In this document: positions 1 through 64,000 of the stretch, piece by piece | Layout: every line of letters begins with the position of its first letter | Position numbering within the stretch: position 1 is the first letter of the stretch | Source: Escherichia phage W22 | Direction: 5' to 3' (one strand) | Length of the DNA stretch: 64,000 nt | Sequence record: PV159336 | Position numbers and translations under genes: made by a program | The notes under the pieces: generated by a model | Databases searched by the model: none | Seen by the model: the letters and a program-made list of their open reading frames with translations, nothing else | What the model was told of the DNA's origin: nothing

Positions 1-18
1 GTCGTTCTAAAAAATAAC

Positions 19-47
19 TTGCAATAAGTCTGTTTTTGATGTATACT
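19..47 (+). promoter_or_regulatory. sigma70-like promoter candidate upstream of first structural gene
   Basis: -35 TTGCAA (19-24), 17-nt spacer, -10 TATACT (42-47), followed by AAGGAG RBS and ATG at 62. Confidence 0.3.
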
Positions 48-61
48 AAAAAGGAGATACA

Positions 62-478
62 ATGCTATTAGACCAATTTACTCTCCTTGATCTTACAACG
101 TATCAGGGTCGTAAAAGAACCTATGTTCAAGATCCTGATTCGCCAATTTCCAATATGGGTAATACAGTAGCATACGAAGACTTTACAATAGAGGCTGCAA
201 GTTTGCAACCAATATCAGGTAGAACACTTCAAGCACTGCCAGAAGGATACAGATCTAAGGCACAATATAGCTTCTGGACAAAAACAGAAATCAGAGGCAT
301 TCAGCAAGGATCAGATCAATTATCTGACCAAATACTAATAGATGGACAATGGTTTTCCATTTATTCTTTGAAAGACTGGACAAGAACATCTTTCTTAATA
401 CACACACATTGTGTTGCTATTCTAGATGACCAGAATAACACCTATTCTTATTCTGAGGAGGGTGGTAATTTTGGCTAA
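62..478 (+). CDS. hypothetical virion/tail-associated protein
   Basis: 138-aa ORF with strong RBS (AAAGGAG), immediately upstream of tail sheath operon; no recognisable motif. Confidence 0.4.
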   Translation: MLLDQFTLLDLTTYQGRKRTYVQDPDSPISNMGNTVAYEDFTIEAASLQPISGRTLQALPEGYRSKAQYSFWTKTEIRGIQQGSDQLSDQILIDGQWFSIYSLKDWTRTSFLIHTHCVAILDDQNNTYSYSEEGGNFG

Positions 479-1127
479 TATCTACGAACAAATTGAATTG
501 TATGAAAATACGATATTATTAAATGTCGCTAAGTTCTTACAAAGACTCGTGGGGCTTCCGGTTTATGTTATGGATAAGCCATTTGTTAAACCAACAACCC
601 CATATCTGACATTACGTATTGTATCATCTGATGATTCAGGTGGTTGGTCACAAAAATATTCTTTTAGTGAAGATGCGTTTTCATATCTAATGGACAATAA
701 GTATGAAATAGAACTTATGGCTTTTAGAGGAAGACCAATGACACTTTTAAGTTATGTTCTTGCGGCACTTCGTGGTGCAGATGAATTAAAATACCAGTAT
801 CTTTATTCCAAAGGTATTAGCTTTCTATCTGCAACAAATGTTGCACAAGCTAACACTGTTCTGGATGGAGATAAAACTGAACAAAGAGCGAGAATATTTC
901 TTACATTCAATACTACGATGGTTATTGAGGATTTAGTAACTACCGAAATTGAAGCAATTAATATGAACATTCATTCGTTCAGAGATGATTACGATGATCC
1001 TACTCCAATAGATCTTCCTTTGGACAAGATTTACATTGTTGCTCACAGAAGTAAAACTTATTACTTTACGACGACTGATGATGGATCATTAATTAAGTAT
1101 ATCCCAACGGATAATTCATTGGAATAA
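426..1127 (+). CDS. hypothetical structural protein (possible tail completion/neck)
   Basis: 233-aa ORF overlapping previous gene, same strand, position before sheath gene. Confidence 0.4.
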   Translation: MTRITPILILRRVVILANIYEQIELYENTILLNVAKFLQRLVGLPVYVMDKPFVKPTTPYLTLRIVSSDDSGGWSQKYSFSEDAFSYLMDNKYEIELMAFRGRPMTLLSYVLAALRGADELKYQYLYSKGISFLSATNVAQANTVLDGDKTEQRARIFLTFNTTMVIEDLVTTEIEAINMNIHSFRDDYDDPTPIDLPLDKIYIVAHRSKTYYFTTTDDGSLIKYIPTDNSLE

Positions 1128-1147
1128 AGTTTCTAACAGGAGCATAA

Positions 1148-2554
1148 ATGGCAACTTTTCGTGATAAGGTAGTTTCCGTAACCCTTACCTACGGTGCTAC
1201 TTCAATTAGTGAAACACAGTTTGATATCCCTCTAATTCTTACAGGGCATAATGTTACTGGCAATCTTGTAGATTATTTCACTTCTTCAGACGCACTTCTG
1301 CAAGCAGGTTTTGGCACTGCCGATCCAGCTTATAAAATGGCAAAACTACTATTTGACGGTCTGTTCGCACCAGAACAAGTTATCGTCGGTAAGCGTGATG
1401 TTTCTAAAACAACTCTAACTCCAGTAGTTGAATATAGTGCAACTTACGTTATCACTATTAAAGCAAATTCAAAAAGCAAGGACTTCAAGTTTGTTGCCGA
1501 TGATACTGCAACTGCTCAAGAGATTGTTGTTGGTTTAACAGAAATGATCAACGCAGACATGGTGTATAAAGAATTCTTCACTGTGTCAAACGATGGTAGT
1601 GTTATCACTGTAACCCCAGTTGCAGGTAAATACGCTACTATGGATAGTTCAGGATTCACAACTAAAGTAGAATATGCAAATGATATCTTAGAAGATATTG
1701 CTAAAATTGCAGATTATGAAAACAGTTGGTTCTGGTTACTATCTGATTCTCACGCAGAACAAGATATTATCGATCTAGCAGGTTATGTAGAAGAGCACGA
1801 TAAAGTGTATTTCTTCTCTACCTCGCAACCAGGTGTTCTAACTAAAGAAGAAGATAACATTCTAGAACGCTTAGGTGATATGGGCTACAATAACACTTGT
1901 ATGGCATTGTGGATGACTAACGCTGATACAGTGTTCCCAGAGGCTGCTGTAGTTGGTTCTATCTGCTCTGCAACACCAGGTACTACTACCCTGCATGGTA
2001 AAACCCTTGTTGGTATCGAGATTGAAAAACTTGGTCAGACAGCAGAAAACTTTATCGTTCAACAGAATGGTAATATTTACCGTAAAGAACACGGTGTTCT
2101 GTTCTACCGTGATGGTTTCATGGTTAGTGGTTTCTATGTTGACTATGTGGTACACGCTCTGTGGTTCAAAGCTCGTGTAGAAGAATCTCTGTTCGCTCTA
2201 TTTAAACAGCAATCTATGCTTGGTAGTGGTGTTAGAGCAACTTCTGCTGGTCTTGCTTTGATTCGTCAGGCTGTTACTGCAAACCCAATCCAAGTAGGTA
2301 TTAACAATGGTTCTATTGCCAATGAGGTAGTAACTTCAGAGGAAACAGGACTTCTGGTAAGCCTTAAACCTACTATCTATATCCCATCTCGTGCAGATAT
2401 GACTGATGCTCAAATCAATGCACGTTTGGTTGATGGTATGGTTATTGAATACGTATATGCTGGATTCTTCCACTATGTTAAAGTGCAGGTAAACGTTCTG
2501 ACGAACCGCACTGCAAATAGCCAGAATTCCAATAGCTCTACTGTATCTTCATAA
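1148..2554 (+). CDS. tail sheath protein (contractile tail)
   Basis: 468-aa protein directly upstream of tube gene; N-terminal region resembles sheath proteins; gene order sheath-tube-chaperone-tape measure. Confidence 0.6.
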   Translation: MATFRDKVVSVTLTYGATSISETQFDIPLILTGHNVTGNLVDYFTSSDALLQAGFGTADPAYKMAKLLFDGLFAPEQVIVGKRDVSKTTLTPVVEYSATYVITIKANSKSKDFKFVADDTATAQEIVVGLTEMINADMVYKEFFTVSNDGSVITVTPVAGKYATMDSSGFTTKVEYANDILEDIAKIADYENSWFWLLSDSHAEQDIIDLAGYVEEHDKVYFFSTSQPGVLTKEEDNILERLGDMGYNNTCMALWMTNADTVFPEAAVVGSICSATPGTTTLHGKTLVGIEIEKLGQTAENFIVQQNGNIYRKEHGVLFYRDGFMVSGFYVDYVVHALWFKARVEESLFALFKQQSMLGSGVRATSAGLALIRQAVTANPIQVGINNGSIANEVVTSEETGLLVSLKPTIYIPSRADMTDAQINARLVDGMVIEYVYAGFFHYVKVQVNVLTNRTANSQNSNSSTVSS

Positions 2555-2562
2555 TTAAAAGC

Positions 2563-2583
2563 AGCGGGGGAAACCCCGCTTAT
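2563..2583 (+). terminator. rho-independent terminator-like hairpin after sheath gene
   Basis: AGCGGGG-GAAA-CCCCGCT stem-loop immediately after stop codon. Confidence 0.45.
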
Positions 2584-2612
2584 ATGAAAAGTAGTATAAA
2601 AGGAGATCCACT

Positions 2613-3092
2613 TTGGATAAAATGCTTACTGGCGTAATGGCCTATGATCCTTCTCAAGTAATCCTGTCTTTGGGTGGTTGGGAACCTTGGGGTTTCGCCG
2701 CAGATACCAAAATTGTTATTAACAAAACTAACGATATCATCAACCCATATTCAGGTACTGATGGTGACGTTTCCTTGGCGCTTAGTCGTAACCGTTTAGG
2801 TACGCTAACAATGTCACTGCAACGTACTTCTCCAGCAAACGAAGTTCTTGCTGCTTATGCACAAACGATGTATTCTACTCGTCAAGTAGCATTTAGCGTA
2901 TATCTGGAAGACCCTCGCGGATATTATATCAGCACAATTGGTTGGATTCAAAGCCAACCGGACGATACTATTGGTGAAACTATTCAAGAAAACCAATGGG
3001 TAATTGGTCTTAAAGATGCAAGCCTACTTCGTTCTACTGTAGGTGTTGGTGTTAACGCACTTAACTCTATTAGTGCTCTAACTATTCAGTAA
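2613..3092 (+). CDS. tail tube protein
   Basis: 159-aa ORF after sheath; probable TTG start 7 nt after AAGGAG; size and position typical of tube protein. Confidence 0.55.
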   Translation: MDKMLTGVMAYDPSQVILSLGGWEPWGFAADTKIVINKTNDIINPYSGTDGDVSLALSRNRLGTLTMSLQRTSPANEVLAAYAQTMYSTRQVAFSVYLEDPRGYYISTIGWIQSQPDDTIGETIQENQWVIGLKDASLLRSTVGVGVNALNSISALTIQ

Positions 3093-3094
3093 TA

Positions 3095-3121
3095 AAAAGG
3101 GCAGAAATGCCCTTTATTTTT
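3095..3121 (+). terminator. rho-independent terminator after tube gene
   Basis: AAGGGCA-GAAA-TGCCCTT hairpin followed by TATTTTT. Confidence 0.5.
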
Positions 3122-3135
3122 AAAGAGAGGAAATA

Positions 3136-3618
3136 ATGGAACAACAAAAAGATAATACTATTGCAAAATTTGCTCGTCCAGAAGTAATGGTTGAAATTGA
3201 TCTGGATGAAGGACGCAGTGTAAAATTTAGAGTTCTCAAGTGGAGTCCAACTAAAGTTTTTGAAAGGATTCCAGAACTAGGTAGTGTACTGGCTGTTCCT
3301 ATGACAATGTATAATACTGCTCTTATGTCAGCAGACGAAGATCTAGAAGCTCGTATTGCTATGGCACTGATCCAATTATTCAGTGGTCTGGAAGAAAAAA
3401 ACTTAGCCGCATTCTTACGTAAAATTTTAGATGAAGTTTACACAGAAGCAGGACACAGTGTTTCCGATAATTTTGATGAATTGTTTTTTGCTCACCCAGA
3501 ATTAGTTGTTGACTTAGCTGCAAAAGTTCTTGAGGTGAACTATGCCCCTTTTTTCAAACGAGGTTTCGGAAAACTGTTGACCCAATTTCAAGGAATAGAG
3601 ACTCTAGCGAAGAGTTAA
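3136..3618 (+). CDS. tail assembly chaperone (gpG-like)
   Basis: 160-aa acidic protein immediately upstream of tape measure gene; followed by overlapping -1 frame ORF. Confidence 0.45.
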   Translation: MEQQKDNTIAKFARPEVMVEIDLDEGRSVKFRVLKWSPTKVFERIPELGSVLAVPMTMYNTALMSADEDLEARIAMALIQLFSGLEEKNLAAFLRKILDEVYTEAGHSVSDNFDELFFAHPELVVDLAAKVLEVNYAPFFKRGFGKLLTQFQGIETLAKS

Positions 3619-3893
3619 GTCCGGCAATTAAATCAGCAATTGAAATTGCCTCACAAACCCTTAGCTTGACATGGTATGAAGTAATTCTTTGTAAGGTAAT
3701 TAAGAATACCTCCGAAACCTTGTCCTCGTTAGATAATTATGGTGTAGATTATCTACTTAAAATTTATGAATATTTAACATTTGAAGACTATGTACAAGAT
3801 CTTCACGTTAAAGATGCGGATATTAAACGTGGTCAACAGAGAACAATAAGAGAACTGGATACGGCTATGAAAAAATTAATTCCAGATTCATAA
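3534..3893 (+). CDS. frameshift extension of tail assembly chaperone (gpGT-like), -1 frame
   Basis: Open -1 frame overlapping last 85 nt of chaperone ORF and running to 3893; ORF track reports only a TTG-initiated 75-aa piece (3666..3893). Confidence 0.35.
   Translation, partial: GELCPFFQTRFRKTVDPISRNRDSSEELSPAIKSAIEIASQTLSLTWYEVILCKVIKNTSETLSSLDNYGVDYLLKIYEYLTFEDYVQDLHVKDADIKRGQQRTIRELDTAMKKLIPDS
3549..3555 (+). other. candidate -1 programmed ribosomal frameshift slippery heptamer T_TTT_TTC
   Basis: Run of six T then C in zero frame of chaperone ORF (codons CCT TTT TTC); the -1 frame is open from 3534 to 3893. Confidence 0.35.
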
Positions 3894-3912
3894 GTAATAC
3901 GGAGGATTACCC

Positions 3913-5892
3913 TTGTTAGAAATTAACACTTCCAAGATTAAGAATACAGTAACGTTTACTGTAGATAAAGACAGTTTAAAAAATACTAAAGACGCAATTA
4001 AAAACCTTAAAACTTTTACAGAATCTATTGAACCATCTTTAAATATGACTAAAATGCGTCGTCAATTTAAAAGTATGGAAGAGTATGCTAAAAGAATAAG
4101 GCAGCAAATGTCAGGTCTTGGCGGCGGTAATCCTCCACCAATCCCACCAACCGGAGGTTCAAGAGGTGGTGGAAAAGGAGGAAGTGGTAGAGGTGGTTCT
4201 GGATCTTCTGGAGGACGTAAAACACCAGAGGAAAGAGCCGCAGAAGCCGCCGCTAAACGTGCAGCACTTGCTAATATGAAGCAAGACGATTTTAGTTTTA
4301 AAGCTATGCCTTTTACAAAAGCAGACAGCAGAATTCTAGAAAAATCTAAAAAGATTGTAGAAGAAACTGTTGAACTTTATCGTAAAGGTGTAATCACTAG
4401 CCAACAAATGAATAATACTTTGGCTAGACAGTTAGAAGAACTACGAAGATCTCATAGAGAGAAGAATGCACAACTTCTTGATGAAGAGAGAGCTAGACGT
4501 AGAATTGCCCGTCTGCAAGAAGCAGAAGATAAAAGAAGACAGCGTATCCGAGAAAGAGAAAGAAAGGATTTCGAACGTCAGCAAAGAAGAGAGAAAGAAG
4601 CAAGACAACGAGATAGACAACGTAAGCTATCTGGTGTAGGTAATGCTGCTATTGCTCTTAACCCTGCTATGTTTGGTGCTGCTCTTTTAGGTGCTGGTTT
4701 ATATCAAGGTATAAGCAAAATAGCTGAAAATATTACAGCGGCGGCAGAACGTATTAATATGGTTAGTAAAGGTGGTCAGAACGTACAGGTAAACCCTAAC
4801 GCAATTTTAACAATGCGTACTTGGGGTGAAATGAACGGTGTAGACTCTGCCAGCATTATTAAAGCCATTGACAATATTAAAGACGTTCGTGAACGTTTAG
4901 GTAATACTGTACTCCACTCTGAATTTGATGAAAAATCAGGTAAATGGAAAGGTGGAGACAGTGGTATTAATGAAATCATGAACCAATTTGGTTGGTCGAA
5001 AGAAGATGTTGCTAAATTCCAGAACAGACCTCTAGACTTTGTTCAAGCACTTGTTAATGAAGGTCAAAAAAGAGGAATGAACTCCGCGCAAATTGGTCGT
5101 TTGATGGAAAACCTTGGTGATGACTTAATGCACTACCAACGTATGTTTTTGGATAACGGTAAAGAGTATATGAAAGTCTTGGATATGTTAAAAAATTCAG
5201 GAGCAACTCTTAACGATGAAAACATCAAAGCAGCACAAGATTTTGTTAAACTAAGAGCAGAAATTAGTGCAGCAGGAGAAGGTTTTACCAATAACTTACT
5301 TGTAGGTTTTATGGATGGTTTAAAATCTGCACCAGATTTTGCAGAAAATATGAAAACTTTCCAAGAAGCTGCTCGTGGTCTTGGTGAAATGTCTGGTAGT
5401 ATTGTAAGTAGCCTTGCAAAAATTGCAAAATATTTCCTTGATTTTTCCAATAAGGTTGGGCCAAAAAACAATACTAAAGAAGCTGTAAGAGATTATTATA
5501 ATGGTACGCAGTATGGGTACGATGCACAGGTTGGTGGTAATCCTTGGGCTTATTGGCCTATTGGAAGAGATCAACATAAACCTGAAAATCAACCTTTAGG
5601 TGACTTTGATAGTAGTTTCTTAACTAGCGCCTTAAATCCAAGTGCTTCTAGTATTGGTTACAACAGACCTGATTTAACAGCATCTATGCTAACACCACGC
5701 CAAGGTGTTCCAGTACCGTTAAGTCTAGAGAATACGGTTGTTATCCCAGACAACGCATTCCAGATTAATGTTATTCCAGATGGTTATGGTTTTAGTAATT
5801 ATCTAGATGCGACAATGAATACCAGTTTTAGTAACTTCTCACAAGGTTTAACTCTTCAGTTAAGCAGTGGACAATCTTCTACTGGTGGTTAA
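3913..5892 (+). CDS. tail tape measure protein
   Basis: 659 aa; Gly-rich segment (GGGNPPPIPPTGGSRGGGKGGSGRGGSGSSGG), long Arg/Glu-rich coiled coil, position after chaperone pair; TTG start 6 nt after GGAGGA. Confidence 0.7.
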   Translation: MLEINTSKIKNTVTFTVDKDSLKNTKDAIKNLKTFTESIEPSLNMTKMRRQFKSMEEYAKRIRQQMSGLGGGNPPPIPPTGGSRGGGKGGSGRGGSGSSGGRKTPEERAAEAAAKRAALANMKQDDFSFKAMPFTKADSRILEKSKKIVEETVELYRKGVITSQQMNNTLARQLEELRRSHREKNAQLLDEERARRRIARLQEAEDKRRQRIRERERKDFERQQRREKEARQRDRQRKLSGVGNAAIALNPAMFGAALLGAGLYQGISKIAENITAAAERINMVSKGGQNVQVNPNAILTMRTWGEMNGVDSASIIKAIDNIKDVRERLGNTVLHSEFDEKSGKWKGGDSGINEIMNQFGWSKEDVAKFQNRPLDFVQALVNEGQKRGMNSAQIGRLMENLGDDLMHYQRMFLDNGKEYMKVLDMLKNSGATLNDENIKAAQDFVKLRAEISAAGEGFTNNLLVGFMDGLKSAPDFAENMKTFQEAARGLGEMSGSIVSSLAKIAKYFLDFSNKVGPKNNTKEAVRDYYNGTQYGYDAQVGGNPWAYWPIGRDQHKPENQPLGDFDSSFLTSALNPSASSIGYNRPDLTASMLTPRQGVPVPLSLENTVVIPDNAFQINVIPDGYGFSNYLDATMNTSFSNFSQGLTLQLSSGQSSTGG

Positions 5893-5897
5893 TGCAT

Positions 5898-5928
5898 AAA
5901 GCCTCGCTTCGGCGGGGCTTTTTATTTG
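5898..5928 (+). terminator. rho-independent terminator after tape measure gene
   Basis: AAGCCTCGC-TTCG-GCGGGGCTT hairpin followed by TTTATTTG. Confidence 0.55.
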
Positions 5929-5930
5929 TC

Positions 5931-5960
5931 TTGACAAAGAGTTGTTTTTCGTGATAAAAT
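5931..5960 (+). promoter_or_regulatory. sigma70-like promoter with extended -10
   Basis: -35 TTGACA (5931-5936), 18-nt spacer, TG at 5952-5953, -10 TAAAAT (5955-5960); same TGTGATAAAATGA string recurs at 17404. Confidence 0.4.
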
Positions 5961-6007
5961 GAGTGATAAGGGAGAATGTTTCTTATCACATTAAGAGGTA
6001 AAATTAT

Positions 6008-6718
6008 ATGGCAGCAAACACTCCAGAACAACACGTTCAAGCGGTTTATAAAGCGGAACAAGATATAAATTCTACAAAAAACACAAATAACTCTGCCTCT
6101 ACTGTGAAAGGGGAGAATGGTTTTTGTATTTTAGCAAGTGTTTACAATAGTGCAAGTGATCAATATATTCAAAACTACCAGGCTATAGTTTTTGATGCTG
6201 TGCCAAATATCGGTGTAAAACGCCAAGCAGATGTTACTAGCTATCCTGTAGAAAATGGTGCTAATGTATCGGATCACGTTCAAGTTAAAAATAATACTTT
6301 CTCTTTATCAGGAATGATTACAGAGACACCTGTAAGATTGATGCGAGATATGCTATATAGTGCTGGTGTTAACGGTACTCGTATCAGTCAAGCAATTACT
6401 TATTTAGATAAAATATTTGATGAAAGACAGCCTATCATTTTAATAACAGAACATAAGGTGTATGAGAATGTTATTTTGAAAGGCATATCATATGAATATC
6501 AAACAGAATATGCAATGCAATTTGACTTGGAATTTGAACAAGTAAGATTAGTTTCCTACGGGGAAACAAATGCTATTGCACTTAAGACAAAACCAAATAA
6601 GAATACAGGTGTTAAAAACAAGAAAGGTACTAGTCCAGATGCTGATTTGGATGCAAGAACAGGGAAAGCAACTGGTACAGAACATCTTAGTGATCACAGT
6701 GCAGATGGTAAAAAATAA
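6008..6718 (+). CDS. hypothetical tail/baseplate protein
   Basis: 236-aa ORF, first gene after tape measure terminator/promoter. Confidence 0.35.
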   Translation: MAANTPEQHVQAVYKAEQDINSTKNTNNSASTVKGENGFCILASVYNSASDQYIQNYQAIVFDAVPNIGVKRQADVTSYPVENGANVSDHVQVKNNTFSLSGMITETPVRLMRDMLYSAGVNGTRISQAITYLDKIFDERQPIILITEHKVYENVILKGISYEYQTEYAMQFDLEFEQVRLVSYGETNAIALKTKPNKNTGVKNKKGTSPDADLDARTGKATGTEHLSDHSADGKK

Positions 6719-6729
6719 GGAGAAAATTT

Positions 6730-7149
6730 TTGGCTATTTCATCTTATTCAAAGATCAGTAGAAGCACATCTAATAGTGGCTACAATGCAGTATTTATTGA
6801 TCGAAATTTAGGTTATTATTCTTGGTACTTACCTACAGAACAGTACCCAGACCAAACATATACGGTAACTCTCGATGGAGTAGATTATGATATACGTTTG
6901 AGATGGAATACAAGAGATCAAGCGTGGCAAATGCAATTAGGATTATCAGGAGACAATCCTAGTGTAACTTTTAAAGTAACTAATGGTTTAGATCTTCTAG
7001 AACCATATAAGTATATAGAATCTGTACCGGATGGTCAACTCTATTTGGTAGATACTGTTAAAATAAACGGTAGACCTAATTACTATGACACAGGTGTAGA
7101 TAAAAGATTTGCTTTGGTTTATATCGACGCTCTTCCATATCAAGCATGA
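6730..7149 (+). CDS. hypothetical tail/baseplate protein
   Basis: 139-aa ORF; TTG start 7 nt after AAGGAG. Confidence 0.35.
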   Translation: MAISSYSKISRSTSNSGYNAVFIDRNLGYYSWYLPTEQYPDQTYTVTLDGVDYDIRLRWNTRDQAWQMQLGLSGDNPSVTFKVTNGLDLLEPYKYIESVPDGQLYLVDTVKINGRPNYYDTGVDKRFALVYIDALPYQA

Positions 7150-7165
7150 TAAAAGGAGTTTTTAA

Positions 7166-8176
7166 ATGGCAGAAGAAAGAAATTACACAAAAGCTCCTGC
7201 ACCAAATCTAAACAGAGCATACAAACTGTTAATAGGTACAGCTACTAATACTAAAGAAAAAAGGACAAAAAATTCCTCTTTCAAATCTACAGTAGACTTA
7301 GATACTAAACTAGGGGATGCTAAAAAATCAACCCCTAATTTGTATGTTATTACGGAGCACCAAATATCTTTCACAATAAGAAAAGATAATAATAAAGATC
7401 CTAATCAAGCCGAGATAACTATTTATAACCTAAGTGATGATACTGTTAATTATATTAACAAAGGTATTCGTAACAACTTGGCTGTTGCTTTGGCAGTAGG
7501 TTATGAAGGTCAAGAGTTAATTATGATCTTTAAGGGAACGGTGCAGTGGGTGAGTGATACCTTTAACAATACAGACAGACGTACAGTGTTACATTGTCTG
7601 GATGGTGGTATTAACATCTCCGAAGCAAGGACAAGCAGAAGTTATCCGAAAGGTACAAAAGTAAGTAAGGTTGTTAAAGATTTAGTTAAAGATTTAGGTA
7701 CTACAGAAGGTAATATTCACGTAGATACAGAGAAAACTTTATCATCTGCAACAGCTATGTGTGGGAACACATCACATTACTTAGAAAGTATCTGTAAAGG
7801 TATTGATCATAATGTGTCAATACAAGACGGATCTGTTTACGTGACACCAAGATCACAAATGTCTAGTGCAAGATGTGCATATATTAGCGCAGAAACAGGT
7901 TTAATTGGTAGTCCAGAACCTTTCCACAATGATATTAAACCGACACAAAAAGTAACCAAATCTTCTAAGAAAGCTAAAAAGCCTACAGATGGTGTTAAGT
8001 TCAGATGTGAGATGAACGGTGCTATTTTACCAGAAAAAACTGTTTGGCTCAAGAGCCATAACTACGATGGTGGTTTTAAGGTGGTGTCTGTTGTTCATAC
8101 AGGCGATAGGGAAGGTAAAGACTGGACAACTGAAGTAGAGTCTGTATCTGTATCTGCAATTATTAAGAAGGGCTAG
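7166..8176 (+). CDS. putative baseplate hub/tail protein
   Basis: 336 aa, position between tape measure and spike gene; assignment by synteny only. Confidence 0.3.
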   Translation: MAEERNYTKAPAPNLNRAYKLLIGTATNTKEKRTKNSSFKSTVDLDTKLGDAKKSTPNLYVITEHQISFTIRKDNNKDPNQAEITIYNLSDDTVNYINKGIRNNLAVALAVGYEGQELIMIFKGTVQWVSDTFNNTDRRTVLHCLDGGINISEARTSRSYPKGTKVSKVVKDLVKDLGTTEGNIHVDTEKTLSSATAMCGNTSHYLESICKGIDHNVSIQDGSVYVTPRSQMSSARCAYISAETGLIGSPEPFHNDIKPTQKVTKSSKKAKKPTDGVKFRCEMNGAILPEKTVWLKSHNYDGGFKVVSVVHTGDREGKDWTTEVESVSVSAIIKKG

Positions 8177-8178
8177 AA

Positions 8179-8916
8179 ATGGATGCTTTAAATTTTGTAA
8201 CAGCAATCCGTGGATTAATCAACGAGCAAGTTGCGGAAGTACATACATCTTTACCTGTAAGGGTAATTGGTGTAGATTATGGATCTAAGACAGTAACTTT
8301 AGAATCTATCGTAAAGAATACCAGATCTACTGAAGATGAAATAGATTACCCAACATTCCACGATGTTCCTTTTATGGTAAATGGTGGTGGTACAGGTAGA
8401 ATTTCATTTCCAATTAAAGCAGGAGATATTGGTGTTGTTGTCTTTTCAGAAAGAGATCCGTCGAATGCTTTCCAGACAGACGGAGATACAGCCAGTAGCG
8501 GAACATTAATTCAACCTTGTGGTTTGTATCCAGCCTGTTTTATTCCTAAGATAGCAACAGCTACGGATTCTTCTGAAGAAGTAGATTCTGAAAAAGTTGT
8601 TATCTCAAATAATAAGCAAACTTACGCTTCGTTTGATCCTAACGGTAATATATCTGTGTACAACACACAAGGTATGAAAATAGATATGACACCAGACAGT
8701 ATCGTTCTTACTGATGCAGGAGGAGGAAAACTTACACTGCAAGGTGGGACTATGACATATAAAGGTGGTACTGTAAATTTAAACGGTTTAACAATCACAC
8801 CTGACGGTCGTATGAAAGATAGTGGTGGCATTGGTTTACACACACATACACACCCTGTACGCGGTGTTGAAACTGGTGGTAGCACTGTTACTTCCGACAA
8901 ACCAAATGGAGGTTAA
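8179..8916 (+). CDS. baseplate central spike protein (gpV/gp5-like)
   Basis: 245 aa; N-terminal region resembles gpV-type spikes, Gly-rich beta-rich C-terminus ending in His-rich tip (HTHTHP). Confidence 0.5.
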   Translation: MDALNFVTAIRGLINEQVAEVHTSLPVRVIGVDYGSKTVTLESIVKNTRSTEDEIDYPTFHDVPFMVNGGGTGRISFPIKAGDIGVVVFSERDPSNAFQTDGDTASSGTLIQPCGLYPACFIPKIATATDSSEEVDSEKVVISNNKQTYASFDPNGNISVYNTQGMKIDMTPDSIVLTDAGGGKLTLQGGTMTYKGGTVNLNGLTITPDGRMKDSGGIGLHTHTHPVRGVETGGSTVTSDKPNGG

Positions 8917-8919
8917 CAG

Positions 8920-9555
8920 ATGGGAATACCATTTGATTTAAAACTTGATGGTTCTAACGATTTAGTAATGGTGGATGGTGATTTAACACTAACCACAACT
9001 AAAAGTGAAATTGCAGCACAGACGCTTGGAATAACACTTAGAACTTTCCGTGGAGAATGGTTCCTCAATTCTAATTTTGGGGTTCCATATCTGCAAGAGA
9101 TTATTGGTGTTGCCAAGAAGAAAGAGATTGTTGATCGCATTTTCTTATCAACTATCGCAAGTAATGTTTATATAGATAATATTAATTCCTACACATCCTC
9201 TTATGATAGAGATGATAGGTATTACTCAATGAACGTTACTGTTACAGTTGGTGAACAAGTTGTTAGTGCGCTGTTCAGTACACAGCCGTCTGAAGAATAT
9301 ATCTATCCAGAAGCTGGTGATGATAATGCAGCAATCACTTGTGAAGCATTTGAAATTGTTGAATCTGCAAATAGACTCTATCGCTTTATTAACATTGTTG
9401 GTCTTCCTAGAAATACTTATTCTACTTGGTGGAATGAGTGGTCTAACGAGGCATTGATTGAAAAATACCTTGTTAACGAAGCCAATAAAGGTCTTGCAAC
9501 CAATTACAACTATGCTATAACAGCAACAATGGGAGCTACAAACAATAATGGCTGA
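8920..9555 (+). CDS. baseplate protein, GPW/gp25-like
   Basis: Motif TLRTFRGEWFLNSNFGVPY resembles GPW/gp25 family core (GER...P.FG); follows spike gene. Confidence 0.45.
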   Translation: MGIPFDLKLDGSNDLVMVDGDLTLTTTKSEIAAQTLGITLRTFRGEWFLNSNFGVPYLQEIIGVAKKKEIVDRIFLSTIASNVYIDNINSYTSSYDRDDRYYSMNVTVTVGEQVVSALFSTQPSEEYIYPEAGDDNAAITCEAFEIVESANRLYRFINIVGLPRNTYSTWWNEWSNEALIEKYLVNEANKGLATNYNYAITATMGATNNNG

Positions 9556-10021
9556 TTTAACTACAATCAAGGTGTCTGATCTACCTGTAACAACATCTGT
9601 TTCAGACACAGATTATTTTGTAACAGATCAATCGGGCATCACTAAGAAAACATCATTACGTGTTCTTCTTGCGGGTGCTGGTGTTACACGAAATCGTCTT
9701 TCTGCAAGGGGTACTGTTACAAACACCCTAGCTTTAGATATTAGTACGGCAGAGTATTTCTCTGCCACTTTATCTAGTCCAACTTGCAGTATTTCATTTA
9801 GTAATGTTCCAGTTACAACTAACATTGTTCAAAACTTTACTCTATCCCTACGTCAAGGAAGTGGAGCAAATAAAGTAACGTGGCCTCAATCTGTTAAATG
9901 GAGTTTTGGTCGCGCTCCTGTTTTGAGTTATAAACAGGGAGCTACAGATATTTTTGAATTTGTTAGTTATGATAATGGAGCTACCTGGATAGGTAGTTTA
10001 GTGATGGCAGGAGTGATTTAA
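9548..10021 (+). CDS. tail fiber-related protein with conserved N-terminal anchor motif
   Basis: N-terminus (TTIKVSDLPVTTSVSDTDYFVTDQSGITKKTS) parallels N-terminus of the EEP fiber at 15074. Confidence 0.4.
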   Translation: MADLTTIKVSDLPVTTSVSDTDYFVTDQSGITKKTSLRVLLAGAGVTRNRLSARGTVTNTLALDISTAEYFSATLSSPTCSISFSNVPVTTNIVQNFTLSLRQGSGANKVTWPQSVKWSFGRAPVLSYKQGATDIFEFVSYDNGATWIGSLVMAGVI

Positions 10022-12897
10022 TGTCAAGAATTAAGCACAGAATTGACAATGTTTTTCAACTGATCGATGGACATATTCAGTTCTTAGATCGTAATACAGG
10101 TTTAACTGTAGATCCTACAGTGCAACACTATGTATTAAACCCACAAAACGTTCTAGCTAATAACAGACACTTTATAAACTGGACTGCTCAAGAAGGGCAA
10201 CCAAACGGGGATGCTACAACAGAAGGTCAATCCGTGCTTATTCTTGGTTGCGCTTATGCATACCTAGCTTCCGGCGATACAAAGTATTTAGACTCTGCTA
10301 AAAAATATTGGCAAGCCTATATAGATTACTTCTTTGGTGGTCAGCCTATTCCAGATCCGCCAGCAAAATATCGCCCTAACTGGATTATTAACGGTAAAGA
10401 ACCACGTCTTGCGCACTATCCTCTTACAGATGATGGCTACCCTACACACGGAGGTTTTAAGGGTAGCTTAATGACGTGGACTAACGGTAGAACAGTTATT
10501 CCTCATGGTGCTCCACATTGGGGAGAATACCTTGACAAAGCATGGTTTGCTTTTAATGGTAATCTAGGATGGAACTCTGTAAACGCTACAGTATATGCTG
10601 TTAATGCAGATGGAACAACAGATTGGTCTAAGAATGGAGATCAATGGGATGTTGATTGGATCATTGATCGTCTAGGACGTAAAGTTGATTGGGATGGAAA
10701 TATCTTAGAAGAAGGTTTTCCAACATCTCAATACGGAACAGTTCAACTAAAAAATACTTCTGTAAACGGTACATATAAATTTAACTACGCGACTTGTAAC
10801 CCTGTTGAACACGGTGGTTATTTAATGGAGCGTAACACTATGTGGCATAACAGACCAGTTAACGTTCCGGTAGAAATGGGCTTTCAGGATAATGCGTCAG
10901 ATGCCGAAACTTGGTGGTGTGATGCTAATTACCTGATGTACCAAATTACAGGAGAAAGAAAATATTGGCTATGCTGGCAGTCTTCACTGTTAGTGTGTCA
11001 AGATTACTCAAACATTGATATGTTTGATAAATTCTTCCGTAAATCTACATATGCAACTATTCCGTTTACAGATGGCATCTCTTACGATTATTCGTATCCA
11101 TCTACAGCAATACCTAAATATTCAAGAGATACTTTAGGTTATATTGTTATTAGACAAGATGTTGCTGCTCAAACAACATTAGAACAGCAAGCCATTTGGT
11201 TTAAAGTGGATCAGAACTCTAAGTTACGAGTTCAGTTTCAAGGTGTAGATGACGCAGGACATGGTATTCTTTTCCGTCCAGAGTTGGAACTAAGTAAGAC
11301 CAAAGATGAAAATAACACAGTAACTTACCGTTGTGGCTTACCACTGGGTACAGCTAGTATGACAAGCATGGATATTCCATTATCCAGCTTTATGAGAAGC
11401 ACCCCTCCGAATGGTGGAACATATATTATCGCAGATCCGCGAATTATTGTTGACTGGGGTGGCAATACTGTGGTACAATTTAAGTATGTAACAGGTATTG
11501 CTGGAACTAATAATGACCAGATTGTTACTGCATCAATGGATACGGATGGTGGTATTACTGTTGGTTTTTGGTTAACTCCTACATCAAAAGCTAATGTTAA
11601 GTCTATTACATATAGAACATATGAAGATGACTTTAACATGACTATCACGGATGCTCAAGGTTGGAGATGGTGGGCTATGCTTCCTAAAACGCAAGGGGCA
11701 TGGAGTACGAAGACTTTATCAGCTTCTGATTTTAAGTTAAGTGCTTACCAGCCTAATCATCCAGAAACAGATCCTAAACCTTCAGCAATAAATCTTACTG
11801 CGGTAGACCAGGTAAATTTAGTTCTCGATACGGCTCCTGTCAATGGTTTAACAGGAACAATAGATTTCTATTGTATTAACGATGTACCTGAAAGATATTC
11901 GTCATCTTCTGGTGATGATTATACCATGTACTTCCGTATCACTGTACAGGCTTCAAGTCCTCATACTGCTAAATTAGGTGATTGTACTATTATTGACTAT
12001 AAGTTAAATAGTCTTAATTACACACCAGGAATAATTCCATTCTCTAATATCAGTGACCCAAACACTGCATTGTATGATGGCTGGCGTGGTATTCCATACC
12101 CAGGATACCAATACCCTTCCTTATACTGTTTTGCAGGTAGAGATATTGATTGGACGCGTTTAAATAACAGTATCAATTTCTTGTATGATGCTCAAATGTG
12201 GTTTTATAACACGTTTGATCCTGTGATGCCTGGGCCTATGGCACAAGCATATGTGTGGGATCGTTGGGATGCAAGAAAATACGGTGAACCTAATACGTTT
12301 ACAATGAAACACTGGAATGAAAAAGCGTGGGATGGTTATGAAGCTCGTGCATTCTACTGTGCTTGTCATGCTGTATACGAACTTGTACAAAGAGGAGAAA
12401 CACCTCCTGAAAAACTAGTAACTGTTTGTAAAAATTGGATCAACTACCTTAAATGGTTCCAAGACAATAATGATGGAAGAACACCAACTATCTTTAACCC
12501 AGATGGTACAGTTCTTGCACCTATAGATGACTTTACTAGTCATATGTCTGCACTGTTTATGGCGGGTTGTTCAATCATGGGCTTGGCAGGTTATGATTCA
12601 CAAATTCCAAACATTGGTATTGTAGCAGACAGATGTTTTGATCTGATTCAGCAAAACTATATTGTGCTTTCCCCTAACCATCCGATGAATGGTTCCTGGA
12701 GTGTTGCACCACGCCCAGATTCAGATAACGGAATGTTCTTTGGTTTCCATGCTGGAGAACTATTACGTGGTTTTGGTTTATATGCCTTGTATCGTAAACT
12801 AAACCCTCAAAACGCTTTACCAATTTTGGATAATAGTAACATACCAACACTAACTGTTCTAACTATGAATGATATTAGTGTTGATGTAACCAAATAA
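10021..12897 (+). CDS. large tail fiber/baseplate-associated protein (possible carbohydrate-active domain)
   Basis: 958 aa, Trp/Tyr-rich; N-terminal segment (GCAYAYLASGDTKYLDSAKKYW) loosely resembles (alpha/alpha)6-barrel glycosidase/lyase motifs. Confidence 0.4.
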   Translation: MSRIKHRIDNVFQLIDGHIQFLDRNTGLTVDPTVQHYVLNPQNVLANNRHFINWTAQEGQPNGDATTEGQSVLILGCAYAYLASGDTKYLDSAKKYWQAYIDYFFGGQPIPDPPAKYRPNWIINGKEPRLAHYPLTDDGYPTHGGFKGSLMTWTNGRTVIPHGAPHWGEYLDKAWFAFNGNLGWNSVNATVYAVNADGTTDWSKNGDQWDVDWIIDRLGRKVDWDGNILEEGFPTSQYGTVQLKNTSVNGTYKFNYATCNPVEHGGYLMERNTMWHNRPVNVPVEMGFQDNASDAETWWCDANYLMYQITGERKYWLCWQSSLLVCQDYSNIDMFDKFFRKSTYATIPFTDGISYDYSYPSTAIPKYSRDTLGYIVIRQDVAAQTTLEQQAIWFKVDQNSKLRVQFQGVDDAGHGILFRPELELSKTKDENNTVTYRCGLPLGTASMTSMDIPLSSFMRSTPPNGGTYIIADPRIIVDWGGNTVVQFKYVTGIAGTNNDQIVTASMDTDGGITVGFWLTPTSKANVKSITYRTYEDDFNMTITDAQGWRWWAMLPKTQGAWSTKTLSASDFKLSAYQPNHPETDPKPSAINLTAVDQVNLVLDTAPVNGLTGTIDFYCINDVPERYSSSSGDDYTMYFRITVQASSPHTAKLGDCTIIDYKLNSLNYTPGIIPFSNISDPNTALYDGWRGIPYPGYQYPSLYCFAGRDIDWTRLNNSINFLYDAQMWFYNTFDPVMPGPMAQAYVWDRWDARKYGEPNTFTMKHWNEKAWDGYEARAFYCACHAVYELVQRGETPPEKLVTVCKNWINYLKWFQDNNDGRTPTIFNPDGTVLAPIDDFTSHMSALFMAGCSIMGLAGYDSQIPNIGIVADRCFDLIQQNYIVLSPNHPMNGSWSVAPRPDSDNGMFFGFHAGELLRGFGLYALYRKLNPQNALPILDNSNIPTLTVLTMNDISVDVTK

Positions 12898-12905
12898 GGA
12901 AAATA

Positions 12906-15065
12906 ATGAAACAGGCTATTTTTACTGTAACTCGAAATACGAGAGTAAATGCCAGTTCATTCAGCTATAAGACCGTCGATGGAACGGCGGTCGCTGGTAG
13001 AGATTATGTAGCTAAACAGGGAACAGTAACGTTCCCTTCTGATGCAGATTCTGCTACTGTAGTGGTTGATGTATATGAACGTCCGGCAAACTCTTTAGAT
13101 CTTTATTTTACTCTTGAGATTACTAGCATAAGTCAAAATAACATGATGATCAACGAAGAAATTCGTTGTGTTATTACGACTGATCAATCGAATACAACCC
13201 CGCTAACTTGGCCTGTTGTGAAGTCTAGAATGTTTGATCCTAAGTTTTGGACAATAGATTCTCAAGCAACAGAAAGTTGTTCTATTATCTCTAATGGTGA
13301 TTCTTTCACAGCAAGAATGGTTAATAGGACAGTGGCTGGTCTTGCTGGGATTATTTGGTCAACTTACGATAAATATGATCACAAAGGATTAGGCTACCAA
13401 GAACATTCTGACTTAAGTAAAGAGAAACTTTGGTTTAAAATGGAACTTAGTCAAGGTGTTCCTGGATTAAAAGAAGAAAAATTAATACCATCCTTAACAG
13501 TGACACTGAAGGATGAAACAGTTCATTATGTATCTCTAAACTTTTATGCAGAAGAAGTTTCAGAGGATGGTAAAACAGCAACAATCAAACTAGATTTCTC
13601 AAATTTAAAATCTGGGCCAGAAAATGATATTGTTGTTGACACTACACAGATAGATAATATGTTCTTCTCCTTGATCTCAACGAGGTATCAAGAAATTGAA
13701 GATATTATTCCTGTAGACAATGAGGATCTTTCCTTTAAGTTTACCATACTGGAGCCTGATACTGGTTACAGTATGATGAATATGGGTAATTTAAATGTTC
13801 CAGCACACACCATAAGAATGTGTACATCTTATGATGATATGTATAACCTGACCCCAGAGCGAGTTATTTCTAACACCTACAGATTAGGTTATAGGGATAT
13901 GATTAACCACTATAATGGTATGTCACACTATTATCAGTTTAGTTGGGATGCTGGTTCTAATAAATGGGCTTTGAATAGAACAGAATATTTAAACCCAGCA
14001 ACAGAAGCATGGTTTGATAATTTCCACGCTAATGCAAAAGCTATGGGCTACACAGTAATGAATTCCTTAAGTTTTGAACTTATGAGTACAGTGTGTCCTG
14101 TAGAATGGGTACAACATACTTGGAATGATAATCTTGCTGCTACAGGTTATGAGCCACCAAGTTATGTTTTATCTCCTTCAATTGATGAAGGGATGAATTA
14201 TTTACAAGGTGTAATAAATAAGATAGCTTCTATATCCGCTGCTAATGATCTTCCGGTTATTATTCAGGTTGGTGAACCGTGGTGGTGGTATAACACAGCT
14301 ACCAATCTACCGTGTATTTATGATTATACAACCAAAGTTGCATTTAATAATGAAACTGGATTGTATGCACAAGATGTTGGTACAGTTAAAAATTATAAAA
14401 CTGGTACACCATATGATGAATATTATGCATTCCTATCTAAAACATTAGGACTGCGTGTTGCTAAATTTGCAACAGATACCAGATTAGCATATCCTGGAGC
14501 TAAAGTTACATTGTTACCATTTGTGCCATCCATTTTGGGTAACGGTATGATGGAATTTGTTAACTTCCCTAAAGATTATTATATCCCAGAAAACTTTGAC
14601 TTTTATTGTTCAGAATGTTATGATTGGTTGTTGGAAGGTAAGATGGAAAGATCTTTCGACGCTATCACAATACCTAATGAGCAACTAGGTTTTAGTTATG
14701 ATAAGATACATTATCTTGCAGGGTTTGTTCCAGATGCAACTCTAGCACCATTATATGGCTTTGATCCTGAATCAGACTACAGAACATATTTGTGGAAAAT
14801 GATTATAGGTAATATTGTATTGAATGACCAGAAGTTTGTTGGTTTATATCAATACATATGGGCTTATCCACAAATAATGCATGATTCAATAACTGTTCTT
14901 AATTCAAAATCCCAAGTTTTTTATATGGGTAATGTGCCTTTGAATTGCTATTTGCAAGATATCACTCTTAAACAGGTAAATGTTACGATTGCTACTATAA
15001 GCGGAATTACATTAGCCACTAAATCTGGAGAAGATTTAGTAACAACACAAAAATTTTATATATAG
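12906..15065 (+). CDS. large tail-associated protein with N-terminal Calx-beta-like domain
   Basis: 719 aa; N-terminal VDGTAVAGRDYVAKQGTVTFPSDADSATVVVDV...LYFTLEI fits Calx-beta pattern (G.A..G.DY...G.l.F). Confidence 0.4.
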   Translation: MKQAIFTVTRNTRVNASSFSYKTVDGTAVAGRDYVAKQGTVTFPSDADSATVVVDVYERPANSLDLYFTLEITSISQNNMMINEEIRCVITTDQSNTTPLTWPVVKSRMFDPKFWTIDSQATESCSIISNGDSFTARMVNRTVAGLAGIIWSTYDKYDHKGLGYQEHSDLSKEKLWFKMELSQGVPGLKEEKLIPSLTVTLKDETVHYVSLNFYAEEVSEDGKTATIKLDFSNLKSGPENDIVVDTTQIDNMFFSLISTRYQEIEDIIPVDNEDLSFKFTILEPDTGYSMMNMGNLNVPAHTIRMCTSYDDMYNLTPERVISNTYRLGYRDMINHYNGMSHYYQFSWDAGSNKWALNRTEYLNPATEAWFDNFHANAKAMGYTVMNSLSFELMSTVCPVEWVQHTWNDNLAATGYEPPSYVLSPSIDEGMNYLQGVINKIASISAANDLPVIIQVGEPWWWYNTATNLPCIYDYTTKVAFNNETGLYAQDVGTVKNYKTGTPYDEYYAFLSKTLGLRVAKFATDTRLAYPGAKVTLLPFVPSILGNGMMEFVNFPKDYYIPENFDFYCSECYDWLLEGKMERSFDAITIPNEQLGFSYDKIHYLAGFVPDATLAPLYGFDPESDYRTYLWKMIIGNIVLNDQKFVGLYQYIWAYPQIMHDSITVLNSKSQVFYMGNVPLNCYLQDITLKQVNVTIATISGITLATKSGEDLVTTQKFYI

Positions 15066-15073
15066 GAGTAAAA

Positions 15074-15988
15074 ATGTCAACTACAATTACTAATTTACCC
15101 GAAACATCAAAAGTTAATGGTTCAGATTACCTGGTTTTAGATCAATCTGATAAAACTGTTAAAAGCACAGTTTCCAACTTTCTTACTGACACTGGGGTGG
15201 TTAAAGATTACACTCGTCCTAATATCCGTCAGTTGATCCGCGACCGTGAGGAAGCATTGATCGGAAACAAGGTTCGCTTTGTAACATGGAACACTCAAGG
15301 ATATAACAGTGTGTACAAGTATTATGGAAAAGACTTCGCTAACCAACAACGTGTAACAGACTTGACAGAGTGGTTCCTTCGCATAGGGGCTGATTTTGTG
15401 GGATCACAAGAAGTCTGGTCTGTGCCAGATCAACCGGATAGATTCTTCGCACAATATCCGTATATTTCTGCTTTCCAGTCTATCTCTCTTTGGGAATCAT
15501 CGCTAGGACGCCGCTACGGAAACCTGGCAGTAGCTACACGCGCTTTGAACAACAGTACGTTTAAGATTTATGACTCTCAGCCTATCCCTGGTGACACCGA
15601 TAAGGAACTCCGTTCATATATCCGAACGGAAATGACGGTAGCAGGAACGACCATCGCAATCTACGTCACACACTTGTCTCTTAATCAGACACGCATAAAT
15701 GAAGAGATTGCCGAGTTGGGGCTGGCAATGCAGAACGACACAGCGACGCACATCGTTGTCATGGGGGACTGGAACACTAACACTGATACTGACTTCGCGC
15801 CGTTCACCGATCATGGATTCACTATGGTGAACAGGTTCGGTGAATTTAACACCAACAACGTTGGCAATACCTGGTATCTCGACCGAATTTTCTACAAAGG
15901 TTTCTCGGCTGAAGATGATCGCGGGGTCTTTGATACTCCTGTGTCACTTGGCGACCACAAGGCTCTCTATGTAGATCTGGTAATTTAA
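15074..15988 (+). CDS. tail fiber protein with endonuclease/exonuclease/phosphatase (EEP) domain
   Basis: Tail-fiber N-terminal anchor motif, then EEP-type motifs RFVTWNTQG, VVMGDWNT and C-terminal GDHKALYVDL. Confidence 0.6.
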   Translation: MSTTITNLPETSKVNGSDYLVLDQSDKTVKSTVSNFLTDTGVVKDYTRPNIRQLIRDREEALIGNKVRFVTWNTQGYNSVYKYYGKDFANQQRVTDLTEWFLRIGADFVGSQEVWSVPDQPDRFFAQYPYISAFQSISLWESSLGRRYGNLAVATRALNNSTFKIYDSQPIPGDTDKELRSYIRTEMTVAGTTIAIYVTHLSLNQTRINEEIAELGLAMQNDTATHIVVMGDWNTNTDTDFAPFTDHGFTMVNRFGEFNTNNVGNTWYLDRIFYKGFSAEDDRGVFDTPVSLGDHKALYVDLVI

Positions 15989-16000
15989 GGGGAAAGGAAA

Positions 16001-17308
16001 ATGAATTTACATACAATTGACGCAAACATACTTGACATGCAGGGGCTGCCTTTGGATCTCCGCATCAACAAGATGCTGTCAGACATCAACCGCCTGTATC
16101 AACGAGGGCAGGTTATACTGCTTACTAAGTTTGCTGATTTAGGTCTTGCTGACACCGAAGCTACAATGGCAAATGTGTTCGCTCGTATGCCTAATAACAC
16201 CATCTTTATGACTGAAGTTTACCGTGGTGTTCACACCAATTTCGACATGCCGACACTAATCAACGGTGCGAGATTATCTGGACGGTTGATTGTCTATGGT
16301 TCGTCCGAGTCAAGTAACAAATTGACTGCATACTTTCAGCAAGAAACAGGTTTGTGGACACGCCACCTGAACAAAGGTGCTGCCACAAATTATACCGATA
16401 CGGGATGGCATAAGATTGAAGTTCATGGTTTGCAAGAGGATCTAACCACAAGCTCTGTGACTAATCTTGAAAACAAGCTGTCAAACCTAAAAACGCCAGG
16501 CATCTATTACATAGCTGGTAGCATAATGTCACAATTCACAGACGTGCCCACAACAGGTTCAGGAGCATCACTGTGTGAAGTGACCTATATTCACCATCTG
16601 GCTGACACAATACAGACTTTGCGTACCAACGGGGTTGCTCAGACCGGGTGGCGTAGACAAATTTCTAACAATGGAACTGTTGGGGAATGGAAACAGGAGT
16701 TTGTTAGTGGCTCTCCTATGAATAGTTCGTCTACTATAAGTTTCGCCGGGGGAACTGTTTCTGGGACATTAACTACAAGGACGCTCCAACCTGAAAAAAC
16801 AGCAACCCACAACATCGGTTATGCTTCTGCTGCATACAATCAAGCGTATTTTCAGAATGCGCCCACAGTTGTTTCTGATGTGAATTATAAACTATTCATA
16901 GACGATATTCCTGACGATGTTTTGGATGCGTGGAGCACGGTTAACTACTATCAGTGGAAAATGAAAACTGCTGTTGCGGAGAAAGGTGAGGAAAAAGCGC
17001 GCCTTCATGTAGGTGTCCTTGCACAAGAAATCAAAGAGAAGTTTGAAGCTGCTGGTTTGGATGCAACCAAGTATGGCATTCTTATCTATGATTGTTGGGA
17101 AGCTGTTGAGGCTGTTGAATATAAACCTGCTGTATACGATCCAGATACTAACGAATTAATCTCTGAAGAAGTTCAGGCTGTTGAAGGACGTGAAGCAGGT
17201 GAGATCTGGATGGTGCGAATGGAAGAGTGTCTTGCTTTAGAAGCGGCACTGATGCGCCGGACTACAAAACGACTGGAAGATCGCATGGCTGCTCTGGAAG
17301 GCAAGTAA
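16001..17308 (+). CDS. tail fiber protein with C-terminal intramolecular chaperone (S74-like) domain
   Basis: 435 aa; C-terminal ARLHVGVLAQEIKEKFEAAGLD...YGIL segment resembles autoproteolytic chaperone domain of endosialidase-type fibers. Confidence 0.5.
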   Translation: MNLHTIDANILDMQGLPLDLRINKMLSDINRLYQRGQVILLTKFADLGLADTEATMANVFARMPNNTIFMTEVYRGVHTNFDMPTLINGARLSGRLIVYGSSESSNKLTAYFQQETGLWTRHLNKGAATNYTDTGWHKIEVHGLQEDLTTSSVTNLENKLSNLKTPGIYYIAGSIMSQFTDVPTTGSGASLCEVTYIHHLADTIQTLRTNGVAQTGWRRQISNNGTVGEWKQEFVSGSPMNSSSTISFAGGTVSGTLTTRTLQPEKTATHNIGYASAAYNQAYFQNAPTVVSDVNYKLFIDDIPDDVLDAWSTVNYYQWKMKTAVAEKGEEKARLHVGVLAQEIKEKFEAAGLDATKYGILIYDCWEAVEAVEYKPAVYDPDTNELISEEVQAVEGREAGEIWMVRMEECLALEAALMRRTTKRLEDRMAALEGK

Positions 17309-17311
17309 ATA

Positions 17312-17331
17312 AAGCCCCGCTTCGGCGGGGA
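17312..17331 (+). terminator. terminator-like hairpin after fiber gene
   Basis: CCCCGC-TTCG-GCGGGG perfect hairpin; weak T-tract on + strand. Confidence 0.4.
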
Positions 17332-17403
17332 ATTATAAAGGTACTATCATGGTCTTCATTACGATTCACACAAACTATGTCCTGCAAGCGCATGTCATCG
17401 CCA

Positions 17404-17414
17404 TGTGATAAAAT
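17404..17414 (+). promoter_or_regulatory. extended -10 promoter-like element (TGTGATAAAAT)
   Basis: TG-n-TAAAAT identical to the element at 5950-5960; lies in 230-bp intergenic region before baseplate J operon. Confidence 0.3.
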
Positions 17415-17539
17415 GATGAAAACATATCGTAGCAGGGTTAATCTTGTCTTTAGTTACTATCGTACTAACTCAAAATGTTGTCACTACCACTGCAAACCCC
17501 TCCAAAGAGGGGCTTACTTAGAAAAACAAAGAGGTTGTT

Positions 17540-17689
17540 ATGAACGAAATGTTCTCCCAAGGCGGTATTGCCCCAGGTACTACTGCCATTAGTCTTAGTG
17601 CTGCTGTACTTGTGCATTCAGCGGGTTCTGTAGACCTTGGGGAATTAGCTGTATATCGTGATTTAAAAAGTAATGAGAACGCACTATGA
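17540..17689 (+). CDS. small hypothetical protein (49 aa), not in ORF track
   Basis: ATG at 17540 preceded by AAAGAGG; stop TGA overlaps ATG of next gene (ATGA coupling). Confidence 0.3.
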   Translation: MNEMFSQGGIAPGTTAISLSAAVLVHSAGSVDLGELAVYRDLKSNENAL

Positions 17690-17931
17690 GAAAATTTTTA
17701 ATAGGTATGTTCTGTACATATCCTGATAATAAAGTCAGTTCTACTAAAGTTTGGAATGCTATTGGTATGATTGTTATGTCCAGTATGTTTATTTATTTGG
17801 GAATTGATAAAGAAATTCCTGAATGGATGGGCTGGGCTTTTGTTTTTATGATCACACCATCTAGACTAATGAAGAATTTAATAGATTTACGTTGGGGCAG
17901 ATCACCTGCCCCTGATAAGGAGGATAACTAA
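17686..17931 (+). CDS. small membrane protein
   Basis: 81 aa with hydrophobic segments (IGMIVMSSMFIYLGI, WMGWAFVFMI); coupled to downstream baseplate gene. Confidence 0.4.
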   Translation: MRKFLIGMFCTYPDNKVSSTKVWNAIGMIVMSSMFIYLGIDKEIPEWMGWAFVFMITPSRLMKNLIDLRWGRSPAPDKEDN

Positions 17932-19418
17932 TGGCAGATTATGGTTTAACAGATGCTGGTTTTGTCATTCCAACATTTGATGATATTCTAAATAATTATA
18001 TGACAGCATTGAAAAACACTTTCGGTGCAGATACAGCTACATCTGAAGATACTGTCTTTGGTCAACTGTTTCGTATTATTGCATATACAGATTACACCCT
18101 TTGGGAAGGTATGCAAGGTGTTTACAATACCCAAACCTTAGATGGTGCAGAAGGTATTTACCTTGATGAAATCTTCTCTAAAAGAGGTTTTTATCGTAAA
18201 GCTGCTTCTGCTGGTAGTGGTTATGCTTATGTTAAATCTAACAATAAGGCAGCTTGGACTTATGAACTAAGCACAGATGTTTATTTTAATGCCGATAACG
18301 ATTTGACATATTATGTCAGTGCACCAACAATGTTGAATGCTAAGATTGGAGCATATACCATTTCTAAAGCAAACGCAACAGCTTCTGGTGAAACTTCTAT
18401 TACTTTCTACATTCAAAGTGCTATTGATGGTGGTCTTAACAGTAAAACACTAAGTCCTAGCAATACAAACTTTATTGTAGATCTCACGAATTTCATTAAA
18501 GCTAACGTATCAACAACAGATCGTGCTTTAGTATGGAATGATGCTAGTAATGTTTACATGGGTTATAATCCAGAAGATAATGTTAACCCAATAGGTCTAG
18601 TAACACCAGTGAAATTTTATGCATCCATTGCAATTGGTACAAAATGGAGTGAAATTCCAGTTACGTGTTCAGACGTTGGTTATAATCCAGTAGGTACAGA
18701 AAGTATTACAGGTATTTCTTCAACGTTTACAGGCTTTTTAGATACAGGTAACTTCTATCCGTTCTCTCCAGGTACAGATGTTGAAACAGATGCAGAATTC
18801 CGTTCTCGTTTCAATGATAATATGGATGAAGCTAATGCTGCTACTCGTGCTGCTATTGTTAAAGCTCTATTACTGACAGATGGTGTGACAAAGGTTAAGA
18901 TTTATGATAACCCTACACTACACGATCAGGAACATGCTCCAGCTATGACATTCCAGACTATTGTGTATGGTGGTACAGCAGAAGAAGTTGCACAGGTTAT
19001 TTATAATACTAAGCCTATTAACACCTTAACTTATGGTACGACAGCAATTACTATCATAACAGAAGATGGTGGTCAAGAAGTAATTCGTTTTTCTCCTGGT
19101 GATAATGCGGAATACTCACTTAAACTGGTATATCAAACTGGCAATGGTAGTGTGTTAAGTACAACAGAAAGGGAAAATATTGTTTCTGCTCTTGCAAACT
19201 TACAGGCTTACTTTGAATTAGGCTCAACAGTAACTAACGATCAGATAAAAGGTGTAATTTATTCTGCACTTGCGTTCGGACGCTTGACTTCTCTCCGTGT
19301 TTATGTTAAACTTAATACTGAGGATGACAGTAAATATAATGAGGGAGATATTACTCCAGCGTACAATGTTGTACCATCCTTTGACCTTGATAATATTTCC
19401 TACGAGTACGGAGTCTAA
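17931..19418 (+). CDS. baseplate J-like protein (gpJ/gp6 family)
   Basis: 495 aa; N-terminal region (GFVIPTFDDILNNYMTALKNTFGAD...LDGAEGIYLDEIFSKRG) resembles baseplate J family. Confidence 0.5.
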   Translation: MADYGLTDAGFVIPTFDDILNNYMTALKNTFGADTATSEDTVFGQLFRIIAYTDYTLWEGMQGVYNTQTLDGAEGIYLDEIFSKRGFYRKAASAGSGYAYVKSNNKAAWTYELSTDVYFNADNDLTYYVSAPTMLNAKIGAYTISKANATASGETSITFYIQSAIDGGLNSKTLSPSNTNFIVDLTNFIKANVSTTDRALVWNDASNVYMGYNPEDNVNPIGLVTPVKFYASIAIGTKWSEIPVTCSDVGYNPVGTESITGISSTFTGFLDTGNFYPFSPGTDVETDAEFRSRFNDNMDEANAATRAAIVKALLLTDGVTKVKIYDNPTLHDQEHAPAMTFQTIVYGGTAEEVAQVIYNTKPINTLTYGTTAITIITEDGGQEVIRFSPGDNAEYSLKLVYQTGNGSVLSTTERENIVSALANLQAYFELGSTVTNDQIKGVIYSALAFGRLTSLRVYVKLNTEDDSKYNEGDITPAYNVVPSFDLDNISYEYGV

Positions 19419-19420
19419 AA

Positions 19421-20050
19421 ATGGCAGTGAGTGTTGACCATGTGACAACGTGGGATAGTATCAATGAAGATGTTAAAGACCTACTGATTGAAGATTTTAA
19501 ATCTTCTCCGAACATTGTCAAACTACTCTATATCATTTCTAGCGAAAAACAAAAGATAGATCAGGCAATGATCTATCTTGCCAAACACCGCTTAATCTCT
19601 ACTGCAACTGGTAAGTATTTAGATCTTATTGGTGAAGAGATGGGGATGGAAAGAAATGGTGCTACGGATGAAGAGTATCGTACAATATTAAAAATCAGGG
19701 CTTATCGTGTTGCGTCTTCTGGTACGCGAGATGATATCATTGATATGTTCGCTCGTTTTACAGGAACAGAAAAAGAAACGATTAATACATACGTTGGATT
19801 AAATAAAACATTCGACGTATTCTTTTATAATTTGTGTCTACAATCCGATCAGGCAGTAGCACAGTTACTTAACGTTTTCCCGATCCTAAGTAGTTATCGC
19901 TTAGGTGCGAAAGCGGGTGCAGCCTTTGGTTTCACTTCCTACTATGCCACAAAGCCACCTCATGGTATAGGTGGTTTAGGTTCTCTTTACACAGAGGCTG
20001 AAGGAGATGATACAGGGCGAATGACTATGCTGATAGCTCAAATAGAATAA
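19421..20050 (+). CDS. putative baseplate/tail protein (gpI-like position)
   Basis: 209 aa ORF directly after J-like gene; synteny only. Confidence 0.3.
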   Translation: MAVSVDHVTTWDSINEDVKDLLIEDFKSSPNIVKLLYIISSEKQKIDQAMIYLAKHRLISTATGKYLDLIGEEMGMERNGATDEEYRTILKIRAYRVASSGTRDDIIDMFARFTGTEKETINTYVGLNKTFDVFFYNLCLQSDQAVAQLLNVFPILSSYRLGAKAGAAFGFTSYYATKPPHGIGGLGSLYTEAEGDDTGRMTMLIAQIE

Positions 20051-20063
20051 GGAGTTACCCTTA

Positions 20064-21044
20064 ATGGCAAAGCCACAATACTACCCTGACTGGGCGACAC
20101 AAACAGTAACCCTCCCAGGAACGGGAAACACAAACAAGATTAGACCAAAAGAAACCATCCGTAATGTTGGTATGGACTTTGGTCAGATTATGACTTGTGA
20201 AGAAATGAACTGGATCTTAAACAATATTGGGTCTTGGATTCGCTATATGCAAGATGAATTCTTCCCAACATTGCCTACTACATATCTTCCTATAGTCGGT
20301 ACTAAAATTACAATGGCAGGTGATGCTACAGGTGAAGTTACATGGAATGGTAATGCTGCTGTAACATTATCTATTCAAGTCGTAGATAACAGCCATAATC
20401 ACTTATCAGCTAACATTACAGACGCAACATCAAACCAAGTTGTAGGGAATGTCCTTGTTAAACGTGATAATGGTGGTGCTATCTATGCAGGTGATATTTA
20501 CACTTGTGGTACAGGTGCTACAGATCCTGCAACATTATTTTTTAGAAACTATAATGGACAAACAGTAGGCAATATGTCTTCTGAACCAGGTGCAGGTGGT
20601 CAACTCTATATTTATAGAATAAATCCATCTACTGGAGGAACATCTTGTGGAGTTCGTTTGTATGATGCAGGTTATGTTTTAATAGACAACCCTCGCTCTA
20701 ATTCTGGTCAAGATACTGGCAATGGTAATGCTCTTGTAAGATTAGATTATCTTAACTCAAGACTAAACTCATTGCAAAGCACACTGCAAAATAACATTAA
20801 CAACGTTAATAGTAACTTGCAAGGCCAAATTAATAACATTAACAATAGAGTTTCTTCTGTTGTGTCTTCTATCCGTCTAGGTACACGTATTAAAGCTGGT
20901 GTATCTGAATCTCCTTTCTATGCTGGTCACGTGATCACAGGCTGGGGTTTTGGTGATAAGAAAGAACTTCGTGGTGCTTGGTATTGGTCTGCTCCGCTAC
21001 AATATTACATTAATGGTAGGTGGATAACAGTAACCAACGTTTAG
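20064..21044 (+). CDS. tail fiber protein
   Basis: 326 aa, Gly/Asn-rich with NINNVNSNLQGQINNINNR coiled segment; followed by putative assembly chaperone. Confidence 0.45.
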   Translation: MAKPQYYPDWATQTVTLPGTGNTNKIRPKETIRNVGMDFGQIMTCEEMNWILNNIGSWIRYMQDEFFPTLPTTYLPIVGTKITMAGDATGEVTWNGNAAVTLSIQVVDNSHNHLSANITDATSNQVVGNVLVKRDNGGAIYAGDIYTCGTGATDPATLFFRNYNGQTVGNMSSEPGAGGQLYIYRINPSTGGTSCGVRLYDAGYVLIDNPRSNSGQDTGNGNALVRLDYLNSRLNSLQSTLQNNINNVNSNLQGQINNINNRVSSVVSSIRLGTRIKAGVSESPFYAGHVITGWGFGDKKELRGAWYWSAPLQYYINGRWITVTNV

Positions 21045-21056
21045 TAAGGAGAACAC

Positions 21057-21608
21057 ATGAAAAAAGATGTTATTTACACTGGCTTTGAACTATATCAACC
21101 AGAATTGACAGAAGAAAATGTCATGTATCTTTCAATAGGTGCTGGTTTTCTTAAAGATAAAGATGGTAATGATTGGTACGAAATTCAGAAATATTTATCC
21201 AAAAATTACCCTGATGCCTATTTCTTAACTCTAGATCACAACAATGTAGTTGTTGCAGTTACGAAAGATGTTTCTACATATTTTCCTGCTGGTCTTACTG
21301 TTCTTGTAACGTATAATGTTCCAGATAAAATAGAAGAAGAAAGCAATCTAGGATCGTGGAAATATGATAATGGTAAGTTTATTTCTTATAATGGGTTTGC
21401 AATAGAAGATGCCAACCTTAAAATGGAAAAAGAATTAACTTGGGCCACAAATCAAATATCTGCAATGCAAGATTTAGAGGAATTACAAGGTTTATCTGAA
21501 GAACAAAAAGATTGGTTAGGAAAAGTTAAACTATATCGTGCAACACTGATTCAAATTAACGTTGAAGATGCACCTAATATAACTTGGCCTACAAGACCTA
21601 AGAAATAG
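21057..21608 (+). CDS. putative tail fiber assembly chaperone
   Basis: 183 aa acidic protein immediately after fiber gene; synteny only. Confidence 0.3.
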   Translation: MKKDVIYTGFELYQPELTEENVMYLSIGAGFLKDKDGNDWYEIQKYLSKNYPDAYFLTLDHNNVVVAVTKDVSTYFPAGLTVLVTYNVPDKIEEESNLGSWKYDNGKFISYNGFAIEDANLKMEKELTWATNQISAMQDLEELQGLSEEQKDWLGKVKLYRATLIQINVEDAPNITWPTRPKK

Positions 21609-21617
21609 GGGTAATGT

Positions 21618-21959
21618 ATGGAGCTAACAGAAGTATGGGATATCGCTAAAGAGGCGATTATCCCTCTTATTGGTGTAATCTGGGTGGTCTTCAAACAGAA
21701 GATAGATGATATGGCAAGTGATTTGGATAAAATGGAAGACAAATACCGTGAACTAGAAAAGAAGTTGGTGTTTGTTGAATCCACTTATGCTACCAAAGCA
21801 GAACTTGCTCAAATGCTTAACCAGATCAACTCTACATTAATGGCAAATAATACTGCCTTAGAACAGAAGATTGAAAAAATAATGGATTTAAAAAATGCTC
21901 CTGTTCAATTAATGCTAGAGGAGATTACGAAGCGCACACAAAGTAAGGACAAAAATTAA
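21618..21959 (+). CDS. hypothetical coiled-coil protein
   Basis: 113 aa, N-terminal hydrophobic helix then coiled coil. Confidence 0.35.
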   Translation: MELTEVWDIAKEAIIPLIGVIWVVFKQKIDDMASDLDKMEDKYRELEKKLVFVESTYATKAELAQMLNQINSTLMANNTALEQKIEKIMDLKNAPVQLMLEEITKRTQSKDKN

Positions 21960-24373
21960 TGGCGAATTTTCCAACATATCCTGCTACGACACTAGAACAA
22001 GGTGTTGATCTGGTTATATTCTCGTCTAACCAGATGCATGATGTTATTAACGGGGATGCTACAGCAACTGTAGAAACCGAAACAGGTTTAATACCTACAC
22101 TGCGTAAAGCACTTGTTGATAACTTCTTCTTTAAGAGTCCTGTTGCTTGGTCAGCAGGATCAACTGAAACTGTATTTAACCAGTTACGTTATTTTGAAAA
22201 CGGTATCTTGAGTGGGTACTACTATGCCCCATCTGCCACTACTGCGAACCCTGTACCTATGCAGGGTACACCTGTAGGAGACAGTAACTGGACTCTGTAC
22301 GCTCTTAAAACTGAACAGTTAGCTTCAGATGTGTATCCTTGGTATTTTAAAGGTGCTACAGGATATGAAACAGAAATCAGTCCTCCTTATATCTTTGATA
22401 ATGCTATTGTCACCATTAACGGTGTAATTCAGATTCAAGGTGAAGCATTTACTATCAAAGATAGTAAAATTATTCTGGCAGAACCATTAGGTTTAGATCC
22501 GTCTACTGGGCTACCTAACAAATTGTTTGCTTTTATTGGTAAAACAACAGCCTCTACTTCTTACGTAGAGAAAAACCTTTTGTCATCTACCACTGGTGCA
22601 GCAATGGTTGGTCTTCCATCTGGAGGCAACCTGTTACAAGCTCAATACTTTGTAACGCCTGAACAGTTTGGTGCAATTGGTGATGGAGTTACCGATGATA
22701 CTCAAGCAATTTTAAAAACCATTACTTTCGCTAACACGAATAACATTCAAGTACGTGCAGATAAGAATTATAGATTCACAAGCTCAATTGCTATGTCTGG
22801 TATTCGTTGGTATGGTGGTACATTCACTGGTAACGGTGGAACAATGATTTCTACTGTGTCCTGTTGGATTGAAAACGTTCGCTTTGAAAAATGTTATGTT
22901 AAGATGTTAGGTGGGGATTGCCGATTCTATCGTAATATCTTCTCCAACGCAACATCTACAGCAGCATTCTTAATGCAAGCGATGACAAGTGAAGGTACGT
23001 TGGACTTCAGTTACAACGAAATGTATGGTTGTAAATATGCGATCCTGCAACAAGGTACTGGAGAAGTAATGACCTATGGGCGTTACTCTAACAACTACAT
23101 TCACGATATCAAAGGTGATGCTATTGAACTTAACGTAGTTCAAAAACACTACACTGAAGGTTTGATCATCGAGAATAACCACATTGCTAACGTAGATGCT
23201 TCTGGACAAGGGGCAAACTGGGGTATTGGTATTGGTGTAGCAGGTAGTGGCCCATATGGTGTTGATGCTCCTGATTCACAATATGTACGTAACTTCAGTA
23301 TCGTTGGGAATAGGGTTTACAATTGCCGTCAATGTTTACACGTTGAAATGGGTAAAAACTTTACGATACGTGATAATGAAGTTTATCCTAACACAGCAGT
23401 TTCAACAGGTACAGGTTTAACTACTTGTGGTGTTGCATTATACGGATGCCAAGACTTTGAAGTTGATGGTTTAACTGGTTATCTGCTTAATGATCCGTCT
23501 GTTTCAACACGCATGGTCTTTATTGACTGGGGTGTTAACAGTGGAAGATATGCGGGGCCACCAATTAACTTTACAATTAAGAATTTGGATATTCCAGAAT
23601 CTTCAATTGAAATTGCAACGGCTGGATCAGATGCCTGGGAAAACTCTACAATTGTTAGTAACATCAATTGTAATGTTTTTAAATGGCGTGGACTACCATC
23701 TAGCTCTACCTTTAATAATATTCGTTGCCGTAGTATTGACTTTATTGGTCAACACGGAAGCGGAGAAGGAAGTGGTGGCGGTTTCTATACTCGCAGCCAA
23801 TTCACTTATATGAAGTGGGTAGGATGTACAGCACTTAGCGGAGATGAAACAACAGTTTCTTTTGCTAAAATCTACACGGATCGTTGCGATCAGGTTGGAA
23901 ATAACTTTGGTGTTCCAACTGCTGTTGATGGTACAGGTCATCGTGGGCCAGTCTTAACCACTATTTCTGAACAATATTTTACAGATTATGATGAATTCCC
24001 AGGTGGGCGTGACTTCCCTACTGGAACAGTTATTCATTGTGCAAGCGGTAAAAAACACGTTGTTACAGTAGGTGGTGCTTTCTTTAGTAATAATGAGAAA
24101 ATAAAAGCAACTGTTACAGGTCAAACCTATCTACAGTCTAATGCTTTAAACTGGGCTAGTAATGGCTACGCTAAAGCGGCAGGTACTAAGATTGTTATTC
24201 CAGGTGCAGGAGCAAATGGTGGCGATCTTGTGACAACTATAGCACGTGCTACGTATGTGACAAATAGTTTGTACACAATAGATATTGCAGATCCAATTGT
24301 AACACCTACAGCAGAGAATACACAAATTAAAGCTCTGAACCCTGTTACTTTTGTTACTGTCAATAATGCTTAA
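21959..24373 (+). CDS. tailspike with pectate-lyase-like right-handed beta-helix (putative polysaccharide depolymerase)
   Basis: 804 aa; motif VTPEQFGAIGDGVTDDTQAIL characteristic of pectate_lyase_3-type tailspikes. Confidence 0.6.
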   Translation: MANFPTYPATTLEQGVDLVIFSSNQMHDVINGDATATVETETGLIPTLRKALVDNFFFKSPVAWSAGSTETVFNQLRYFENGILSGYYYAPSATTANPVPMQGTPVGDSNWTLYALKTEQLASDVYPWYFKGATGYETEISPPYIFDNAIVTINGVIQIQGEAFTIKDSKIILAEPLGLDPSTGLPNKLFAFIGKTTASTSYVEKNLLSSTTGAAMVGLPSGGNLLQAQYFVTPEQFGAIGDGVTDDTQAILKTITFANTNNIQVRADKNYRFTSSIAMSGIRWYGGTFTGNGGTMISTVSCWIENVRFEKCYVKMLGGDCRFYRNIFSNATSTAAFLMQAMTSEGTLDFSYNEMYGCKYAILQQGTGEVMTYGRYSNNYIHDIKGDAIELNVVQKHYTEGLIIENNHIANVDASGQGANWGIGIGVAGSGPYGVDAPDSQYVRNFSIVGNRVYNCRQCLHVEMGKNFTIRDNEVYPNTAVSTGTGLTTCGVALYGCQDFEVDGLTGYLLNDPSVSTRMVFIDWGVNSGRYAGPPINFTIKNLDIPESSIEIATAGSDAWENSTIVSNINCNVFKWRGLPSSSTFNNIRCRSIDFIGQHGSGEGSGGGFYTRSQFTYMKWVGCTALSGDETTVSFAKIYTDRCDQVGNNFGVPTAVDGTGHRGPVLTTISEQYFTDYDEFPGGRDFPTGTVIHCASGKKHVVTVGGAFFSNNEKIKATVTGQTYLQSNALNWASNGYAKAAGTKIVIPGAGANGGDLVTTIARATYVTNSLYTIDIADPIVTPTAENTQIKALNPVTFVTVNNA

Positions 24374-24376
24374 TTA

Positions 24377-24399
24377 AAAGGGGCGAAAGCCCCTTTATA
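24377..24399 (+). terminator. rho-independent terminator
   Basis: AAAGGGGC-GAAA-GCCCCTTT hairpin after stop. Confidence 0.5.
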
Positions 24400-24413
24400 A
24401 AAGGAGTAGTAAA

Positions 24414-26375
24414 GTGATTTTAACACGTCCAAATAGTGCCATTGCAGACATGGTAGAGTCTCGCTATAGAAAGCGTAGAAGTTTTGCAAGTGGTTTTACC
24501 TTAAGAGATGCTCGTGAAGCATTGCTCTTTGAAGCTGACGGTAACTACTATCAGTGGAAAGGCTCTCTACCTAAAGTTGTACCTGCTAACTCTACTCCTA
24601 CATCTACTGGAGGGATTTCAGATACAGCTTGGAAAAATGTGGGTAATGCAGATGACATTGCTCAAATAGAATCAGAATTAGATGCTATTGAAGCTGAAAT
24701 TGAAGATCTTAGAGAATCCATCCCAGAAGCTGGTAAATCAGCTTACCAGATTGCCGTAGACAATGGTTTCCAAGGTACTGAGACACAGTGGTTGGCTTCT
24801 TTAAAAGGTGATCCAGGTGCTCCATTAAAGCTATTAGGGACACTATCTAATACCAACCAATTACCTACAAGTGGAAACAATGCAGGGGATGCATGGATTG
24901 TAGGCGAGAATATGTATGCTTGGGATGGTACTGCTTGGAGAAAAGTAAACTCACAGGGGCCAGAAGGTAAATCTGCTTATGAAGTATGGCTTGCAGCAGG
25001 AAATGAAGGTACAGAACTAGATTATCTTGCTTCAATTAAAGGTGATAAAGGGGAGCCTGGCCCAGAGGGGCCACAAGGTGTGCCAGGTAATAATGCTAAT
25101 GGTTTTGATTACCAAGGCGCAGCTAATTCCGTTTCAGATCTTCCTTCTGCATCTCATGGAAACACATCTCAAGCATGGAGTGTTGGTACATATCTATACG
25201 TGTCAAACGGTGTAGAATGGATCAATATGGGTGCTATAGTGGGGCCAAAAGGAGATAAAGGCGACAAAGGTGATAAGGGTAACACTGGTGATTCAGCTTA
25301 TCAAGTCTGGTTAAATGCTGGTAACGTTGGTACTATTGATGAATATATTGCCTCTCTGAAAGGAGAAAAAGGTGATAAGGGAGACAAGGGTGATCAAGGT
25401 GCACAGGGTATACAAGGCTTGACGGGGCCAACTGGTGCAGGGTTGACCATTATTGACATTCTTACTAGCACTTCTGAACTACCACAAACTGGAGAAGAGG
25501 GTGATGGTTATCTAATCAATAATGAACTTTGGGTCTGGTTGCAAGGAGCCACAGAGTGGACAAATGTTGGTCGTTTAGCTGGTACTCCAATCACTGCAAA
25601 AGGACACGTTGCGTCTGCAAGTGCACTTCCTCCTACAGCTAATTACGGTGATGCTTATCTGACGGAAGATACAGGTCATCTTTACATTTACACCTATGAT
25701 GAACAAACTCAAACTGCTGAATATGTAGATATGGGTAGTTTGAAAGGTGATAAGGGTGAAAAAGGTGACGCTGGTACTAACGGTACAGACGGTGCAACTT
25801 GGATTGTTAAAACAACAGATCCAATCTCTAGTGATGGTAAACAAGGTGATTATGCCTTTAATATCTCCACTGGCGAGGTGTTCTTAAAAACATCTGCAAC
25901 TGTCTGGACTTCTCAAGGTACACTACCTAGTATCACAGATGCACCTAGTGATGGTAAGACTTATGCTCGTAAAGATGGGGCATGGGAAGAACTCACTAAT
26001 TCTGTAGATGGTCAAGATATAGTTCCAACAAAAGTAACAACTAATTTTATAGAGGTTACAGCATATACCAACAATTCTGTTACAGGCGACTGGACACCTC
26101 CAGGAACACATAACATGAATGTGTTGAATCTTACTGGTAACTCTACTATAAAAGCATGGCCTGGTGTCGAAGATAGCACAAAACCTAAACCATTCTCTGC
26201 AATAGTTTATCTTATCCAAGATGCCACTGGAGGTCATACTGTTACTTTAGATCCATCTTACAAAGTAATTGGTTCTAGTGATATTAATACAGATCCTAAC
26301 GGAGTAACAATACTACAACTAACATATTGTGGTGTTGGCGATTACGTGGATGCTATTGTTGCTAAACGCACATAA
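24414..26375 (+). CDS. tail fiber protein with collagen-like triple-helix repeats
   Basis: 653 aa, GTG start after AAAGGAG; Gly-X-Y runs (GPKGDKGDKGDKGNTGD; KGEKGDKGDKGDQGAQGIQGLTGPTGAG) and three copies of a ~25-aa motif SAYq.w...G.eGT...YLASlKGd. Confidence 0.6.
   Translation: MILTRPNSAIADMVESRYRKRRSFASGFTLRDAREALLFEADGNYYQWKGSLPKVVPANSTPTSTGGISDTAWKNVGNADDIAQIESELDAIEAEIEDLRESIPEAGKSAYQIAVDNGFQGTETQWLASLKGDPGAPLKLLGTLSNTNQLPTSGNNAGDAWIVGENMYAWDGTAWRKVNSQGPEGKSAYEVWLAAGNEGTELDYLASIKGDKGEPGPEGPQGVPGNNANGFDYQGAANSVSDLPSASHGNTSQAWSVGTYLYVSNGVEWINMGAIVGPKGDKGDKGDKGNTGDSAYQVWLNAGNVGTIDEYIASLKGEKGDKGDKGDQGAQGIQGLTGPTGAGLTIIDILTSTSELPQTGEEGDGYLINNELWVWLQGATEWTNVGRLAGTPITAKGHVASASALPPTANYGDAYLTEDTGHLYIYTYDEQTQTAEYVDMGSLKGDKGEKGDAGTNGTDGATWIVKTTDPISSDGKQGDYAFNISTGEVFLKTSATVWTSQGTLPSITDAPSDGKTYARKDGAWEELTNSVDGQDIVPTKVTTNFIEVTAYTNNSVTGDWTPPGTHNMNVLNLTGNSTIKAWPGVEDSTKPKPFSAIVYLIQDATGGHTVTLDPSYKVIGSSDINTDPNGVTILQLTYCGVGDYVDAIVAKRT
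25038..25439 (+). repeat. collagen-like Gly-X-Y triplet repeats (interrupted) inside tail fiber CDS
   Basis: Repeated GGTGATAAAGG/GGAGAAAAAGG codon units encoding G-D-K/G-E-K triplets. Confidence 0.55.
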
Positions 26376-26377
26376 TC

Positions 26378-26404
26378 AAAGCCCCTTCGGGGGCTTATTA
26401 TTTA
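26378..26404 (+). terminator. rho-independent terminator
   Basis: AAAGCCCC-TTCG-GGGGCTT hairpin followed by ATTATTT. Confidence 0.5.
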
Positions 26405-26414
26405 AGGAGATTAA

Positions 26415-29234
26415 ATGTATCCTATTCCTTTATTTATGTCAACAACATCAGCTTCAGTAGTAACAGCTACATCTATAACCACTTCCTCTATTGGTATTGC
26501 AATAGTTGGTAGTAAAAAGCAACTGACATACACAGTTTCACCGGAAGATGGTGCGTTATTTGATATAGCTTTTTCATCTTCAGATAATACCAAAATGGTT
26601 ATAGATAATAACGGTATGATGGAGTTTGTTGCTGAAGGCGGTTTTGATGCAATAATGACAGCTAAAAATAATTTAGGTGCTGTCTTAACTGATCAGTCTG
26701 GTGGCTATGCTTCAGAATTAAGTGTGTACACTGAAAGTCTGTCTGCTATGGATGCAGGAACTACTCAACAATTGGTTGCTACAATCAGTCCAGAAGGTGC
26801 TAAAGACCTTCCAGACATGGTAATTACGTACACCACAACAGATCCAGAAGTAGCTACTGTAAGCCCTACAGGATTAATAACTGCTCTTAAAGATGGCAGT
26901 TGCCGTATAGGTTGCACTGCAACTTATCAAGGAACAGTGGTGGCCTCTGATAGTTCTTATTTAGGTGTTAATGCTGTTCCTGTTATTTCTAATGTAACAG
27001 CCGTGGCAAACAGCTATGGAGACATTCGTGTTGCTTGGGATGTAGCTGATCCGCTAGATGGTGATACTTATACTGTAGAAGTATTAGATTTAAGTAATAA
27101 CAGTGTCCAGTGGACTACAACAACCACGAATACTTACGCCTACTTTGATATCTCTGACTCTATTCCTCTTTATGGGTTTGCTCCAACATACCTTAAAATT
27201 AGCGTTAAGAGCACCAAAGCAGCAGCCGTTATCTTTAATAACTCAATAGCTACAGATGATTCATTCATTAAAGAAGTTATTGTCTTTGCTGGACAAGATA
27301 ACGTAAATGCACACTTTACAGAACTATCTGGTGCAAATAAAGCAGCAATGAGTAGCACAACAGCCCGTAATGCATATGCTACGCAACGTGGTTTAGCAAA
27401 TGCTGAAGTTCTCCCGTTAAATACAGCTTCTGGATCATCAGCAGCAGATAAATATGCAGATGATAAAGCCGGAACAGGTACACCAGACAACTACTGGTAT
27501 GATCTGGATAACACAGCAGATGGGCCATGCTTAACTAACTTTATCACTAAAGTCACACCTTATGCAAGTAAGGTTAAAGCAATTATTTGGGGACAAGGTG
27601 AAAATGATGCTGTATCAGCATCTTCGACTGTTGCAGGAAGATACAGTAACACTACACGTTACCATGATGCTACGATAGCTATCTTTGATAAGATGCGTAC
27701 AATAGTTCCTGCTTCTCAAGCAAAAATTGTTTGGCAGATCCTAGGACGTTCTTATCTGTATGGTGTAGAAGTTAATGGTGTGGATTGGCAGAAATACAGA
27801 AATGTACAAAGAACCATCTCTACAGCACGTGACGATGTTATCATTGGTTCTTGGGTAGATGGTGCTGAACGTTACAGTGGTTATGTTTATGAAGAAGGTA
27901 TTGATGGTCGTATCCATTATATTTCTTCTGTATACCAGACAGCAGCTACAAAACTTGCTAAATCAGCAGCAGACGGTACAGACCTAACATCAACGTCACC
28001 TGTTTGGGTTGATATGGCTGTTCCAACTGGAGCAACAGCTACTTCCCAACCTAATCAAGATACAATCTTAGCATGGGATGCTCAAGGTTATAGTAAACAC
28101 TACTTCCGTAATATTAACGTCTTAACAGCATCTGTATTAACTGAACAAACGCTTAATACGAACAGTTATACGTTTACCTATGCAGATCAAGTAGAACAAT
28201 ATGGTTTTGCAGCAGGTACTACGATATTTGATGTTGCATATTATGACGAAGCAAATGATGTGTTATCTCCTTTAGTACGTTTTAATGTTAGCGTTACAGC
28301 AGGAAAAGTAGAAGATAAACCTGTCGTGATGGACTATGATTTGACGCAAGAAACTCTCCCATCAGATGTTAAGGTTAATGGTGGAAACTCTTTTGCTCGT
28401 GCTTCTGGAGATACACTTGTAGCCACTAACACCTTGGTTGCTCCGTTGGAGTATGTTGGCACTACCCCTGTAGGTAGACGTGTAACAGCTAACACAGCTA
28501 CACAAATTTTTGTCAACAACGCCTTAACAAGCGCAAGCCCGTGGGTAAAGACCAACTTAACTGTTGCAGCTTCATCTGATAAATCTCCGGCTGGAACTAC
28601 TGCTAATGTATTCAAATTAACTCCGACTACAACCTCTGGTAGTCATATCTTAACTGCAACATATACTAACGCGTACAACATATCTGCCGGACGTAACTGG
28701 TCTGCCTCTGTTTTCTTGAAAGCGAACGGGATTACTAAGGCCAAACTAAGATTAAAAGCAGGGACTGAAGTTAATGAAGGTACTTTTGATTTAGCAGCAG
28801 GTACATTCACAGGAAGTGAAGCTAATATTATATCTATGGGCAACGGTTGGTATCGTGCTATTCTGCATAAAACAGGGATAGCCAAACAGTCCTCCATAAG
28901 TTTTGAAATAATTGCCTTGGATGCTACTGGTGCGGAGATTTTCGCTGGGGATGGTACTAGTAACCTTGCAGTTTGGTTGCCACAGCTTGAAGGTGCTTCT
29001 ACAGGAGAAACATCAAAAGCTGGATCGCCTTATGTCTGCACATATCCTGGAAATTTAGGAGGAGTATCCTTCACTATACCAAGGAACGGACATACTGGTG
29101 TGGATGTTTACTATTCCAACGGAGACGTTGTTCGTGACGTATTCTCTGGTACGGCATCTACTTGGACAATAAACTACTCCAGCTTGTACGATTGGGGATC
29201 AGTCTTTATTACAGGTTTGAAATATTACGACTAA
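26415..29234 (+). CDS. tail fiber protein with SGNH/GDSL-type esterase-like domain
   Basis: 939 aa; blocks FAGQDNVNAHF (GxSN-like block I), IIWGQGENDA (GxND block III), DGRIHY (DxxH block V); flanked by beta-rich regions. Confidence 0.5.
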   Translation: MYPIPLFMSTTSASVVTATSITTSSIGIAIVGSKKQLTYTVSPEDGALFDIAFSSSDNTKMVIDNNGMMEFVAEGGFDAIMTAKNNLGAVLTDQSGGYASELSVYTESLSAMDAGTTQQLVATISPEGAKDLPDMVITYTTTDPEVATVSPTGLITALKDGSCRIGCTATYQGTVVASDSSYLGVNAVPVISNVTAVANSYGDIRVAWDVADPLDGDTYTVEVLDLSNNSVQWTTTTTNTYAYFDISDSIPLYGFAPTYLKISVKSTKAAAVIFNNSIATDDSFIKEVIVFAGQDNVNAHFTELSGANKAAMSSTTARNAYATQRGLANAEVLPLNTASGSSAADKYADDKAGTGTPDNYWYDLDNTADGPCLTNFITKVTPYASKVKAIIWGQGENDAVSASSTVAGRYSNTTRYHDATIAIFDKMRTIVPASQAKIVWQILGRSYLYGVEVNGVDWQKYRNVQRTISTARDDVIIGSWVDGAERYSGYVYEEGIDGRIHYISSVYQTAATKLAKSAADGTDLTSTSPVWVDMAVPTGATATSQPNQDTILAWDAQGYSKHYFRNINVLTASVLTEQTLNTNSYTFTYADQVEQYGFAAGTTIFDVAYYDEANDVLSPLVRFNVSVTAGKVEDKPVVMDYDLTQETLPSDVKVNGGNSFARASGDTLVATNTLVAPLEYVGTTPVGRRVTANTATQIFVNNALTSASPWVKTNLTVAASSDKSPAGTTANVFKLTPTTTSGSHILTATYTNAYNISAGRNWSASVFLKANGITKAKLRLKAGTEVNEGTFDLAAGTFTGSEANIISMGNGWYRAILHKTGIAKQSSISFEIIALDATGAEIFAGDGTSNLAVWLPQLEGASTGETSKAGSPYVCTYPGNLGGVSFTIPRNGHTGVDVYYSNGDVVRDVFSGTASTWTINYSSLYDWGSVFITGLKYYD

Positions 29235-29237
29235 TAA

Positions 29238-29266
29238 AAAAGGAGCCATTAGGCTCCTTTTCTTTT
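29238..29266. terminator. bidirectional terminator between convergent late (+) and early (-) modules
   Basis: AAAAAGGAGCC-ATTA-GGCTCCTTTTCTTTT hairpin with A-run upstream and T-run downstream. Confidence 0.6.
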
Positions 29267-29269
29267 ATC

Positions 29270-29701
29270 TTAATCAGTGAAAATTACGCTCACATCTTCT
29301 TTAGAGAAGAGTTTATGATCTTCGCCTTTTGTCTCAAGAGTTTCATACAGGTTAAGAAGTTCTGAAACATCTTTCTCTACCAGTTTCTTCAATGTTGCAA
29401 TTTTCTGTTTGCGACTCTTAATACGTTCAGCTACAACCTTACGTTGGTATCCAGCAGTACGATAACCTGAGAAAGTTACACCAGTAAGACTTGCAGTTAC
29501 AGGATCGTAGTGACGTTCAATCTGAAATTTATTAAAAGGTACAGCGTCATCACGAATAATCTTACCGCCATTACTTACTTGACGAAGACCAGTAACTTGT
29601 TCCAGTCGTGCCATAGAAATCTTTGGAGACAGACCAGAGTCCAAATTCATACCGTTGTTAATCAGTGCTTTCAGGGTGATTTTGCTGTTCATTGTACTCA
29701 T
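29270..29701 (-). CDS. hypothetical protein linked to DNA methyltransferase
   Basis: 143 aa; own strong RBS (GGAGGA) embedded in 3' end of MTase gene, 44-nt overlap. Confidence 0.45.
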   Translation of the reverse strand: MSTMNSKITLKALINNGMNLDSGLSPKISMARLEQVTGLRQVSNGGKIIRDDAVPFNKFQIERHYDPVTASLTGVTFSGYRTAGYQRKVVAERIKSRKQKIATLKKLVEKDVSELLNLYETLETKGEDHKLFSKEDVSVIFTD

Positions 29702-30389
29702 TTAGTCGTTCCTCCGCTTGCTTAAAAATATTTACATCGGCTTCACAGCCTAAGTATTCTCTACCTGTTAAAAGTGCCGCAACTTGTGTTGTTGCACTTC
29801 CAGAGAAGAAGTCTAAGACTACATCTCCTTCGTTGGTATGTATATTAATAAGGTCACAAAACAAAGTCAAGTGTTTTTGTGTTGGATGAAAACGATCTGC
29901 TCCTTGATAGATAGGATACTCAAACACACCCTTATGGTAGGAAGCATTGAAGGTTGGCTTCGAACCTTTAACACAAACAATAGCCATCTCTTTAGCGTTA
30001 CTAAGGTAGTTAACACCACTGTTGATGGGTACAGGGTTTGTTTTAATCCATTCAATAGTACGGAACATACGAAAACCAAGCGGTTCAAGGATTTCACGTA
30101 GCTCCTGGATCTTCCAGATATCATACCAAACTATGCAAGTACCACCTTTTCTAAGCACCCTATAGGCTTCTTTGAATACTTCTTTAAAGTAAGGAATATC
30201 TACAACGTCCCAGTCACCAAAGTTGTAAGATACACGGAATCTATCCGTATCTTTTCCAGTAGGCTCTCCAGATTGAAAATTTGTGTCACGAGAAATAGCA
30301 TATGGTGGGTCAGTAAGAATCAAATCTACACTATTGCTTTCGAGGGTTTGCAGGTAGTTTAATGCAGTGTTGTTTACAAATTCGCTCAT
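29658..30389 (-). CDS. DNA methyltransferase (beta-class N6-adenine/N4-cytosine, DPPY type)
   Basis: Catalytic motif LILTDPPYA near N-terminus and AdoMet-binding motif FFSGSATT near C-terminus (order IV then I = beta class). Confidence 0.75.
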   Translation of the reverse strand: MSEFVNNTALNYLQTLESNSVDLILTDPPYAISRDTNFQSGEPTGKDTDRFRVSYNFGDWDVVDIPYFKEVFKEAYRVLRKGGTCIVWYDIWKIQELREILEPLGFRMFRTIEWIKTNPVPINSGVNYLSNAKEMAIVCVKGSKPTFNASYHKGVFEYPIYQGADRFHPTQKHLTLFCDLINIHTNEGDVVLDFFSGSATTQVAALLTGREYLGCEADVNIFKQAEERLNEYNEQQNHPESTD

Positions 30390-30405
30390 TATATCTCCTT
30401 CAAAG

Positions 30406-30430
30406 AAAAGGAGCCGTTAGGCTCCTTATA
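30406..30430 (-). terminator. rho-independent terminator after ssDNA-binding protein gene
   Basis: AAAAGGAGCC-GTTA-GGCTCCTT; near-identical stem to hairpin at 29241-29258. Confidence 0.5.
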
Positions 30431-30449
30431 TTCACACAATATTTAACTA

Positions 30450-31397
30450 TTAGAAACAGTGCAGGAAGTTTCGACCATATTGCAAACCAATAGGAGCAAA
30501 CGGGATATCATCATCGAAATCTTGAACAACAGGTTCTGGTTCTTTCGGTGCTGGCTCTTTCTTCTCTACTTTTTTAGTTTCTTTCTTAACATCTTGTACT
30601 GGAGTAGACATTCCACGGATAGCAGCAGCTACTTTATCAGACAAAGCAAGAACTTCACGAGCAGCTTCAATAATCTCTTCTGCCGTTACAGTTTTACCTG
30701 TATGATCACGACAAGCGTTAAGAATTGCGTGTCCAACTGAAGCACCAAGATCATAGTCAGTCACATCAACACCACGATCTTTAGCAATTTCAGCTTTCAG
30801 AGTAACAGTTGCAGATTGTACCACACCAGCCAAATCGAAAGCATCACCTTTCACACCAGCACGTAGAAGCTCCAGAGCGCCGTTTACAGCGTGTCCTGTT
30901 TCAATCCCTACGGTATCACGTTTTTTGTAGTTAGGCTTGTTACCGTCATTATTAGATGGCTTATTTCCACCTTTTGAAGAGGATTGCGCTTGCTGAACAC
31001 CTTCTGTTGAAAGAATAGTGATTTTACCTTTAGAGGAGTTGTAGTATGTTTTACCATTCCATTCGGAAGGTTTAACATCCATAGTTAGTTCTACGCCTTT
31101 TTCGATAGTAACCCACTTATCACCATCTTTAACTTGCAGGTTTTCATGTTCTGGGTGCAGTTTAACTTCACCTAGGCTAACCCAAACACCTTTATCATCA
31201 GCACCAGCACCTTTCTCTTTAATAAGCAGAGATGCTTTGTGAGTTGATTCAATTTTCTTATCTGGCTGACCTGCAACCTTAATATAAGAGACTTTCATTT
31301 CATCAAACTTATCTAGCTTGACATATTCGACAATACCTTCAGCCCAGAATGCTTCTTTTTTAGTACGACGGTCGATTTCAGAATTAATTACTGGCAT
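30450..31397 (-). CDS. putative ssDNA-binding protein with SSB-like acidic DDDIPF motif
   Basis: 315 aa; beta-rich N-terminal domain, helical middle domain, C-terminal FDDDIPF followed by 15 extra residues (APIGLQYGRNFLHCF). Confidence 0.4.
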   Translation of the reverse strand: MPVINSEIDRRTKKEAFWAEGIVEYVKLDKFDEMKVSYIKVAGQPDKKIESTHKASLLIKEKGAGADDKGVWVSLGEVKLHPEHENLQVKDGDKWVTIEKGVELTMDVKPSEWNGKTYYNSSKGKITILSTEGVQQAQSSSKGGNKPSNNDGNKPNYKKRDTVGIETGHAVNGALELLRAGVKGDAFDLAGVVQSATVTLKAEIAKDRGVDVTDYDLGASVGHAILNACRDHTGKTVTAEEIIEAAREVLALSDKVAAAIRGMSTPVQDVKKETKKVEKKEPAPKEPEPVVQDFDDDIPFAPIGLQYGRNFLHCF

Positions 31398-31413
31398 AAA
31401 TTCTCCTCTATAA

Positions 31414-31812
31414 TTACATTACTTTAACACAAAACTCTCGTAAAAGAGTAGCGTCAGTTTCTTCCAACAGGTATTTACCAAGACCAATACCAAATCCTAT
31501 TTCACCACTTTCAAAATGGAGAATTTGTATCTTTTCTCCACCAAGGTTAATTACTTTTGCTTTTCCAGGATTGTCCAAAACATCTCGTATTGTGTCCTGT
31601 AGTAGCATTAGTTCACGTTTTGTGATAGTGGTTTCAGATATCTCTTTGTCTTCTACCCGCACTGTTAAACGGTTGTATCCACCAAAGAGACATAGTATTT
31701 GAATAAAAAAGGTATTATCTTGAGGTTCAACATCTTTTTTAGTTAGTTCAAGACGATTAGTTTCTCTACTGTAGAACGTCTCGACTAAGATTTTAGAACG
31801 ATTGTCTGTCAT
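31414..31812 (-). CDS. hypothetical protein
   Basis: 132-aa ORF on same strand in replication module. Confidence 0.4.
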   Translation of the reverse strand: MTDNRSKILVETFYSRETNRLELTKKDVEPQDNTFFIQILCLFGGYNRLTVRVEDKEISETTITKRELMLLQDTIRDVLDNPGKAKVINLGGEKIQILHFESGEIGFGIGLGKYLLEETDATLLREFCVKVM

Positions 31813-31855
31813 TCAAGTCCTCATAATAACACATAATTGTAAGGTTTGTCAACAC

Positions 31856-32470
31856 TTAAATCTTAAATTCTTCGTTGTTAAATGAATCCAGTGTACGTAC
31901 TTCTGGTTCTTTGGGAATGAAAACGTCTTTTACAAAGCGGAACATAGGGAAACGTTCTGCCATTTTACGGACGTGTGCTTCTTTACCTGTGTATCGGTGA
32001 TTAATAGTGCAAATATTAGTTTTCAATGCAAATTCAAAATCTGGATGATATACATAATTTTGACCATCCCAGTAACACAGGCAAATAGCTACGTCAAAGT
32101 TCCATACGATTTCACTGCGTACACCTTCTTCCATGATCATAAAGTTAAACTTAAGGTCTTTATAGTATGCTTCAAATACCCATTTCAAATGTGGTAGTTC
32201 GGCATAAGTGTGTTCTGTTTGCTTAGTAAGTTGTTTAACATTACGTGCACCAACACCCAACATCAAAAATTTCTCTACTAGCACGAGTGTATTGTGGTTA
32301 GGCATACGCAAGTAAATGTCAATGTTTTGTGCAGGTTTCTCTAATCGCCAATCACGTACAGCGCCGCCAGCTACAATTGCAAACGGATCTACCAGTTGGC
32401 ACATACGTAATACTTCTAAAGCGCGTACTTTTTGATCTTCAATATTCATATTTTCTCCTATCGTGTCCAC
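31856..32470 (-). CDS. minimal nucleotidyltransferase (CCA-adding/poly(A) polymerase head-domain-like)
   Basis: Motif FAIVAGGAVRDWRLEKPAQNIDIYL matches GGxVRD...DxD of class II tRNA nucleotidyltransferase head domain; only 204 aa. Confidence 0.4.
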   Translation of the reverse strand: MDTIGENMNIEDQKVRALEVLRMCQLVDPFAIVAGGAVRDWRLEKPAQNIDIYLRMPNHNTLVLVEKFLMLGVGARNVKQLTKQTEHTYAELPHLKWVFEAYYKDLKFNFMIMEEGVRSEIVWNFDVAICLCYWDGQNYVYHPDFEFALKTNICTINHRYTGKEAHVRKMAERFPMFRFVKDVFIPKEPEVRTLDSFNNEEFKI

Positions 32471-33054
32471 TCTTTATGTTGTTCTACATGCTCAAGCATT
32501 TCATTATACAGTGCTTTAAGATGTGGAACAACTCTTTCATCTTCAGTTTCAAAGAATTTTGTAAGCTGTTCTGCTTTAGCTTTCAACCAGCAAAGATGCG
32601 CTTCAATTTCAGTATTAAAACGCCCCAGCGTTTTCATGCGACCGTCTACTTTTATATTGGCTTTGTATTTATTACGATCTTTTTCGTAACTACAGCCTAC
32701 CATAGTTCCATGAGATCTTTTACTTACTCTATAAGCTAAGAACTTATTAAGATCTCCTGTTACTAAAAGACAGGTATCGGGAGAGTAAACCCTCCCTCCT
32801 ATAATATCTTTATCAAGTTCTAAGTTTTCCCAGTTTTCCCAAGTTTGCAACCAGGAGTAGAAATTTGAGAACAGTTTCCATTCTTCACAAACCGTCACCC
32901 CCTTATAACAAGGATCACGTTCTTGTTGGCAAGGGGAGTAACACCTCCCCAACATAGCCATCCATTTCATATAATGCGGCGTTAGTTTCTTACTACCAGG
33001 TAGTGTACTCTCGCCTTCCAAATCATTAATACCTTCACCATATACGGTAAGCAT
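32458..33054 (-). CDS. AP2-domain / HNH-type homing endonuclease-like protein
   Basis: N-terminal Cys-rich region (YKGVTVCEEWKLFSNFYSW) and AP2-like segment (KYKANIKVDGRMKTLGRFNTEIEAHLCWLKA). Confidence 0.45.
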   Translation of the reverse strand: MLTVYGEGINDLEGESTLPGSKKLTPHYMKWMAMLGRCYSPCQQERDPCYKGVTVCEEWKLFSNFYSWLQTWENWENLELDKDIIGGRVYSPDTCLLVTGDLNKFLAYRVSKRSHGTMVGCSYEKDRNKYKANIKVDGRMKTLGRFNTEIEAHLCWLKAKAEQLTKFFETEDERVVPHLKALYNEMLEHVEQHKEWTR

Positions 33055-33081
33055 AAAAACTCCTTTAAAATCAAAGAGATG

Positions 33082-35661
33082 TCAGTGACAAGTTGACCAT
33101 GAACTACCAACATCGTAACCAGCAGTGAGAGGTACATTAAGATTGTAATACTCACCAGCTTTATTAACAGCGATAGATGCTAATTCTCCAGCACGACTGT
33201 AGGCTGTAAACCAACCACCTTTCGGAGATTCATGTACGTTAGCCCAAATCTTGCCAGTACGTTTCTCTTCCTCTTCTTTCCAGGCGTTAACTTTATCCAA
33301 ACATTCTTTATCAATTTTCTTTTGTTCTTCTGGATCATCAACTTGAGTCCAACCTAAAGATTCTTTAGAGAACCATTTAAAATGCACCAGATCACGAGTT
33401 ACTTCAAGCTGTGCTTCATCGTGATATGCAATCATTTGTTGAACGAATGACTTATTTTTCCAGTCATCAACAAAAAAGTCAACAGCTAATCCTTCTTCTT
33501 CGATAAGATCATCGTAGATAACCATTGCTCTTTTTGCACAAATAACACCACCACTCTGGAACAGAGAGTTAAGTATTGCGTGTGCAGATCGTGTAGGTAC
33601 TTTCCTACCATCAATACCAAGAATGTATTTCTTACCTGTTTTAACCCAAAAATCATGCAGACGTTCTTTAAGAAGAGCAAGAGGCTTTGCAGCTTCCCAG
33701 AAAGCATCGTATACAAGCTGTCCTGTATACATATCACTACCAATAGTTTTTGCTACTTTTGCAGCTTGAGCACCATAAGTAATGCCATACTTAACAGATT
33801 TAGCAGGGCTTCGTTCAAACTTGCGACCAATAGTGTCAGAAATACGTCGAGCCATCATTGTATGAACATCATTAGGTTTTTCCAACAATAGAGCATTACA
33901 ATATTCGTGTGGTTCCTGCTCGTACCGCCAACAGTAGTGTGATTCTATTTTTGCCTCAAGAGAATCAAAATCATAACCAATTTGGAAGTATTTTGGAACT
34001 TCTACACCAAATAAGTTACGCATTTCATATCCGTACAGAGATGTTACACGTGGGATATTTGCTACTAGCCTATGCTTCATACGAGACGTAGCTGCATCAC
34101 ACGTTGCAGCAGGAGTTGGTATACGACCATCAGCCCTTACTGCCGCCAGATAACCTTTATCGTAATCCTCTTCATCTTCTTCCCAATCAGCGCCACCACC
34201 TAGAATAGAGTTTCTACGATGTTTATACGTAAGATACTGCACAATCTGCGTAGCATAAGGAAACTTTTCACCTAGTGCTTCCAAGTTAGGACAAATATCC
34301 TTCTCTTGCCCTTTTGTAAAGGAAGGGTTAGTAAGCACTTTAACACCACGACCTTTAGCTTTAGCAATACGATCTCTTAGTTTCCATTCCAAAGTTTCTG
34401 GTGTGCACTCCAGATGATCACATCTGTCCTGGCAGAAATTAGATGCTAATGTTTGATCAACATAGTCACGAATAGCCTTCTCCATTTGTGCTTCATCTTT
34501 CTTAATCTTAGTGCCAGATTTAAGAGTGATATCTTTATCTTTATATTCAGATGGACTCCAACCTAAACCAACTAACCAATTTTTAATATGTGTAGTGTCG
34601 TCTAAAGTAGCAGGTACTGTAGGATCACAAATAGGTTCTTCTGCTGGAATAGGTAGTTTAAACTCTTTACCTAATGCAAATAACCACCAACCATCTTCTT
34701 TTTGTACAAGTTCACCAGAATGTTTCTCTGCAAACTTTATCATGTTACTTGAAGGTTCACCATTCTTTTTAAACTGTAGTTTAGGTGGAATGAATGATTT
34801 CAAATAACCTTTAGTAGCAGGTTTAGGAGGTAGCACAGGTTCTGCCTCTAAACGACATGCTTCCATTCGAGCATCCAGATCACGAATATTATCTTCTGCT
34901 TGTTTCATATTGAAAGCAAAGCCACGGTGCTCTTGACGTGTAATAATATCAGCTACACGTTGTTCTAAGTTAAATGGTTCAGACCACTTGTTATAATCAC
35001 CCCACTCTTCCATCAAATAACGGAACACTGCGGTGTTAGCTTTGTTATCGTAAATACAGTAATACAGCATATCTGCTGCAAATGTTCTAAATCTTTCAGT
35101 TTCAGGAATGTTTTTTCTAAAATCAATTTTAACATCCCCTCCAGCTTTCTTAGATAACTCTGCCAGACTATGACCACCGAAGCGATCAGGGTTTAGTGTC
35201 TTACTTAAGATCATAGTATCACAAATTTCAATGTTACTATTACCCCAAGTATTGTACTTAATACTGTAGTTGAGTTTAAAAAATAATTTAATTGCCAGTA
35301 AGTCGAAGTTAATGATGTTGTGTCCAACTACTTTGGTAATTTTATAGTTTGAATTACCTTTAAATTTACCTGTTCCATTTACAAAATCAGGAAAATCTTT
35401 AAGAGGGAAATGGGTATATTCTAAATGCTCATATTCCTCCAGTCGGTATTCATACTTTCCGTCAGTCTCAATATACGGACGACCATCGAAAAGATATTTA
35501 TCACCATCATGGAAAGCAATAATCTCTCCAGTATCATGACTTTCGCACACAATACAGTGCATTGCAAAACTATCTTTTAAACGATATGGACTTGCCAAGT
35601 AATCTACACTTTCGTCATTAAGCAAGTTGTTACTTTCAATGTCGAAAGTAAAAGCTCCCAT
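33082..35661 (-). CDS. DNA polymerase, family A (T7-like) with 3'-5' exonuclease
   Basis: 859 aa; N-terminal Exo I motif FDIES, motif B KSVKYGITYGAQ, motif C AYHDEAQ. Confidence 0.8.
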   Translation of the reverse strand: MGAFTFDIESNNLLNDESVDYLASPYRLKDSFAMHCIVCESHDTGEIIAFHDGDKYLFDGRPYIETDGKYEYRLEEYEHLEYTHFPLKDFPDFVNGTGKFKGNSNYKITKVVGHNIINFDLLAIKLFFKLNYSIKYNTWGNSNIEICDTMILSKTLNPDRFGGHSLAELSKKAGGDVKIDFRKNIPETERFRTFAADMLYYCIYDNKANTAVFRYLMEEWGDYNKWSEPFNLEQRVADIITRQEHRGFAFNMKQAEDNIRDLDARMEACRLEAEPVLPPKPATKGYLKSFIPPKLQFKKNGEPSSNMIKFAEKHSGELVQKEDGWWLFALGKEFKLPIPAEEPICDPTVPATLDDTTHIKNWLVGLGWSPSEYKDKDITLKSGTKIKKDEAQMEKAIRDYVDQTLASNFCQDRCDHLECTPETLEWKLRDRIAKAKGRGVKVLTNPSFTKGQEKDICPNLEALGEKFPYATQIVQYLTYKHRRNSILGGGADWEEDEEDYDKGYLAAVRADGRIPTPAATCDAATSRMKHRLVANIPRVTSLYGYEMRNLFGVEVPKYFQIGYDFDSLEAKIESHYCWRYEQEPHEYCNALLLEKPNDVHTMMARRISDTIGRKFERSPAKSVKYGITYGAQAAKVAKTIGSDMYTGQLVYDAFWEAAKPLALLKERLHDFWVKTGKKYILGIDGRKVPTRSAHAILNSLFQSGGVICAKRAMVIYDDLIEEEGLAVDFFVDDWKNKSFVQQMIAYHDEAQLEVTRDLVHFKWFSKESLGWTQVDDPEEQKKIDKECLDKVNAWKEEEEKRTGKIWANVHESPKGGWFTAYSRAGELASIAVNKAGEYYNLNVPLTAGYDVGSSWSTCH

Positions 35662-35726
35662 TCTCCCTCCTTAAAATATTTCTAAAGTCTTAATTTGTTA
35701 ATACTGTACCATAAATTAATTGTTTT

Positions 35727-35750
35727 GTAAAGGGGCTTTCGCCCCTTCTT
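35727..35750 (-). terminator. terminator-like hairpin upstream of DNA polymerase gene
   Basis: AAGGGGC-TTTC-GCCCCTT hairpin between convergently adjacent same-strand genes. Confidence 0.4.
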
Positions 35751-35751
35751 G

Positions 35752-36147
35752 TTATTTATTGTCAGCACTTAATTGTACTTTAATAAGGCAATTAGGGACA
35801 CCATTGGTATTTCTCAAGCCTACACGTTCAATTTTAACTGTCCCTGTTAAGCCACTAAAAGTGGAAACAATGTTATTAATGTTTTCATCCTTACTAGCTA
35901 TATCAAGAACAACCTTATCACTAACATTTTTCAGCATACGATCTACAAGCTCTCCCACAAAACCACTGGTAGTTTGAATGAGAAGGTATAGGCAACCATC
36001 CTCAAACCACAAATGTTCACCATAAGCATAACCGTATGGTTCTAACTCCGATCCATCTTGAAATTTAAACTTAGCAACAGTTTTCGTATAATCATACCCT
36101 AACGCAGAAGGGGATACCCCATAAAGGATATTTTCGTTGTCTTTCAT
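35752..36147 (-). CDS. hypothetical protein
   Basis: ORF track gives 35752..36276; ATG at 36147 with GGAG RBS right after primase stop is the more likely start (131 aa). Confidence 0.4.
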   Translation of the reverse strand: MKDNENILYGVSPSALGYDYTKTVAKFKFQDGSELEPYGYAYGEHLWFEDGCLYLLIQTTSGFVGELVDRMLKNVSDKVVLDIASKDENINNIVSTFSGLTGTVKIERVGLRNTNGVPNCLIKVQLSADNK

Positions 36148-36157
36148 ATTTCTCTCC

Positions 36158-37930
36158 TTAATAAGAACCATCAGGAATATTCTCTGGGTTACTTGTGTAT
36201 TGATCGTAATCGTGAAGTGTAGCTGTTTTAATCTCATAGAAGAAACTACCTGCTGCACCAGTTTCTGAGAACTCACGGTTCTTTAGAATGTAGCAATATG
36301 TGCGGTTACGTTCCATAGGATCTTCAGCTTGTTTATCACGCTCCAGCGCAATTGTGATACCAGCACCTTTAGCAAGGAAGCTACTACCCATTGCATCATC
36401 TTCTACAATATGTTCATTACTATTGTTAGAAGACTTTTTAACGTGTGAAATTACAACAATGGTAATTGCGTACTCTTTCATAATGCGTTTGAGCCACGTC
36501 GCAAGTTCCTCTTGTTGTGACACGTCCATACCAGAAAGCAAGTCAGAATAAGGGTCGATAACAAGAATGGTTACTCCGAAATAAATAATCATTTCCAGAA
36601 CCTTCTCTTTAATCACATCTACGTTAGCTCCACGATCATCACAAACATAGAAACGTGGTGTTCCATCTTCTCGTTCGTAAAAATCACGAATCTTTTCTTC
36701 ATTATCTTTTAAAATCTTTTCCTTCTCTTCTTTTGTTTTACGGTGAAGAGGGATGTGCAAGAATGAAGACAGTAAGTTACGAGAATACTTCTTATACGTT
36801 GCCTCCAAAGATAAAATACCAAGAGTATGTTCTGGGTGTGCAAGAATAATGTGCTTCGTAATCTCGTTAACCAACAGTGTTTTACCGATACTTGTTTTTG
36901 CAAGTATAACAGTAATTTCTTCTTCTACCAAGCCTCCACCTAACATATTAGAAGCAACACGCATGAATGGAGGAAGGGTGATCATTTTAGCTTCCAGGCA
37001 TTCCAAGGCTGCTTCATACAGTACGTTAGAAGCATAAACACCAGCAGGTGTGTACAGTTTAGCTTTGAAAAAGCGATCAAGAAAGTGATCAATTTTTCCT
37101 TCTACTAGTGCCTGGTTAGGATCTTTAACATCCGTTAGTTCCATCACGTAAACTTTATTACGTGGTAAGATTTTAACACATTTCTCAACTGCTGCACGTC
37201 CAGCTTCATCATTATCCATACACAGAACAATCTTTTTAAATTGATCTAAGAATTTATAACGATGTTGAAGCTGCTTATGCAGAGATGTTTCGCCACAAGT
37301 ACCAGATACTACAGCAGGAACAGGATATTTACCGCCCTTGTTATAATCTTTTAGCATCTGTGTTGCAGCCAGCATATCGTGTTCACCACCAACAATTAGA
37401 ATAGTACCGCTGTGGTTACGATATTTAAACTCACCAAAAAGATCACAATCCTTTCCTGTTTCACCAATAGGATGCGAAAAATCTTTTGGATCGATACGTT
37501 GTTTATACCCAGCAATATTGTAATCTTTAGTTGTAGGGTATAATGTTGAAATTACTTCGCCAGTAGCTTCATCGTACATATAGCGTACACCGAAAGGTTT
37601 AGAGATATCTTCACGAATACCGCGATAACCTTTTGGATTAGTTCCAGTGCTGGCTTTTAGTTTATCATGTACTTCTGGATTAAACTCACTACCCAAGATA
37701 TCCTCCTCTTCAATTTCTTCGCCGTGTGCATTTAACCATTTTTGATCAGGGATAGTAAAGCCACAAGAAAAACAATGTGCGCCTCGATGGTCTTCATCGG
37801 CATCTAAGCCATATACCATCAAATTGTTTTGTGATCGATCACGCCCTCCTTTCATACAACGAGGACACCCAGTATGTCCTTCTTGACTTAGATCAATGTT
37901 ATACCCATATTTATTTACAACATAAGACAC
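36158..37930 (-). CDS. bifunctional DNA primase-helicase (T7 gp4-like)
   Basis: 590 aa; N-terminal zinc ribbon (CPRC...CFSCGF), TOPRIM-like acidic motif (LCMDNDEAG), C-terminal P-loop (AKTSIGKT). Confidence 0.8.
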   Translation of the reverse strand: MSYVVNKYGYNIDLSQEGHTGCPRCMKGGRDRSQNNLMVYGLDADEDHRGAHCFSCGFTIPDQKWLNAHGEEIEEEDILGSEFNPEVHDKLKASTGTNPKGYRGIREDISKPFGVRYMYDEATGEVISTLYPTTKDYNIAGYKQRIDPKDFSHPIGETGKDCDLFGEFKYRNHSGTILIVGGEHDMLAATQMLKDYNKGGKYPVPAVVSGTCGETSLHKQLQHRYKFLDQFKKIVLCMDNDEAGRAAVEKCVKILPRNKVYVMELTDVKDPNQALVEGKIDHFLDRFFKAKLYTPAGVYASNVLYEAALECLEAKMITLPPFMRVASNMLGGGLVEEEITVILAKTSIGKTLLVNEITKHIILAHPEHTLGILSLEATYKKYSRNLLSSFLHIPLHRKTKEEKEKILKDNEEKIRDFYEREDGTPRFYVCDDRGANVDVIKEKVLEMIIYFGVTILVIDPYSDLLSGMDVSQQEELATWLKRIMKEYAITIVVISHVKKSSNNSNEHIVEDDAMGSSFLAKGAGITIALERDKQAEDPMERNRTYCYILKNREFSETGAAGSFFYEIKTATLHDYDQYTSNPENIPDGSY

Positions 37931-37942
37931 ATGATTCTCCTA

Positions 37943-38212
37943 CTAAAATGATTCGTTTGTCTCCATAATATATTGCATTTCCAAATCTTCCATATGTTTC
38001 TTAAATTGGTAAACAATTTCCGATGGGGAAATATCTATATCAAAAAGTTCTTTTGTACCAGAATAAAACCTAATACCGTCAACAATAAGTCCACCATAAT
38101 AATCCCAATCACTTTCTCGTGAGAAAGGATTAGGTTCTTCATAATAGTAATCTACTTCAACAATAATAGGTTCTTTATTATCTTGTTTATACTCAAAATC
38201 AAAAGTGTTCAT
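37943..38212 (-). CDS. hypothetical protein
   Basis: 89-aa acidic ORF coupled upstream of glycosyltransferase gene. Confidence 0.35.
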   Translation of the reverse strand: MNTFDFEYKQDNKEPIIVEVDYYYEEPNPFSRESDWDYYGGLIVDGIRFYSGTKELFDIDISPSEIVYQFKKHMEDLEMQYIMETNESF

Positions 38213-39156
38213 TATAAATCCTCGATAAGCAGTCTGCGGGTTTCATTTAAATCATCAATATTGTAGTTATCTCTTACATATTTAGCAAGAGCCAATCCTT
38301 TCTCAATACAAACATCAGGAGATTCGATTAAGTATTCTACAATATCTTTCCACTCTTTAACTGAATCAGCAAAGAAGATTAGATCTTTAAATTCTTCAGT
38401 ATAGTAGTTCTCTCGTGGAGAACAAACGAGTGGCAAACCTTTAGCACCAGCCTCAAGAATTTTTAAATTACTTTTGGCATTATTAAAATGATTATTTACT
38501 AATGGAGCTATGGAGATTTGATGACCATCGTATGCTTCCATATAACACTCATAAGGACGAATACCTTCATAAACACAATCTGGTTGAATCTCTTCTTTAA
38601 TTTGCAACCATTGAGCACTACTTAACTCTTCGTGATCTCTACGAAATCCACATAAAGTTAAATCTTTACCAAAAGCAGGAAGAATTGCTAAATCATGTTT
38701 ATGTGTTTCACTTCCCGCCCAAACCAGTGGGCTTTTAGAATAACGATCTTTAGTAAGAACAAACTGCCCTTCATCAAAAGGTAGTCCGTTAGGCACAATA
38801 TGTACATTATCATTGTATTGGCTTAATTCAACCTTTAATGCTGGAGTTGTTGTAGTTACAAGATCGCTTCTTTCAAGGAACCATTTTAGGTCATCTCGGA
38901 TTTGACTTTCAAATAATCCTTCCAGCATATGCCCTTCAGGAATAATTAAAGAATCATCCAGATCCATTACCAATTTAAACCCAAGTTGTTTAAGAGCCAG
39001 GAAACCTGGCTTTCCACGAGTTGGTACTCCATTGAATACAAAAATATTATGCTTAGGATTAATAGTCAGTTTGCGTTTATATGGCAAAATGATTCTATGA
39101 AAATCACATACACTATACCTTTCATGTCCACGTGTGTCAAGAATAATATTAGGCAT
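38212..39156 (-). CDS. glycosyltransferase, GT-B fold (GT4-like), paralog 1
   Basis: C-terminal KILEAGAKGLPLVCSP resembles GT4 donor-binding motif; clear paralog of adjacent gene. Confidence 0.5.
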   Translation of the reverse strand: MPNIILDTRGHERYSVCDFHRIILPYKRKLTINPKHNIFVFNGVPTRGKPGFLALKQLGFKLVMDLDDSLIIPEGHMLEGLFESQIRDDLKWFLERSDLVTTTTPALKVELSQYNDNVHIVPNGLPFDEGQFVLTKDRYSKSPLVWAGSETHKHDLAILPAFGKDLTLCGFRRDHEELSSAQWLQIKEEIQPDCVYEGIRPYECYMEAYDGHQISIAPLVNNHFNNAKSNLKILEAGAKGLPLVCSPRENYYTEEFKDLIFFADSVKEWKDIVEYLIESPDVCIEKGLALAKYVRDNYNIDDLNETRRLLIEDL

Positions 39157-39167
39157 ATGGCTCCTTG

Positions 39168-40181
39168 TTAAAGACTTTCAATAACTTGACGACGCAGTTC
39201 ATTGGCATCTGCAAGATTATAATTAAGACGAACGTGTTCTGCAAGCATCATACCACGATCTTCTGTGTATCTAGGGTTCCTCATTAGCTTGACAACTTCA
39301 TAATGCCAAGATGCTTTAGAGTCTGCATAAATAACAGCCTTTGCATCTACCGGATTGAAGTACGGCAGCACAGGAGAACAGATAATAGGAAGACCCTTTG
39401 CACCTGCTTCCAAAATCTTCAAATTGCTTTTACAGTTGTTGAAGTCATTATCTACCAGAGGAGCAATTGCAATACTGTGACCGTCATACACAGACATATA
39501 CTCACCTAAATTTTTAATAGCTGGTTTATACTGTGCATTTGGAATTTTACGTTTTACTTTAACCCACTCCGCAGTAGTTAGATACTGACTATTATTTCCA
39601 ACAGGTGCAGAAGGATACACTTCATACCCTGCAATTGTCAATAGCGTATCATCAAATGTGTTAGCTACAAGAGATAAATCAGGTTCATGGCTTGCTCCTC
39701 CAGCCCAAACGATAGGCGTGTCAGAATAACGGTCTTTTGTCAAAGTAAATTGACCTTCATCGTAAGGTAGTGCGTTTCTAATAACGACAACATTACGATT
39801 TAAATGACGAATTTTGTAAGCTAGGTATTCTGTTGTTACAGTAACAACATCTGCTAACTTAACCATCTCTACAATAGTCTTTGAGTGATTAGTAAATACG
39901 CCAGCCATATAATGTTCAGGATTAAGCGAATAAAAGTCATCTAAATCAACAATAATCTTAACACCTTGTGCCTTCAGGCGTTTAACTTCGTCTGATCCAC
40001 GAGAATACACTCTATTAAAAACTAAAACGTCTTTCTTAGGCTTAAACGTATTTCCCGCAAATGGCATTACAATACGATGGTAATCACAACCACTGCCTAA
40101 CTTATTATCACACTTAAGTACAGGAGTATTAGGATTTACCATATTTTTGAGCCTCCTCATAAGAGATAAAAGTTTTACCAT
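39168..40181 (-). CDS. glycosyltransferase, GT-B fold (GT4-like), paralog 2
   Basis: Shares blocks with 38212..39156 (LTKDRYS..P.VWAG, YDGH.I.IAPLV.N.FNN.KSNLKILEAGAKGLP); tandem duplication. Confidence 0.5.
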   Translation of the reverse strand: MVKLLSLMRRLKNMVNPNTPVLKCDNKLGSGCDYHRIVMPFAGNTFKPKKDVLVFNRVYSRGSDEVKRLKAQGVKIIVDLDDFYSLNPEHYMAGVFTNHSKTIVEMVKLADVVTVTTEYLAYKIRHLNRNVVVIRNALPYDEGQFTLTKDRYSDTPIVWAGGASHEPDLSLVANTFDDTLLTIAGYEVYPSAPVGNNSQYLTTAEWVKVKRKIPNAQYKPAIKNLGEYMSVYDGHSIAIAPLVDNDFNNCKSNLKILEAGAKGLPIICSPVLPYFNPVDAKAVIYADSKASWHYEVVKLMRNPRYTEDRGMMLAEHVRLNYNLADANELRRQVIESL

Positions 40182-40815
40182 TGCGAAGATCCTCCAGTGA
40201 TTGTTTATATTGTTCCCAGTTTACACCAATCCCCTGTTCTTTCTCTTCTTTTGACAGATTCGCAAAAGGTAAAGGGTTGTCTCCAAACACATCATCAGGA
40301 TGGATAAACGCCATAATTCGAATAGGACATGGTACGCCCTGAATACCTCGGTTCAAACCTGCTAGTGGAACGCGCTGAATCCACTCTGCATCTTCATATC
40401 CATAACCGTGGGTGTATGAGCGGAAATAGCCAGCTTTCTCAATAACTGCACGGGAATACATACCAAACTGGCACATACCTAGTTCCCAAATAACCACTTC
40501 ACCTTCAATACCTTTTACTTTATCTTTAAAGTATTCAGGCATACCAAAGAAATCCCAGCCATTTTCCTTAGCTTGTTTTACAAAATATGTTTCCCAACCT
40601 GGCACAACCGGATAGCAATCATCATCAAAAATAAACCAGTAATCATACCCTTCATCATAAAACTTTTTCATCAGTTCATTACGAGCATATGCAACACCTT
40701 TTCGTTCCCGATCATACTGTACAACAAAAGTAGCATTAGGATCAGTCACAAGATAATCTTTAAGAGGACGCTTACCTACAGTAATAACACCAACACCAAT
40801 TTTTGTATTTTCCAA
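40129..40815 (-). CDS. glycosyltransferase, GT-A fold (DXD motif)
   Basis: 228 aa; YDYWFIFDDDCYP (DXD) and downstream GYGYEDAEW motif. Confidence 0.5.
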   Translation of the reverse strand: MENTKIGVGVITVGKRPLKDYLVTDPNATFVVQYDRERKGVAYARNELMKKFYDEGYDYWFIFDDDCYPVVPGWETYFVKQAKENGWDFFGMPEYFKDKVKGIEGEVVIWELGMCQFGMYSRAVIEKAGYFRSYTHGYGYEDAEWIQRVPLAGLNRGIQGVPCPIRIMAFIHPDDVFGDNPLPFANLSKEEKEQGIGVNWEQYKQSLEDLRNGKTFISYEEAQKYGKS

Positions 40816-40824
40816 AATAACTCC

Positions 40825-41388
40825 TTAAATAATTTTATTCATGTCTTGACAATGTAAAAGGTGTGAAACAGCTTTTCTAGGATCATCATTACCTAAACGG
40901 TATGTGTGAAATAAATATAACCCACGTAGTAAACCTAGCCTTTTATTGTTAGCGTGTAATGCTTTAGAGAAAATTATATCAAACTGTATTGATCTTTCCT
41001 CAAAAGGGATTTCATTCCACAAACTCTTACGAAAGAGAAGAAAGAATCCTGCTAAGATAGCATCTGTAGGTACTTCCTCTATTGAGTTTCCCCATTCTAG
41101 ATGTGCTCTTTTTGCAATCTCAATGTGGTGTAATATATTTGGATCTTCACTTCTTTCATTATTAAATAATTGATATGTTGATCCCAGTCTATTACAAGAT
41201 GCACCAAGAACATCAAAATCAGGATTTGAACGGACTATTGATTCCAACCAAGCAGGTTGTTCTGGAAGAAGAAACATTGTATCAATGTCTCTTAGGCAAA
41301 TCCAACTATCTTCTGGTAAGACACTTATTGTGTCATTGATACCTTTTCCAATATCTCCAGAAAGATAGGGAGTTATGTGAAATATCAT
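40825..41388 (-). CDS. possible GT-A-like glycosyltransferase / hypothetical
   Basis: 187 aa; ICLRDIDTMF could be a DXD-type motif; weak. Confidence 0.3.
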   Translation of the reverse strand: MIFHITPYLSGDIGKGINDTISVLPEDSWICLRDIDTMFLLPEQPAWLESIVRSNPDFDVLGASCNRLGSTYQLFNNERSEDPNILHHIEIAKRAHLEWGNSIEEVPTDAILAGFFLLFRKSLWNEIPFEERSIQFDIIFSKALHANNKRLGLLRGLYLFHTYRLGNDDPRKAVSHLLHCQDMNKII

Positions 41389-41445
41389 ACTCCCTCCGTA
41401 TTATTACTTTAGCATTTTTAGACTAAAAAGTCCAAATGGTTTTAC

Positions 41446-41640
41446 CTATTGATTACGTTTTGCGAGTTCCATTTGGATAGCTAAACTGTGATCTCGTGCT
41501 TCCATATACTCTTTATATGTTTCATTAAGATGATCACGACAAACATCACGCAGTTTAATCAGTTTATCTGTAGGGATACCACTAAGATCATCCCAAGACT
41601 TTACAACTTCACCAGTATCATTGATCCCAATGGTTTTCAT
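41446..41640 (-). CDS. hypothetical small protein
   Basis: 64-aa ORF. Confidence 0.3.
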   Translation of the reverse strand: MKTIGINDTGEVVKSWDDLSGIPTDKLIKLRDVCRDHLNETYKEYMEARDHSLAIQMELAKRNQ

Positions 41641-41848
41641 CTACAACCTCCTTAATTGCTACAGCACAGTTTTTGCAGATACACTGCCCTTTACCTTTAG
41701 AAATCTGGATGTAAGGTTCATTTTCATTTTCGCCCTTACGTGAGTCATATATTACAGAATTGAAGCACACAACGCAAATATTTTTTAAGATTGTATACTT
41801 ATCAACTTTCTTTTTTGTTTTAAAGTTAACTTCAATAACATCAGCCAT
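41618..41848 (-). CDS. small zinc-ribbon protein
   Basis: CVVCFNS...CICKNC (two CxxC pairs); start moved to internal Met adjoining upstream stop. Confidence 0.35.
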   Translation of the reverse strand: MADVIEVNFKTKKKVDKYTILKNICVVCFNSVIYDSRKGENENEPYIQISKGKGQCICKNCAVAIKEVVDENHWDQ

Positions 41849-42126
41849 CAGTGTAACACTCCCAGTATGTTGTTTTGTGACATAACCATAGAACATTCAA
41901 CATTATCGTGACTACGTGAAAAACGTTCCCAAACATCTTCATCGACTCGTAAAGCTATACAAGGATAGACGTTATCATTGATCATTTCAATTGAATAAAC
42001 ATCCACATTGTCTTCGTCCTCGATGAACATCATTGCAAACTGTTCTAAATGTTTCCTAATGTAATGTACATCCTCTTCTGTAAGACCAATAACAAGATAA
42101 CTTGCAACGATAACGCCATCTTTCAT
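41848..42126 (-). CDS. hypothetical small protein
   Basis: 92-aa ORF coupled to neighbours. Confidence 0.3.
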   Translation of the reverse strand: MKDGVIVASYLVIGLTEEDVHYIRKHLEQFAMMFIEDEDNVDVYSIEMINDNVYPCIALRVDEDVWERFSRSHDNVECSMVMSQNNILGVLH

Positions 42127-42136
42127 CTATATCTCC

Positions 42137-42646
42137 TTAGCGATAGAATTGATGTTCTTTGTAGCGGTACACCAGAACCATATCTTTTTCCCAGTGTGCT
42201 CTTATTGTAGATTTTTTAAAGTATAATGCTCCTTTTGTAATATCTAATGCAATTCGTAATTCTGGAAAATGGTTATCGAGATAAAGTAGACGTTCTGCTA
42301 TAGCTTTAGCGTCTTTCCACTTATCGTGTTCCATAACGTTGAATGTCTTCGTGTAAGAGAATTGTCCTTTCTGAAACAAAACTTCTTTTATAGTATCAGG
42401 GAAATATGAATCTCTAGCCCTATTCAATACTACATTACCAACAGCAGACATACCGCGCTTTCCTTGATTACGACTTTCTGCATAGATTGCACAAGCTAAT
42501 AGATTTTCTTTACTATCACGCTTTGTACACTTGTGAACTACTTTAGCAGTTTTTACGTTTGCAGCTTCGGCTTGCGCCACAACAGGTGTAAATGTAAAAG
42601 CAGTTAAGGATAGTAACGCAATTGCGACAAAGGTTTTTATTGACAA
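42137..42646 (-). CDS. secreted cell wall hydrolase (SleB/Hydrolase_2-like), candidate endolysin
   Basis: N-terminal signal peptide (FVAIALLSLTAFTFTPVVAQA) and motif AIYAESRNQ...AVGNVVLNR typical of SleB-like hydrolases. Confidence 0.55.
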   Translation of the reverse strand: MSIKTFVAIALLSLTAFTFTPVVAQAEAANVKTAKVVHKCTKRDSKENLLACAIYAESRNQGKRGMSAVGNVVLNRARDSYFPDTIKEVLFQKGQFSYTKTFNVMEHDKWKDAKAIAERLLYLDNHFPELRIALDITKGALYFKKSTIRAHWEKDMVLVYRYKEHQFYR

Positions 42647-42705
42647 ACTTGCCTCCTATTTTGTTAAACGAACTTTTATTGTAACACAGAAGAGGCTATT
42701 TTGCA

Positions 42706-42730
42706 AGTGGAGGGGGACTATCCCCCTCTT
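42706..42730 (-). terminator. GC-rich hairpin (terminator-like, weak T-tract)
   Basis: GGAGGGGGA-CTA-TCCCCCTCT stem-loop downstream of 42739 gene. Confidence 0.3.
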
Positions 42731-42738
42731 ACACTCTG

Positions 42739-43341
42739 TTAGATATTGTAAACCTTTGTATGAGTTACTACACCATCTTCTACAAAATCAATACGTTCTT
42801 GATCCGTGACTAGTGCAGACAACACTTTAAATTTAATTTTTACACGTTCAAAAGCTGGTTGACCATCTTTAAGATAATTATGTTCGGTTGTCACTGTCTT
42901 GTTTACAAAATCAACTTTCGCTTTACCGTTTTCGCGTAGGTGGAATGTTTTTCCTGCTTTGTACACAATTTCAACATTACCTTCGAGAGTAATTCCTTCA
43001 AAAAGTTCACCCTCTTCTTCATTTTCTTCACTTTTGAACAGACGACGAAACTCTTCCATATCAAGATAAACAACATCTTCAGAAGAACTATCAGTAAGAT
43101 ATGTCTTACCCTCCATCAACCCGAAATATTGCCAGATTGCCGAATAAACATCACTAGATGATCCAAGGGTTTCTCTGAGTTTAGTTCCACGGATTACTTC
43201 ATAAACTTCAAAATTGAAACCAGACTGCAAAGCATCAAACAGCACATCACTAACTTCTAAAGCATAATCTTCATCGCTGTCAATATCTACAAGAAAATTG
43301 CCGCTACGAATAAGTTTTTGACCTTCTAAAGTAATACCCAT
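42739..43341 (-). CDS. hypothetical acidic protein
   Basis: 200-aa ORF between terminator hairpins. Confidence 0.4.
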   Translation of the reverse strand: MGITLEGQKLIRSGNFLVDIDSDEDYALEVSDVLFDALQSGFNFEVYEVIRGTKLRETLGSSSDVYSAIWQYFGLMEGKTYLTDSSSEDVVYLDMEEFRRLFKSEENEEEGELFEGITLEGNVEIVYKAGKTFHLRENGKAKVDFVNKTVTTEHNYLKDGQPAFERVKIKFKVLSALVTDQERIDFVEDGVVTHTKVYNI

Positions 43342-43366
43342 TGTTTTCTCCTCTTTTATTTCAAAT

Positions 43367-43390
43367 ATGCGCCCCGAAGGGCGCTATGAT
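43367..43390 (-). terminator. rho-independent terminator after TerD-like gene
   Basis: GCGCCC-CGAA-GGGCGC hairpin followed by T-rich tract on - strand. Confidence 0.45.
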
Positions 43391-43405
43391 TTATTACTTG
43401 ACGTC

Positions 43406-44002
43406 TTACTCGAACCAATCGTCGCCAGCGCCAAACGCTTTAACTACATCGTAAATGTCAAGCCCAGCTTTACCTACACCATATGCTTTCAGTTTCCATT
43501 CGCTATCTTCTCGCACCAGGGAGGCAACGTGGCAAATGGTGTTACCTGCAAGTTCTGGAGCCAAGAAGTCAAAGTCCAGCAGTTCAACATTACGTTCATC
43601 ATCGAAGATTTTAAGGAAACCTTCGGTAGCGTGACCAAGGCGTTTCTTACCCGTTTCGTCATCAATAGTAATTACGAATGCAATTTCCTGTGCTTCAGCA
43701 GAGATATTATCCAGTGTAACATCAATCTGCTCCATCTGTCCTACACCATCACGAACATCTTCACCTGCAAAAGTAGAACGTTCAGGATCAAATTTCTGCG
43801 CGTAGCACACCAGGTGACGAGGAGACAACAGTTCCGGCAGACCAGATGCATTGTGTCGGCAAATCAGAGCACTAACATCCAGATCCAGTTTTTCGTTAGA
43901 TTTCCAAGAGAATTCCAGACGAATGCGTTTCAGTGCTGGTGCGATCTTTTTCAGAGAAACTTTTTCGCTAGAACCTTTTTTCAGGGAAATTTTCTGAGTC
44001 AT
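43406..44002 (-). CDS. terD: TerD-domain protein (tellurite-resistance TerD/TerZ/TerE family)
   Basis: 198 aa; MTQKISLKKGSSEKVSLKK..., LDLDVSALI, IAFVITIDDE, EWKLKAYGVGKAGL track the TerD domain along its whole length (compared with E. coli TerD from memory). Confidence 0.85.
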   Translation of the reverse strand: MTQKISLKKGSSEKVSLKKIAPALKRIRLEFSWKSNEKLDLDVSALICRHNASGLPELLSPRHLVCYAQKFDPERSTFAGEDVRDGVGQMEQIDVTLDNISAEAQEIAFVITIDDETGKKRLGHATEGFLKIFDDERNVELLDFDFLAPELAGNTICHVASLVREDSEWKLKAYGVGKAGLDIYDVVKAFGAGDDWFE

Positions 44003-44074
44003 AATTTATTATCTCCTTTGTTGTTAATTTACGTTGTCTATTTTACTAATCTTTTCTACAAAGTCAAGCGTTTT

Positions 44075-44869
44075 TTACGCTTTTGCTCCGAATTTTTTAA
44101 CCCACTCACCAAACTCTTCGGATAACAGTTTATCGTAAAGTTCTTCATCAGACAAGGACAAATCTGCAATACCGATAAAATCAACATTATCGTACTCTTT
44201 TGCCAAGTCTTTCAGGAATTTAAAGTTTGCATTACCTACACCAACCATAAACCAGTAAACAGGCGTATTGCGGTGTTTGTTCAGTAAGCTACGTACTGCT
44301 GAAGTATCCATGTTTTCCCCGTCAGTTTGGAAGAAAATCATTGCAGGAGTACGATCAACTTGTGCATCAGTATCTACAACCTGTTCTACAACAGTACGTG
44401 TTACTTCTACAAGTTCTTTTTTACCAGTTAGTTTAGCAAGGAAACCCTTAGCCGGGACTTCTTCATACTCAACGACTTCACGTGTAATATTTTTCATAGG
44501 TACACTACCGAAGTATGTATCATAGATCTCTTGCATTACTGGAGCATAAGCAGTACCACCGTTGATGCAAACATTAGACATGCAAGAGCCGACATAATCA
44601 TCATACACATCAGCCGTTGCAGGAGGCAGTTCAAAAGAAGAACTATTGAAAGCCCACATGTCAATCTGTGCATTATCATCAAACTTCATACCAAACGGCA
44701 GCAGTTTACCTACAAAATCACTAACAGTGCCATCACGATACAGCTCACACATACTACCCGAAATATCTAAGGCGCTACCGACACGAAGAACAACATCGTT
44801 AATCTTTTTCTTACGCAGAGATACAGTAAGAGTTTCTTGACGTTTTTTAAGACTGATTTTATTGGACAT
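44075..44869 (-). CDS. von Willebrand factor A domain protein (TerY/TerF-C-like)
   Basis: MIDAS motif DISGSM, then GGTAY and FFQTDGENMD; N-terminus ISLKKRQETLTVSLRKK echoes TerD first strand. Confidence 0.65.
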   Translation of the reverse strand: MSNKISLKKRQETLTVSLRKKKINDVVLRVGSALDISGSMCELYRDGTVSDFVGKLLPFGMKFDDNAQIDMWAFNSSSFELPPATADVYDDYVGSCMSNVCINGGTAYAPVMQEIYDTYFGSVPMKNITREVVEYEEVPAKGFLAKLTGKKELVEVTRTVVEQVVDTDAQVDRTPAMIFFQTDGENMDTSAVRSLLNKHRNTPVYWFMVGVGNANFKFLKDLAKEYDNVDFIGIADLSLSDEELYDKLLSEEFGEWVKKFGAKA

Positions 44870-44870
44870 A

Positions 44871-45140
44871 TTATTTCTCCTTTCTGAGTGTAATGTTAGT
44901 AACTTCTAAATCCACTTCTACCACTTCTGTATCATATAAAATACAGTTAAGTTGACCTCTTTGTGAACCGTTCAGACACATTGCTTGGTTTGTATTAACT
45001 TTAATAAACACTAAGTTTCTGAACGTATCTAAACCAGAATCTTGATACGCAACATAATATACGAATGTATCACCTGCGTCAAGTTCTCCAAAACATTTAG
45101 GTTCATCTGATTTATCGTCTTTGATATTAAATTTAAGCAC
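44871..45140 (-). CDS. hypothetical protein
   Basis: 89-aa ORF coupled to vWA gene. Confidence 0.35.
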   Translation of the reverse strand: MLKFNIKDDKSDEPKCFGELDAGDTFVYYVAYQDSGLDTFRNLVFIKVNTNQAMCLNGSQRGQLNCILYDTEVVEVDLEVTNITLRKEK

Positions 45141-45696
45141 TGTCTTCTCCTTTACCTGCCATCCAGCCTAAATAGAAAGCCTCTCTGGTGATCTTTTGCA
45201 ACTCGTTTAAAGAGATAGTTACAACTAAATCATCTTCAATTTCTAGCTTTGAGTCTTCTTCTGTCTCAATGCAAGTATTATGCACTTTGTGGTAAGGATT
45301 GTCAACACGTTTAAATTTATTATTTTCAGTGCTGAAGAAGCAATCTGGATCTTCTTCTCCATCACCCCAACCCTGGTTAGGGTCTTCTTCAGATCTTTCT
45401 GTTGGGATCTCACCTGTAAAGTGCTCTTCTAATACCATAGCGATACCATCTCCAAGATCGGAAGAGAACATCAAATTACAAACTTCTTCCCAAGGCATAG
45501 ACCACTTAAATCTTTTACGATTGCCATGTTTATCTTCTTCGTTAGAGAAAACACTACCATAGCTATCATAATTGCCATACATCTCTTCAACAACTTTACC
45601 ACCTTTCAAAAGAAATAGGTAGCAAGGAGAACCATCGAAAGAGGTAGAAAGAGCAGCATTACCAGACTCTTTGCACAAGAAACTAAAACACCCCAT
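45133..45696 (-). CDS. hypothetical acidic protein
   Basis: 187-aa ORF, Cys-containing, very acidic. Confidence 0.35.
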   Translation of the reverse strand: MGCFSFLCKESGNAALSTSFDGSPCYLFLLKGGKVVEEMYGNYDSYGSVFSNEEDKHGNRKRFKWSMPWEEVCNLMFSSDLGDGIAMVLEEHFTGEIPTERSEEDPNQGWGDGEEDPDCFFSTENNKFKRVDNPYHKVHNTCIETEEDSKLEIEDDLVVTISLNELQKITREAFYLGWMAGKGEDSA

Positions 45697-45896
45697 TATA
45701 CACCAGCCTTAAGATCAATTAAAGCCAAAGTTGTTTCAGAATGTGTTTGCTCGTCTACAGGTGCAGTCATATGATAATACAAAAAGTCTTCGGCATCATA
45801 CCAATCTGACTCTTGACCTTGTTTCCAACCATCAATGAAAGCATCTTCCATAATGGTTTGTAATTCTTCACGAGTTAAGTGAATATCTTTATTCAT
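45696..45896 (-). CDS. hypothetical small protein
   Basis: 66-aa ORF, start/stop coupled to neighbours. Confidence 0.3.
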   Translation of the reverse strand: MNKDIHLTREELQTIMEDAFIDGWKQGQESDWYDAEDFLYYHMTAPVDEQTHSETTLALIDLKAGV

Positions 45897-46129
45897 TACA
45901 CATTCTCCTCTTTTACCAATTCCATCGTTGAACTATCAAAACCATCTTTAGAAGAATAGGTATAGACAGAACGTAGTTCTCGCAGGACAGTAAATACATT
46001 AGGATCATCTAACCAAGCATCCTGGAGGAGAACATAACGATCTTCATTGTCGTACTGGACAGCGATCATAGAACCAGACAGTTTGTAAATTTTAATATTC
46101 ATAATATATTGCTCCTTAAAGTAGACCAC
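45896..46129 (-). CDS. hypothetical small protein
   Basis: 77-aa ORF overlapping upstream gene end. Confidence 0.3.
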   Translation of the reverse strand: MVYFKEQYIMNIKIYKLSGSMIAVQYDNEDRYVLLQDAWLDDPNVFTVLRELRSVYTYSSKDGFDSSTMELVKEENV

Positions 46130-47219
46130 GTTTAACAGTTTGAATCATACCATCTTCAAGAGATTGCACTTCTTGAATATAATCAATACGAGCAGCACGG
46201 GCTTCAGTGTTGATTCGGTTAGTTTCTTCCAACATTTTAACTAAGTTTTCTTGATCGCGACGTAATGTTTCAATATCCAATACTTGACGATTAGCAAGTT
46301 GCGTAGCTTCAATTTGGTTTTGTGAAGCCAGATCACTACCCATTGCAATAGCAGCATTAAATTCATTCAGTACATTGTTCTGTGTATCGGCTGCTTTCTT
46401 CTGGCGTAGACTTTCAATATACATAGAAAAGTTTGCAGAGTAAGCAGGGATAACATTATTCACAATGTTACGTGCTGATCGCATCAAACTTGCAGATACT
46501 TTCTGCATACTTTGTACACGTGGCCCCATCTGAACACACAGTAAACGCAAGGCTTTCAGGTCTGCAATACGAATTTCAAGCAGATCCATAGTATCACGAG
46601 TACGTTGACGCTCTTCTACTTCATTTTCAGGTAGTGTATTAAGGCGAACTTCTTCTTTTTCATAAGTAGCTGTTAGAAGCTCTATATCCCTGTTTAAGCT
46701 AAGAGCATATTTTGCAATAGCCTCTTCTAAACGTTGCAGATATCGTAAAGAATCTTCTTCTTTTTTCAAGTCTGTTTGGAGTGTCTTTACCAAACCTTCA
46801 ATACGATTATTGATGGTGTCAAATTCACCAAACAAATCTTCTTTCATACCTAATACTTTCTTAACTAGTTTACCTAAGCCTTTAGATTGTTTAATAGAGT
46901 TAGGATCAAGTTGCTTTGCTTGCTTAATAAGTGCAGTTAAACGTTCACTCATTTCATCTCCCTGAGATGAACGCTGGTGTTTAAGCACTTCAGCATTAAG
47001 GTTACGAAGAGTAAGTCCTGCATCAGCACCAACTTGTTCAATCTCTTCACGAGACATTGGAGGCAGCATTTGTACAGGTCGTGCAACAGCAGGGGCATAT
47101 ACAGGGCTTGCATCCATAGCACTTGGAGCAAACAAAGACTTACTTTTTTCTGTTGTTGCCGTGAATACACTCATTTCAGACGGTTTGCTTTTTACGGCAC
47201 TGATAAAAGGACTGGACAT
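46116..47219 (-). CDS. TelA-like (toxic anion resistance) coiled-coil protein, tentative
   Basis: 367 aa, predominantly helical/coiled-coil; call rests largely on size, composition and neighbourhood with TerD/TerC/vWA. Confidence 0.4.
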   Translation of the reverse strand: MSSPFISAVKSKPSEMSVFTATTEKSKSLFAPSAMDASPVYAPAVARPVQMLPPMSREEIEQVGADAGLTLRNLNAEVLKHQRSSQGDEMSERLTALIKQAKQLDPNSIKQSKGLGKLVKKVLGMKEDLFGEFDTINNRIEGLVKTLQTDLKKEEDSLRYLQRLEEAIAKYALSLNRDIELLTATYEKEEVRLNTLPENEVEERQRTRDTMDLLEIRIADLKALRLLCVQMGPRVQSMQKVSASLMRSARNIVNNVIPAYSANFSMYIESLRQKKAADTQNNVLNEFNAAIAMGSDLASQNQIEATQLANRQVLDIETLRRDQENLVKMLEETNRINTEARAARIDYIQEVQSLEDGMIQTVKRGLL

Positions 47220-47287
47220 TCAATTTCCTCCATATTCTTTAGTAGATGGTGATACCTCTGTACCACCATCATAACACAAATTAAGTA

Positions 47288-48139
47288 TTAAACAAACATA
47301 TCTAAATAATTTGTAGTAATAAATGCTCCATCTGCTTCCAGATTAACATAACCAGTAGCATTAGTGGTTAAGAAATCCAGATCGAAGGATTCTTTAACAC
47401 CCCGTACCTCAACACGAGAGATATCGAATACAGGTAGTGTAACAGCCTCTTCGTGCAATACCGTACCTTTGTAGGTTGCCTTAATGATAAACTTGATATT
47501 ACCCGTTCCCGCATCATACAAAACACTTTCAAACCCTTTGAGAGTATACTTATCACCAGAAGTGAAGTGCAAAGTGGCTTTGTTTACAGTACGTTTTTTA
47601 CGAGGAGTTCCTTTCACACGTTTATGATCACTACGTTTTTTGTATTTAGGAGTGAATACAAACGATACACTCTCAAGAAAGGTATCAACATCAAGGATTT
47701 CAATATCCTCTGTTGCAGCAAATTTTGAAGTCGTTGCATCAAAATGCTTTCCCCTGCGATCATACATAAAGATATCAAACCGATCTTCTACATCAAACAA
47801 ATTATGTATCTTAATTTCAGAATGCTTGCACATTGCAGCAACCTTAAACTCTTCAAAACGTGGGTGTTCTACAAGCTCTTCAAGTTTTACACCAAAGACA
47901 GTATATTGTTTCGAAGTTTTTTCTGGCGTTGGCATTACAGAAGCATAATCACCGATTGCGCTTTTAAAGCAAAATTGTTCTTGACCTGTATTTTTACCAA
48001 CGAATTTACAGTATTCGTCATCGTGCATACTTTCTTTGGTAGTACCAACAAACTCAAAACCATCTTTATTCTTCTCAAGAATTTCTTGATTAAAGATCCA
48101 ACCTTCCAGGCGATACACTTTACCAACTTCTAGTTTCAT
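47288..48139 (-). CDS. hypothetical protein
   Basis: 283-aa ORF with Lys/Arg-rich linker (KYKKRSDHKRVKGTPRKKRTVNK). Confidence 0.4.
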   Translation of the reverse strand: MKLEVGKVYRLEGWIFNQEILEKNKDGFEFVGTTKESMHDDEYCKFVGKNTGQEQFCFKSAIGDYASVMPTPEKTSKQYTVFGVKLEELVEHPRFEEFKVAAMCKHSEIKIHNLFDVEDRFDIFMYDRRGKHFDATTSKFAATEDIEILDVDTFLESVSFVFTPKYKKRSDHKRVKGTPRKKRTVNKATLHFTSGDKYTLKGFESVLYDAGTGNIKFIIKATYKGTVLHEEAVTLPVFDISRVEVRGVKESFDLDFLTTNATGYVNLEADGAFITTNYLDMFV

Positions 48140-48174
48140 CTGTTTCTCCTTCTTATTTAATCTGTATTAAATTA

Positions 48175-48780
48175 TTAACGACGACGTGAGCTACTAAAAC
48201 TACGTTTCGACGAAGAATAACTTTTCGAAGACTTACTATAAGAGCTAATAGGGCTTGAGTAAGACTTACGAGCAGAGTAATTACTATTCACTTTTGTTGT
48301 TGATGGGCGTGAATACGTTTGTACACTTTGCTGCTTAATTGTGTTTTGTTTAGTGGTTGTATATGTATTCCCTTGTTTATCATAAAAACTATGCTTTTGT
48401 GTTGTATATGCTTTACTGTTAGTTGTAGGAGCAGCGTTGTTATTAATAATTGTTGTATTGCTACCGCCATCTCTATAACCACCACCGCCACTATTACCAC
48501 TCAACATATGACCAAGAAGCATACCTGTAGCAAACTCACCTACACCAGAAGAACCACTGCCGCCTCCTTGCACAACAACTGTTGAAGGTTGTGCAGGTGC
48601 TGCTTGAACAACTTGAGGTGCAGGTTGATTTACATATTGTTCATCTACCATCTGATTTGGTGTTTGTTGGTAACGTTGGTTTTGTACATTTTCAGAATCA
48701 TCACAACCTACCAGCAATGCACTGCCTAAAACAACTGCAACAATAAAAGATTTAATGTTTTTCATTTGTAACCCTCTCAT
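48175..48780 (-). CDS. putative lipoprotein with low-complexity Q/P- and S-rich regions
   Basis: Signal peptide plus lipobox-like LLVGC; Gly-rich centre; S/K-rich C-terminus ending RRR. Confidence 0.45.
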   Translation of the reverse strand: MRGLQMKNIKSFIVAVVLGSALLVGCDDSENVQNQRYQQTPNQMVDEQYVNQPAPQVVQAAPAQPSTVVVQGGGSGSSGVGEFATGMLLGHMLSGNSGGGGYRDGGSNTTIINNNAAPTTNSKAYTTQKHSFYDKQGNTYTTTKQNTIKQQSVQTYSRPSTTKVNSNYSARKSYSSPISSYSKSSKSYSSSKRSFSSSRRR

Positions 48781-48958
48781 TTAAAGTCTCAACACAATTT
48801 TTAAAATCTCTAGAGAAACAATACATCTGTTCTCCGTTCCTGTTGATAGTAATTGTATGGTTATCAATATATGTTGTCAATATAAAAATCAAACAAAATA
48901 GCCCTAAAGCAAAACAAATATTTTCAAACAGAATCCAAAGAACACGTAAAACCACCAT
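48752..48958 (-). CDS. small membrane protein
   Basis: 68 aa with one long hydrophobic segment (VLWILFENICFALGLFCLIFILTTYI). Confidence 0.3.
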   Translation of the reverse strand: MVVLRVLWILFENICFALGLFCLIFILTTYIDNHTITINRNGEQMYCFSRDFKNCVETLNERVTNEKH

Positions 48959-48972
48959 CAGATCACCTCAAC

Positions 48973-48993
48973 AAAGCCCCCGAAGGGGCTTAA
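48973..48993 (-). terminator. rho-independent terminator after TerC gene
   Basis: AAAGCCCC-CGAA-GGGGCTT hairpin; T-rich on - strand. Confidence 0.5.
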
Positions 48994-48997
48994 TGAA

Positions 48998-49975
48998 TTA
49001 AGCAACAGCCTGGTCTTCTTTTTCAGGGAAGATTAAACTTGCAATAACACCCAGCCCCAGAGTACCTAACACAATATACATACTGATCGTCGGATCAATG
49101 TGTGCTGGCAGGAAACTCACTTTTGCGTGCAGAGTTTCTGCAAACGGGTGATACATCAGTTTTACACCCACAAATACCAGGACTACGATAACTGCTTTCT
49201 CCAGATGAACCAAATATTTCAGTGCAACACTAAGGACAAAGAACAGAGCACGTAGACCTAAAATTGCACACAGCATTGAAGAAAATACAAGCAGAGGTTC
49301 TTGTGTCACTGCAATTACTGCTGGAACAGAGTCTACTGCAAAGATTACGTCAACCATTTCCATTACAAACACACAAACCAATGCAGGAGTTGCTACACGA
49401 ACACCATTTTTGATTGTGAAGAACTTCTCACCATCCATCTGATCAGATACAGGGAACAGCTTACGAACAATGCGAGTAGCCCAGTGTTTAGAGTAATCAA
49501 CTTCTGCGTCATTATCTCCAGCGAATACCATTTTAGCTGCACAGAAAAGGATGACCGCACCGAAGAAGATATTAACATACCAGCCCAAACTCAACAAGTA
49601 AGTACCTACTGCTACAAACACACCTCGGAAGACAATCGCACCTGCAATACCCCAAAGTAGAATCTTGTGTTGCAAGTGTGTACTTTTAATACCAAAACTT
49701 GCGAATACTGCCACAAATACTACTAAGTTATCTACAGAAAGAGATTTCTCCAACACATACCCACTCAAGAACAAGCTCGCAAAATCAGCACCGTGTTGGA
49801 AGTATACAAAACCATAGTAGGCTAATGATACCCCAATCCAGAAAATTGACCAGCCAATTGCAGATTTAAATGAAATTTCTTTGTTTTCCCTGTGTCCAAA
49901 GAAATCAATACAAATCGACAAGACTAAAATACCCACTAAAACAACCACATCAATAATTGGGAAACCCAGTTGCAT
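48998..49975 (-). CDS. terC: TerC-family integral membrane protein
   Basis: 325 aa, multiple TM helices; signature motifs LEKSLSVDN and second-repeat FAVDSVPA characteristic of TerC family. Confidence 0.8.
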   Translation of the reverse strand: MQLGFPIIDVVVLVGILVLSICIDFFGHRENKEISFKSAIGWSIFWIGVSLAYYGFVYFQHGADFASLFLSGYVLEKSLSVDNLVVFVAVFASFGIKSTHLQHKILLWGIAGAIVFRGVFVAVGTYLLSLGWYVNIFFGAVILFCAAKMVFAGDNDAEVDYSKHWATRIVRKLFPVSDQMDGEKFFTIKNGVRVATPALVCVFVMEMVDVIFAVDSVPAVIAVTQEPLLVFSSMLCAILGLRALFFVLSVALKYLVHLEKAVIVVLVFVGVKLMYHPFAETLHAKVSFLPAHIDPTISMYIVLGTLGLGVIASLIFPEKEDQAVA

Positions 49976-49992
49976 TCTTTTCTCCTCTTTAA

Positions 49993-50012
49993 TGCGGAGG
50001 ACAATCCTCCGC
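49993..50012 (-). other. GC-rich hairpin upstream of TerC start
   Basis: GCGGAGGA-CAAT-CCTCCGC stem-loop between 50053 gene and TerC RBS; no T-tract. Confidence 0.3.
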
Positions 50013-50052
50013 TCTATGTCGTATACTATAAACTGTTTTTAAAGAAAGTCAA

Positions 50053-50301
50053 CTAGTTCAGTTCTGTAATTTTAAGTTTATCTTCTTTGTTAATGATAGG
50101 GAAAGCTACAGCATCACCTACATCATCAATAAAGCAAACAGCAAGACCACCTTCCACTTTGCTAACCTGGCCATTAAAGGCGTGATACGGGGCAGGAACA
50201 ATATCTCCATCTTCAAGGAGAATAGCCTCATAAACCTTACCAACAGTACAATCACGAGTGTTTATAAATTTTTCAAGCACTTCAACATTTACTTTACGCA
50301 T
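50053..50301 (-). CDS. hypothetical small protein
   Basis: 82-aa ORF. Confidence 0.35.
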   Translation of the reverse strand: MRKVNVEVLEKFINTRDCTVGKVYEAILLEDGDIVPAPYHAFNGQVSKVEGGLAVCFIDDVGDAVAFPIINKEDKLKITELN

Positions 50302-50315
50302 ATAAAAATCCTCTC

Positions 50316-50522
50316 TTATTTGTTAGATTGAAAGATACCACGAAGTACCGCAAGAATGAACGTCACACAGACTACACTCCAAAACGTTACAGGAACATGA
50401 TGCCAGTCTAAACCGATAATGTCAATCATATAGTTGTATGCTAAAAGCAGTAGCCAACTAGGGATTAACACAATCAAGAATACAACAATAAAACAACCTA
50501 ATACTGCTAAAACACCTGCCAT
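50316..50522 (-). CDS. small membrane protein
   Basis: 68 aa, two hydrophobic helices. Confidence 0.35.
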   Translation of the reverse strand: MAGVLAVLGCFIVVFLIVLIPSWLLLLAYNYMIDIIGLDWHHVPVTFWSVVCVTFILAVLRGIFQSNK

Positions 50523-50531
50523 ACTTTCTCC

Positions 50532-51248
50532 TTATTTCAGTTTGTAAACAATTACATTTAAACCTTTGTTTACTAGAGTTTCTTCGATCATAAGTTTTAC
50601 AATATTCCAAGAACCTCCAGCCAAACCACAACCAAGCATTGGTAAACCTACAATTTTACCGCCTGAAGATACAACATCGTCTCCCATACTATCTAACGCA
50701 TTGTAGATAGCTTCATAATTCAGGTCACGCTTACCTTCCTCACGACGACTATAACCATATTGTCCATATAAATTATAAATTGTCAAATTGTTTTCTGTAT
50801 ACTTAGTAAACGTACCTAATTTTTTATAATCACCACGTTTAGTGGCACAATCTGCTTTAAACGCACCAGGCCACTTGCTTTTAATTTTTGGTGCAATACC
50901 ACTACCCATAGTGCAAAAACAGTTACAGCAGTGTGCTATAGCGTCTATATCGCCTCTCTCGGCTGCTGCTAAAAGATCACCGTATACCTCAATGATACCT
51001 GCTGGATAACTTGTTACAATTTCATCTTCCCAGTACATTTGCTCTACACCACCGATCAGTGCAAAGTTTTGTGTAATGCGATCATCAATATAATTAAGAC
51101 CTGAAACATACACAGCATATTCATCCTGTGCTGTAATGCCTTGTACACGAATTCTTAAGACACCATCTTTATCTGTTGCTACACGCCCAAAATCTTTTTC
51201 TGTAATATTGGTGATAGGATCTCCGAAAGTCGTCACTTTATTAGACAT
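50532..51248 (-). CDS. macro domain protein (ADP-ribose binding/processing)
   Basis: DAIAHCCNCFCTMGSGIAPKI and VGLPMLGCGLAGGSW resemble macro-domain blocks; start taken at internal ATG 51248 overlapping PRTase stop. Confidence 0.5.
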   Translation of the reverse strand: MSNKVTTFGDPITNITEKDFGRVATDKDGVLRIRVQGITAQDEYAVYVSGLNYIDDRITQNFALIGGVEQMYWEDEIVTSYPAGIIEVYGDLLAAAERGDIDAIAHCCNCFCTMGSGIAPKIKSKWPGAFKADCATKRGDYKKLGTFTKYTENNLTIYNLYGQYGYSRREEGKRDLNYEAIYNALDSMGDDVVSSGGKIVGLPMLGCGLAGGSWNIVKLMIEETLVNKGLNVIVYKLK

Positions 51249-52098
51249 AATAATCCCCTTTAACATTAGATTTGTTGATAATGTTGCTTTCAAAAAATTG
51301 ACGCAGGAAATCAAAGTTCTCTTTGTATTTTTCAATATTATTGTAACCTTCTGCAAGGCAACCAAAGAACAGTTGTTCTACATAATACAAAGGAAGTTGT
51401 GAAAGTGCAATTTTAAAATCAACTTCGCTTTGACTCATTAGATACTTAATAGGACGAACCAAACATTTAGCATCAGTTTCTTGCTTAATCATTTTAATAA
51501 AAGCTGCCAGGTTATTGATATAGTTGAAGTTAAGTGCAGCTTCGGTGTTGGCTTCTGTACCTTCATACTTTGCAAAGTACAGGAAAAACGTATCGTTTTC
51601 AACACCTTCTTTGTCTAAAATTTCAATAAGTTTTTCTTCGTGTGTTCCTGTAATATTAACATCATCAATGAAAATCAGAGTTTTATTACCCCAGAAATCA
51701 CGATTGATAGAGAAAGTGTCACCATCGATCAAAGCCTTACGATCTTCTTTGCTAAGAAATCCATAATCATTGATATAACTCACTTTACGATGAACGATAT
51801 CCCACTCTACTGCTTTACCTCCTTTGATAGAGATTAGGTAGTTGAGGTGATCTACAAAATGTTCAGATAACACTGTAGCTGCATTTTTCACATAGTTATA
51901 TGGAGATGGAATAACAACAAAACTTTCATTTACTAGTCGTTCTTCATATTTAGAAAAGAAACTTTCAGCCAGAATGCGTCCCATTCTTTTTGCTGCCTGG
52001 TTACTACCAAACTTTAGTTTGGAATAATCTGCAATGTTAAATTTTGCTTCCTTCAGGTTAGTAAAAGTATTAGCAAAATGTTGAATTTGATTACGCAT
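51241..52098 (-). CDS. phosphoribosyltransferase (type I PRTase fold) domain protein
   Basis: PRPP-binding motif TLIFIDDVNITGTHEE (hydrophobic-DD-hydrophobic-x-TG); 285 aa with uncharacterised C-terminal half. Confidence 0.55.
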   Translation of the reverse strand: MRNQIQHFANTFTNLKEAKFNIADYSKLKFGSNQAAKRMGRILAESFFSKYEERLVNESFVVIPSPYNYVKNAATVLSEHFVDHLNYLISIKGGKAVEWDIVHRKVSYINDYGFLSKEDRKALIDGDTFSINRDFWGNKTLIFIDDVNITGTHEEKLIEILDKEGVENDTFFLYFAKYEGTEANTEAALNFNYINNLAAFIKMIKQETDAKCLVRPIKYLMSQSEVDFKIALSQLPLYYVEQLFFGCLAEGYNNIEKYKENFDFLRQFFESNIINKSNVKGDYYV

Positions 52099-52747
52099 TA
52101 ATAAGTTCCTCTTTTTTAAGTTTAGCCAACAAGTCTTCTGGATTAATAATATGACAGAACTTCATCCCTATGTCAACAGCTTTTCCATCATAAATCAAAC
52201 TATCTCCAACGTGTAAAATCTCCTCTGGTGCGAGATCAAACGTTACCATTTCATCAAAAGAGAGTTTAAAAAACCTAGGATCTGGTTTACACAAGCAAAA
52301 CTCATCAGAAAAATGCATAAAGTCAAATGGTAATTTTGTTAAGCCAGAATATACAGCTAAGAAACTACCTGGTACAAAATTAGTATTGCTCTTAATACTC
52401 AAAGAATAGATTGAACTTAGCTCTTCCAACTTCTTGCAAAGCTCAGGGTTCAATATTGGAGGATGTTTTATAAACATTGCTAAACAGTCTCTTTTTAACC
52501 CATCTACTTTATCAAGATCAATGTTCAAACGAGTAGAAAGTGTTTCCCAAGCATTCCTAGACGTTCCACAAATGCCTTTTTCTGCTTTTAAATCCAGGAG
52601 AGTTTTTACCTCTTTATATACAGTAGCTGCTTCTGCCTCAGAACAAGAGGCATACTCGGCAATAACCTTGTTGCGTTCTTCTGCATACAAAGGATTAGCA
52701 GTAATAAGAGTATTCCATACATCAAAAGAAATATGCTTAACAGTCAT
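52091..52747 (-). CDS. HAD-superfamily hydrolase
   Basis: Motif I HISFDVWNTLI (DxxxT(L), dehalogenase-like variant) and motif IV HVGDSLIYD; start set at ATG 52747 with GGAGGA RBS. Confidence 0.55.
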   Translation of the reverse strand: MTVKHISFDVWNTLITANPLYAEERNKVIAEYASCSEAEAATVYKEVKTLLDLKAEKGICGTSRNAWETLSTRLNIDLDKVDGLKRDCLAMFIKHPPILNPELCKKLEELSSIYSLSIKSNTNFVPGSFLAVYSGLTKLPFDFMHFSDEFCLCKPDPRFFKLSFDEMVTFDLAPEEILHVGDSLIYDGKAVDIGMKFCHIINPEDLLAKLKKEELINA

Positions 52748-52749
52748 TT

Positions 52750-52905
52750 TTAATCCTCCGTCCAAAAGAATATCATCTGCTTAATTTTATTGATCTCTTG
52801 ATGTAGTAACTTTCCAGCATGTGATTGATCTTTAATATTGATAGCAAGAATTTCAAGCTCCGTTAGTTTTTCTTGGATAGCTTTATATTCATCATCTGTA
52901 AGCAT
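52750..52905 (-). CDS. small hypothetical protein (51 aa), not in ORF track
   Basis: ATG at 52905 to TAA at 52750-52752; stop abuts HAD RBS; coiled-coil-like sequence. Confidence 0.25.
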   Translation of the reverse strand: MLTDDEYKAIQEKLTELEILAINIKDQSHAGKLLHQEINKIKQMIFFWTED

Positions 52906-52916
52906 TTTCTTCCCCT

Positions 52917-53120
52917 TTAGAATGGTAATCTTTGTATGTCACTTATCCCCACACCCAGAAGTCTAGCAATATCCTTATCTAAAAGCAACTCTTTTTGTTC
53001 TAAAATGTTAATCAAATCTCCTAATACTTCTTTAATGTCACGATCATTTTTAGCAACGTGACCACCTGCGGTATCAACTTTATCTTTAAAAACAAAATAA
53101 TGATCCATAATACCCTCCAT
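52917..53120 (-). CDS. hypothetical small protein
   Basis: 67-aa ORF preceded by terminator and RBS. Confidence 0.35.
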   Translation of the reverse strand: MEGIMDHYFVFKDKVDTAGGHVAKNDRDIKEVLGDLINILEQKELLLDKDIARLLGVGISDIQRLPF

Positions 53121-53126
53121 ATAAAT

Positions 53127-53150
53127 AAAGGAGGCTTTCGCCTCCTTTTA
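53127..53150 (-). terminator. rho-independent terminator after AAA ATPase gene
   Basis: AAAGGAGGC-TTTC-GCCTCCTTT hairpin then TTTATTTAT on - strand. Confidence 0.5.
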
Positions 53151-53154
53151 TCAC

Positions 53155-54315
53155 TTAGTAAGAACGACCACCAAACACATACTCTGTGTAGTTTTTACGT
53201 TCTTTGTTTTTAATAACAACTTCAATGTTGTTACCTTTATCATCGGTGAACATAAAGTGATAACCGTCACCACCCATTGTACGAATGTGTTTTTCATCAT
53301 ACGTTAGCAAGATACGGTCTACACCCCAGTAGTAGTCACCTTCTTCATCTTTATCTTCTACGGTAACAATCCCTTCCATTTCAGGAAGATGCTCTTCTCC
53401 TGACTTATGATCTACAGCTACAACATAACGATTACCGCTAAACAAACCTTGTGCTGTCATACCGTCAATATCGGTATCTGACGAAACATCTGCTGTACGA
53501 TCTACACCGTTAACTTTCAGAAGTTTAACTTCTTTTGCAGCATAGCGGTGTTCAGTAATACTGATACCCATTAATGCAAGTGCATCAGAGAATTTGTCAT
53601 TAGGATAACGGTTAAGTTCTTCTACTAATGACTGAACAATATCAAAGTTCAAATCCACGGAGAGATTATAAAGCGTTTCAAAATCTGGTAAGAAGGCTTT
53701 GTTCTCCAGATTTTTAGCCAGATAATCATCCATAGTAGCTTTAGGTAGTTTCTTATAACTAAAACTGTAGAAAATACGGCTAGGACGATTACGCAAAAAT
53801 TCTGATACATAACCATCATTTTTAGTCAATACAAACAGCTTGTCATAACCACCAACACCATCCAGCAGGGTAAGCAAACCGTCTTGTGCATCTTTTTCAG
53901 CATACAGTTTATCAAATTCATCGATCATAATCATCACAGGTTGTGTGATTTTAGACATAAAATTGATAAAGCCTTCACCATTAAAAGCACTACCGATAGA
54001 AATAGTAGGAATACCCATTTCACGAAGAGCAGAAGACAGCATTTTAGCTTGCAAAGTTTTACCGCTACCTTTCGTACCCTCAAGGAGAACACCTGTGTTT
54101 TTACCTTTGCGGCTAAGGAACGTCTTGATAATACGTTCTGATTTATCATCAGTATCACCGTATGTTACTGAAGGGACTTCCATATCGTTTTTAGGATACA
54201 GGAAGAACTCGCCACTTTGAGTAACACCTACACCAAAAGTTCCTGCTGGAATTTCTTCAATATCTGTACCAGACTTCTGACGCAGGAAGATTTGATTGCC
54301 GAATACTGTAAACAT
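53155..54315 (-). CDS. AAA+-type ATPase
   Basis: Walker A GTKGSGKT and Walker B VMIMIDEFD; 386 aa. Confidence 0.6.
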   Translation of the reverse strand: MFTVFGNQIFLRQKSGTDIEEIPAGTFGVGVTQSGEFFLYPKNDMEVPSVTYGDTDDKSERIIKTFLSRKGKNTGVLLEGTKGSGKTLQAKMLSSALREMGIPTISIGSAFNGEGFINFMSKITQPVMIMIDEFDKLYAEKDAQDGLLTLLDGVGGYDKLFVLTKNDGYVSEFLRNRPSRIFYSFSYKKLPKATMDDYLAKNLENKAFLPDFETLYNLSVDLNFDIVQSLVEELNRYPNDKFSDALALMGISITEHRYAAKEVKLLKVNGVDRTADVSSDTDIDGMTAQGLFSGNRYVVAVDHKSGEEHLPEMEGIVTVEDKDEEGDYYWGVDRILLTYDEKHIRTMGGDGYHFMFTDDKGNNIEVVIKNKERKNYTEYVFGGRSY

Positions 54316-54335
54316 AGTTTTCTCCTCTATTTAAT

Positions 54336-54806
54336 TTAGTCAGATTCCCAAATGTTGTCTTTCTTAACCCACATTCGTTGATTATCTGAACCTCTATAAC
54401 GTTTCGTTGTTGGTTGATTCATATCATACTTACCATCTATCACTATGTCAACCAGTTTTTTAATTTTCTCTGGAATTTCTTCAAAAAGATATCCTGTATA
54501 TAAGACAATATCTTTTTTGTTTCCAAAACAATCTCTTACCTTCTCAAGAACATACTCTACAGTGTCAATGTTCTCTTTGTCAAGAGGTTCACCACCTAAA
54601 ACTGTTAATCCTTTAATGAAAGGTCGAGATAAATCTTCCAAGATAAGATCTAATGTTTCAGCAGTGAACTCTTGTCCGTAATTATACGACCAGGCTTTCT
54701 GGTTAAAGCAGCCACGGCAACCGTGGCTACAACCGCTCACCCACAAAGAGCATCTTACACCGTCACCGTTGAGCATGTCAACAGGTTCATATCCGGCGTA
54801 ATTCAA
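54336..54806 (-). CDS. nrdG: anaerobic ribonucleotide reductase activating protein (radical SAM)
   Basis: CSHGCRGC (CxxxCxxC) near N-terminus; 156 aa; overlaps NrdD stop. Confidence 0.8.
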   Translation of the reverse strand: MNYAGYEPVDMLNGDGVRCSLWVSGCSHGCRGCFNQKAWSYNYGQEFTAETLDLILEDLSRPFIKGLTVLGGEPLDKENIDTVEYVLEKVRDCFGNKKDIVLYTGYLFEEIPEKIKKLVDIVIDGKYDMNQPTTKRYRGSDNQRMWVKKDNIWESD

Positions 54807-56602
54807 AAATGTTTCTCCCTTTCTAGTACCTCTTGCATTTTACCTTTGTTATAAGGGCGAGAGTTAGGGGCAGAAAGGTATCCTGACACTCTTCTGATCA
54901 CAGATATGGATTCTTCTTCATGATTACCACAACTTGGACACTCGAAGCCTTTAGCTGTTGCCTTAAATTCACCATGAAAACCACATTTGAAACACTGATC
55001 TACAGGTTGGTTCACGCCAAAATAAGGAATTTTATTGTAGGCATAATCTACAAGAGTTTCCAGTGCTTGCAAGTTATTTTTAAGGTTTGGTGTTTCTACA
55101 TAACCTATGTTCCCACCATTACTAATTTGTGCAAAACCTTCCTCATAATCCCACTTTTGGAACGGGGTAGTGTGCATCCATACAGGTTGATGGAAAGAGT
55201 TTGTCAAGTAGTCACGATCAATAGAGCCAGGATAGCGATCATTTAACGCTTTGGCAAATTTATAGCACAAGGATTCTGCTGGTGTTCCATACAAACTAAA
55301 AGCTAAACCAGAACGTTCTTTAAATGTGCAACAGATATCCTTCATATATTGAAGGATGTTTTTACCCATTGCTTTTGGATTGGTGTTATTTGGGTATAAA
55401 ATCTCCATAGCTTCTGCTAAACCTACATAACCGATACTAATAGAGGCATAACCACCTTCAAATAGTTTACCAATCTCTTCATTAGCTTCTAGTCGAGCTA
55501 AAGCACCTTCCATAAACAATGTAGGGTTTTGAGATGCTTTGGTATGTCTAATACGGTTAACACGTAGCATATGTGCCTTATACGCCATCTCCATATGTTG
55601 TTCCAACAGTTCAGTAAATAAGATGCCCTTTTCACGGGACTCTGCTGCAATGATAGGTAAGTTTAAAGAAACTACGCCTAAGTTGAAACGACCATCATAT
55701 TTTTCACCTTGCTCTGTTGCATAGTATGACAAGAAACTACGGCAACCCATGCTTGTGACGCGACCATCTGAAGATCCTGTAACTTCTTTGTTTAAAGGTA
55801 CAGAGATAAAATCAGGATAAATGCGTTCAGCACAACACTCCATTGCCAGTTGCTTCAAATCATAGTTTGGATCGCCAGCTTTCATGTTAACACCATCTTC
55901 CAAGAAGAAGATAACTTTAGGAAACACAGGAGTTACCCTATCTTTTCCTAATCCTTGTTTGTGCACCATTAGGTAGTTTTTAGTGATCATTCTACCAAAA
56001 GCAGAGGTATCCAAACCTAAACTAATTGTTATAAAAGGTGACTGACCATTTACACTCATTAGAGTGTTCACCTGGTAGATTAAAGTTTGCATTGCATCAT
56101 AGACCTGTTTATCTACCATACGCATAGCAATATCATAATCGCCAACATCGGCATATATTTTATTAAAACTTGCTTTAACGTATTGACTAAGCCCAGTATC
56201 AACATGTGCACAAGTTTGTCCACCATATTGGCTAGAGGCTACTGCTTGAATAATTTGAGTTAGGACAGTAGTCGCTACACCGATAGATTTTGGTTTTTCA
56301 ATATGTGCATTACCAATACGGAAACCGTTCTCAAGCATATCTTGGTAATTTACCAGGCAACAATTAGTTAAAGGTGAGAGTAAATAATCTAAATCGTGAA
56401 TGTGACCATACCCACTTTTATGCCATTCTGCTAAATCTTCAGGTAAAATATGGGTCATTGCCATGTGCTTGCTTAGGATACCTGCTAGTAAATCTCGGTG
56501 AGTATTAACAATCATTGCAGGTTTGTTTGCATTTTCACGAGTAAATTCTTCGGATGTTTGTTCGAGGAATCCGATTACATCCTCATATAGTTTTTGGGTC
56601 AT
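54803..56602 (-). CDS. nrdD: anaerobic ribonucleoside-triphosphate reductase (class III)
   Basis: 599 aa; C-terminal Zn ribbon CFKCGFHGE...CPSCG and glycyl-radical motif RVSGYL. Confidence 0.85.
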   Translation of the reverse strand: MTQKLYEDVIGFLEQTSEEFTRENANKPAMIVNTHRDLLAGILSKHMAMTHILPEDLAEWHKSGYGHIHDLDYLLSPLTNCCLVNYQDMLENGFRIGNAHIEKPKSIGVATTVLTQIIQAVASSQYGGQTCAHVDTGLSQYVKASFNKIYADVGDYDIAMRMVDKQVYDAMQTLIYQVNTLMSVNGQSPFITISLGLDTSAFGRMITKNYLMVHKQGLGKDRVTPVFPKVIFFLEDGVNMKAGDPNYDLKQLAMECCAERIYPDFISVPLNKEVTGSSDGRVTSMGCRSFLSYYATEQGEKYDGRFNLGVVSLNLPIIAAESREKGILFTELLEQHMEMAYKAHMLRVNRIRHTKASQNPTLFMEGALARLEANEEIGKLFEGGYASISIGYVGLAEAMEILYPNNTNPKAMGKNILQYMKDICCTFKERSGLAFSLYGTPAESLCYKFAKALNDRYPGSIDRDYLTNSFHQPVWMHTTPFQKWDYEEGFAQISNGGNIGYVETPNLKNNLQALETLVDYAYNKIPYFGVNQPVDQCFKCGFHGEFKATAKGFECPSCGNHEEESISVIRRVSGYLSAPNSRPYNKGKMQEVLEREKHF

Positions 56603-56620
56603 TAATCCTCCGTGGAAAAT

Positions 56621-56645
56621 AAAAGCCAGCTTAATGCTGGCTTTA
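56621..56645 (-). terminator. rho-independent terminator upstream of nrdD
   Basis: AAAGCCAGC-TTAAT-GCTGGCTTT hairpin then TTTTATTTT on - strand, followed by GGAGGA RBS. Confidence 0.5.
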
Positions 56646-56691
56646 GGGTGGATCTTTATTTTAAATCTTTTTCGTAAGATTGTCCTTGATC

Positions 56692-57642
56692 TTAGTCAAG
56701 GTTTTTGGTAATACGTGTACAACCGTCAGAAGTCAAACCGTCAACTTGAGTTTCCCAAGTGCCATGAATATTTCGGAACAATGTTGTTACACCTTTTGGT
56801 TCATTAATAATGATTGCCATAACAAGTTTAGGATCGATAACAGACATAATCTTTTCCTCAATACCCTCTGTAATAACATTATTGCGCACAATATTAATTG
56901 CATCTTCTTGTACAGTAAGAGCACTTACGTTCTTAAGAGTATATACCTGCTGTGTAGTGTAAATGATACGAACATAACTTACAGAACGAGTAGGCACAGG
57001 TTTACGCGGTCGGCGAAAACGTGATTTTGGTGAAGATTCAGTCTTACTTTCATGTTTTGAATAATACTCCTCAAACAGTTTAGTAAATGTTTTTACATCA
57101 ACTACAAACCGATCTTTCCGGTATGGAGAATTCTTATGTGCACCATTAATACCACTGTTTTCATCGAAGAAAGTAATGTTTTCTTCAGTTGAATACATTA
57201 GATAATGATCTGCATTTTTCCAATGTGGTTGTGGACAACGAGAATTACAAACGGAAAGCAGATAATTAATATTTTCTTCCGTGGCCTCAGTATCCAGGAA
57301 ACACGTATTATGCACAGTCAGTTGTACTTTTTCAGCCATATCTTTTTCTTTATCCTCTTTAGCAAGATATTCAGTACGAATAATCTCCAGAAAACCTTCA
57401 GGTGTTACTTCCATAAATGTATATTCAGGATGAAGTTCCATATATTCAAATCCACAACCATCTAATTGCTGTAGAAAGTTAGGGTAGAAGAACAAATCAT
57501 TAACACTGTGAATCAGATCATTGATTTCTGCTTCAGTTGTGTAACCAAAACTCTTGTGAATTGCTTCGTTAAGAACATGCAGGATACCCATCTCTTCTGC
57601 TGCTTTTTTAACTTCCAGTTTATTAGCGTAAAATGCAATCAT
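56692..57642 (-). CDS. hypothetical protein
   Basis: 316-aa ORF, no recognisable motif. Confidence 0.4.
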   Translation of the reverse strand: MIAFYANKLEVKKAAEEMGILHVLNEAIHKSFGYTTEAEINDLIHSVNDLFFYPNFLQQLDGCGFEYMELHPEYTFMEVTPEGFLEIIRTEYLAKEDKEKDMAEKVQLTVHNTCFLDTEATEENINYLLSVCNSRCPQPHWKNADHYLMYSTEENITFFDENSGINGAHKNSPYRKDRFVVDVKTFTKLFEEYYSKHESKTESSPKSRFRRPRKPVPTRSVSYVRIIYTTQQVYTLKNVSALTVQEDAINIVRNNVITEGIEEKIMSVIDPKLVMAIIINEPKGVTTLFRNIHGTWETQVDGLTSDGCTRITKNLD

Positions 57643-57659
57643 TATGTTTTCCTTCTAAA

Positions 57660-58094
57660 TTAGTTTAAAATTTCTTTTGCAATGGTAGAAGCAAGTTTTC
57701 CATCGTATTGATTCGGATACTCTGCTTTAAGGTGTTTCATCATATCTGGCATTTTCTTGCCTGTCAAGGCAAATTCTTCAGCAATAGCTCGAAGATCATC
57801 TTCAGATAGCATTTCTGGCAAATATTTTTCCAGAGTGGTGATATCACGCATAGCTCGCTCACATTTGCTAATGGAGGCATTAACTTTCTTAAGCGAGTCT
57901 AGTTCCTCTTTAGCGTGTGCAATACCAATCTTAACAATGTTAATCATAATATCGTCTTCTGATTTGTTTAGATTTGCCTTTTGAGTACGAGCAAGGTCAA
58001 ACTCACCAATAATATTAGTTAACAAAGCAAAAGCACCCTTATCGGTTGTACGTGCTAAGATACGATCTGCTTTCATTTGTGTCACAATAGACAT
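57660..58094 (-). CDS. GatB/YqeY-domain protein
   Basis: 144 aa; helical; central LEKYLPEMLSEDDL and overall pattern resemble YqeY/GatB C-terminal domain. Confidence 0.45.
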   Translation of the reverse strand: MSIVTQMKADRILARTTDKGAFALLTNIIGEFDLARTQKANLNKSEDDIMINIVKIGIAHAKEELDSLKKVNASISKCERAMRDITTLEKYLPEMLSEDDLRAIAEEFALTGKKMPDMMKHLKAEYPNQYDGKLASTIAKEILN

Positions 58095-58106
58095 TCTATT
58101 CTCCTC

Positions 58107-58679
58107 TTATTTGCTAATGCTTTGAATGTTATTTACAACACGGTTTATTGCCAGTGAAGCCCTAGGCTCCGCAATACCTGTTGCATAGATATAAGGATGA
58201 CCTTTTGGAGACTCCCTCATACCGAATGAACCTAATTCTAAACCATATTCATCCTCTACGTCAACCCCAATATTAGTGGGTACTAAATATGTTTTAACTC
58301 CATAATAAGTAGAGAAGAAACAGCGCATAGCGTTAGCATACTCTTCAATTGTAGCATCAGGGTAGAACTCAATCAACTCCAATTTCAAGAAAATATTAAA
58401 ATGGGTATCATCTAAATTTTCTTCTGTACGGTAACATGGCGTTAGTGCCATATACGGATTACCTGCTGCAAATTCAAAACCATCCTTCTCCATTTGCAGG
58501 AAAGATTGTTCTGCACTAGCTACATAGTATTTACCGTTAGGATGCCCTAATGGGCGATCCTCTTTATTTTCTGGTAGTGTGTACGCCAGTATATCAGCAT
58601 CCACGAGATATGGAACTTCCAACATTTGTGCAAACCGACCATAGTAATCAATAGCTTGAGCTATTACTGCAACATTCAT
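58107..58679 (-). CDS. class II aminoacyl-tRNA synthetase-like minimal catalytic domain, tentative
   Basis: Motif-2-like CYRTEENLDDTHFNIFLKLELIEFY and motif-3-like ATGIAEPRA; only 190 aa. Confidence 0.3.
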   Translation of the reverse strand: MNVAVIAQAIDYYGRFAQMLEVPYLVDADILAYTLPENKEDRPLGHPNGKYYVASAEQSFLQMEKDGFEFAAGNPYMALTPCYRTEENLDDTHFNIFLKLELIEFYPDATIEEYANAMRCFFSTYYGVKTYLVPTNIGVDVEDEYGLELGSFGMRESPKGHPYIYATGIAEPRASLAINRVVNNIQSISK

Positions 58680-58927
58680 GATCGACCTCCATTGCGGAAT
58701 GCACGTTTAGTAATGTTTGACATAGTGATCAAATCTTGAAGCGTCATATCAGGAAAATGCTGTTCAAGAACACCTTCAACAGCGCCTACAATATCTGATA
58801 ACTCAATAAGTTGCATCAGCTTGCAATCTTGATCAATAGCATCTTGAAGTTCATAAAGCTCTTCTTGAATCTTAGCAACAGAACCATATTCCTCTTTGCT
58901 AATCTCCTTCAAATGATACCCTGCCAC
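58676..58927 (-). CDS. MazG-like nucleotide pyrophosphohydrolase, tentative
   Basis: 83 aa all-alpha; EELYELQDAI...LIELSDIVGAVEGVLEQ resembles MazG/HisE-type NTP-PPase helix pair. Confidence 0.35.
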   Translation of the reverse strand: MAGYHLKEISKEEYGSVAKIQEELYELQDAIDQDCKLMQLIELSDIVGAVEGVLEQHFPDMTLQDLITMSNITKRAFRNGGRS

Positions 58928-58937
58928 TTTAACCCCC

Positions 58938-61712
58938 TTAGTTTACCAGTTTATTTATGTCTGGTAAAAGATTTATTTCACCTAAGAAATCACCTTCACC
59001 TTCCTCTAGCCAACTCTCATATGCTTGTGCATGATTATAGTTACCATCAAAAGAATCTGCAACAAATTTTTCTACAGTTTTTCGAGATGTGCCAGCGCCA
59101 AATACACCAAGTTTAATACCATTGATCGGTAAAGTAGGGCTTGTTGGTACTTTCTCTGTTGCAACACGGTTGATATCTATAATCTCCTGTACGGTTGTAT
59201 TCCATTGTAAGCATTTAACACAACGGGTGTGCGCTACATACAGTAGGTTTCGCTCTGCCTCTTCTAGTCCTACCCATTCACCAGTCTTTTTATCATAGTT
59301 GGAAGGAAAATCATTAGCAACAATAACCTGATCCCACTCCAAACCTTTAGACTTATGTGCTGTAGTCAGTGTGACTTTTGCTGTAGGAGAATTTCTATGC
59401 GTTCTAAGTGTATGTGCTATAGTGTTTGCCTTACCAGAAACTACAATGTTTAACAAGCGTTTAGCATCTGGATCAGCCTCTGCACACTCAACAAATTCAT
59501 TCCAGTCTGCGTAAGGTAATACAGTTTCATGTTTTACTTTCTCAATATCTCCTCTCCGAAGAGCATTAACACTATCTACCATAGAGATAAAATCCCTGGT
59601 ATCTACGTTAATAATAATTTCTTCCCCATCTGCAATACGATCCATTGCCTCCATAAGCAAGGTTAAATTCTTGCGAAAGATGATAGTGTAAGGTTTTGTA
59701 TAGTCTACAACATCTGATTTGTAGCTACCTACTACAGTATCAAAGCCTTTACCAACCAAAGGATGACGCAAAGGTTCTTTATCACTTAAAATCATATTCG
59801 CAATGTTTGCCACTTTGGGGCCAAAACGGAAGCAAGCAGTTAATGGAAGCTCTGCCCCATACTTAGCTGTTTCAATCATCATATTAGAGCTACCTCTAAA
59901 TTGATAAATGCAGTTATGGCTAAGAATTTCATTGCCAAAGAAGTTAGCAGTATCCTCTACTTCAATATCATAATAGATACCATCACTATCTACAATGTCC
60001 ACAATTTCTTCTGCCGTTACAGTATCACCATCTTTTACTAACACAGACATGCCTTTAAACAAACCCGCTGCCGGAATTAAATTATATTTGGCAGTGTTCA
60101 CAGAGGACATGCATTCTTTTAAAGATGCAAACGGAACTATTTCAAGGATCTTTTGTGCAAAACTCAATGCTTCACGATAAGAATTGAAATATTTACGTAC
60201 ACGGTAACGACCTTCCAATTTAGCAACACTTACGCTTACACCTGCTTCAATGAGTGAGGCATAGATTGGCATTTCACTTTCTGTCCACTCAAAGCTAACT
60301 TGTGTTCCTTTACAACCTTGTGCTCGCAAAGTCACTGTTAACATTTTTCTTGCATCTACTGTACAATTGATGCTGTGCCAATGTGGATAAGCAAAATGAT
60401 AATCTTTATCCTCTAAAAGTTTAAAACCATTTTGTCCGAATTGTTCAAAGATATTGTTGATCCTTTCTTGATTAATACCGCGTGAACTTGCCTCAAATAC
60501 ACAAGTAGGAATGCCATATTGTAAACTGTATGCCATTTCTTTTTCCATAGCAGCTTCACGGTTTTCAACAATATCCAACACCCACAACTTCTGTGCTTTT
60601 TCAGAACGTGTACGTTGCCCCAGTTTAGAAAAACCTTCTTTATCATCGAATTTGTTAGTGATCCCTACTCGGAAACCTAAATCTTTTCTCCACATTAGGT
60701 ATACCACCATCTGATCATCTTTCAGAACATAAGGTGAAGCCCAAATACGATGGTTATGTGTCATATCTAAAGTCTTACCTTTAGCAGTAATAATATTCCT
60801 ACCTTTTGTACGTGTAGATAAAGTTTTATTTGTTACTTTTCTAAATGTAACTTTACCGTTAGAATAAGACTCTACCTTATCACCGATTTGCAGGTCTTTC
60901 ATTGTAACCTGACCATTTTCGGTATTAAGTACCGTGTTTTCTGACACACATTGGAATTCATCACCAACTACCACAATTTGTTTGGCAGATTTAGCATTCC
61001 GCAGAATAGACAAGAATGCAGGGTTAACATCCTGGAATTCATCCCCAAAAATAATGTCATAACCAAGATCAGCACCAGACAATTCAAACAATTTTACATA
61101 GGTGTCATGCGTCATCAAAGTATCTGTGTTAGGGTCAATGCGCTCTCGCCACAATTGTTTTGCATACTTAACTACTTCTGTAATTAGTTTGTGTTCGTTA
61201 ATACCTTTTCTTTTAATATCTGCAAGATGTACACTAGGAAAATGTTTACGGCTGATAAAAGGATCATCCGAAAATTCAAACTTACCTACGGTTTGCTTGA
61301 TCATTAAACCAATCATAGCACGAGTTAAAAGTGTTTTCCCTCGTTTATCAATAAGATTATTAATCTTAAATTTCTTTGCTATCTCACTACCTGTACCTGC
61401 AACGTTAACATACTGTCCTTCTGGTCGTGACAGTTTTGCACGTAAACGATGATCCAGGAATTGATAGCAAATGGAATGCAATGTACGGCATTCTACATTT
61501 GGTGGCATCTTACGCCGTGCTTCTTCTGCCATGCTTTTATTGAAAGCTAAGTAAAGAATGCGATCTTCTGTACTGTTAGCCAGCAAATAAAGTGTTGACG
61601 TTTTTCCTGATCCAGATTTAGCTTGGATAGTTAAAAACCGATGATCTGGAAAAGCCTCCTTAATAGCTGTTTGCTCTTCTGTTGGAGTAAAACTCAACTC
61701 TTTCTTAGCCAT
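58938..61712 (-). CDS. UvrD/PcrA/Rep-like SF1 DNA helicase, intein-containing
   Basis: Walker A AKSGSGKT, motif II FGDEFQD, split motif III VVGDEFQ / CIYQFRGSS, motif VI TAHKSKGLEWDQV; start moved to ATG 61712. Confidence 0.75.
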   Translation of the reverse strand: MAKKELSFTPTEEQTAIKEAFPDHRFLTIQAKSGSGKTSTLYLLANSTEDRILYLAFNKSMAEEARRKMPPNVECRTLHSICYQFLDHRLRAKLSRPEGQYVNVAGTGSEIAKKFKINNLIDKRGKTLLTRAMIGLMIKQTVGKFEFSDDPFISRKHFPSVHLADIKRKGINEHKLITEVVKYAKQLWRERIDPNTDTLMTHDTYVKLFELSGADLGYDIIFGDEFQDVNPAFLSILRNAKSAKQIVVVGDEFQCVSENTVLNTENGQVTMKDLQIGDKVESYSNGKVTFRKVTNKTLSTRTKGRNIITAKGKTLDMTHNHRIWASPYVLKDDQMVVYLMWRKDLGFRVGITNKFDDKEGFSKLGQRTRSEKAQKLWVLDIVENREAAMEKEMAYSLQYGIPTCVFEASSRGINQERINNIFEQFGQNGFKLLEDKDYHFAYPHWHSINCTVDARKMLTVTLRAQGCKGTQVSFEWTESEMPIYASLIEAGVSVSVAKLEGRYRVRKYFNSYREALSFAQKILEIVPFASLKECMSSVNTAKYNLIPAAGLFKGMSVLVKDGDTVTAEEIVDIVDSDGIYYDIEVEDTANFFGNEILSHNCIYQFRGSSNMMIETAKYGAELPLTACFRFGPKVANIANMILSDKEPLRHPLVGKGFDTVVGSYKSDVVDYTKPYTIIFRKNLTLLMEAMDRIADGEEIIINVDTRDFISMVDSVNALRRGDIEKVKHETVLPYADWNEFVECAEADPDAKRLLNIVVSGKANTIAHTLRTHRNSPTAKVTLTTAHKSKGLEWDQVIVANDFPSNYDKKTGEWVGLEEAERNLLYVAHTRCVKCLQWNTTVQEIIDINRVATEKVPTSPTLPINGIKLGVFGAGTSRKTVEKFVADSFDGNYNHAQAYESWLEEGEGDFLGEINLLPDINKLVN
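59913..60950 (-). mobile_element. intein (346 aa) inserted in helicase motif III
   Basis: Starts Cys (CVSENTVLNTENG), block B TLDMTHNH, C-terminal YYDIEVEDTANFFGNEILSHN followed by extein Cys. Confidence 0.55.
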
Positions 61713-61713
61713 T

Positions 61714-62190
61714 TCAACCTCTCTTAATTTGTTTAACAAGCATAGGAACAAAATCTCGTTTTAAAATTTGTTCAATAATATGATCAGGTAGCTGTTGGAA
61801 ATTATAATTAAACGCTACTGTTTCACCTTTAGGTGTTTCTACCCGCACATATAACATGTTGCGAAGTTTATCCACTTGTGCTGTATATTCTAAACCACGT
61901 AATTGATGCATTGCAAACATCAAATCATCAGTTTCAGTTTGGAATCTATCCCTTGTCTGCATCAAGGATAAGGCAAAAGGTAGATTTTCCCTAAGAGCCA
62001 CCTTCTTAGGCACTAGTGAAGGGAAATACTCCCCAATAACTTCCTGTGTAAGCTGAATACACTCTTTTTCAAGCTGGTTTTGTTCCTTGAGTTCACAAAC
62101 ACTTTTTTGTAAAGTGTTAACCTCTTTTTGCAAAGCTGCTAGTTGAGCACTTAACTTTCTTTTTTGATTACGACCGAAACGTTTAGACAT
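61714..62190 (-). CDS. hypothetical coiled-coil protein
   Basis: 158-aa ORF; stop overlaps helicase start. Confidence 0.4.
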   Translation of the reverse strand: MSKRFGRNQKRKLSAQLAALQKEVNTLQKSVCELKEQNQLEKECIQLTQEVIGEYFPSLVPKKVALRENLPFALSLMQTRDRFQTETDDLMFAMHQLRGLEYTAQVDKLRNMLYVRVETPKGETVAFNYNFQQLPDHIIEQILKRDFVPMLVKQIKRG

Positions 62191-62198
62191 ATTTCCCC

Positions 62199-62714
62199 CT
62201 AGTAAAACCCCTTAACAATTTGTATTAACTCGGCACAACGGTTGACCAACTTTTCATCGTACAATACACGTTGTGGCATATGTTGTATAATATACTCCAT
62301 TTGCTCATGCCATGTCCACTTTTCTTTTTTGTCTGGGATAACATCACTAGCACGAGAATTATCTTTTAATGTTTGTATAATCCAATTACTTGGAAAGTGC
62401 TCTCCACCTTTCTTAAATGGTTTATAGTGGCCTAGAGTGAATTGAGAATCCCCTGTTAGAGCACCCAATTTATTTAGATGGATAATCAAACTACGAAACA
62501 CATAATATTCATAGATGTTATCCACCGTATAGCAAGCATAATATTTCAAGATACCCTTATCTCGCGGATACTTACCAACATCCAGATTACACCAGTTGAC
62601 ATTTTCTGGATCATAGTGGTGTTCCTTAAGCCATATTTCTCTTTCATCAAAGTCTGGATATATTACCGCCCTACTTACAGAGTCAACAAGTGGAGATTGA
62701 GCATCAAAAAACAT
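62199..62714 (-). CDS. hypothetical protein
   Basis: 171-aa ORF. Confidence 0.4.
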   Translation of the reverse strand: MFFDAQSPLVDSVSRAVIYPDFDEREIWLKEHHYDPENVNWCNLDVGKYPRDKGILKYYACYTVDNIYEYYVFRSLIIHLNKLGALTGDSQFTLGHYKPFKKGGEHFPSNWIIQTLKDNSRASDVIPDKKEKWTWHEQMEYIIQHMPQRVLYDEKLVNRCAELIQIVKGFY

Positions 62715-62736
62715 TATATTTTTCCTTATTGGTTTA

Positions 62737-63102
62737 TTAAACGTTTTCTAAATCTTTTAAGGCATTACCCAACGTTAGAACAATAACATCGTTTGCTGCC
62801 TCTTCCCCATTGATATTGGTGAAATTTGGTGTGACAAAAGTAACCATATAAAACTCGTCCACCTGGAAGACAGCAATAACACCGTCCATCTTAACATCTT
62901 GACGAAAGGAAAAACCAATCATCTTCTCTTGCAAAGGCATATCCCCTTCCTTCATTACTGCCAGGGAGTTTTCAGGAATGTTATATTTATCTGCTCCGAT
63001 GTAGATGTACGTAATGTTATCTTTATCGTGATGATACAGGGTTGCTTTTTCCATATCTAAACCTGACAGATCAAATACGTTAATTTCTTGTGTAGTCTTC
63101 AT
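62737..63102 (-). CDS. hypothetical protein
   Basis: ORF track 62737..63177; ATG at 63102 with GGAGGA RBS preferred. Confidence 0.35.
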   Translation of the reverse strand: MKTTQEINVFDLSGLDMEKATLYHHDKDNITYIYIGADKYNIPENSLAVMKEGDMPLQEKMIGFSFRQDVKMDGVIAVFQVDEFYMVTFVTPNFTNINGEEAANDVIVLTLGNALKDLENV

Positions 63103-63466
63103 AAATATCCTCCCAAATCCAATAATCATCTGTGTAAGTAGGATGCCTTTTATCCCACTCTGTTCTAGCCCAAGCAACCGCTGCTACCAATACATCACCA
63201 TGACAAGGTTGAGGTGAGCAGAAGCAAACTAAGTCTTTCCCTTCTAATTCTAACAAATCCTCAAGAGTGATTTTACCACAACGAATTTGTTCCCACAACC
63301 ACTCTTTATATCTTTGTATAGTTGATCCTCGTGGTTCATCATCCTTTAACTTAAAAGGATTTGCAAACTTTGAGGCTTTTAACCCCATATGAGGCATAGC
63401 TCTGCCAATGTACACTGCACCTTCAGGTATTACTTTACCTAAATGGTAGAAATTTAATACTTTCAT
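63080..63466 (-). CDS. DUF4326-like protein
   Basis: Motif KDLVCFCSPQPCHGDVL resembles DUF4326 core (C.C.P..CHgdvL); ATG 63466 coupled to upstream stop. Confidence 0.4.
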   Translation of the reverse strand: MKVLNFYHLGKVIPEGAVYIGRAMPHMGLKASKFANPFKLKDDEPRGSTIQRYKEWLWEQIRCGKITLEDLLELEGKDLVCFCSPQPCHGDVLVAAVAWARTEWDKRHPTYTDDYWIWEDIYEDYTRN

Positions 63467-63467
63467 A

Positions 63468-63818
63468 TTAACCCAAACACATCTGTGCAATCAAGCCCTG
63501 TATAAATTTATTAGCTTCTTTACTGTCGTAATCAGTTTCTTCTGGATATCCATCTTCATCGTACACAACTGTACCTTCAATATACCCTGCCTCAATTAAG
63601 GCACGGATCATATCAAATTGCCAGCATGAGTTACCAAATGGACGTTTACCATTAAAACACTCTTCTTCTCTCCATAACGTAGAGAGTAGTTGTCGGAAAT
63701 ATTCCCGTACAGTGACAGTACCAAGATCTGAATCCTCAAACATAACATCCAGGGCATCAGGATTGCTTTTCTCTACATAAGGAATATATTTAACACCATT
63801 AATAGTTACATCAAGCAT
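63468..63818 (-). CDS. hypothetical protein
   Basis: 116-aa ORF with AAGGAG RBS. Confidence 0.4.
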   Translation of the reverse strand: MLDVTINGVKYIPYVEKSNPDALDVMFEDSDLGTVTVREYFRQLLSTLWREEECFNGKRPFGNSCWQFDMIRALIEAGYIEGTVVYDEDGYPEETDYDSKEANKFIQGLIAQMCLG

Positions 63819-64000
63819 TTATTTCTCCTTATCATCATATTCTAGGAACATATCTGCACGATATGCTTTACGCTCTTCAAACTTAGCAGGATCTACAACA
63901 ATAAGCAATACAAGGTTAACATCTAAATACTTCTTAACAAATAGAAATAAATCTTTTCCACAGTTAAAACCTACACCAGTATAGGCATCCCCATATTGAT
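63819..64000 (-). CDS. hypothetical protein, 3' portion only (gene begins beyond window end)
   Basis: Open frame ending TAA at 63819-63821 overlapping next start (TAAATG); C-terminal ...AYTGVGFNCGKDLFLFVKKYL... Confidence 0.3.
   Translation of the reverse strand, partial: QYGDAYTGVGFNCGKDLFLFVKKYLDVNLVLLIVVDPAKFEERKAYRADMFLEYDDKEK

What the first reader, a model, noticed from the sequence alone, without database searches (positions are those of the whole stretch)
30450..31397. ssDNA-binding-like protein with an internal, not terminal, DDDIPF motif
The protein contains FDDDIPF, identical to the bacterial SSB C-terminal tail that recruits partner proteins, but here 15 residues (APIGLQYGRNFLHCF) follow it. 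In established knowledge the free C-terminal Phe is important for SSB-tail interactions. A masked tail could mean a regulated or decoy SSB, a different binding mode, or a lost stop codon (sequence variant).
Basis: partly seen in the sequence, partly recalled or inferred. Interest (0 to 1): 0.45.

Follow-up and report, generated by a model that had tools for sequence, protein, structure and literature searches.

The report
Conserved add-on after phage SSB tail
The phage's ssDNA-binding-like protein really does carry 15 extra residues after the normally terminal DDDIPF tail; this add-on is a conserved, mobile peptide found on many unrelated phage replication proteins, is often linked to a homing-type endonuclease, and has no known function.

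Summary
The minus-strand ORF 30450-31397 encodes 315 aa ending FDDDIPF + APIGLQYGRNFLHCF. It is not an artefact: more than 50 phi92-like (Justusliebigvirus) genomes carry the full-length gene at 95% identity or more.

The protein has a predicted OB fold, a four-helix bundle and a disordered tail. It lies in a T7-like replication module and is homologous to Bas52_0087, the reported DRT10 trigger.

Most homologues stop exactly at IPF. The extension nevertheless recurs in at least 9 independent state changes within this family. As AP-[IVLF]-G-L-[QPM]-Y-x(7-9), it also occurs on canonical prophage SSBs, at least five other ssDNA-binding scaffolds, and primase-helicases. Synonymous sites are saturated while the peptide is conserved, so the peptide itself is under selection.

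In this lineage the extension belongs to a small cassette: extension, then an optional HNH-type endonuclease, then a terminator. The window holds the endonuclease-free form. That endonuclease family follows an SSB-type tail in 75 of 75 loci, and its presence correlates with residues added after the Phe.

The function is unknown. My best guess is a second docking element that changes which partners the tail binds. I found no literature describing it.

The parts
30450..31397 (-). CDS of the SSB-like protein (315 aa plus TAA stop), a member of phrog_4477
   Evidence: ORF. phrog_4477 E 5.7e-101, with the profile ending at residue 300. 95-99.7% identical in 55 phage records. Located in the replication module.
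31008..31397 (-). N-terminal beta-barrel, predicted OB fold (residues 1-130)
30618..30911 (-). Four-helix bundle (residues 163-260), preceded by a disordered linker (131-162)
   Evidence: AF2 helices H163-179, H186-208, H215-230 and H239-260, pLDDT 90-97. It is the most conserved body domain, 81-83% aa identity to 60% relatives. It aligns to the Bas52_0087 region carrying DRT10 escape mutation D252V, equivalent to D161 here.
30519..30617 (-). Disordered K/E/P-rich linker (residues 261-293)
   Evidence: AF2 pLDDT 50-69 and coil. Poorly conserved, 52-54% aa.
30498..30518 (-). FDDDIPF (residues 294-300), identical to the E. coli SSB C-terminal tip but internal here
   Evidence: Sequence. About 78 of 100 homologue clusters end exactly here.
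30453..30497 (-). 15-residue extension APIGLQYGRNFLHCF (residues 301-315): the conserved portable add-on motif
   Evidence: Same motif on canonical SSBs, other scaffolds and primase-helicases. 100% aa and 88.9% nt identity to L057/L080, all 5 differences synonymous. pN/pS 0.41 against 0.77 for the adjacent linker, with pS saturated. AF2 pLDDT about 50 and not docked.
30428..30449 (-). 22-nt spacer between the stop codon and the terminator. This is the position where relatives carry a 495-nt HNH-type endonuclease gene.
   Evidence: Alignment of the window with L082, L057 and L080. The endonuclease ORF lies exactly between the extension stop codon and the shared terminator.
30402..30427 (-). Intrinsic-terminator-like hairpin (GGAGCC-TAAC-GGCTCC plus T run), shared with the endonuclease-bearing cassette of Phapecoctavirus relatives
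   Evidence: Sequence. Near-identical hairpin AAGGAGCC(A/T)AA(C/T)GGCTCCTTTTCTT follows the endonuclease in L057, L080 and L082, whereas extension-less L040 has a different terminator.

Best explanation
The gene encodes the phage's replication SSB-like protein: an OB fold, a four-helix bundle, a disordered linker and an acidic tip. Its DDDIPF tip is followed by a genuine, selected and laterally mobile 14-16-residue add-on, AP-[IVLF]-G-L-[QPM]-Y followed by 7-9 residues that end in a hydrophobic [IL]-x-[CAV]-[ILMF]-COOH. In this lineage the add-on arrived on a small 3'-end cassette made of the extension, an optional HNH-type homing endonuclease and a terminator. The window carries the endonuclease-free version of that cassette. 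These points are shown. The following is inferred. The add-on buries the Phe carboxylate that the known SSB-tip pockets use. It is nevertheless conserved in sequence and is attached to many unrelated ssDNA-binding scaffolds and to primase-helicases. I therefore propose it acts as a second short linear docking element that changes partner selectivity of the tail. It would weaken canonical carboxylate-dependent recruitment of host SSB-interacting proteins and add affinity for another fork-associated partner. That partner is most likely a host protein, because temperate phages lacking their own polymerase carry the add-on too.
For: The ORF is real and fixed in the genus. It has an SSB-like fold and sits in a T7-like replisome context with family A polymerase and a Toprim+DnaB_C primase-helicase. 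It is homologous to Bas52_0087, which a paper reports as an SSB-like DRT10 trigger. The extension motif is found on PF00436-type prophage SSBs of Proteus, Providencia, Vibrio, Pseudoalteromonas, Oceanisphaera and others. It is also found on phrog_2544/32668, phrog_3284, phrog_9002/DUF669 and phrog_44 scaffolds, and on Seunavirus/Mydovirus primase-helicases ending DDDTPFAPIGLQYA[NK]HAIYV[LI]. 190 of 611 phage records with an SSB-type tail match cover the extension. There is peptide-level selection: all codons are used at fourfold sites, the free positions are Ile 46/57 and Gln 47/57, and the length is constant. pN/pS is 0.41 against 0.77 for the neighbouring linker with pS saturated. There are 5 synonymous and 0 non-synonymous changes against L057, and two of these changes are non-synonymous in the overlapping endonuclease frame. 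At least 9 state changes occur among 76 family members with an extension-less root. The extension-less L040 is 99.3% identical to L057 up to the Phe codon and unrelated afterwards. Cassette structure and an endonuclease deletion derivative are seen in ECO340P2, and the terminator is shared with the window. The C-terminal half of the motif sorts by host clade, which is suggestive of a host partner.
Against: No partner was identified. AF2 leaves the extension disordered and undocked. Close relatives without the extension, in Phapecoctavirus and P0003 at 86% identity, are evidently viable, so it is dispensable for replication. The statistical and physical link to an endonuclease that behaves like a selfish element allows an origin, and partly a maintenance, unrelated to SSB function. 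Host-clade sorting of motif classes could be shared ancestry or local recombination rather than co-adaptation. ssDNA binding of this family has never been measured.
Confidence: 0.45

Rival explanations
1. Homing-endonuclease by-product. The extension exists because an SSB-3'-end-specific HNH-type endonuclease (phrog_2340) spreads by homing. Residues added after the Phe codon change the target site (immunity) and/or are co-converted with the endonuclease and supply its start codon. Under this view the peptide is merely tolerated by the SSB, and the window keeps the scar after endonuclease loss.
For: The endonuclease ORF starts inside the extension, at the ATG formed by the TAT-G of the conserved Tyr. 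This is seen in 6 loci on five different host-gene scaffolds. In 75 of 75 loci the endonuclease follows a gene with an SSB-type tail; 47 of those tails have one extra residue and 6 have three or more. 58 of 102 DDIPFN-TAA loci carry the endonuclease, against 0 of 108 DDDIPF-TAA loci (p=4e-24). 6 of 60 extension-bearing loci carry it against 0 of 108 (p=0.002). The L040, L057 and L082 series shows gain of extension plus endonuclease at the Phe codon, followed by internal deletion of the endonuclease. The window shares both the extension and the terminator with that cassette.
Against: About 90% of extension-bearing loci have no endonuclease, and the whole 'QYP' class in temperate phages is never associated with it. 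The peptide, not the DNA, is conserved: synonymous sites are saturated and pN/pS is 0.41 against 0.77 for the linker. Where the two frames overlap, the SSB frame is the conserved one and the endonuclease N-termini are unrelated. One extra residue suffices in most endonuclease-bearing loci, so a conserved 15-mer is not needed for immunity. Homing activity and the target site of this endonuclease are untested.
Confidence: 0.25
2. Pure mask or decoy. The extension only serves to bury the Phe carboxylate, so that phage SSB-coated ssDNA does not recruit host SSB-interacting nucleases and helicases (ExoI/SbcB, RecJ, RecQ) or tip-sensing defence components.
For: Established structural knowledge (from memory, e.g. 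Lu & Keck 2008; Shereda 2008) holds that SSB-tip pockets pair a hydrophobic pocket with basic residues. PMC3632105 describes this pocket type and says the basic residues probably bind the acidic residues and/or the terminal carboxyl group. A homologue without the extension, Bas52_0087, triggers DRT10 in a pathway modulated by SbcB. Even single-residue additions after Phe are common in phage SSBs.
Against: A mask could be any sequence, yet AP-x-G-L-x-Y and the hydrophobic C-terminus are conserved across at least 7 scaffolds and several bacterial orders. DDDIPF itself stays strictly conserved upstream of the extension, which is unexpected if the tip is simply switched off. The motif also sits on primase-helicases.
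Confidence: 0.15
3. Pro-peptide. The extension is removed by a specific protease after F300, conditionally unmasking a canonical DDDIPF-COOH tip and so providing a timed switch.
For: It would explain why both the tip and the extension are conserved. The hydrophobic C-termini (…HCF, …YAL, …NCM) resemble protease and degron recognition tails; this resemblance is from memory only.
Against: No protease is linked to the loci. There is no precedent. No processing-site evidence exists. The motif occurs in very different phages and prophages.
Confidence: 0.05
4. Sequencing or assembly artefact, or a recent loss of the stop codon with random read-through.
For: Most homologues end at IPF, and the PHROG profile ends there.
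Against: The identical 315-aa reading frame is present in 55 independent phage records. Extension-less relatives show no remnant of the extension after their stop codon. The motif is conserved widely.
Confidence: 0.01

Closest known systems
E. coli SSB C-terminal tip (SSB-Ct, DDDIPF), the hub for SSB-interacting proteins
   Same: The FDDDIPF heptapeptide is identical and is preceded by a disordered linker on an OB-fold protein. The PPMDFDDDIPF version occurs in many relatives.
   Different: The Phe is not C-terminal, because 15 conserved residues follow it. The OB domain has no PF00436 match. A four-helix bundle is inserted between the OB fold and the tail.
Bas52_0087 of Escherichia phage RudolfGeigy (Vequintavirus), reported as the SSB-like trigger of the DRT10/UG17 defence system (bioRxiv 10.64898/2026.04.29.721553)
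   Same: It is homologous in OB1, the helical bundle and the tail (BLASTP E 3e-15). The escape residue D252 corresponds to the nearly invariant D161 here.
   Different: Bas52_0087 has two OB folds (409 aa) and ends exactly at FDDDIPF, so it lacks the extension. Other two-OB relatives (P0063, P0066, P0067) do carry it. The paper does not discuss extensions.
Phage T7 gp2.5 (SSB) and gp4 (primase-helicase) acidic C-terminal tails ending in Phe, which both bind gp5 polymerase (from memory: Richardson lab work)
   Same: The replisome is T7-like, with family A polymerase and a Toprim+DnaB_C primase-helicase. In related subfamilies both the SSB-like protein and the primase-helicase end in the same kind of acidic xPF tail, and both can carry the same extension.
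   Different: No sequence or fold match to gp2.5 was found. In T7 the terminal position of the Phe is reported to matter, whereas here it is internal. The window's own primase-helicase lacks such a tail.
Free-standing phage homing endonucleases (T4 Seg/Mob, I-HmuI type), which insert next to a conserved target gene and co-convert flanking sequence (from memory)
   Same: The phrog_2340 endonuclease shows presence/absence polymorphism between 98-99% identical genomes. It has sharp junctions at a conserved coding sequence and a degraded remnant in ECO340P2.
   Different: The window has no endonuclease at this site. Homing, the target site and cleavage are untested. The association is with a peptide-coding tail shared by unrelated genes rather than with one gene.
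HK620 SSB tail NDYPPF, which recruits the phage annealase Sak4 (PMC5928155)
   Same: It is a phage SSB whose last residues mediate contact with a phage-encoded partner rather than only host proteins.
   Different: That tail still ends in Phe. There is no extension and no sequence relation to AP-x-GL-x-Y.

Membership tests
Canonical bacterial/phage SSB (Pfam PF00436) | Sequence match to the PF00436 OB domain | tested here: not met
   No Pfam-A family at E<=1. No PDB sequence relative at E<=1.
Canonical bacterial/phage SSB (Pfam PF00436) | OB-fold ssDNA-binding domain (structure level) | tested here: met
Canonical bacterial/phage SSB (Pfam PF00436) | Disordered linker ending in an acidic tip whose Phe is the C-terminal residue | tested here: not met
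   The linker and FDDDIPF are present, but 15 residues follow the Phe.
Canonical bacterial/phage SSB (Pfam PF00436) | Binds ssDNA | not testable with these tools
   No biochemical data exist for any member of phrog_4477. The function is inferred from fold, tail and replication-module context.
phrog_4477 (SSB-like proteins of Stephanstirmvirinae/Vequintavirinae-type myophages, including Bas52_0087) | Profile match over OB, helical bundle and tail | tested here: met
   phrog_4477 E 5.7e-101. 100 homologue clusters down to 27% identity. BLASTP to Bas52_0087 E 3e-15.
phrog_4477 (SSB-like proteins of Stephanstirmvirinae/Vequintavirinae-type myophages, including Bas52_0087) | Position in the replication module next to primase-helicase and family A polymerase | tested here: met
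   Annotated relative Eryne. Pfam hits on the window ORFs.
T7 gp2.5/gp4-type shared acidic C-tail system | T7-like replisome (PolA plus a fused Toprim-DnaB primase-helicase) | tested here: met
   PF00476 on 33082-35661. PF13155 plus PF03796 on 36158-37930.
T7 gp2.5/gp4-type shared acidic C-tail system | Both the SSB and the helicase carry the same acidic tail with a terminal aromatic residue that binds the polymerase | tested here: inconclusive
   This holds by sequence in relatives: Bas52 has DDDIPF and EDDETPF, and KE23/K54_rec1 helicases have DDDTPF plus the extension. The window helicase ends ...NPENIPDGSY, without the motif. Binding was not tested.
Homing-endonuclease cassette at SSB 3' ends (phrog_2340 endonuclease) | Endonuclease ORF immediately downstream of, or overlapping, the tail | tested here: not met
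   In the window only 22 nt separate the stop codon and the terminator, and no endonuclease ORF is present.
Homing-endonuclease cassette at SSB 3' ends (phrog_2340 endonuclease) | Flanks (extension and terminator) homologous to endonuclease-bearing alleles | tested here: met
   The extension is 88.9% nt identical and the terminator hairpin is nearly identical to L057, L080 and L082, while the gene body is only 56-78% nt identical.
Homing-endonuclease cassette at SSB 3' ends (phrog_2340 endonuclease) | Site-specific cleavage of endonuclease-free alleles and homing | not testable with these tools
   Only comparative evidence is available: presence/absence polymorphism, a deletion remnant and statistical association.

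The most novel reading that the evidence does not exclude
The AP-x-G-L-x-Y...COOH add-on is an undescribed, portable short linear motif. It would convert the SSB tip from a carboxylate-dependent C-terminal ligand into an internal part of a longer bipartite ligand. This would redirect phage SSBs and primase-helicases to a different (probably host) fork protein, or away from ExoI-type nucleases and tip-linked defence systems. In addition, an HNH-type endonuclease family would have specialised in homing to SSB-tail coding sequence, shuffling such tail variants between unrelated phage genes.
Probability: 0.35. Interest if true: 0.75.

Novelty: new variant of a known kind. Interest (0 to 1): 0.6.

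Why it matters
The SSB C-terminal tip is a textbook protein-recruitment hub. It is also an antibacterial target and a design constraint for recombineering. The working rule is that its Phe must be the last residue.

Here about a third of the tail-matching phage records (190 of 611) cover a conserved peptide after that Phe, and the same peptide occurs on primase-helicases. If the add-on has its own partner, it would define a new way for phages to plug into or evade the host replication and repair network. It would also bear directly on how SSB-like proteins trigger defence systems such as DRT10.

The linked endonuclease family may be an example of a homing element that targets a short peptide-coding module shared by unrelated genes. 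Such an element could explain how tail variants spread.

All of this is directly testable with peptides and simple phage genetics.

Tried and rejected
1. Sequencing artefact or read-through was rejected.
2. A frameshift or alternative stop producing a short form was rejected. Neither the +1 nor the -1 frame has a stop near the Phe codon (read).
3. A second copy of the motif elsewhere in the window, for example on the primase-helicase, was not found.
4. A universal phage-encoded partner gene next to extension-bearing SSBs was sought by clustering ORFs within 4.5 kb in 49 loci. Only non-universal neighbours emerged: RdgC-like in 17 loci, MT-A70 in 12, and Rad52-like or Erf in a few.
5. Intramolecular docking of the extension was not seen. 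AF2 leaves it disordered at pLDDT about 50.
6. A beta-clamp-binding motif (QL[SD]LF or QLxLxL), a PIP box and a ssrA-like degron were compared by eye from memory. None fits consistently, and the Gln is not invariant (Q/P/M).
7. Full-text literature searches for PIGLQY, IPFAP, GLQYP and GLQYG found nothing relevant. SSB-Ct/phage/mimic and prophage/extension searches found no description of the add-on.
8. A PDB sequence search with the tail and with the whole protein found only the canonical tip.
9. A tail-profile search of the 5.8-billion-protein set returned only short fragments and was uninformative about scaffolds.
10. The window's 22-nt spacer might be a remnant of the endonuclease 3' end. 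Only about half of its positions match, judged by eye from the alignment. This cannot distinguish a never-occupied site from an old deletion.
11. A complex prediction of tail plus candidate partner is not possible with the tools allowed.
Full report
**1. The observation**

The window holds one minus-strand ORF at 30450..31397 (ATG start, 315 aa). It ends ...VVQDFDDDIPFAPIGLQYGRNFLHCF and is followed by TAA TAG. FDDDIPF is residues 294-300 (30498-30518), and 15 residues follow it (30453-30497). No other tail of this kind exists in the window.

**2. What the gene is**

tblastn places the window in phi92-like E. coli myophages (Justusliebigvirus, Stephanstirmvirinae). 55 phage records carry the same ORF at 95-99.7% identity over all 315 residues, so the extension is not a sequencing or assembly artefact.

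- Pfam finds nothing.
- PHROGs gives phrog_4477, function unknown, E 5.7e-101, and the profile ends at residue 300.
- An AlphaFold2 model built from 40 homologues (mean pLDDT 84) shows a beta-barrel (1-130), a disordered linker, a four-helix bundle (163-260) and a disordered tail. The extension has pLDDT about 50 and is not docked.

The gene sits in a replication module. The order is Toprim+DnaB_C primase-helicase (36158-37930), family A polymerase (33082-35661), an HNH endonuclease, a nucleotidyltransferase, a 132-aa protein, this gene, and an N6/N4 DNA methyltransferase. This is a T7-like replisome.

The protein is homologous to Bas52_0087 of phage RudolfGeigy (E 3e-15). A 2026 preprint identifies Bas52_0087 as a predicted SSB-like protein required to trigger the DRT10/UG17 defence system, in a pathway modulated by host ExoI/SbcB. 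The escape residue D252 there corresponds to the nearly invariant D161 here. Bas52_0087 itself ends exactly at FDDDIPF. 'SSB-like' is therefore well supported by prediction and context, but ssDNA binding has not been measured for any member.

**3. How unusual the extension is within the family**

Of 100 homologue cluster representatives, about 78 end exactly at D-x-D-[ILV]-P-F and about 21 continue for 14-16 residues. The continuations are clearly related: APIGLQYGRNFLHCF, APIGLQYGMNLLHAMP, APVGLQYARHAISALYA, SPLGLQYPNHSMYALYA, APIGLPYGRNFIHCI and others.

Extension-less relatives stop right after the Phe codon and run into a terminator, with no remnant of the extension downstream. On a neighbour-joining tree of 76 single-OB members, the 11 extension-bearing proteins are scattered as single tips. 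Fitch parsimony needs at least 9 state changes, and the root state is extension-less.

Against relatives that are 57-63% identical overall, the extension is the best-conserved part of the gene: 100% aa and 88.9% nt, with 5 synonymous and 0 non-synonymous differences. The rest of the gene is 56-79% nt identical. Such a pattern fits repeated lateral acquisition of a pre-existing module, not read-through.

**4. The extension is a portable motif**

A degenerate DNA pattern for DDIPF-AP-x-GL-Q-Y found 36 viral contigs, and a looser pattern found 20 bacterial genome loci. Most hits are ordinary PF00436-type SSBs (MASRGVNKVILVGNLG...) of temperate phages and prophages. Hosts include Proteus, Providencia, Moellerella, Sodalis, Vibrio, Pseudoalteromonas, Glaciecola and Oceanisphaera, and the tails end for example DDDIPFAPIGLQYPALLNCM or ...APIGLPYPRHAIYVI.

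A profile of the tail searched against 1.84 billion representatives found it on further scaffolds. With PHROG and Pfam annotation these are phrog_2544/32668, phrog_3284, phrog_9002 (DUF669) and phrog_44, plus several proteins with no family.

The DNA primase-helicases of Salmonella phage KE23 (Seunavirus) and Klebsiella phage K54_rec1 end ...DDDTPFAPIGLQYA[NK]HAIYV[LI]. The Bas52 primase-helicase ends ...EDDETPF. In these T7-like replisomes, therefore, both the SSB-like protein and the helicase can carry the same acidic xPF tail, with or without the same add-on.

In the phage GenBank set, 611 records match the tail and 190 cover the extension. In plasmids, 45 of 663 do; the top-listed full-coverage hits are 40-104 kb Salmonella and Vibrio plasmids, which I take to be phage-plasmid-like, whereas most of the other matches end at IPF.

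**5. Is the peptide itself selected?**

Among 57 unique extension DNAs, every codon is used at fourfold sites. The two positions not fixed by the search pattern are Ile in 46/57 and Gln in 47/57. The distance from the Tyr to the stop is 7-9 codons in the genuine SSB-type tails (two likely chance hits in genome loci depart from this).

Pooled Nei-Gojobori counts give saturated pS (0.78-0.81). For extension codons not fixed by the pattern, pN is 0.33 (pN/pS 0.41). For 15 linker codons just upstream, pN is 0.60 (pN/pS 0.77). Pairs are not phylogenetically independent, so this is indicative rather than a formal test.

The C-terminal half falls into classes that track host clades. Morganellaceae prophages have P-[RH]-[HI]-A-I-[YH]-[VI]-I. 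Vibrio and Alteromonadales phages have P-A-L-L-x-[CA]-M. E. coli and Salmonella myophages have GRNF[IL]HC[FI] or A[NK]HAIYV[LI].

Full-text searches for the motif found nothing relevant, and I found no paper that describes it.

**6. How it got here: a cassette with an optional endonuclease**

- Phapecoctavirus-like contigs L040 (no extension) and L057 (extension) are 99.3% identical up to the Phe codon and unrelated afterwards.
- In L057, in Pseudomonas phage PsgM04F and in phage nieznany, a 164-aa endonuclease ORF starts inside the extension. It belongs to phrog_2340, is EndoVII/HNH-like, and has the motifs CFKCG...MADGH.NKCKEC...HH. Its start is the ATG formed by TAT-G of the conserved Tyr.
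- The same endonuclease family overlaps the extension of the KE23 primase-helicase and of three other SSB scaffolds.
- ECO340P2 has the extension plus an internally deleted endonuclease remnant, MVETSCIASKVCFKCVRLNAE*.
- The window aligns with these alleles through the extension's stop codon, and again at a nearly identical terminator hairpin (30402-30427). The endonuclease sits exactly between these two points in the relatives, where the window has a 22-nt spacer.

The window therefore carries the endonuclease-free form of the same cassette. I cannot tell whether the site was never occupied or the endonuclease was lost.

**7. The endonuclease family is tied to SSB tails in general**

Of 80 viral loci encoding this family, 75 had enough upstream DNA, and in all 75 the upstream same-strand gene ends in an SSB-type tail. 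22 end at PF, 47 have one extra residue (36 Asn) and 6 have three or more.

Conversely, 58 of 102 loci with DDIPFN-TAA have the endonuclease within 900 nt downstream, against 0 of 108 loci with DDDIPF-TAA (Fisher p=4e-24). For extension-bearing loci the figure is 6 of 60 against 0 of 108 (p=0.002). There are caveats: the two patterns differ slightly, only TAA stops were sampled, and the control is the first 120 hits of a truncated scan.

This looks like a homing-type element specialised on SSB 3' ends, whose presence goes with residues added after the Phe. It gives a serious rival reading of why the extension exists: target-site immunity or co-conversion.

Several results argue against that being the whole story.
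- About 90% of extension-bearing loci lack the endonuclease.
- The 'QYP' class is never associated with it.
- One residue suffices in most endonuclease-bearing loci.
- Where the frames overlap, the SSB frame is the conserved one.

**8. Mechanism**

*Shown:*
- The extension is a real, fixed, peptide-level-conserved and laterally mobile add-on after an SSB tip.
- It occurs on many ssDNA-binding scaffolds and on primase-helicases.
- In this lineage it is carried on an endonuclease-associated cassette.

*Established knowledge:* SSB-tip pockets combine a hydrophobic pocket for Pro-Phe with basic residues. PMC3632105 says these basic residues probably bind the acidic residues and/or the terminal carboxyl group. 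From memory (e.g. Lu & Keck 2008 for ExoI), the basic residues contact the terminal carboxylate, and in T7 the terminal Phe of gp2.5 and gp4 is needed for polymerase contact.

*Inferred:* the add-on should impair canonical carboxylate-dependent binding. Because the add-on is conserved and DDDIPF stays conserved in front of it, the most economical reading is a longer bipartite ligand with altered partner selectivity. The partner is more likely a host protein, since temperate phages without a polymerase also have the add-on. I give this 0.45.

The rivals are: by-product of the endonuclease (0.25), pure mask (0.15), pro-peptide (0.05) and artefact (0.01).

**9. Novelty and verdict**

The protein family is known only as a predicted SSB-like protein and DRT10 trigger. 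The tip is textbook. The extension, its portability, its presence on helicases and the tail-specific endonuclease family appear undescribed in the literature I could search. I class this as a new variant of a known kind, of moderate to high interest. It contradicts a working rule about SSB tails in a large set of phages and is immediately testable. However, no function or partner has been demonstrated, and a selfish-element origin could make the peptide less important for SSB biology than its conservation suggests.

Noticed in passing
L057:6905-7399; L080:2547-3041; L078:2559-3011; L395:2474-2968; viral loci L084-L163: An EndoVII/HNH-like endonuclease family (phrog_2340) lies directly downstream of a gene ending in an SSB-type acidic xPF tail in 75 of 75 loci. 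It is found in 58 of 102 DDIPFN-TAA loci but 0 of 108 DDDIPF-TAA loci. 351 phage GenBank records hold it, 189 of them Vibrio phages. It looks like a homing element specialised on SSB 3' ends.
   Followed up: partly
viral loci L164-L274 and L084-L163: Many phage SSB-type proteins end in ...DDIPFN (also S, K, D or R after the Phe). A single extra residue after the supposedly obligatory C-terminal Phe is therefore common in phages, mostly where the endonuclease is or may have been present.
   Followed up: partly
L078:524-2578 (Salmonella phage KE23); L079:518-2581 (Klebsiella phage K54_rec1); L081:32613-34691 (Bas52_0075): Vequintavirinae DNA primase-helicases end in SSB-tip-like tails: ...DDDTPF plus APIGLQYA[NK]HAIYV[LI], or ...EDDETPF. 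This parallels the shared acidic C-tails of T7 gp4 and gp2.5. The window's own primase-helicase (36158-37930) ends ...NPENIPDGSY without the motif.
   Followed up: partly
window 32458-33054 (-): A 198-aa HNH endonuclease (phrog_953, E 7e-75) sits between the nucleotidyltransferase and the family A DNA polymerase. The closely related phage Eryne has only a 31-codon ORF at that position, so this is probably a separate mobile endonuclease insertion.
   Followed up: partly
window 29658-30389 (-) and 29270-29701 (-): An N6/N4 DNA methyltransferase (PF01555, DPPY motif) starts 60 nt after the SSB-like gene. Its 3' end overlaps by 44 nt a conserved 143-aa ORF of unknown function (phrog_20244). DNA methyltransferases also follow extension-bearing SSB genes in 12 temperate-phage loci (MT-A70 type, 10 nt downstream).
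   Followed up: no
loci L003, L005, L007, L019, L026, L033, L034, L062 and others: RdgC-like ORFs, some fused to an FtsK-gamma-like C-terminus, flank extension-bearing canonical SSB genes in 17 of 49 temperate-phage and prophage loci. I did not check whether this also holds for extension-less SSBs.
   Followed up: no
window 35752-36276 (-) vs 36158-37930 (-): The listed ORF 35752-36276 (phrog_22634, match from residue 44) overlaps the 3' end of the primase-helicase gene by about 120 nt as listed. The real start is probably the internal Met.
   Followed up: no
proteins P0121, P0124, P0133, P0135, P0196 (E. coli, Klebsiella and Salmonella SSB fragments): Further extension variants lack the GLQY core but keep the C-terminal half, for example DDDIPFAPVTLPFPRHAIHAI, DDDIPFAPFGHSVSRHALYALS and DDDIPFIGHGYGVCRKAIYAIS. 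This suggests the [RK]-H-A-[IL]-[HY]-A-[IL] end is a conserved sub-element in its own right.
   Followed up: no

Follow-up and report, generated by a model that had tools for sequence, protein, structure and literature searches.

What do the glycosyltransferases (GTs) encoded in the replication region of a phage modify? In Escherichia phage W22 (record PV159336), a Justusliebigvirus (phi92-like) myovirus with a genome of 146 kb, four GT genes lie side by side on the minus strand (38212-41388). The window analysed here, a stretch of 64,000 nucleotides, places them next to the genes for the primase/helicase and the DNA polymerase. The surroundings are replication genes and not head genes, which counts against a role in virion modification. 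An earlier note on this DNA left the substrate open between DNA, a host surface glycan and a virion protein. The comparative evidence presented below favours a virion protein and speaks against DNA, and we consider it somewhat probable that the four genes constitute a phage-encoded virion O-glycosylation system.

The four glycosyltransferases

The earlier note had described a GT-B pair, a GT-A gene with a DxD motif and a possible fourth GT. This identification was correct according to Pfam, PHROG and fold matches, and the GenBank records already carry a glycosyltransferase annotation for the four genes. The products are soluble phage-encoded enzymes, two of the GT-A and two of the GT-B type: the maximal Kyte-Doolittle value in a 19-residue window is 0.83-1.21 across all four, which corresponds to no membrane-spanning or strongly hydrophobic segment. 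PHROG places them all in the category 'moron, auxiliary metabolic gene and host takeover'. None was matched by PDB sequences in single-sequence or profile searches, and NCBIfam has no family for any of them. Scans for promoters and terminators gave nothing beyond chance, and no minus-strand terminator was seen within the cluster.

GT-B1 (314 aa; 38212..39156, minus strand) and GT-B2 (337 aa; 39168..40181, minus strand, with the probable true start at 40142) both have the GT-B topology with two Rossmann-like domains (GT4-like class, Pfam Glyco_trans_1 clan). Their paralogy, proposed earlier from shared sequence blocks, is borne out by 41% identity (E=5e-82); GT-B2 is the ancestral copy and GT-B1 its diverged tandem duplicate, the duplication being limited to Justusliebigvirus, Phapecoctavirus and related contigs. 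The Pfam family Glyco_trans_1_2 (PF13524) passes its cut-off of 25 on GT-B1 (26.8 bits), and Glyco_trans_1-type families score 14.7-17.9 bits on GT-B2, under their cut-offs; many GT-B homologues carry PF13524 or PF13692. The top structural matches are enzymes of lipid-linked or envelope glycans (PglA-like, PimA/B, WaaG, WbnH and TarM), and structural likeness to DNA glycosyltransferases does not exceed that to GT-B enzymes in general.

The GT-A protein (228 aa, TTG start; 40129..40815, minus strand) belongs to phrog_2456 (E=2e-79) and has a single Rossmann-like domain with a DxD motif. FDDD (D64-66), YGxED and D175 are invariant in its family. TAGT (PF20691) is its best single Pfam match, yet the score of 23.3 bits is lower than the gathering score of 27.5, and the alignment covers just the N-terminal 60 residues. 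The match recurs in 15 of the 22 family members (best E=6.8e-5) and in just 8 of 65 remote relatives (best E=1.6e-5), most of which are Glycos_transf_2 and Glyco_transf_7C proteins. A profile search of the full library gave 1,475 relatives, and once these had been classified with Pfam, a TAGT identity was dropped as non-specific. Both proteins share the GT-A fold and DxD motif, but the W22 enzyme has GT2/GT7C kin and no TET/JBP dioxygenase partner, which was absent from the annotation of a 98%-identical genome and from 28 further proteins scanned there. We regard it as a GT2/GT7C-like enzyme and a putative glycan extender.

The fourth enzyme, GT4 (187 aa; 40825..41388, minus strand), is a minimal GT-A-fold glycosyltransferase with fold matches to the Listeria teichoic-acid rhamnosyltransferase RmlT, to SpsA and to mimivirus R655 and R699, and is proposed here as an initiating protein O-glycosyltransferase; its residues R67 and R164 are invariant. 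An acidic 89-aa protein (pI 4.1; 37943..38212, minus strand; phrog_4240, E=8e-35) is a candidate member of the system. Its gene follows GT-B at virtually every class-1 (large-myovirus) locus and at none of the class-2 loci, and its membership is uncertain.

A mobile cassette and C-terminal threonines

GT4, GT-A and GT-B form a conserved mobile cassette, in which the gene order is permuted among lineages (GT4-GTA-GTB, GTA-GTB-GT4 and GTB-GTA). Where the GT-B is at least 35% identical, the GT-A and GT-B genes are almost always direct neighbours, and most of these loci have GT4 next to them as well. Approximately 21 loci, from several unrelated phages that are either temperate or 40-90 kb in size, have the cassette inside the block of large terminase (TerL), portal and major capsid protein (MCP) genes and in the orientation of that block; in two independent lineages the MCP gene flanks it directly on one side and the head-completion genes on the other, and in class-2 phages it adjoins the terminase. 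An SDR sugar-nucleotide enzyme is inserted into the cassette at loci L005 and L029. Lysis genes are located beside it in some lineages, and a Dam-like methylase adjoins some distant solo GT-B genes. Upstream of its terminase, Streptomyces phage Zuko carries an SDR gene and one for a GT-B of 25% identity, but it has no C-terminal tag of the kind described next, an observation that we consider neutral.

Among class-2 loci with GT4, 24 of the 236 co-oriented ORFs of at least 100 aa end in Thr-Thr (...PTT type), and such ORFs occur in 14 of the 16 loci, whereas none of 206 ORFs does so in the 15 class-2 loci that carry only GT-A and GT-B (Fisher p=3e-7 with kinship ignored; there are about 4-5 independent lineages). 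According to Pfam, the Thr-Thr ORFs are MCPs of three families and tail-tube proteins of at least three families. Tags are absent from the lineages that have GT-A and GT-B and lack GT4, so the two enzymes are evidently able to serve another acceptor. In the cassette-bearing L007 and L031, the MCP ends ...SSSTT and ...VAPTT and the major tail protein ...SEPTT and ...LEPTT, respectively, whereas in the matched control Medea1, which lacks the cassette but is syntenic and has an MCP of 91.5% identity, the endings are ...TPAA and ...SAVVA. Similarly, the L005 MCP ends ...ANTTT and that of the 67% identical, cassette-less phage 2851 ...SASGG. Cellulophaga phage phi18:1, used as a blind test, has a GT4-domain GT within the head module, an MCP ending ...VSGT and a major tail protein ending ...TVGT; only 3 of its 39 genome proteins end in Thr. 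Acinetobacter phage Gln is a true exception, having an MCP that ends ...GTTTTG in a genome without a GT.

Tentatively, these patterns may point to a widespread system in Gram-negative phages (of Enterobacteria, Pseudomonas and Bacteroidota), in which GT4 would recognise the extreme C-terminal Thr shared by the MCP and the tail-tube or sheath protein, the GT-A/GT-B pair would extend the glycan, and the phi92/phAPEC8 group would use phage-made dTDP-rhamnose. A literature search found no report of a virion O-glycosylation system in Gram-negative phages.

Candidate acceptors and a possible sugar donor in W22

The candidate glycan acceptor in the window is the S/T/N-rich C-terminal tail ...RTANSQNSNSSTVSS (2504..2551, plus strand) of the tail sheath protein, the gene of which (1148-2554, plus strand) was identified from the annotation of phage EmilieFrey and PF11863. 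A C-terminal S/T filter, set after the data had been seen, was passed by 3 of 233 ORFs, namely the sheath, the MCP and one 71-aa ORF. The MCP and head decoration protein genes are situated just beyond the window. The W22 tags (sheath ...NSSTVSS, MCP ...KLTTA, decoration protein ...VVFTS) are looser, and they are inconsistent within the phage's own lineage: the sheath tail is absent in Phapecoctavirus and the MCP tag is missing in 05F01. Sheath tails are alike or richer in Klebsiella KP13-26 and 05F01, both of which have the cassette, and the rV5 sheath end is not S/T-rich. In all four cassette-bearing lineages the last residues of the decoration protein are ...TS, which is not so in rV5 or 4MG. 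Since the cassette-bearing myoviruses form one clade, the shared endings amount to approximately one evolutionary event.

An RmlABCD operon for dTDP-L-rhamnose sits outside the 64-kb window. In the 98%-identical relative EmilieFrey, all four proteins exceed the cut-offs of the NCBIfam equivalogs (RmlA 471 against 360.65, RmlB 442 against 365.1, RmlC 259.8 against 155.75 and RmlD 253.6 against 224.05). The distribution of RmlA-D among phages almost matches that of GT-B and GT4, and we infer that the four GTs use rhamnose.

In the proposed virion O-glycosylation, GT4 would add the first sugar to the extreme C-terminal Thr/Ser of abundant surface proteins after the structural proteins have been made. 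The GT-A and GT-B enzymes would lengthen it into a short, probably rhamnose-containing oligosaccharide, to which the duplicated GT-B may contribute a further sugar or linkage. The acceptors in W22 would be the tail sheath, the MCP and the head decoration protein, and head and tail would thereby be coated with glycans, as has been shown experimentally in mycobacteriophage Che8.

Alternative acceptors and known parallels

DNA was the substrate towards which the earlier note leaned, on account of the early-region placement, and DNA glycosylation was also put forward by Olsen et al. 2020 (PMC7552041). Here the GTs would put rhamnose or another sugar on hydroxylated bases and block restriction in the T-even style. 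Indeed, the T-even systems (T4 alpha- and beta-glucosyltransferases; arabinosyl-5-hydroxycytosine of RB69, DLP3 and HY126) resemble the W22 locus in their GT-B folds, serial GTs, phage-encoded sugar-nucleotide supply and early or replication-gene location. Such systems, however, cannot do without a hydroxymethylase or hydroxylase homologous to ThyA and have restriction-resistant DNA (PMC13326640), whereas the W22-type genome has a ThyX-type enzyme only and its relatives are restriction-sensitive. The lack of a hydroxymethylase and a dNMP kinase, recorded earlier for the window, extends to the 98%-identical genome: annotation and Pfam scans, including 28 further mostly unannotated proteins, revealed no ThyA-fold hydroxymethylase, no dNMP kinase and no other base-hydroxylating enzyme, and the sole thymidylate synthase is of the Thy1/ThyX type (PF02511, 36.9 bits). 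The divergence of this ThyX-like protein, with 35.5 bits where the equivalog cut-off is 87.9, counts for DNA glycosylation, as do the replication genes beside the cassette in W22, the DNA-related terminase adjoining it in class-2 phages, the weak TAGT match in 15/22 GT-A family members, the C5- and N6-DNA methyltransferases encoded in the genome and the Dam-like methylase next to some solo GT-B genes. In the BASEL study, Vequintavirinae and relatives, including Bas61, which is the 98%-identical EmilieFrey, were exceptionally susceptible to restriction-modification systems (PMC8594841), which argues against restriction-refractory virion DNA in W22. Given in addition the presence of the cassette in the head module of small temperate phages and a GT-B fold with no special affinity to DNA glycosyltransferases, the leaning towards DNA is unsupported, and we consider this substrate very unlikely.

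It is also quite unlikely that the enzymes alter a host envelope glycan (ECA, the N4 glycan receptor or LPS) or a lipid-linked precursor, thereby causing superinfection exclusion or preventing adsorption to debris. Surface glycans are the receptors of these phages, rhamnose is common in envelopes, and lysis genes accompany the cassette in some lineages; the structural matches of GT-B, together with the resemblance of GT4 to RmlT and SpsA, point the same way. Phage-borne Gtr systems likewise affect phage-host recognition, but they use membrane proteins, i.e. a flippase, a bactoprenol GT and a GT-C-type transferase. In W22 none of the four GTs has a membrane segment (at most 1.21 on the Kyte-Doolittle scale), the Pfam and PHROG matches include no Gtr families, and GtrA/GtrB, flippase or polymerase partners are lacking. 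A position between the MCP and head-completion genes would be unusual for seroconversion genes, the correlation with C-terminal Thr tags of capsid and tail proteins would be left unexplained, and the BASEL authors deem complete modification of surface glycans futile in lytic infection (PMC11990801). Head-module embedding and the tag correlation would be equally unexplained if the acceptor were a host protein (host takeover, e.g. by EarP-like rhamnosylation) or a small molecule or metabolite. Such an acceptor is unlikely, although it would agree with the PHROG category, the early or middle placement in W22, the lineages having GT-A and GT-B only and no tagged virion proteins, and the nearby Ter, PRTase, HAD and macrodomain genes, which suggest metabolite chemistry. 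The matches show no specific similarity to protein-toxin GTs or EarP, and three to four GTs in a row imply that an oligosaccharide is made, a form that inactivating modifications seldom take.

Virion glycosylation, the reading we prefer, has viral parallels. Giant viruses (chlorovirus PBCV-1 and mimivirus) synthesise their own sugar nucleotides, including rhamnose, and glycosylate structural proteins in the cytoplasm by soluble GTs. W22 is similar in its virus-encoded rhamnose supply and soluble GTs, but the giant viruses have eukaryotic hosts and different GT families, and we know of no C-terminal tag logic in their glycosylation. Among phages, virion glycosylation has to our knowledge been demonstrated so far only in those of mycobacteria. 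Capsid and tail-tube subunits of Che8 reportedly carry the glycans at their C-termini. Three consecutive GTs (gp108-110) are encoded in Che8 just ahead of HNH-TerS-TerL, an arrangement also seen in prophage L005, and its MCP (...KTGS) and major tail protein (...SDGS) share a hydroxyl-residue tag, comparable to the ...TT/...TT or ...GT/...GT pairs of cassette-bearing phages. All three Che8 enzymes are of the GT-A type, in contrast to the GT-A plus GT-B cassette, and they are not homologous to the cassette GTs (HMM E>1e-3; hhalign probability at most 1.3%); judged from these comparisons, the resemblance appears to be functional and not familial. W22 further differs as a 146-kb myovirus with a replication-region cassette, looser tags and its own dTDP-rhamnose pathway, and the cassette hosts are Gram-negative. 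Glycosylation is demonstrated in Che8, the capsid of which is described as glycosylated in PMC11256854 (citing Freeman et al. 2023, Cell Host Microbe 31:1216), whereas for W22-type phages we infer it.

If W22 and its relatives do glycosylate their virions, phage capsid glycosylation arose more than once, by unrelated enzymes following the same tag logic. It would also explain the complete rhamnose pathway of these phages, termed 'peculiar' by earlier authors, and hundreds of genes now labelled only 'glycosyltransferase' would become part of a system that can be tested. Engineered glycosylated phage particles could then be obtained simply, with a portable C-terminal tag paired with a three-gene cassette. 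The host ranges of phi92-like and phAPEC8-like phages are very broad, and a glycan coat could change their recognition by antibodies, as shown for mycobacteriophages, and could also affect their stability and their interactions with mucus and surfaces.

Layout and conservation of the glycosyltransferase cassette

The window phage is an Escherichia coli myovirus belonging to Justusliebigvirus (phi92-like, Stephanstirmvirinae). Over the 6 kb around the glycosyltransferase (GT) cluster, identity is 99.4% with phage pEC-M2929-1AR.1 and 98.3% with EmilieFrey (Bas61), a BASEL phage whose whole genome served as a proxy. Four ORFs are found on the minus strand, at the coordinates given in the earlier note: GT4, a minimal GT-A-fold enzyme of 187 aa (40825-41388), GT-A, a DxD glycosyltransferase of 228 aa (40129-40815), and the tandem paralogs GT-B2 (39168-40181) and GT-B1 (38212-39156). 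The flanking genes also agree, being a primase/helicase (36158-37930) and a Hydrolase_2 (SleB-type) cell-wall hydrolase (42137-42646, minus strand). The N-terminus of the hydrolase, MSIKTFVAIALLSLTAFTFTPVVAQA, resembles a signal peptide, and this protein is distinct from the annotated endolysin of the genome (EmilieFrey 115104-115604). Two GC-rich perfect hairpins, AAGGGGCTTTCGCCCCTT (35730-35747) and GCGCCCCGAAGGGCGC (43369-43384), enclose a minus-strand block that extends from the TerD-side genes across the GTs as far as the primase/helicase, and no terminator-like site was found within the GT cluster. Just downstream of the cluster there is a tellurite-resistance-like gene set (43406-49975, minus strand) comprising TerD (43406-44002), vWA-TerF-like (44075-44869), TelA (46116-47219) and TerC (48998-49975), followed on the same strand by genes for a macrodomain protein, a ComF-like PRTase_3 and a HAD hydrolase (50532-52765). 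Together these resemble bacterial Ter stress-response neighbourhoods, the carrier here being a lytic phage. Records labelled as Campylobacter jejuni phages A150, A145, C3 and A110a (MG065639, MG065645, MG065656, MG065689) are 98.4% identical over 6 kb to this E. coli phage and have the same GT-B, GT4 and RmlC, and their host label looks doubtful (contaminant or mislabelled).

All "bacterial" GT-B homologs are within prophages, where BLASTP identified the adjacent genes as GT4 and GT-A orthologs, arranged as they are in the window. Profile HMMs were built for the cassette genes and run on 78 viral-contig loci and the earlier loci. Where GT-B is at least 35% identical, GT-A adjoins it in nearly all loci, and GT4 is adjacent to GT-A/GT-B in most. 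The order varies by lineage (GT4-GTA-GTB[-GTB], GTA-GTB-GT4, GTA-GTB or GTB-GTA), and such linkage, persisting through rearrangement, indicates that the three belong to one pathway. GT-A and GT-B share a 1-53-nt overlap in all lineages examined, suggesting coupled expression. Since GT-B2 is consistently nearer to outgroup orthologs, GT-B1 is the diverged duplicate.

Two unrelated phages, the Enterobacter temperate siphovirus L005 (8354-9376) and the large myovirus contig L029 (about 7946-9300), have a gene for an NAD-dependent sugar-nucleotide epimerase/dehydratase (SDR) between GT4 and GT-A. Streptomyces phage Zuko has an SDR immediately upstream of its GT-B homolog. In the class-1 relatives L016, L017, L020 and L102 (Klebsiella phage KP13-26), GT4 accompanies one or two GT-B copies without a GT-A gene. 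Cassette composition therefore differs within the subfamily, as presumably does the glycan. Distant solo GT-B homologs (about 30% identity) occur in L061, L062, L083 and L091, and in L063, L064 and L067; in some of these contigs the neighbours are a Dam-like methyltransferase and TerL, and in others the next ORF after GT-B, of 231 aa, lacks a Pfam match and has a very Thr-rich end (...TSQTDVPNFGTFTTT).

Genomic contexts and C-terminal threonine tags

Two genomic contexts can be delineated. Class 1, to which the window phage belongs, is made up of large rV5-like myoviruses with the order cell-wall hydrolase ... GT4-(SDR)-GTA-GTB(-GTB)-89aa-primase/helicase-DNA polymerase; the SleB-type hydrolase lies upstream of the cassette in nearly all class-1 loci with a recovered upstream flank. 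About 21 loci from several unrelated phages, temperate or 40-90 kb in size, make up class 2, in which the cassette shares its orientation with the large terminase (TerL), portal and major capsid protein (MCP) genes. It is placed either directly upstream of TerL or exactly between MCP and the head-completion genes, the latter in two independent lineages (L007/L031 and L035/38/49/52/55).

Capsid genes next to the cassette encode proteins with the C-termini ...APTT, ...HPTT, ...SSSTT, ...VAPTT or ...ANTTT. Among the 1,954 ORFs of at least 100 aa in all fetched loci, 33 end in TT, nearly all being MCPs or major tail proteins of phages that carry the cassette; by Pfam, the tagged ORFs include MCPs of three families (PF05065, PF03864, PF20036) and tail-tube proteins of at least three. 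The tag tracks the presence of GT4: class-2 loci with GT4 have the TT end in 24/236 ORFs (14 of 16 loci), and those with GT-A and GT-B only in 0/206 (0 of 15 loci; Fisher p=3e-7, ignoring kinship, with about 4-5 independent lineages). Matched pairs agree with the prediction. The Gp13-like MCP of cassette-bearing L007 ends in ...SSSTT and that of cassette-less Medea1 (91.5% identical, same synteny) in ...TPAA, while their major tail proteins (68% identical) end in ...SEPTT and ...SAVVA, respectively. Similarly, the HK97-type MCP ends in ...ANTTT in L005 and in ...SASGG in cassette-less Stx phage 2851 (67% identical). Acinetobacter phage vB_AbaS_Gln (PP294865; L097 6020-6976) is an exception to the rule, with MCP end ...LSGTTTTG, no annotated glycosyltransferase in its 50-kb genome and an untagged tail-tube protein; alternatively, this MCP may be modified by something else.

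The nearest viral structural neighbour of GT4 is a GT of a Cellulophaga phage, and GT4 homologs occur in eight Cellulophaga phages, which were unused when the hypothesis was formed and provided a blind test. In phi18:1 the GT is located within the head module, MCP ends in ...VSGT and the major tail protein in ...TVGT, and only 3/39 proteins end in Thr. In mycobacteriophage Che8, three consecutive GTs, then HNH and TerS-TerL, have the same placement as the L005 cassette. The Che8 GTs are non-homologous to those of the window. The Che8 MCP ends in ...KTGS and the major tail protein in ...SDGS. Its glycans reportedly occupy the C-termini of capsid as well as tail-tube subunits. Covalent attachment of glycans to the Che8 MCP is reported in PMC11256854, citing Freeman 2023.

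In the window phage, no protein has a strict TT end. A simple filter for Thr/Ser-rich C-termini, set after the data were seen, was passed by only 3/233 EmilieFrey ORFs: MCP (...KLTTA), the tail sheath (window 1148-2554; ...NSQNSNSSTVSS) and a 71-aa ORF (EmilieFrey 111716-111931, minus strand, outside the window; ...EDDITTT), the only non-structural protein there with a Thr-rich extreme C-terminus. The decoration protein ends in ...FTS in EmilieFrey, Phapecoctavirus and KP13-26 and in ...ATS in 05F01, all cassette-bearing. Three of four cassette-bearing relatives have the MCP end ...LTTA, and three of four an S/T-rich sheath tail (KP13-26 ...TSSSTTSNSSTTSS; 05F01 ...TTTSTNSNTTTVSA). In cassette-less rV5 the corresponding ends are ...LGEE (decoration), ...LKGGE (MCP) and ...AVAMTE (sheath). 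As the cassette-bearing phages form one clade, with tags looser than in class 2 and a post hoc filter, the pattern is no more than suggestive.

Donor sugar and glycosylation target

RmlA, RmlB, RmlC and RmlD of EmilieFrey, encoded outside the window, all exceed equivalog cut-offs. RmlC, GT-B and GT4 have near-identical distributions among 50,697 phage records, with 54, 53 and 54 in the closest band (at least 95%, 95% and 99%) and 77, 79 and 77 at 60-80% identity. We infer that rhamnose is the sugar used by the cassette GTs.

Rhamnosylation of hydroxymethylated nucleotides has already been suggested for this phage group by Olsen et al. (PMC7552041), and the earlier note counted DNA among the possible substrates. 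The sole hint in favour of DNA is the match of GT-A to TAGT, which is below threshold (23.3 versus 27.5 bits) and confined to the DxD region. TAGT identity was rejected: among 1,475 GT-A relatives from a full-library profile search, the remote ones matched mostly Glycos_transf_2 (39/65) and Glyco_transf_7C (30/65), with TAGT at 8/65, all weakly. Characterised glycosyl-DNA pathways described in PMC13326640 begin with a thymidylate-synthase homolog, and the rest-of-genome search proposed earlier, run on EmilieFrey, yielded neither a ThyA-type hydroxymethylase nor a dNMP kinase. Annotation and Pfam scans revealed no ThyA-type hydroxymethylase, and ThyA, TET/JBP and dNMP-kinase domains were absent from 28 further, mostly unannotated proteins. 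The sole putative thymidylate synthase is of the Thy1/ThyX type (Pfam Thy1 36.9 bits; 323 aa; EmilieFrey 124839-125810, L004 24839-25810, outside the window) and divergent (35.5 bits versus the NCBIfam equivalog cut-off of 87.9); its neighbours are an NT5C-like nucleotidase and a thymidine kinase. In addition, the BASEL study places phi92-like phages such as Bas61 in "Vequintavirinae and relatives", a group it reports to be "exceptionally susceptible" to RM systems "despite a putative dTDP glycosylation machinery" in the phi92-like members (PMC8594841). Among GT-B fold matches, T4 AGT, T4 BGT and the HY126 DNA arabinosyltransferase rank only 18th, 33rd and 41st. DNA is a very improbable target. 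A host envelope glycan is unlikely, and some other acceptor hardly less so.

We favour, with moderate confidence, glycosylation of virion proteins by the window's cassette. GT4 would start a glycan on abundant surface proteins, at a C-terminal Thr/Ser. The glycan would be lengthened by GT-A, an inverting GT2/7-like enzyme, and by GT-B, which is GT4-like and probably retaining, and the second GT-B of this lineage may add one further step. dTDP-L-rhamnose would be provided by the phage RmlABCD after host shut-off. The four genes and their GT annotation are already known; the proposed function, the cassette concept and the Thr-tag rule were not found in the literature searched, coverage of which was incomplete. 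Virion glycosylation is known in actinophages, and the cassette, if the proposal is true, would represent a non-homologous variant of it in phages of Gram-negative hosts.

What the first reader, a model, noticed from the sequence alone, without database searches (positions are those of the whole stretch)
43406..53120. Phage-borne Ter-like system: TerD, vWA, TelA-like, TerC plus a macro/PRTase/HAD module in one same-strand block
Seen in sequence: a contiguous run of co-oriented, tightly packed genes encodes a TerD-domain protein (43406..44002), a vWA protein with MIDAS motif (44075..44869), a TelA-like helical protein (46116..47219), a TerC membrane protein with E-x-SLS-x-DN signature (48998..49975) and translationally coupled macro / phosphoribosyltransferase / HAD genes (50532..52747). 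Established knowledge: bacterial ter loci (terZABCDEF, telA) confer tellurite resistance and phage/colicin resistance, and comparative genomics has linked TerD/TerC/TelA/vWA with PRTase and HAD enzymes predicted to make a nucleoside-like metabolite. Inference: finding this whole association inside a phage replication module suggests the phage uses it for Ca2+/membrane-stress management, superinfection exclusion or counter-defence. The mechanism is unknown and the macro domain is not, as far as I recall, a usual member.
Basis: partly seen in the sequence, partly recalled or inferred. Interest (0 to 1): 0.9.

Follow-up and report, generated by a model that had tools for sequence, protein, structure and literature searches.

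The report
Known phage-borne Ter stress cassette
A virulent E. coli phage of the phi92 group really does carry a full set of tellurite-resistance-type (Ter) genes plus a nucleoside-making enzyme pair, but this cassette is already annotated and described in phages, and its function is still untested.

Summary
All seven domain calls pass Pfam's curated cut-offs: TerD, TerF-like vWA, TelA, TerC, macro, PRTase_3 and HAD. HAD-PRTase-macro overlap by 8 nt each. The window is a Justusliebigvirus (phi92-like coliphage), 99% identical to published genomes that already carry these annotations. The block is conserved across Stephanstirmvirinae.

In my survey, the HAD sits immediately upstream of the PRTase_3 gene in all 43 loci. 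TerC and TerD lie within 10 kb, usually with vWA and TelA, in 8 unrelated phage lineages. So the core Ter set is a real, recurrent phage cassette, as Iyer et al. 2021 already reported.

The macro domain is not a core member: it is adjacent only in this subfamily. It belongs to the SCO6735/TARG1/DarG class and occurs alone in about 2,900 phage records. It is most likely a separate anti-DarT DNA de-ADP-ribosylase, like AdfM.

The block is at least four transcription units within a 34-kb same-strand region, not one operon. Function is inferred only: an early-expressed inner-membrane or cation-homeostasis device used for superinfection exclusion or envelope protection.

New minor details:
- The HAD has a non-canonical Asp-x-Trp motif I.
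- The TerD calcium motif is degenerate.
- The macro protein is a fusion with a rare N-terminal domain.

Novelty is low and interest is moderate.

The parts
53127..53148 (-). Terminator-like hairpin (AAAGGAGGC-GAAA-GCCTCCTTT) after the upstream AAA ATPase gene. It marks the upstream edge of the block.
52917..53120 (-). Small ORF u67 (67 aa), unknown function, conserved in Stephanstirmvirinae. First gene of the HAD-PRTase unit.
52750..52905 (-). Small ORF u51 (51 aa), unknown function. It ends 2 nt before the HAD start.
52091..52747 (-). HAD-fold enzyme (218 aa from the ATG at 52747, preceded by a GGAGGA Shine-Dalgarno). Motif I is non-canonical, SFDVWNTL: the nucleophile Asp is kept and Trp sits at D+2. 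Motifs II-IV are intact.
   Evidence: Pfam PF00702 9e-6. NCBIfam HAD-IA subfamilies. Alignments of 25 phage and 15 bacterial homologues. Nearest PDB entry 2om6 has the same FDVWNTL motif. It lies immediately upstream of PRTase_3 in 43/43 loci.
51241..52098 (-). PRTase_3 (ComF-like type I phosphoribosyltransferase, 285 aa) with an intact PRPP loop, LIFIDDVNITGTHE. The model shows a type I core plus a C-terminal helical domain. Acceptor substrate is unknown.
   Evidence: Pfam PF15610 1e-41. Invariant columns in alignment A1. AF2 model pLDDT 90. Foldseek hits to HGXPRT, ComF and PyrR at E 3e-6 to 1e-4, TM 0.3-0.45. The start overlaps the HAD stop by 8 nt.
50532..51248 (-). Fusion protein (238 aa). 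Residues 1-85 are a rare N-terminal domain. Residues 85-237 are an ALC1/TARG1/DarG-class macrodomain of the SCO6735 subtype, with Asn, Gln and Gly-x-Gly in the key positions. Candidate DNA de-ADP-ribosylase.
   Evidence: Pfam Macro 3e-7. NCBIfam DarG 5.5e-13. PADLOC DarG 1e-13. PDB: 5e3b/SCO6735 3e-15, TARG1 4e-10, DarG 1e-3. Key residues taken from PMC9411070. N-domain homology to the L012/L013 188-aa ORF and to P0159 and P0160.
50316..50522 (-). u68b, a 68-aa protein with two predicted transmembrane helices, conserved in the subfamily.
50053..50301 (-). u82, an 82-aa ORF of unknown function.
49994..50052 (-). Sigma70-like promoter (TTGACT-16-TATAGT, 50025-50052) followed by a GC-rich 5'UTR hairpin (49994-50012) ahead of TerC. 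The same architecture is kept, with different hairpin sequences, in four lineages.
   Evidence: The phAPEC8 record annotates a host-type promoter at the equivalent site.
48998..49975 (-). TerC/Alx-family integral membrane protein (325 aa) with both signature motifs.
   Evidence: Pfam 1e-38. TIGR03718 323 bits, above its cut-off. Motifs and transmembrane segments.
48975..48990 (-). Hairpin AGCCCC-TTCG-GGGGCT just after the TerC stop codon.
48752..48958 (-). u68a, a 68-aa single-pass membrane protein with a weak DUF6693 hit.
48175..48765 (-). Predicted lipoprotein. Features: lipobox LLVGC followed by Asp-Asp, a Gln-rich linker, a glycine-zipper segment, an RTTIINNN motif and a Ser/Lys/Arg-rich tail ending RRR. 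The family recurs near HAD-PRTase in other phage lineages.
47288..48139 (-). u283, a lineage-restricted ORFan (283 aa).
   Evidence: Only 2 clusters among 5.8 billion proteins. No Pfam hit. phrog_27504, unknown function.
46116..47219 (-). TelA-family protein (367 aa). It is all-helical with very long helices. The N-terminal 50 residues are modelled with low confidence (pLDDT < 50).
   Evidence: Pfam 4e-34. AF2 model pLDDT 65. No specific fold match.
44871..46102 (-). Four tightly packed small ORFs between TelA and vWA: u77 (45896-46102), u66 (45696-45896), u187 (45133-45696) and u89 (44871-45140). They are conserved across Stephanstirmvirinae only and their function is unknown.
44075..44869 (-). 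TerF-like vWA protein (264 aa) with an intact MIDAS (DISGS ... GGT ... TDG).
   Evidence: Pfam PF10138 1e-38. Motif check.
44040..44067 (-). Sigma70-like promoter TTGACT-16-TAAAAT upstream of TerD. An equivalent site is present in L013.
43406..44002 (-). Single TerD-domain protein (198 aa). The canonical Ca2+ motif GDNRTGEGDGDDE is replaced by GEDVRDG--VGQMEQ.
   Evidence: Pfam 5e-28. PDB 2kxt 9e-15. Alignment with other phage TerDs.
43369..43384 (-). GC-rich hairpin GCGCCC-TTCG-GGGCGC after TerD.
42739..43341 (-). gp200 (200 aa), unknown function. Possible extra member: a weak homologue sits between TerC and vWA in the unrelated Ter locus L017.
   Evidence: BLASTP 28% identity, E 2e-6. All-vs-all cluster.

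Best explanation
This is the Stephanstirmvirinae version of a recurrent, already described phage-borne Ter cassette.

Shown:
- The core has six families: TerC (inner-membrane TerC/Alx-type cation translocator), one TerD-domain protein, a TerF-like vWA protein with intact MIDAS, TelA, and an always-coupled HAD-PRTase_3 enzyme pair.
- The block is organised as at least four units: u67-u51-HAD-PRTase-macro-u68b-u82; TerC-u68a-lipoprotein-u283; TelA-u77-u66-u187-u89-vWA; and TerD(-gp200).
- TerC and TerD have their own host-type sigma70-like promoters.

Inferred mechanism:
- Early in infection, PRTase_3 uses PRPP to ribosylate an unknown base-like acceptor.
- The partner HAD (Asp-x-Trp motif I) processes the phosphorylated product into a nucleoside-like small molecule.
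- TerD, vWA and TelA act beneath the inner membrane together with TerC and small phage membrane proteins and a lipoprotein. Together they change the divalent-cation and envelope state of the infected cell.
- This would protect the infected cell from envelope-directed insults, mainly superinfecting phages and possibly colicins. It mirrors the Phi and colicin-resistance phenotypes of plasmid ter operons.

The adjacent macro protein is most likely a separate function: an orphan DarG/SCO6735-like glycohydrolase that strips DarT-type ADP-ribose from phage DNA, like AdfM.

Likelihoods:
- Identity as a Ter-type cassette: about 0.95.
- Macro as an independent de-ADP-ribosylase: about 0.55.
- The superinfection/envelope-protection mechanism: about 0.3.
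For: - Domain identities.
- The block is syntenic at 65-80% amino-acid identity in Phapecoctavirus and in a third lineage.
- HAD lies directly upstream of PRTase_3 in 28/28 phage-collection and metagenome loci and 15/15 genome-collection loci.
- In 8 unrelated phage loci with shuffled gene order, TerC is present in 8/8, TerD 8/8, vWA 7/8 and TelA 5/8 within 10 kb of the pair.
- TerD and TelA hits occur in only 143 and 244 of 50,697 phage records, so this clustering is not chance.
- The PRPP loop is invariant and the model is a type I PRTase fold.
- MIDAS and TerC motifs are intact.
- The promoter-plus-hairpin before TerC is conserved in four lineages.
- Macro: best matches are SCO6735, TARG1 and DarG, and the SCO6735 key residues are kept. 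A phage precedent exists in AdfM (PMC13309987). Macro occurs alone in 2,972 phage records, for example in CR9.
- The published reading of phage Ter systems is the same (PMC7824862).
Against: - No experiment bears on function in any phage. PMC9796965 states the role is unknown.
- TerB, TerA/Z/E paralogues and ATP-grasp partners are absent.
- The TerD Ca2+ motif is degenerate in this subfamily.
- The HAD lacks the general acid/base Asp expected of a phosphatase.
- The HAD-PRTase pair stands alone in rhizobial plasmids and several phages, so its product need not act through Ter proteins.
- Macro is translationally coupled to the PRTase here, which argues for some functional tie.
- Promoter-like sites overall are no more frequent than in shuffled sequence (46 vs 43.9).
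Confidence: 0.4

Rival explanations
1. Metal-handling device. The phage TerC acts as a Mn2+/divalent-metal exporter or metallochaperone. It would adjust cytosolic metal levels or metalate Sec-exported phage proteins, such as the signal-peptide SleB-like hydrolase or the lipoprotein. TerD, vWA and TelA would be metal-binding accessories. Exclusion of rivals would not be the purpose.
For: - TerC scores above the curated cut-off of the TerC/Alx metal-homeostasis subfamily.
- TerC proteins metalate exoenzymes during secretion in B. subtilis (PMC10550928), and terC contributes to zinc and tellurite resistance in Klebsiella (PMC12054061).
- vWA has an intact MIDAS.
- Exported proteins are encoded in or next to the block: the lipoprotein at 48175-48765 and the Hydrolase_2 protein with an N-terminal signal-peptide-like segment (judged by eye) at 42137-42646.
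Against: - The TerD Ca2+ motif is degenerate.
- No metalloenzyme client is identified.
- This does not explain the obligatory HAD-PRTase partner.
- There is no Mn riboswitch leader.
Confidence: 0.2
2. A three-enzyme counter-defence pathway. HAD, PRTase_3 and macro work together on NAD+/ADP-ribose-derived molecules, making, recycling or destroying them to defeat host NADase or ADP-ribosyltransferase immunity. The Ter genes would be unrelated neighbours.
For: - The three genes overlap by 8 nt each, and their adjacency is kept across the subfamily.
- Macro is of the DarG/TARG1 class.
- A second ADPr-linked domain, DUF4326, lies elsewhere in the window.
- The HAD-PRTase pair is autonomous in other genomes.
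Against: - Macro is adjacent to PRTase_3 in 0/20 other phage loci and 0/14 bacterial loci.
- In the sister lineage L012/L013, one or two other genes separate PRTase from macro.
- The same macro family is a standalone gene in thousands of phages.
- Outside this subfamily the pair instead travels with TerC and TerD.
Confidence: 0.12
3. Not a system at all. The block is an accretion of independent accessory genes that share a strand and a genome region only because that is where this phage family stores non-essential early genes.
For: - Every ORF kept in my non-overlapping ORF set between 29 and 64 kb is on the minus strand, apart from one spurious antisense ORF.
- At least four promoter- or hairpin-delimited units.
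- Several interspersed ORFs are lineage-restricted.
- The AAA ATPase and u283 come and go between genera.
Against: The same six families re-associate in different orders in 8 unrelated phage lineages and in Bacteroidetes MAGs. This is the classical signature of functional linkage and matches the bacterial Ter network described in the literature.
Confidence: 0.1
4. Literal tellurite or xenobiotic resistance given to the host during a carrier or pseudolysogenic state.
For: GenBank annotations say 'tellurite resistance'. Iyer et al. mention xenobiotic resistance as a secondary possibility.
Against: These are virulent myophages isolated on E. coli K-12. The set lacks TerB, TerA and TerE. PMC9796965 judges tellurium resistance unlikely for such partial sets.
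Confidence: 0.03

Closest known systems
Bacterial Ter stress-response network (terZABCDEF/terXYW of IncHI2 R478 and E. coli O157; B. subtilis yceCDEFGH; Anantharaman, Iyer and Aravind 2012, as summarised in PMC7824862)
   Same: TerD-domain protein, TerC membrane protein, TelA, TerF-type vWA, and a PRTase plus HAD pair predicted to make a nucleoside-like metabolite.
   Different: - Only one TerD, with a degenerate Ca2+ motif.
- No TerB, no TerA/Z/E array, and no ATP-grasp or kinase/PP2C modules.
- Split into several early phage transcription units.
- Interspersed with phage-specific small ORFs, two small membrane proteins and a lipoprotein.
- Encoded by a virulent phage.
Phage-borne Ter clusters already reported: Acinetobacter phage vB_AbaM_ME3 and Caulobacter jumbo phages (PMC7824862), PhiPsa374 (PMC9796965), phiKp34 (PMC8386662), phi92 gp172/173/178 (PMC4690881)
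   Same: The same families in a lytic phage genome, the same lack of a complete ter operon, and the same proposed role (superinfection exclusion). The window is itself a phi92-group phage.
   Different: The genome is about 146 kb, not jumbo-sized. It has a complete six-family core plus an adjacent macro fusion protein. I found no published description of them in the papers read.
AdfM (chimallivirus DarG2-like macrodomain anti-DarT factor, PMC13309987), SCO6735 (PMC9411070) and the DarG2 macrodomain
   Same: ALC1/TARG1-class macro fold by sequence. The Asn, Gln85-equivalent and Gly-x-Gly residues that SCO6735 needs are conserved. It is an orphan gene in a phage.
   Different: - Gln replaces the catalytic Lys of DarG/TARG1.
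- It has no DarT-binding C-terminal domain.
- It carries an 85-residue N-terminal domain of unknown function.
- It is translationally coupled to a PRTase.
- Its activity is untested.
TerC/Alx/MeeF family metal exporters (PMC10550928)
   Same: Scores above the curated TIGR03718 cut-off, and both signature motifs are present.
   Different: It is phage-encoded. A short leader with a simple hairpin replaces the riboswitch. Its metal specificity is unknown.

Membership tests
Ter stress-response system | TerD-domain protein | tested here: met
   PF02342 5e-28. PDB 2kxt 9e-15.
Ter stress-response system | TerC integral membrane protein with paired signature motifs | tested here: met
   PF03741 1e-38 and TIGR03718 above cut-off. 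Motifs confirmed.
Ter stress-response system | TelA/KlaA-family protein | tested here: met
   PF05816 4e-34, covering 13-330 of 332 profile positions.
Ter stress-response system | TerF/TerY-type vWA with MIDAS | tested here: met
   PF10138 1e-38. DISGS / GGT / TDG present.
Ter stress-response system | Linked PRTase plus HAD biosynthetic pair | tested here: met
   PF15610 1e-41 and PF00702. The two genes are adjacent in 43/43 loci.
Ter stress-response system | TerB and the TerZ/A/E paralogue array of the classical terZABCDEF operon | tested here: not met
   No TerB hit and only one TerD among all block ORFs. No Ter family appears among the 25 listed of 29 Pfam families matched by 28 flanking minus-strand ORFs.
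Ter stress-response system | Canonical TerD Ca2+-binding motif GDN(R/L)TG(E/A)GDGDDE (motif recalled from the Klebsiella TerD structure work) | tested here: not met
   The window has GEDVRDG--VGQMEQ, whereas other phage TerDs keep the motif.
Ter stress-response system | Tellurite, phage or colicin resistance phenotype | not testable with these tools
   Needs wet-lab assays.
DarG/AdfM-type DNA ADP-ribosyl glycohydrolase | ALC1/TARG1-class macro domain | tested here: met
   NCBIfam DarG 5.5e-13 (far below the 250-bit equivalog cut-off, because only the macro half matches). PADLOC DarG 1e-13. PDB: SCO6735, BT1257, TARG1 and DarG.
DarG/AdfM-type DNA ADP-ribosyl glycohydrolase | Catalytic residues: Lys80/84 of DarG/TARG1, or Gln85 + Asn27 + Gly128 of SCO6735 | tested here: met
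   SCO6735-type set present: AHCCNC (Asn), YGQYG (Gln), GCGLAGG (Gly). The Lys is absent (read against PMC9411070).
DarG/AdfM-type DNA ADP-ribosyl glycohydrolase | C-terminal DarT-binding domain of DarG2 | tested here: not met
   The match covers only DarG profile positions 4-147 of 338, and the protein ends with the macro domain.
DarG/AdfM-type DNA ADP-ribosyl glycohydrolase | Removal of thymidine-linked ADP-ribose; protection from DarTG2 | not testable with these tools
   Needs biochemical and plating assays.
Type I phosphoribosyltransferase | PRPP-binding loop (hydrophobic run, DD, then x-T-G-x-T) and type I fold | tested here: met
   LIFIDDVNITGTHE is invariant in 18 sequences. AF2 pLDDT 90 with Foldseek hits to HGXPRT, ComF and PyrR.
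HAD phosphatase | Motif I DxDx(T/V) with the general acid/base Asp at +2 | tested here: not met
   The motif is D-V-W-N-T. Trp (Tyr once) at +2 in the 25 phage and 14 bacterial homologues where motif I could be read.
HAD phosphatase | Motifs II (Ser/Thr), III (Lys) and IV (GDxxxD) | tested here: met
   SIKSNTN, CKPD and HVGDSLIYD are conserved.

The most novel reading that the evidence does not exclude
The always-coupled PRTase_3 and Asp-x-Trp HAD pair synthesises a non-canonical nucleoside-like messenger. TerD, vWA and TelA sense or use it to switch TerC and the inner membrane into a state closed to further DNA injection. A virulent coliphage would then carry a compact, genetically tractable version of the Ter 'phage inhibition' machinery, whose mechanism has been unknown since the 1990s. 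The neighbouring macro fusion would be a second, independent anti-DarT2 factor.
Probability: 0.15. Interest if true: 0.75.

Novelty: already known. Interest (0 to 1): 0.35.

Why it matters
The mechanism of Ter systems is still unknown in bacteria, and phages have repeatedly captured the same six-family core. A virulent E. coli K-12 phage from the BASEL collection (Bas62, JohannJBalmer) carries this cassette at 98% nucleotide identity. That gives an easy genetic system for asking what TerC, TerD, vWA and TelA do and what the HAD-PRTase pair makes.

Separately, the macro protein is a plausible untested anti-DarTG2 factor in a common coliphage group. This matters for predicting phage host range.

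As a genome-scan finding, however, it re-discovers annotated and published biology.

Tried and rejected
- **Rfam scan of 42-57 kb at E<=1.** No hit, so no Mn riboswitch ahead of TerC.
- **PADLOC.** No defence-system model hit any Ter protein; only DarG hit the macro.
- **PRTase, TelA and TerC against PDB sequences.** No informative match.
- **TelA structure.** The AF2 model was poor (pLDDT 65, pTM 0.41). Foldseek against PDB gave no hit at E<=1e-3, only generic long coiled-coil, BAR, chemoreceptor and AhlC matches. I draw no fold-based mechanism from it.
- **u283.** Only two clusters in 5.8 billion proteins, so it is a lineage ORFan and structure prediction was not worthwhile.
- **Nudix partner of HAD-PRTase.** Suggested by a Rhizobium phage annotation. 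A Nudix-box scan found one only sporadically. Rejected.
- **u283 and gp200 sharing a domain.** BLASTP E 0.15. Rejected.
- **MazG-like call for the C-terminal half of the L012/L013 188-aa ORF.** Judged by eye only; Pfam gave nothing. Left unverified.
- **Exhaustive search with the macro N-terminal domain.** Only 5 hits in 1.8 billion representatives, so it is a rare domain with no functional clue.
- **Anantharaman et al. 2012.** The paper could not be read. Its content is cited only through later papers.
- **Promoter scan.** Overall promoter-like density equals the shuffled expectation. I rely only on the sites that are intergenic and conserved in relatives.

Full report
**What is there**

All genes of the region are on the minus strand.

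| Gene | Coordinates | E-value |
|---|---|---|
| TerD | 43406-44002 | 5e-28 |
| vWA-TerF-like | 44075-44869 | 1e-38 |
| TelA | 46116-47219 | 4e-34 |
| TerC | 48998-49975 | 1e-38 |
| Macro | within 50532-51365 | 3e-7 |
| PRTase_3 (ComF-like) | 51241-52098 | 1e-41 |
| HAD | 52091-52765 | 9e-6 (26.6 vs 26.4 bits, only just) |

- TerC also passes the NCBIfam TerC/Alx subfamily cut-off, 323 vs 246 bits.
- The quoted motifs are present: MIDAS DISGS, and TerC EKSLSVDN and DVIFAVDSVPA.
- The true starts are ATG 52747 for HAD and ATG 51248 for macro. Both have Shine-Dalgarno sequences.
- HAD/PRTase and PRTase/macro each overlap by 8 nt.
- The other ORFs in the block have no Pfam family passing its cut-off and match only PHROGs of unknown function.
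- Among them are two small membrane proteins (u68a, u68b) and a lipoprotein with lipobox LLVGC followed by DD.

**Where it comes from**

- The 9.7-kb block is 99.3% identical to Enterobacteria phage ECGD1.
- It is 98-99% identical to dozens of Justusliebigvirus (phi92-like, Stephanstirmvirinae) genomes. One is BASEL phage Bas62, isolated on E. coli K-12.
- Many of these records already name the genes tellurite resistance, TerC, vWA, phosphoribosyltransferase, macrodomain and HAD.
- The flanks hold NrdD/NrdG, an intein-containing UvrD helicase, a DnaB/Toprim primase-helicase, PolA, a DNA methylase, glycosyltransferases and a SleB-type hydrolase. The 'replication module' context is therefore correct.
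- Co-orientation is not informative, because every gene from 29270 to 63818 is on the minus strand.

**Architecture**

Gene spacing, hairpins and promoter-like sites split the block into at least four units:

1. u67-u51-HAD-PRTase-macro-u68b-u82, with gaps of 14 nt or less. It lies downstream of a terminator-like hairpin at 53127-53148.
2. TerC, preceded by TTGACT-16-TATAGT (50025-50052) and a 5'UTR hairpin. A hairpin follows TerC, and then come u68a, the lipoprotein and u283.
3. TelA-u77-u66-u187-u89-vWA, with gaps from -8 to 13 nt.
4. TerD, preceded by TTGACT-16-TAAAAT (44040-44067). A GC-rich hairpin and gp200 (42739-43341) follow it.

Promoter-like sites are not enriched overall: 46 found against 43.9 expected. 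However, the promoter-plus-hairpin arrangement before TerC is kept in four diverged lineages, each with a different self-complementary hairpin sequence. The phAPEC8 record also annotates a host-type promoter at that site. This points to early, host-RNA-polymerase-driven expression, which is an inference.

**Is it one system? Comparative evidence**

- The whole order is syntenic in Phapecoctavirus phAPEC8, at 49-81% amino-acid identity for the named proteins, and in a third lineage, L012/L013.
- I collected 43 loci encoding PRTase_3 relatives. They comprise 9 from phage records and metagenome look-ups, 19 from IMG/VR and 15 from 100,044 species genomes.
- The HAD gene lies immediately upstream of PRTase_3 in all 43 loci.
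- Outside Stephanstirmvirinae, 8 of 20 phage loci carry Ter genes within 10 kb, in shuffled orders. TerC is present in 8/8, TerD 8/8, vWA-TerF 7/8 and TelA 5/8 (Pfam-annotated examples).
- Two Bacteroidetes MAGs have HAD-PRTase next to two or three TerD genes. One of them also has a weak TerC match (E 1e-12).
- TerD and TelA hits occur in only 143 and 244 of 50,697 phage records, so this re-association is not chance.
- Even where the genes are not adjacent, they share genomes in XaC1, Caulobacter phages and Brevundimonas phages.
- Conversely, the HAD-PRTase pair stands alone in rhizobial replicons such as pRL10 and in several phages. It is therefore an autonomous two-gene cassette that is frequently, but not always, coupled to Ter proteins.

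**The macro domain**

- Macro is adjacent to PRTase_3 only in Stephanstirmvirinae. It is adjacent in 0/20 other phage loci and 0/14 bacterial loci, and 6-9 kb away in three.
- In L012/L013, one or two other genes lie between PRTase and a short macro.
- The macro family itself occurs in 2,972 phage records, including T-even tk.4, rV5-like, FelixO1-like and PAK_P-like phages. It is usually a standalone gene of about 150 aa, as in Cronobacter phage CR9.
- Only 71 records match the full 238-aa form.
- Its C-terminal 150 residues match DarG (NCBIfam 5.5e-13, PADLOC 1e-13). In the PDB they match SCO6735 (3e-15), BT1257, TARG1 (4e-10) and DarG (1e-3).
- It keeps the residues SCO6735 needs: Asn27, Gln85 in place of the DarG/TARG1 lysine, and Gly126/128 (one search read against PMC9411070).
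- SCO6735 removes DarT-made thymidine ADP-ribose from DNA. A chimallivirus macrodomain, AdfM, was recently shown to protect phage from DarTG2 (PMC13309987).
- The most economical reading is an orphan anti-DarT2 de-ADP-ribosylase that is independent of Ter.
- The N-terminal 85 residues are a rare domain, with 5 hits in 1.8 billion representatives.
- In sister lineages this domain is fused to a different C-terminal half. The Justusliebigvirus protein therefore looks like a deletion-generated fusion.

**Enzyme details**

- PRTase_3 has an invariant PRPP loop.
- Its confident model (pLDDT 90) shows a type I PRTase core plus a C-terminal helical domain.
- It is only distantly similar to HGXPRT, ComF and PyrR, with TM scores of 0.3-0.45. 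The acceptor substrate cannot be inferred.
- The partner HAD has motif I S-F-D-V-W-N-T-L. The nucleophile Asp is present, but Trp (Tyr once) occupies the +2 position where phosphatases have the general acid/base Asp.
- This holds in the 25 phage and 14 bacterial homologues where motif I could be read. Motifs II-IV are intact.
- The nearest solved structure, 2om6, has the same FDVWNTL motif.
- The published 'HAD phosphatase makes a nucleoside' step is thus plausible but not secure.
- The Stephanstirmvirinae TerD has lost most of the canonical acidic Ca2+ motif that other phage TerDs keep.
- The TelA model was poor and gave no specific fold match.

**Literature**

- Phage Ter genes have been noted repeatedly.
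  - phi92 gp172/173/178 were called Ter proteins by RAST (PMC4690881).
  - PhiPsa374 carries them, with the role stated as unknown and tellurium resistance judged unlikely (PMC9796965).
  - phiKp34 carries them too (PMC8386662).
- Iyer, Anantharaman and Aravind 2021 described Ter systems with PRTase and HAD in jumbo phages and in 'certain other related smaller tailed phages'. They proposed a role against superinfecting phages (PMC7824862).
- TerC-family proteins are now linked to Mn export and to metalation of secreted enzymes (PMC10550928).
- I found no experimental test of any phage Ter gene.

**Verdict**

However, it is a re-discovery in a well-sequenced phage genus.

- Best-supported explanation: an early-expressed, inner-membrane/cation-directed Ter cassette used to protect the infected cell, with superinfection exclusion most likely (about 0.3). 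It has an obligatory HAD-PRTase_3 small-molecule pair.
- The neighbouring macro fusion is probably an independent anti-DarT factor (about 0.55).
- Rivals are metal handling or metalation, a joint HAD-PRTase-macro counter-defence pathway, mere juxtaposition, and literal tellurite resistance.
- Novelty: already known. Interest is moderate, because the mechanism of Ter systems is still open and this phage offers a tractable handle.

Noticed in passing
window 63080-63490 (-): A 136-aa protein with a DUF4326 domain (1.7e-21). The Aravind lab predicts this rhodanese-phosphatase clade acts on phosphates of ADP-ribose derivatives (PMC9503650). It is a second ADPr-related gene in this phage besides the macro.
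   Followed up: partly
window 52091-52747 (-) and homologues in L003-L043: The PRTase_3-linked HAD family has an invariant Asp-x-Trp-x-Thr motif I instead of Asp-x-Asp. The archaeal structure 2om6 shares it. The chemistry may differ from that of a standard phosphatase.
   Followed up: yes
window 48175-48765 (-); L003 14108-14620; L013 6975-7538; L017 14020-14586; L004 8546-9043; L007 5748-6257: A conserved phage lipoprotein family. Its features are a Cys followed by an acidic residue or Asn, a Gln-rich linker, a glycine zipper, an RTTIINNN-like motif and a Ser/Lys/Arg tail ending RRR or KRR. It recurs near HAD-PRTase in three unrelated phage groups. The similarity is partly low-complexity.
   Followed up: partly
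window 50979-51248 (-); L012 9505-10071; L013 4024-4590; P0159; P0160: The 85-residue N-terminal domain of the macro protein is a rare mobile domain. In sister lineages it is fused to a different C-terminal half (MazG-like by eye, unverified). In P0160 it is fused to a segment resembling u283 (PRKK..V.K.T..LH[FY].[ST]G..YT[IL]K).
   Followed up: partly
window 42739-43341 (-); L017 4474-4965: The 200-aa protein just downstream of TerD has a weak homologue (28% identity, E 2e-6) sitting between TerC and vWA in an unrelated phage Ter cluster.
   Followed up: partly
window 49994-50052 (-) and the equivalent sites in L003, L028, L012, L013: The TerC leader keeps a TTGAC(T/A)-N16-TAnnnT promoter followed by a GC-rich hairpin and the ribosome-binding site in four lineages, each with a different self-complementary hairpin sequence. 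It may be an mRNA-stabilising or regulatory 5' stem-loop.
   Followed up: partly
window 43367-44125 (+): A 252-aa open reading frame lies antisense to TerD. It is a shadow ORF with no support and is almost certainly spurious.
   Followed up: no
window 44075-44869 and 43406-44002 (-): The vWA protein begins MSNKISLKK..VSLRKK, echoing the TerD N-terminus MTQKISLKK..VSLKK. This may be a remnant of the TerD-vWA (TerF) architecture. RAST called phi92 gp173 'TerD' for this reason.
   Followed up: no
window 45133-45896 (-): The C-terminus of u187 (LNELQKITREAFYLGWMAGKGE) and the N-terminus of u66 (LTREELQTIMEDAFIDGWKQGQE) share a short motif, suggesting a small duplicated module.
   Followed up: no
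phage records MG065639, MG065645, MG065656, MG065689: Four records labelled 'Campylobacter phage' (A150, A145, C3, A110a) are 98.4% identical to this coliphage block over its full length. They are probably mislabelled or contaminant genomes.
   Followed up: no
L007 10967-12562; L004 12941-14527: In XaC1-like jumbo phages the HAD-PRTase pair is followed by a protein of about 530 aa. In L007 it carries DUF2828/DUF7788 hits; the L004 protein is inferred by position and size. This may be another partner of the pair in place of TerD, TerC or TelA.
   Followed up: no
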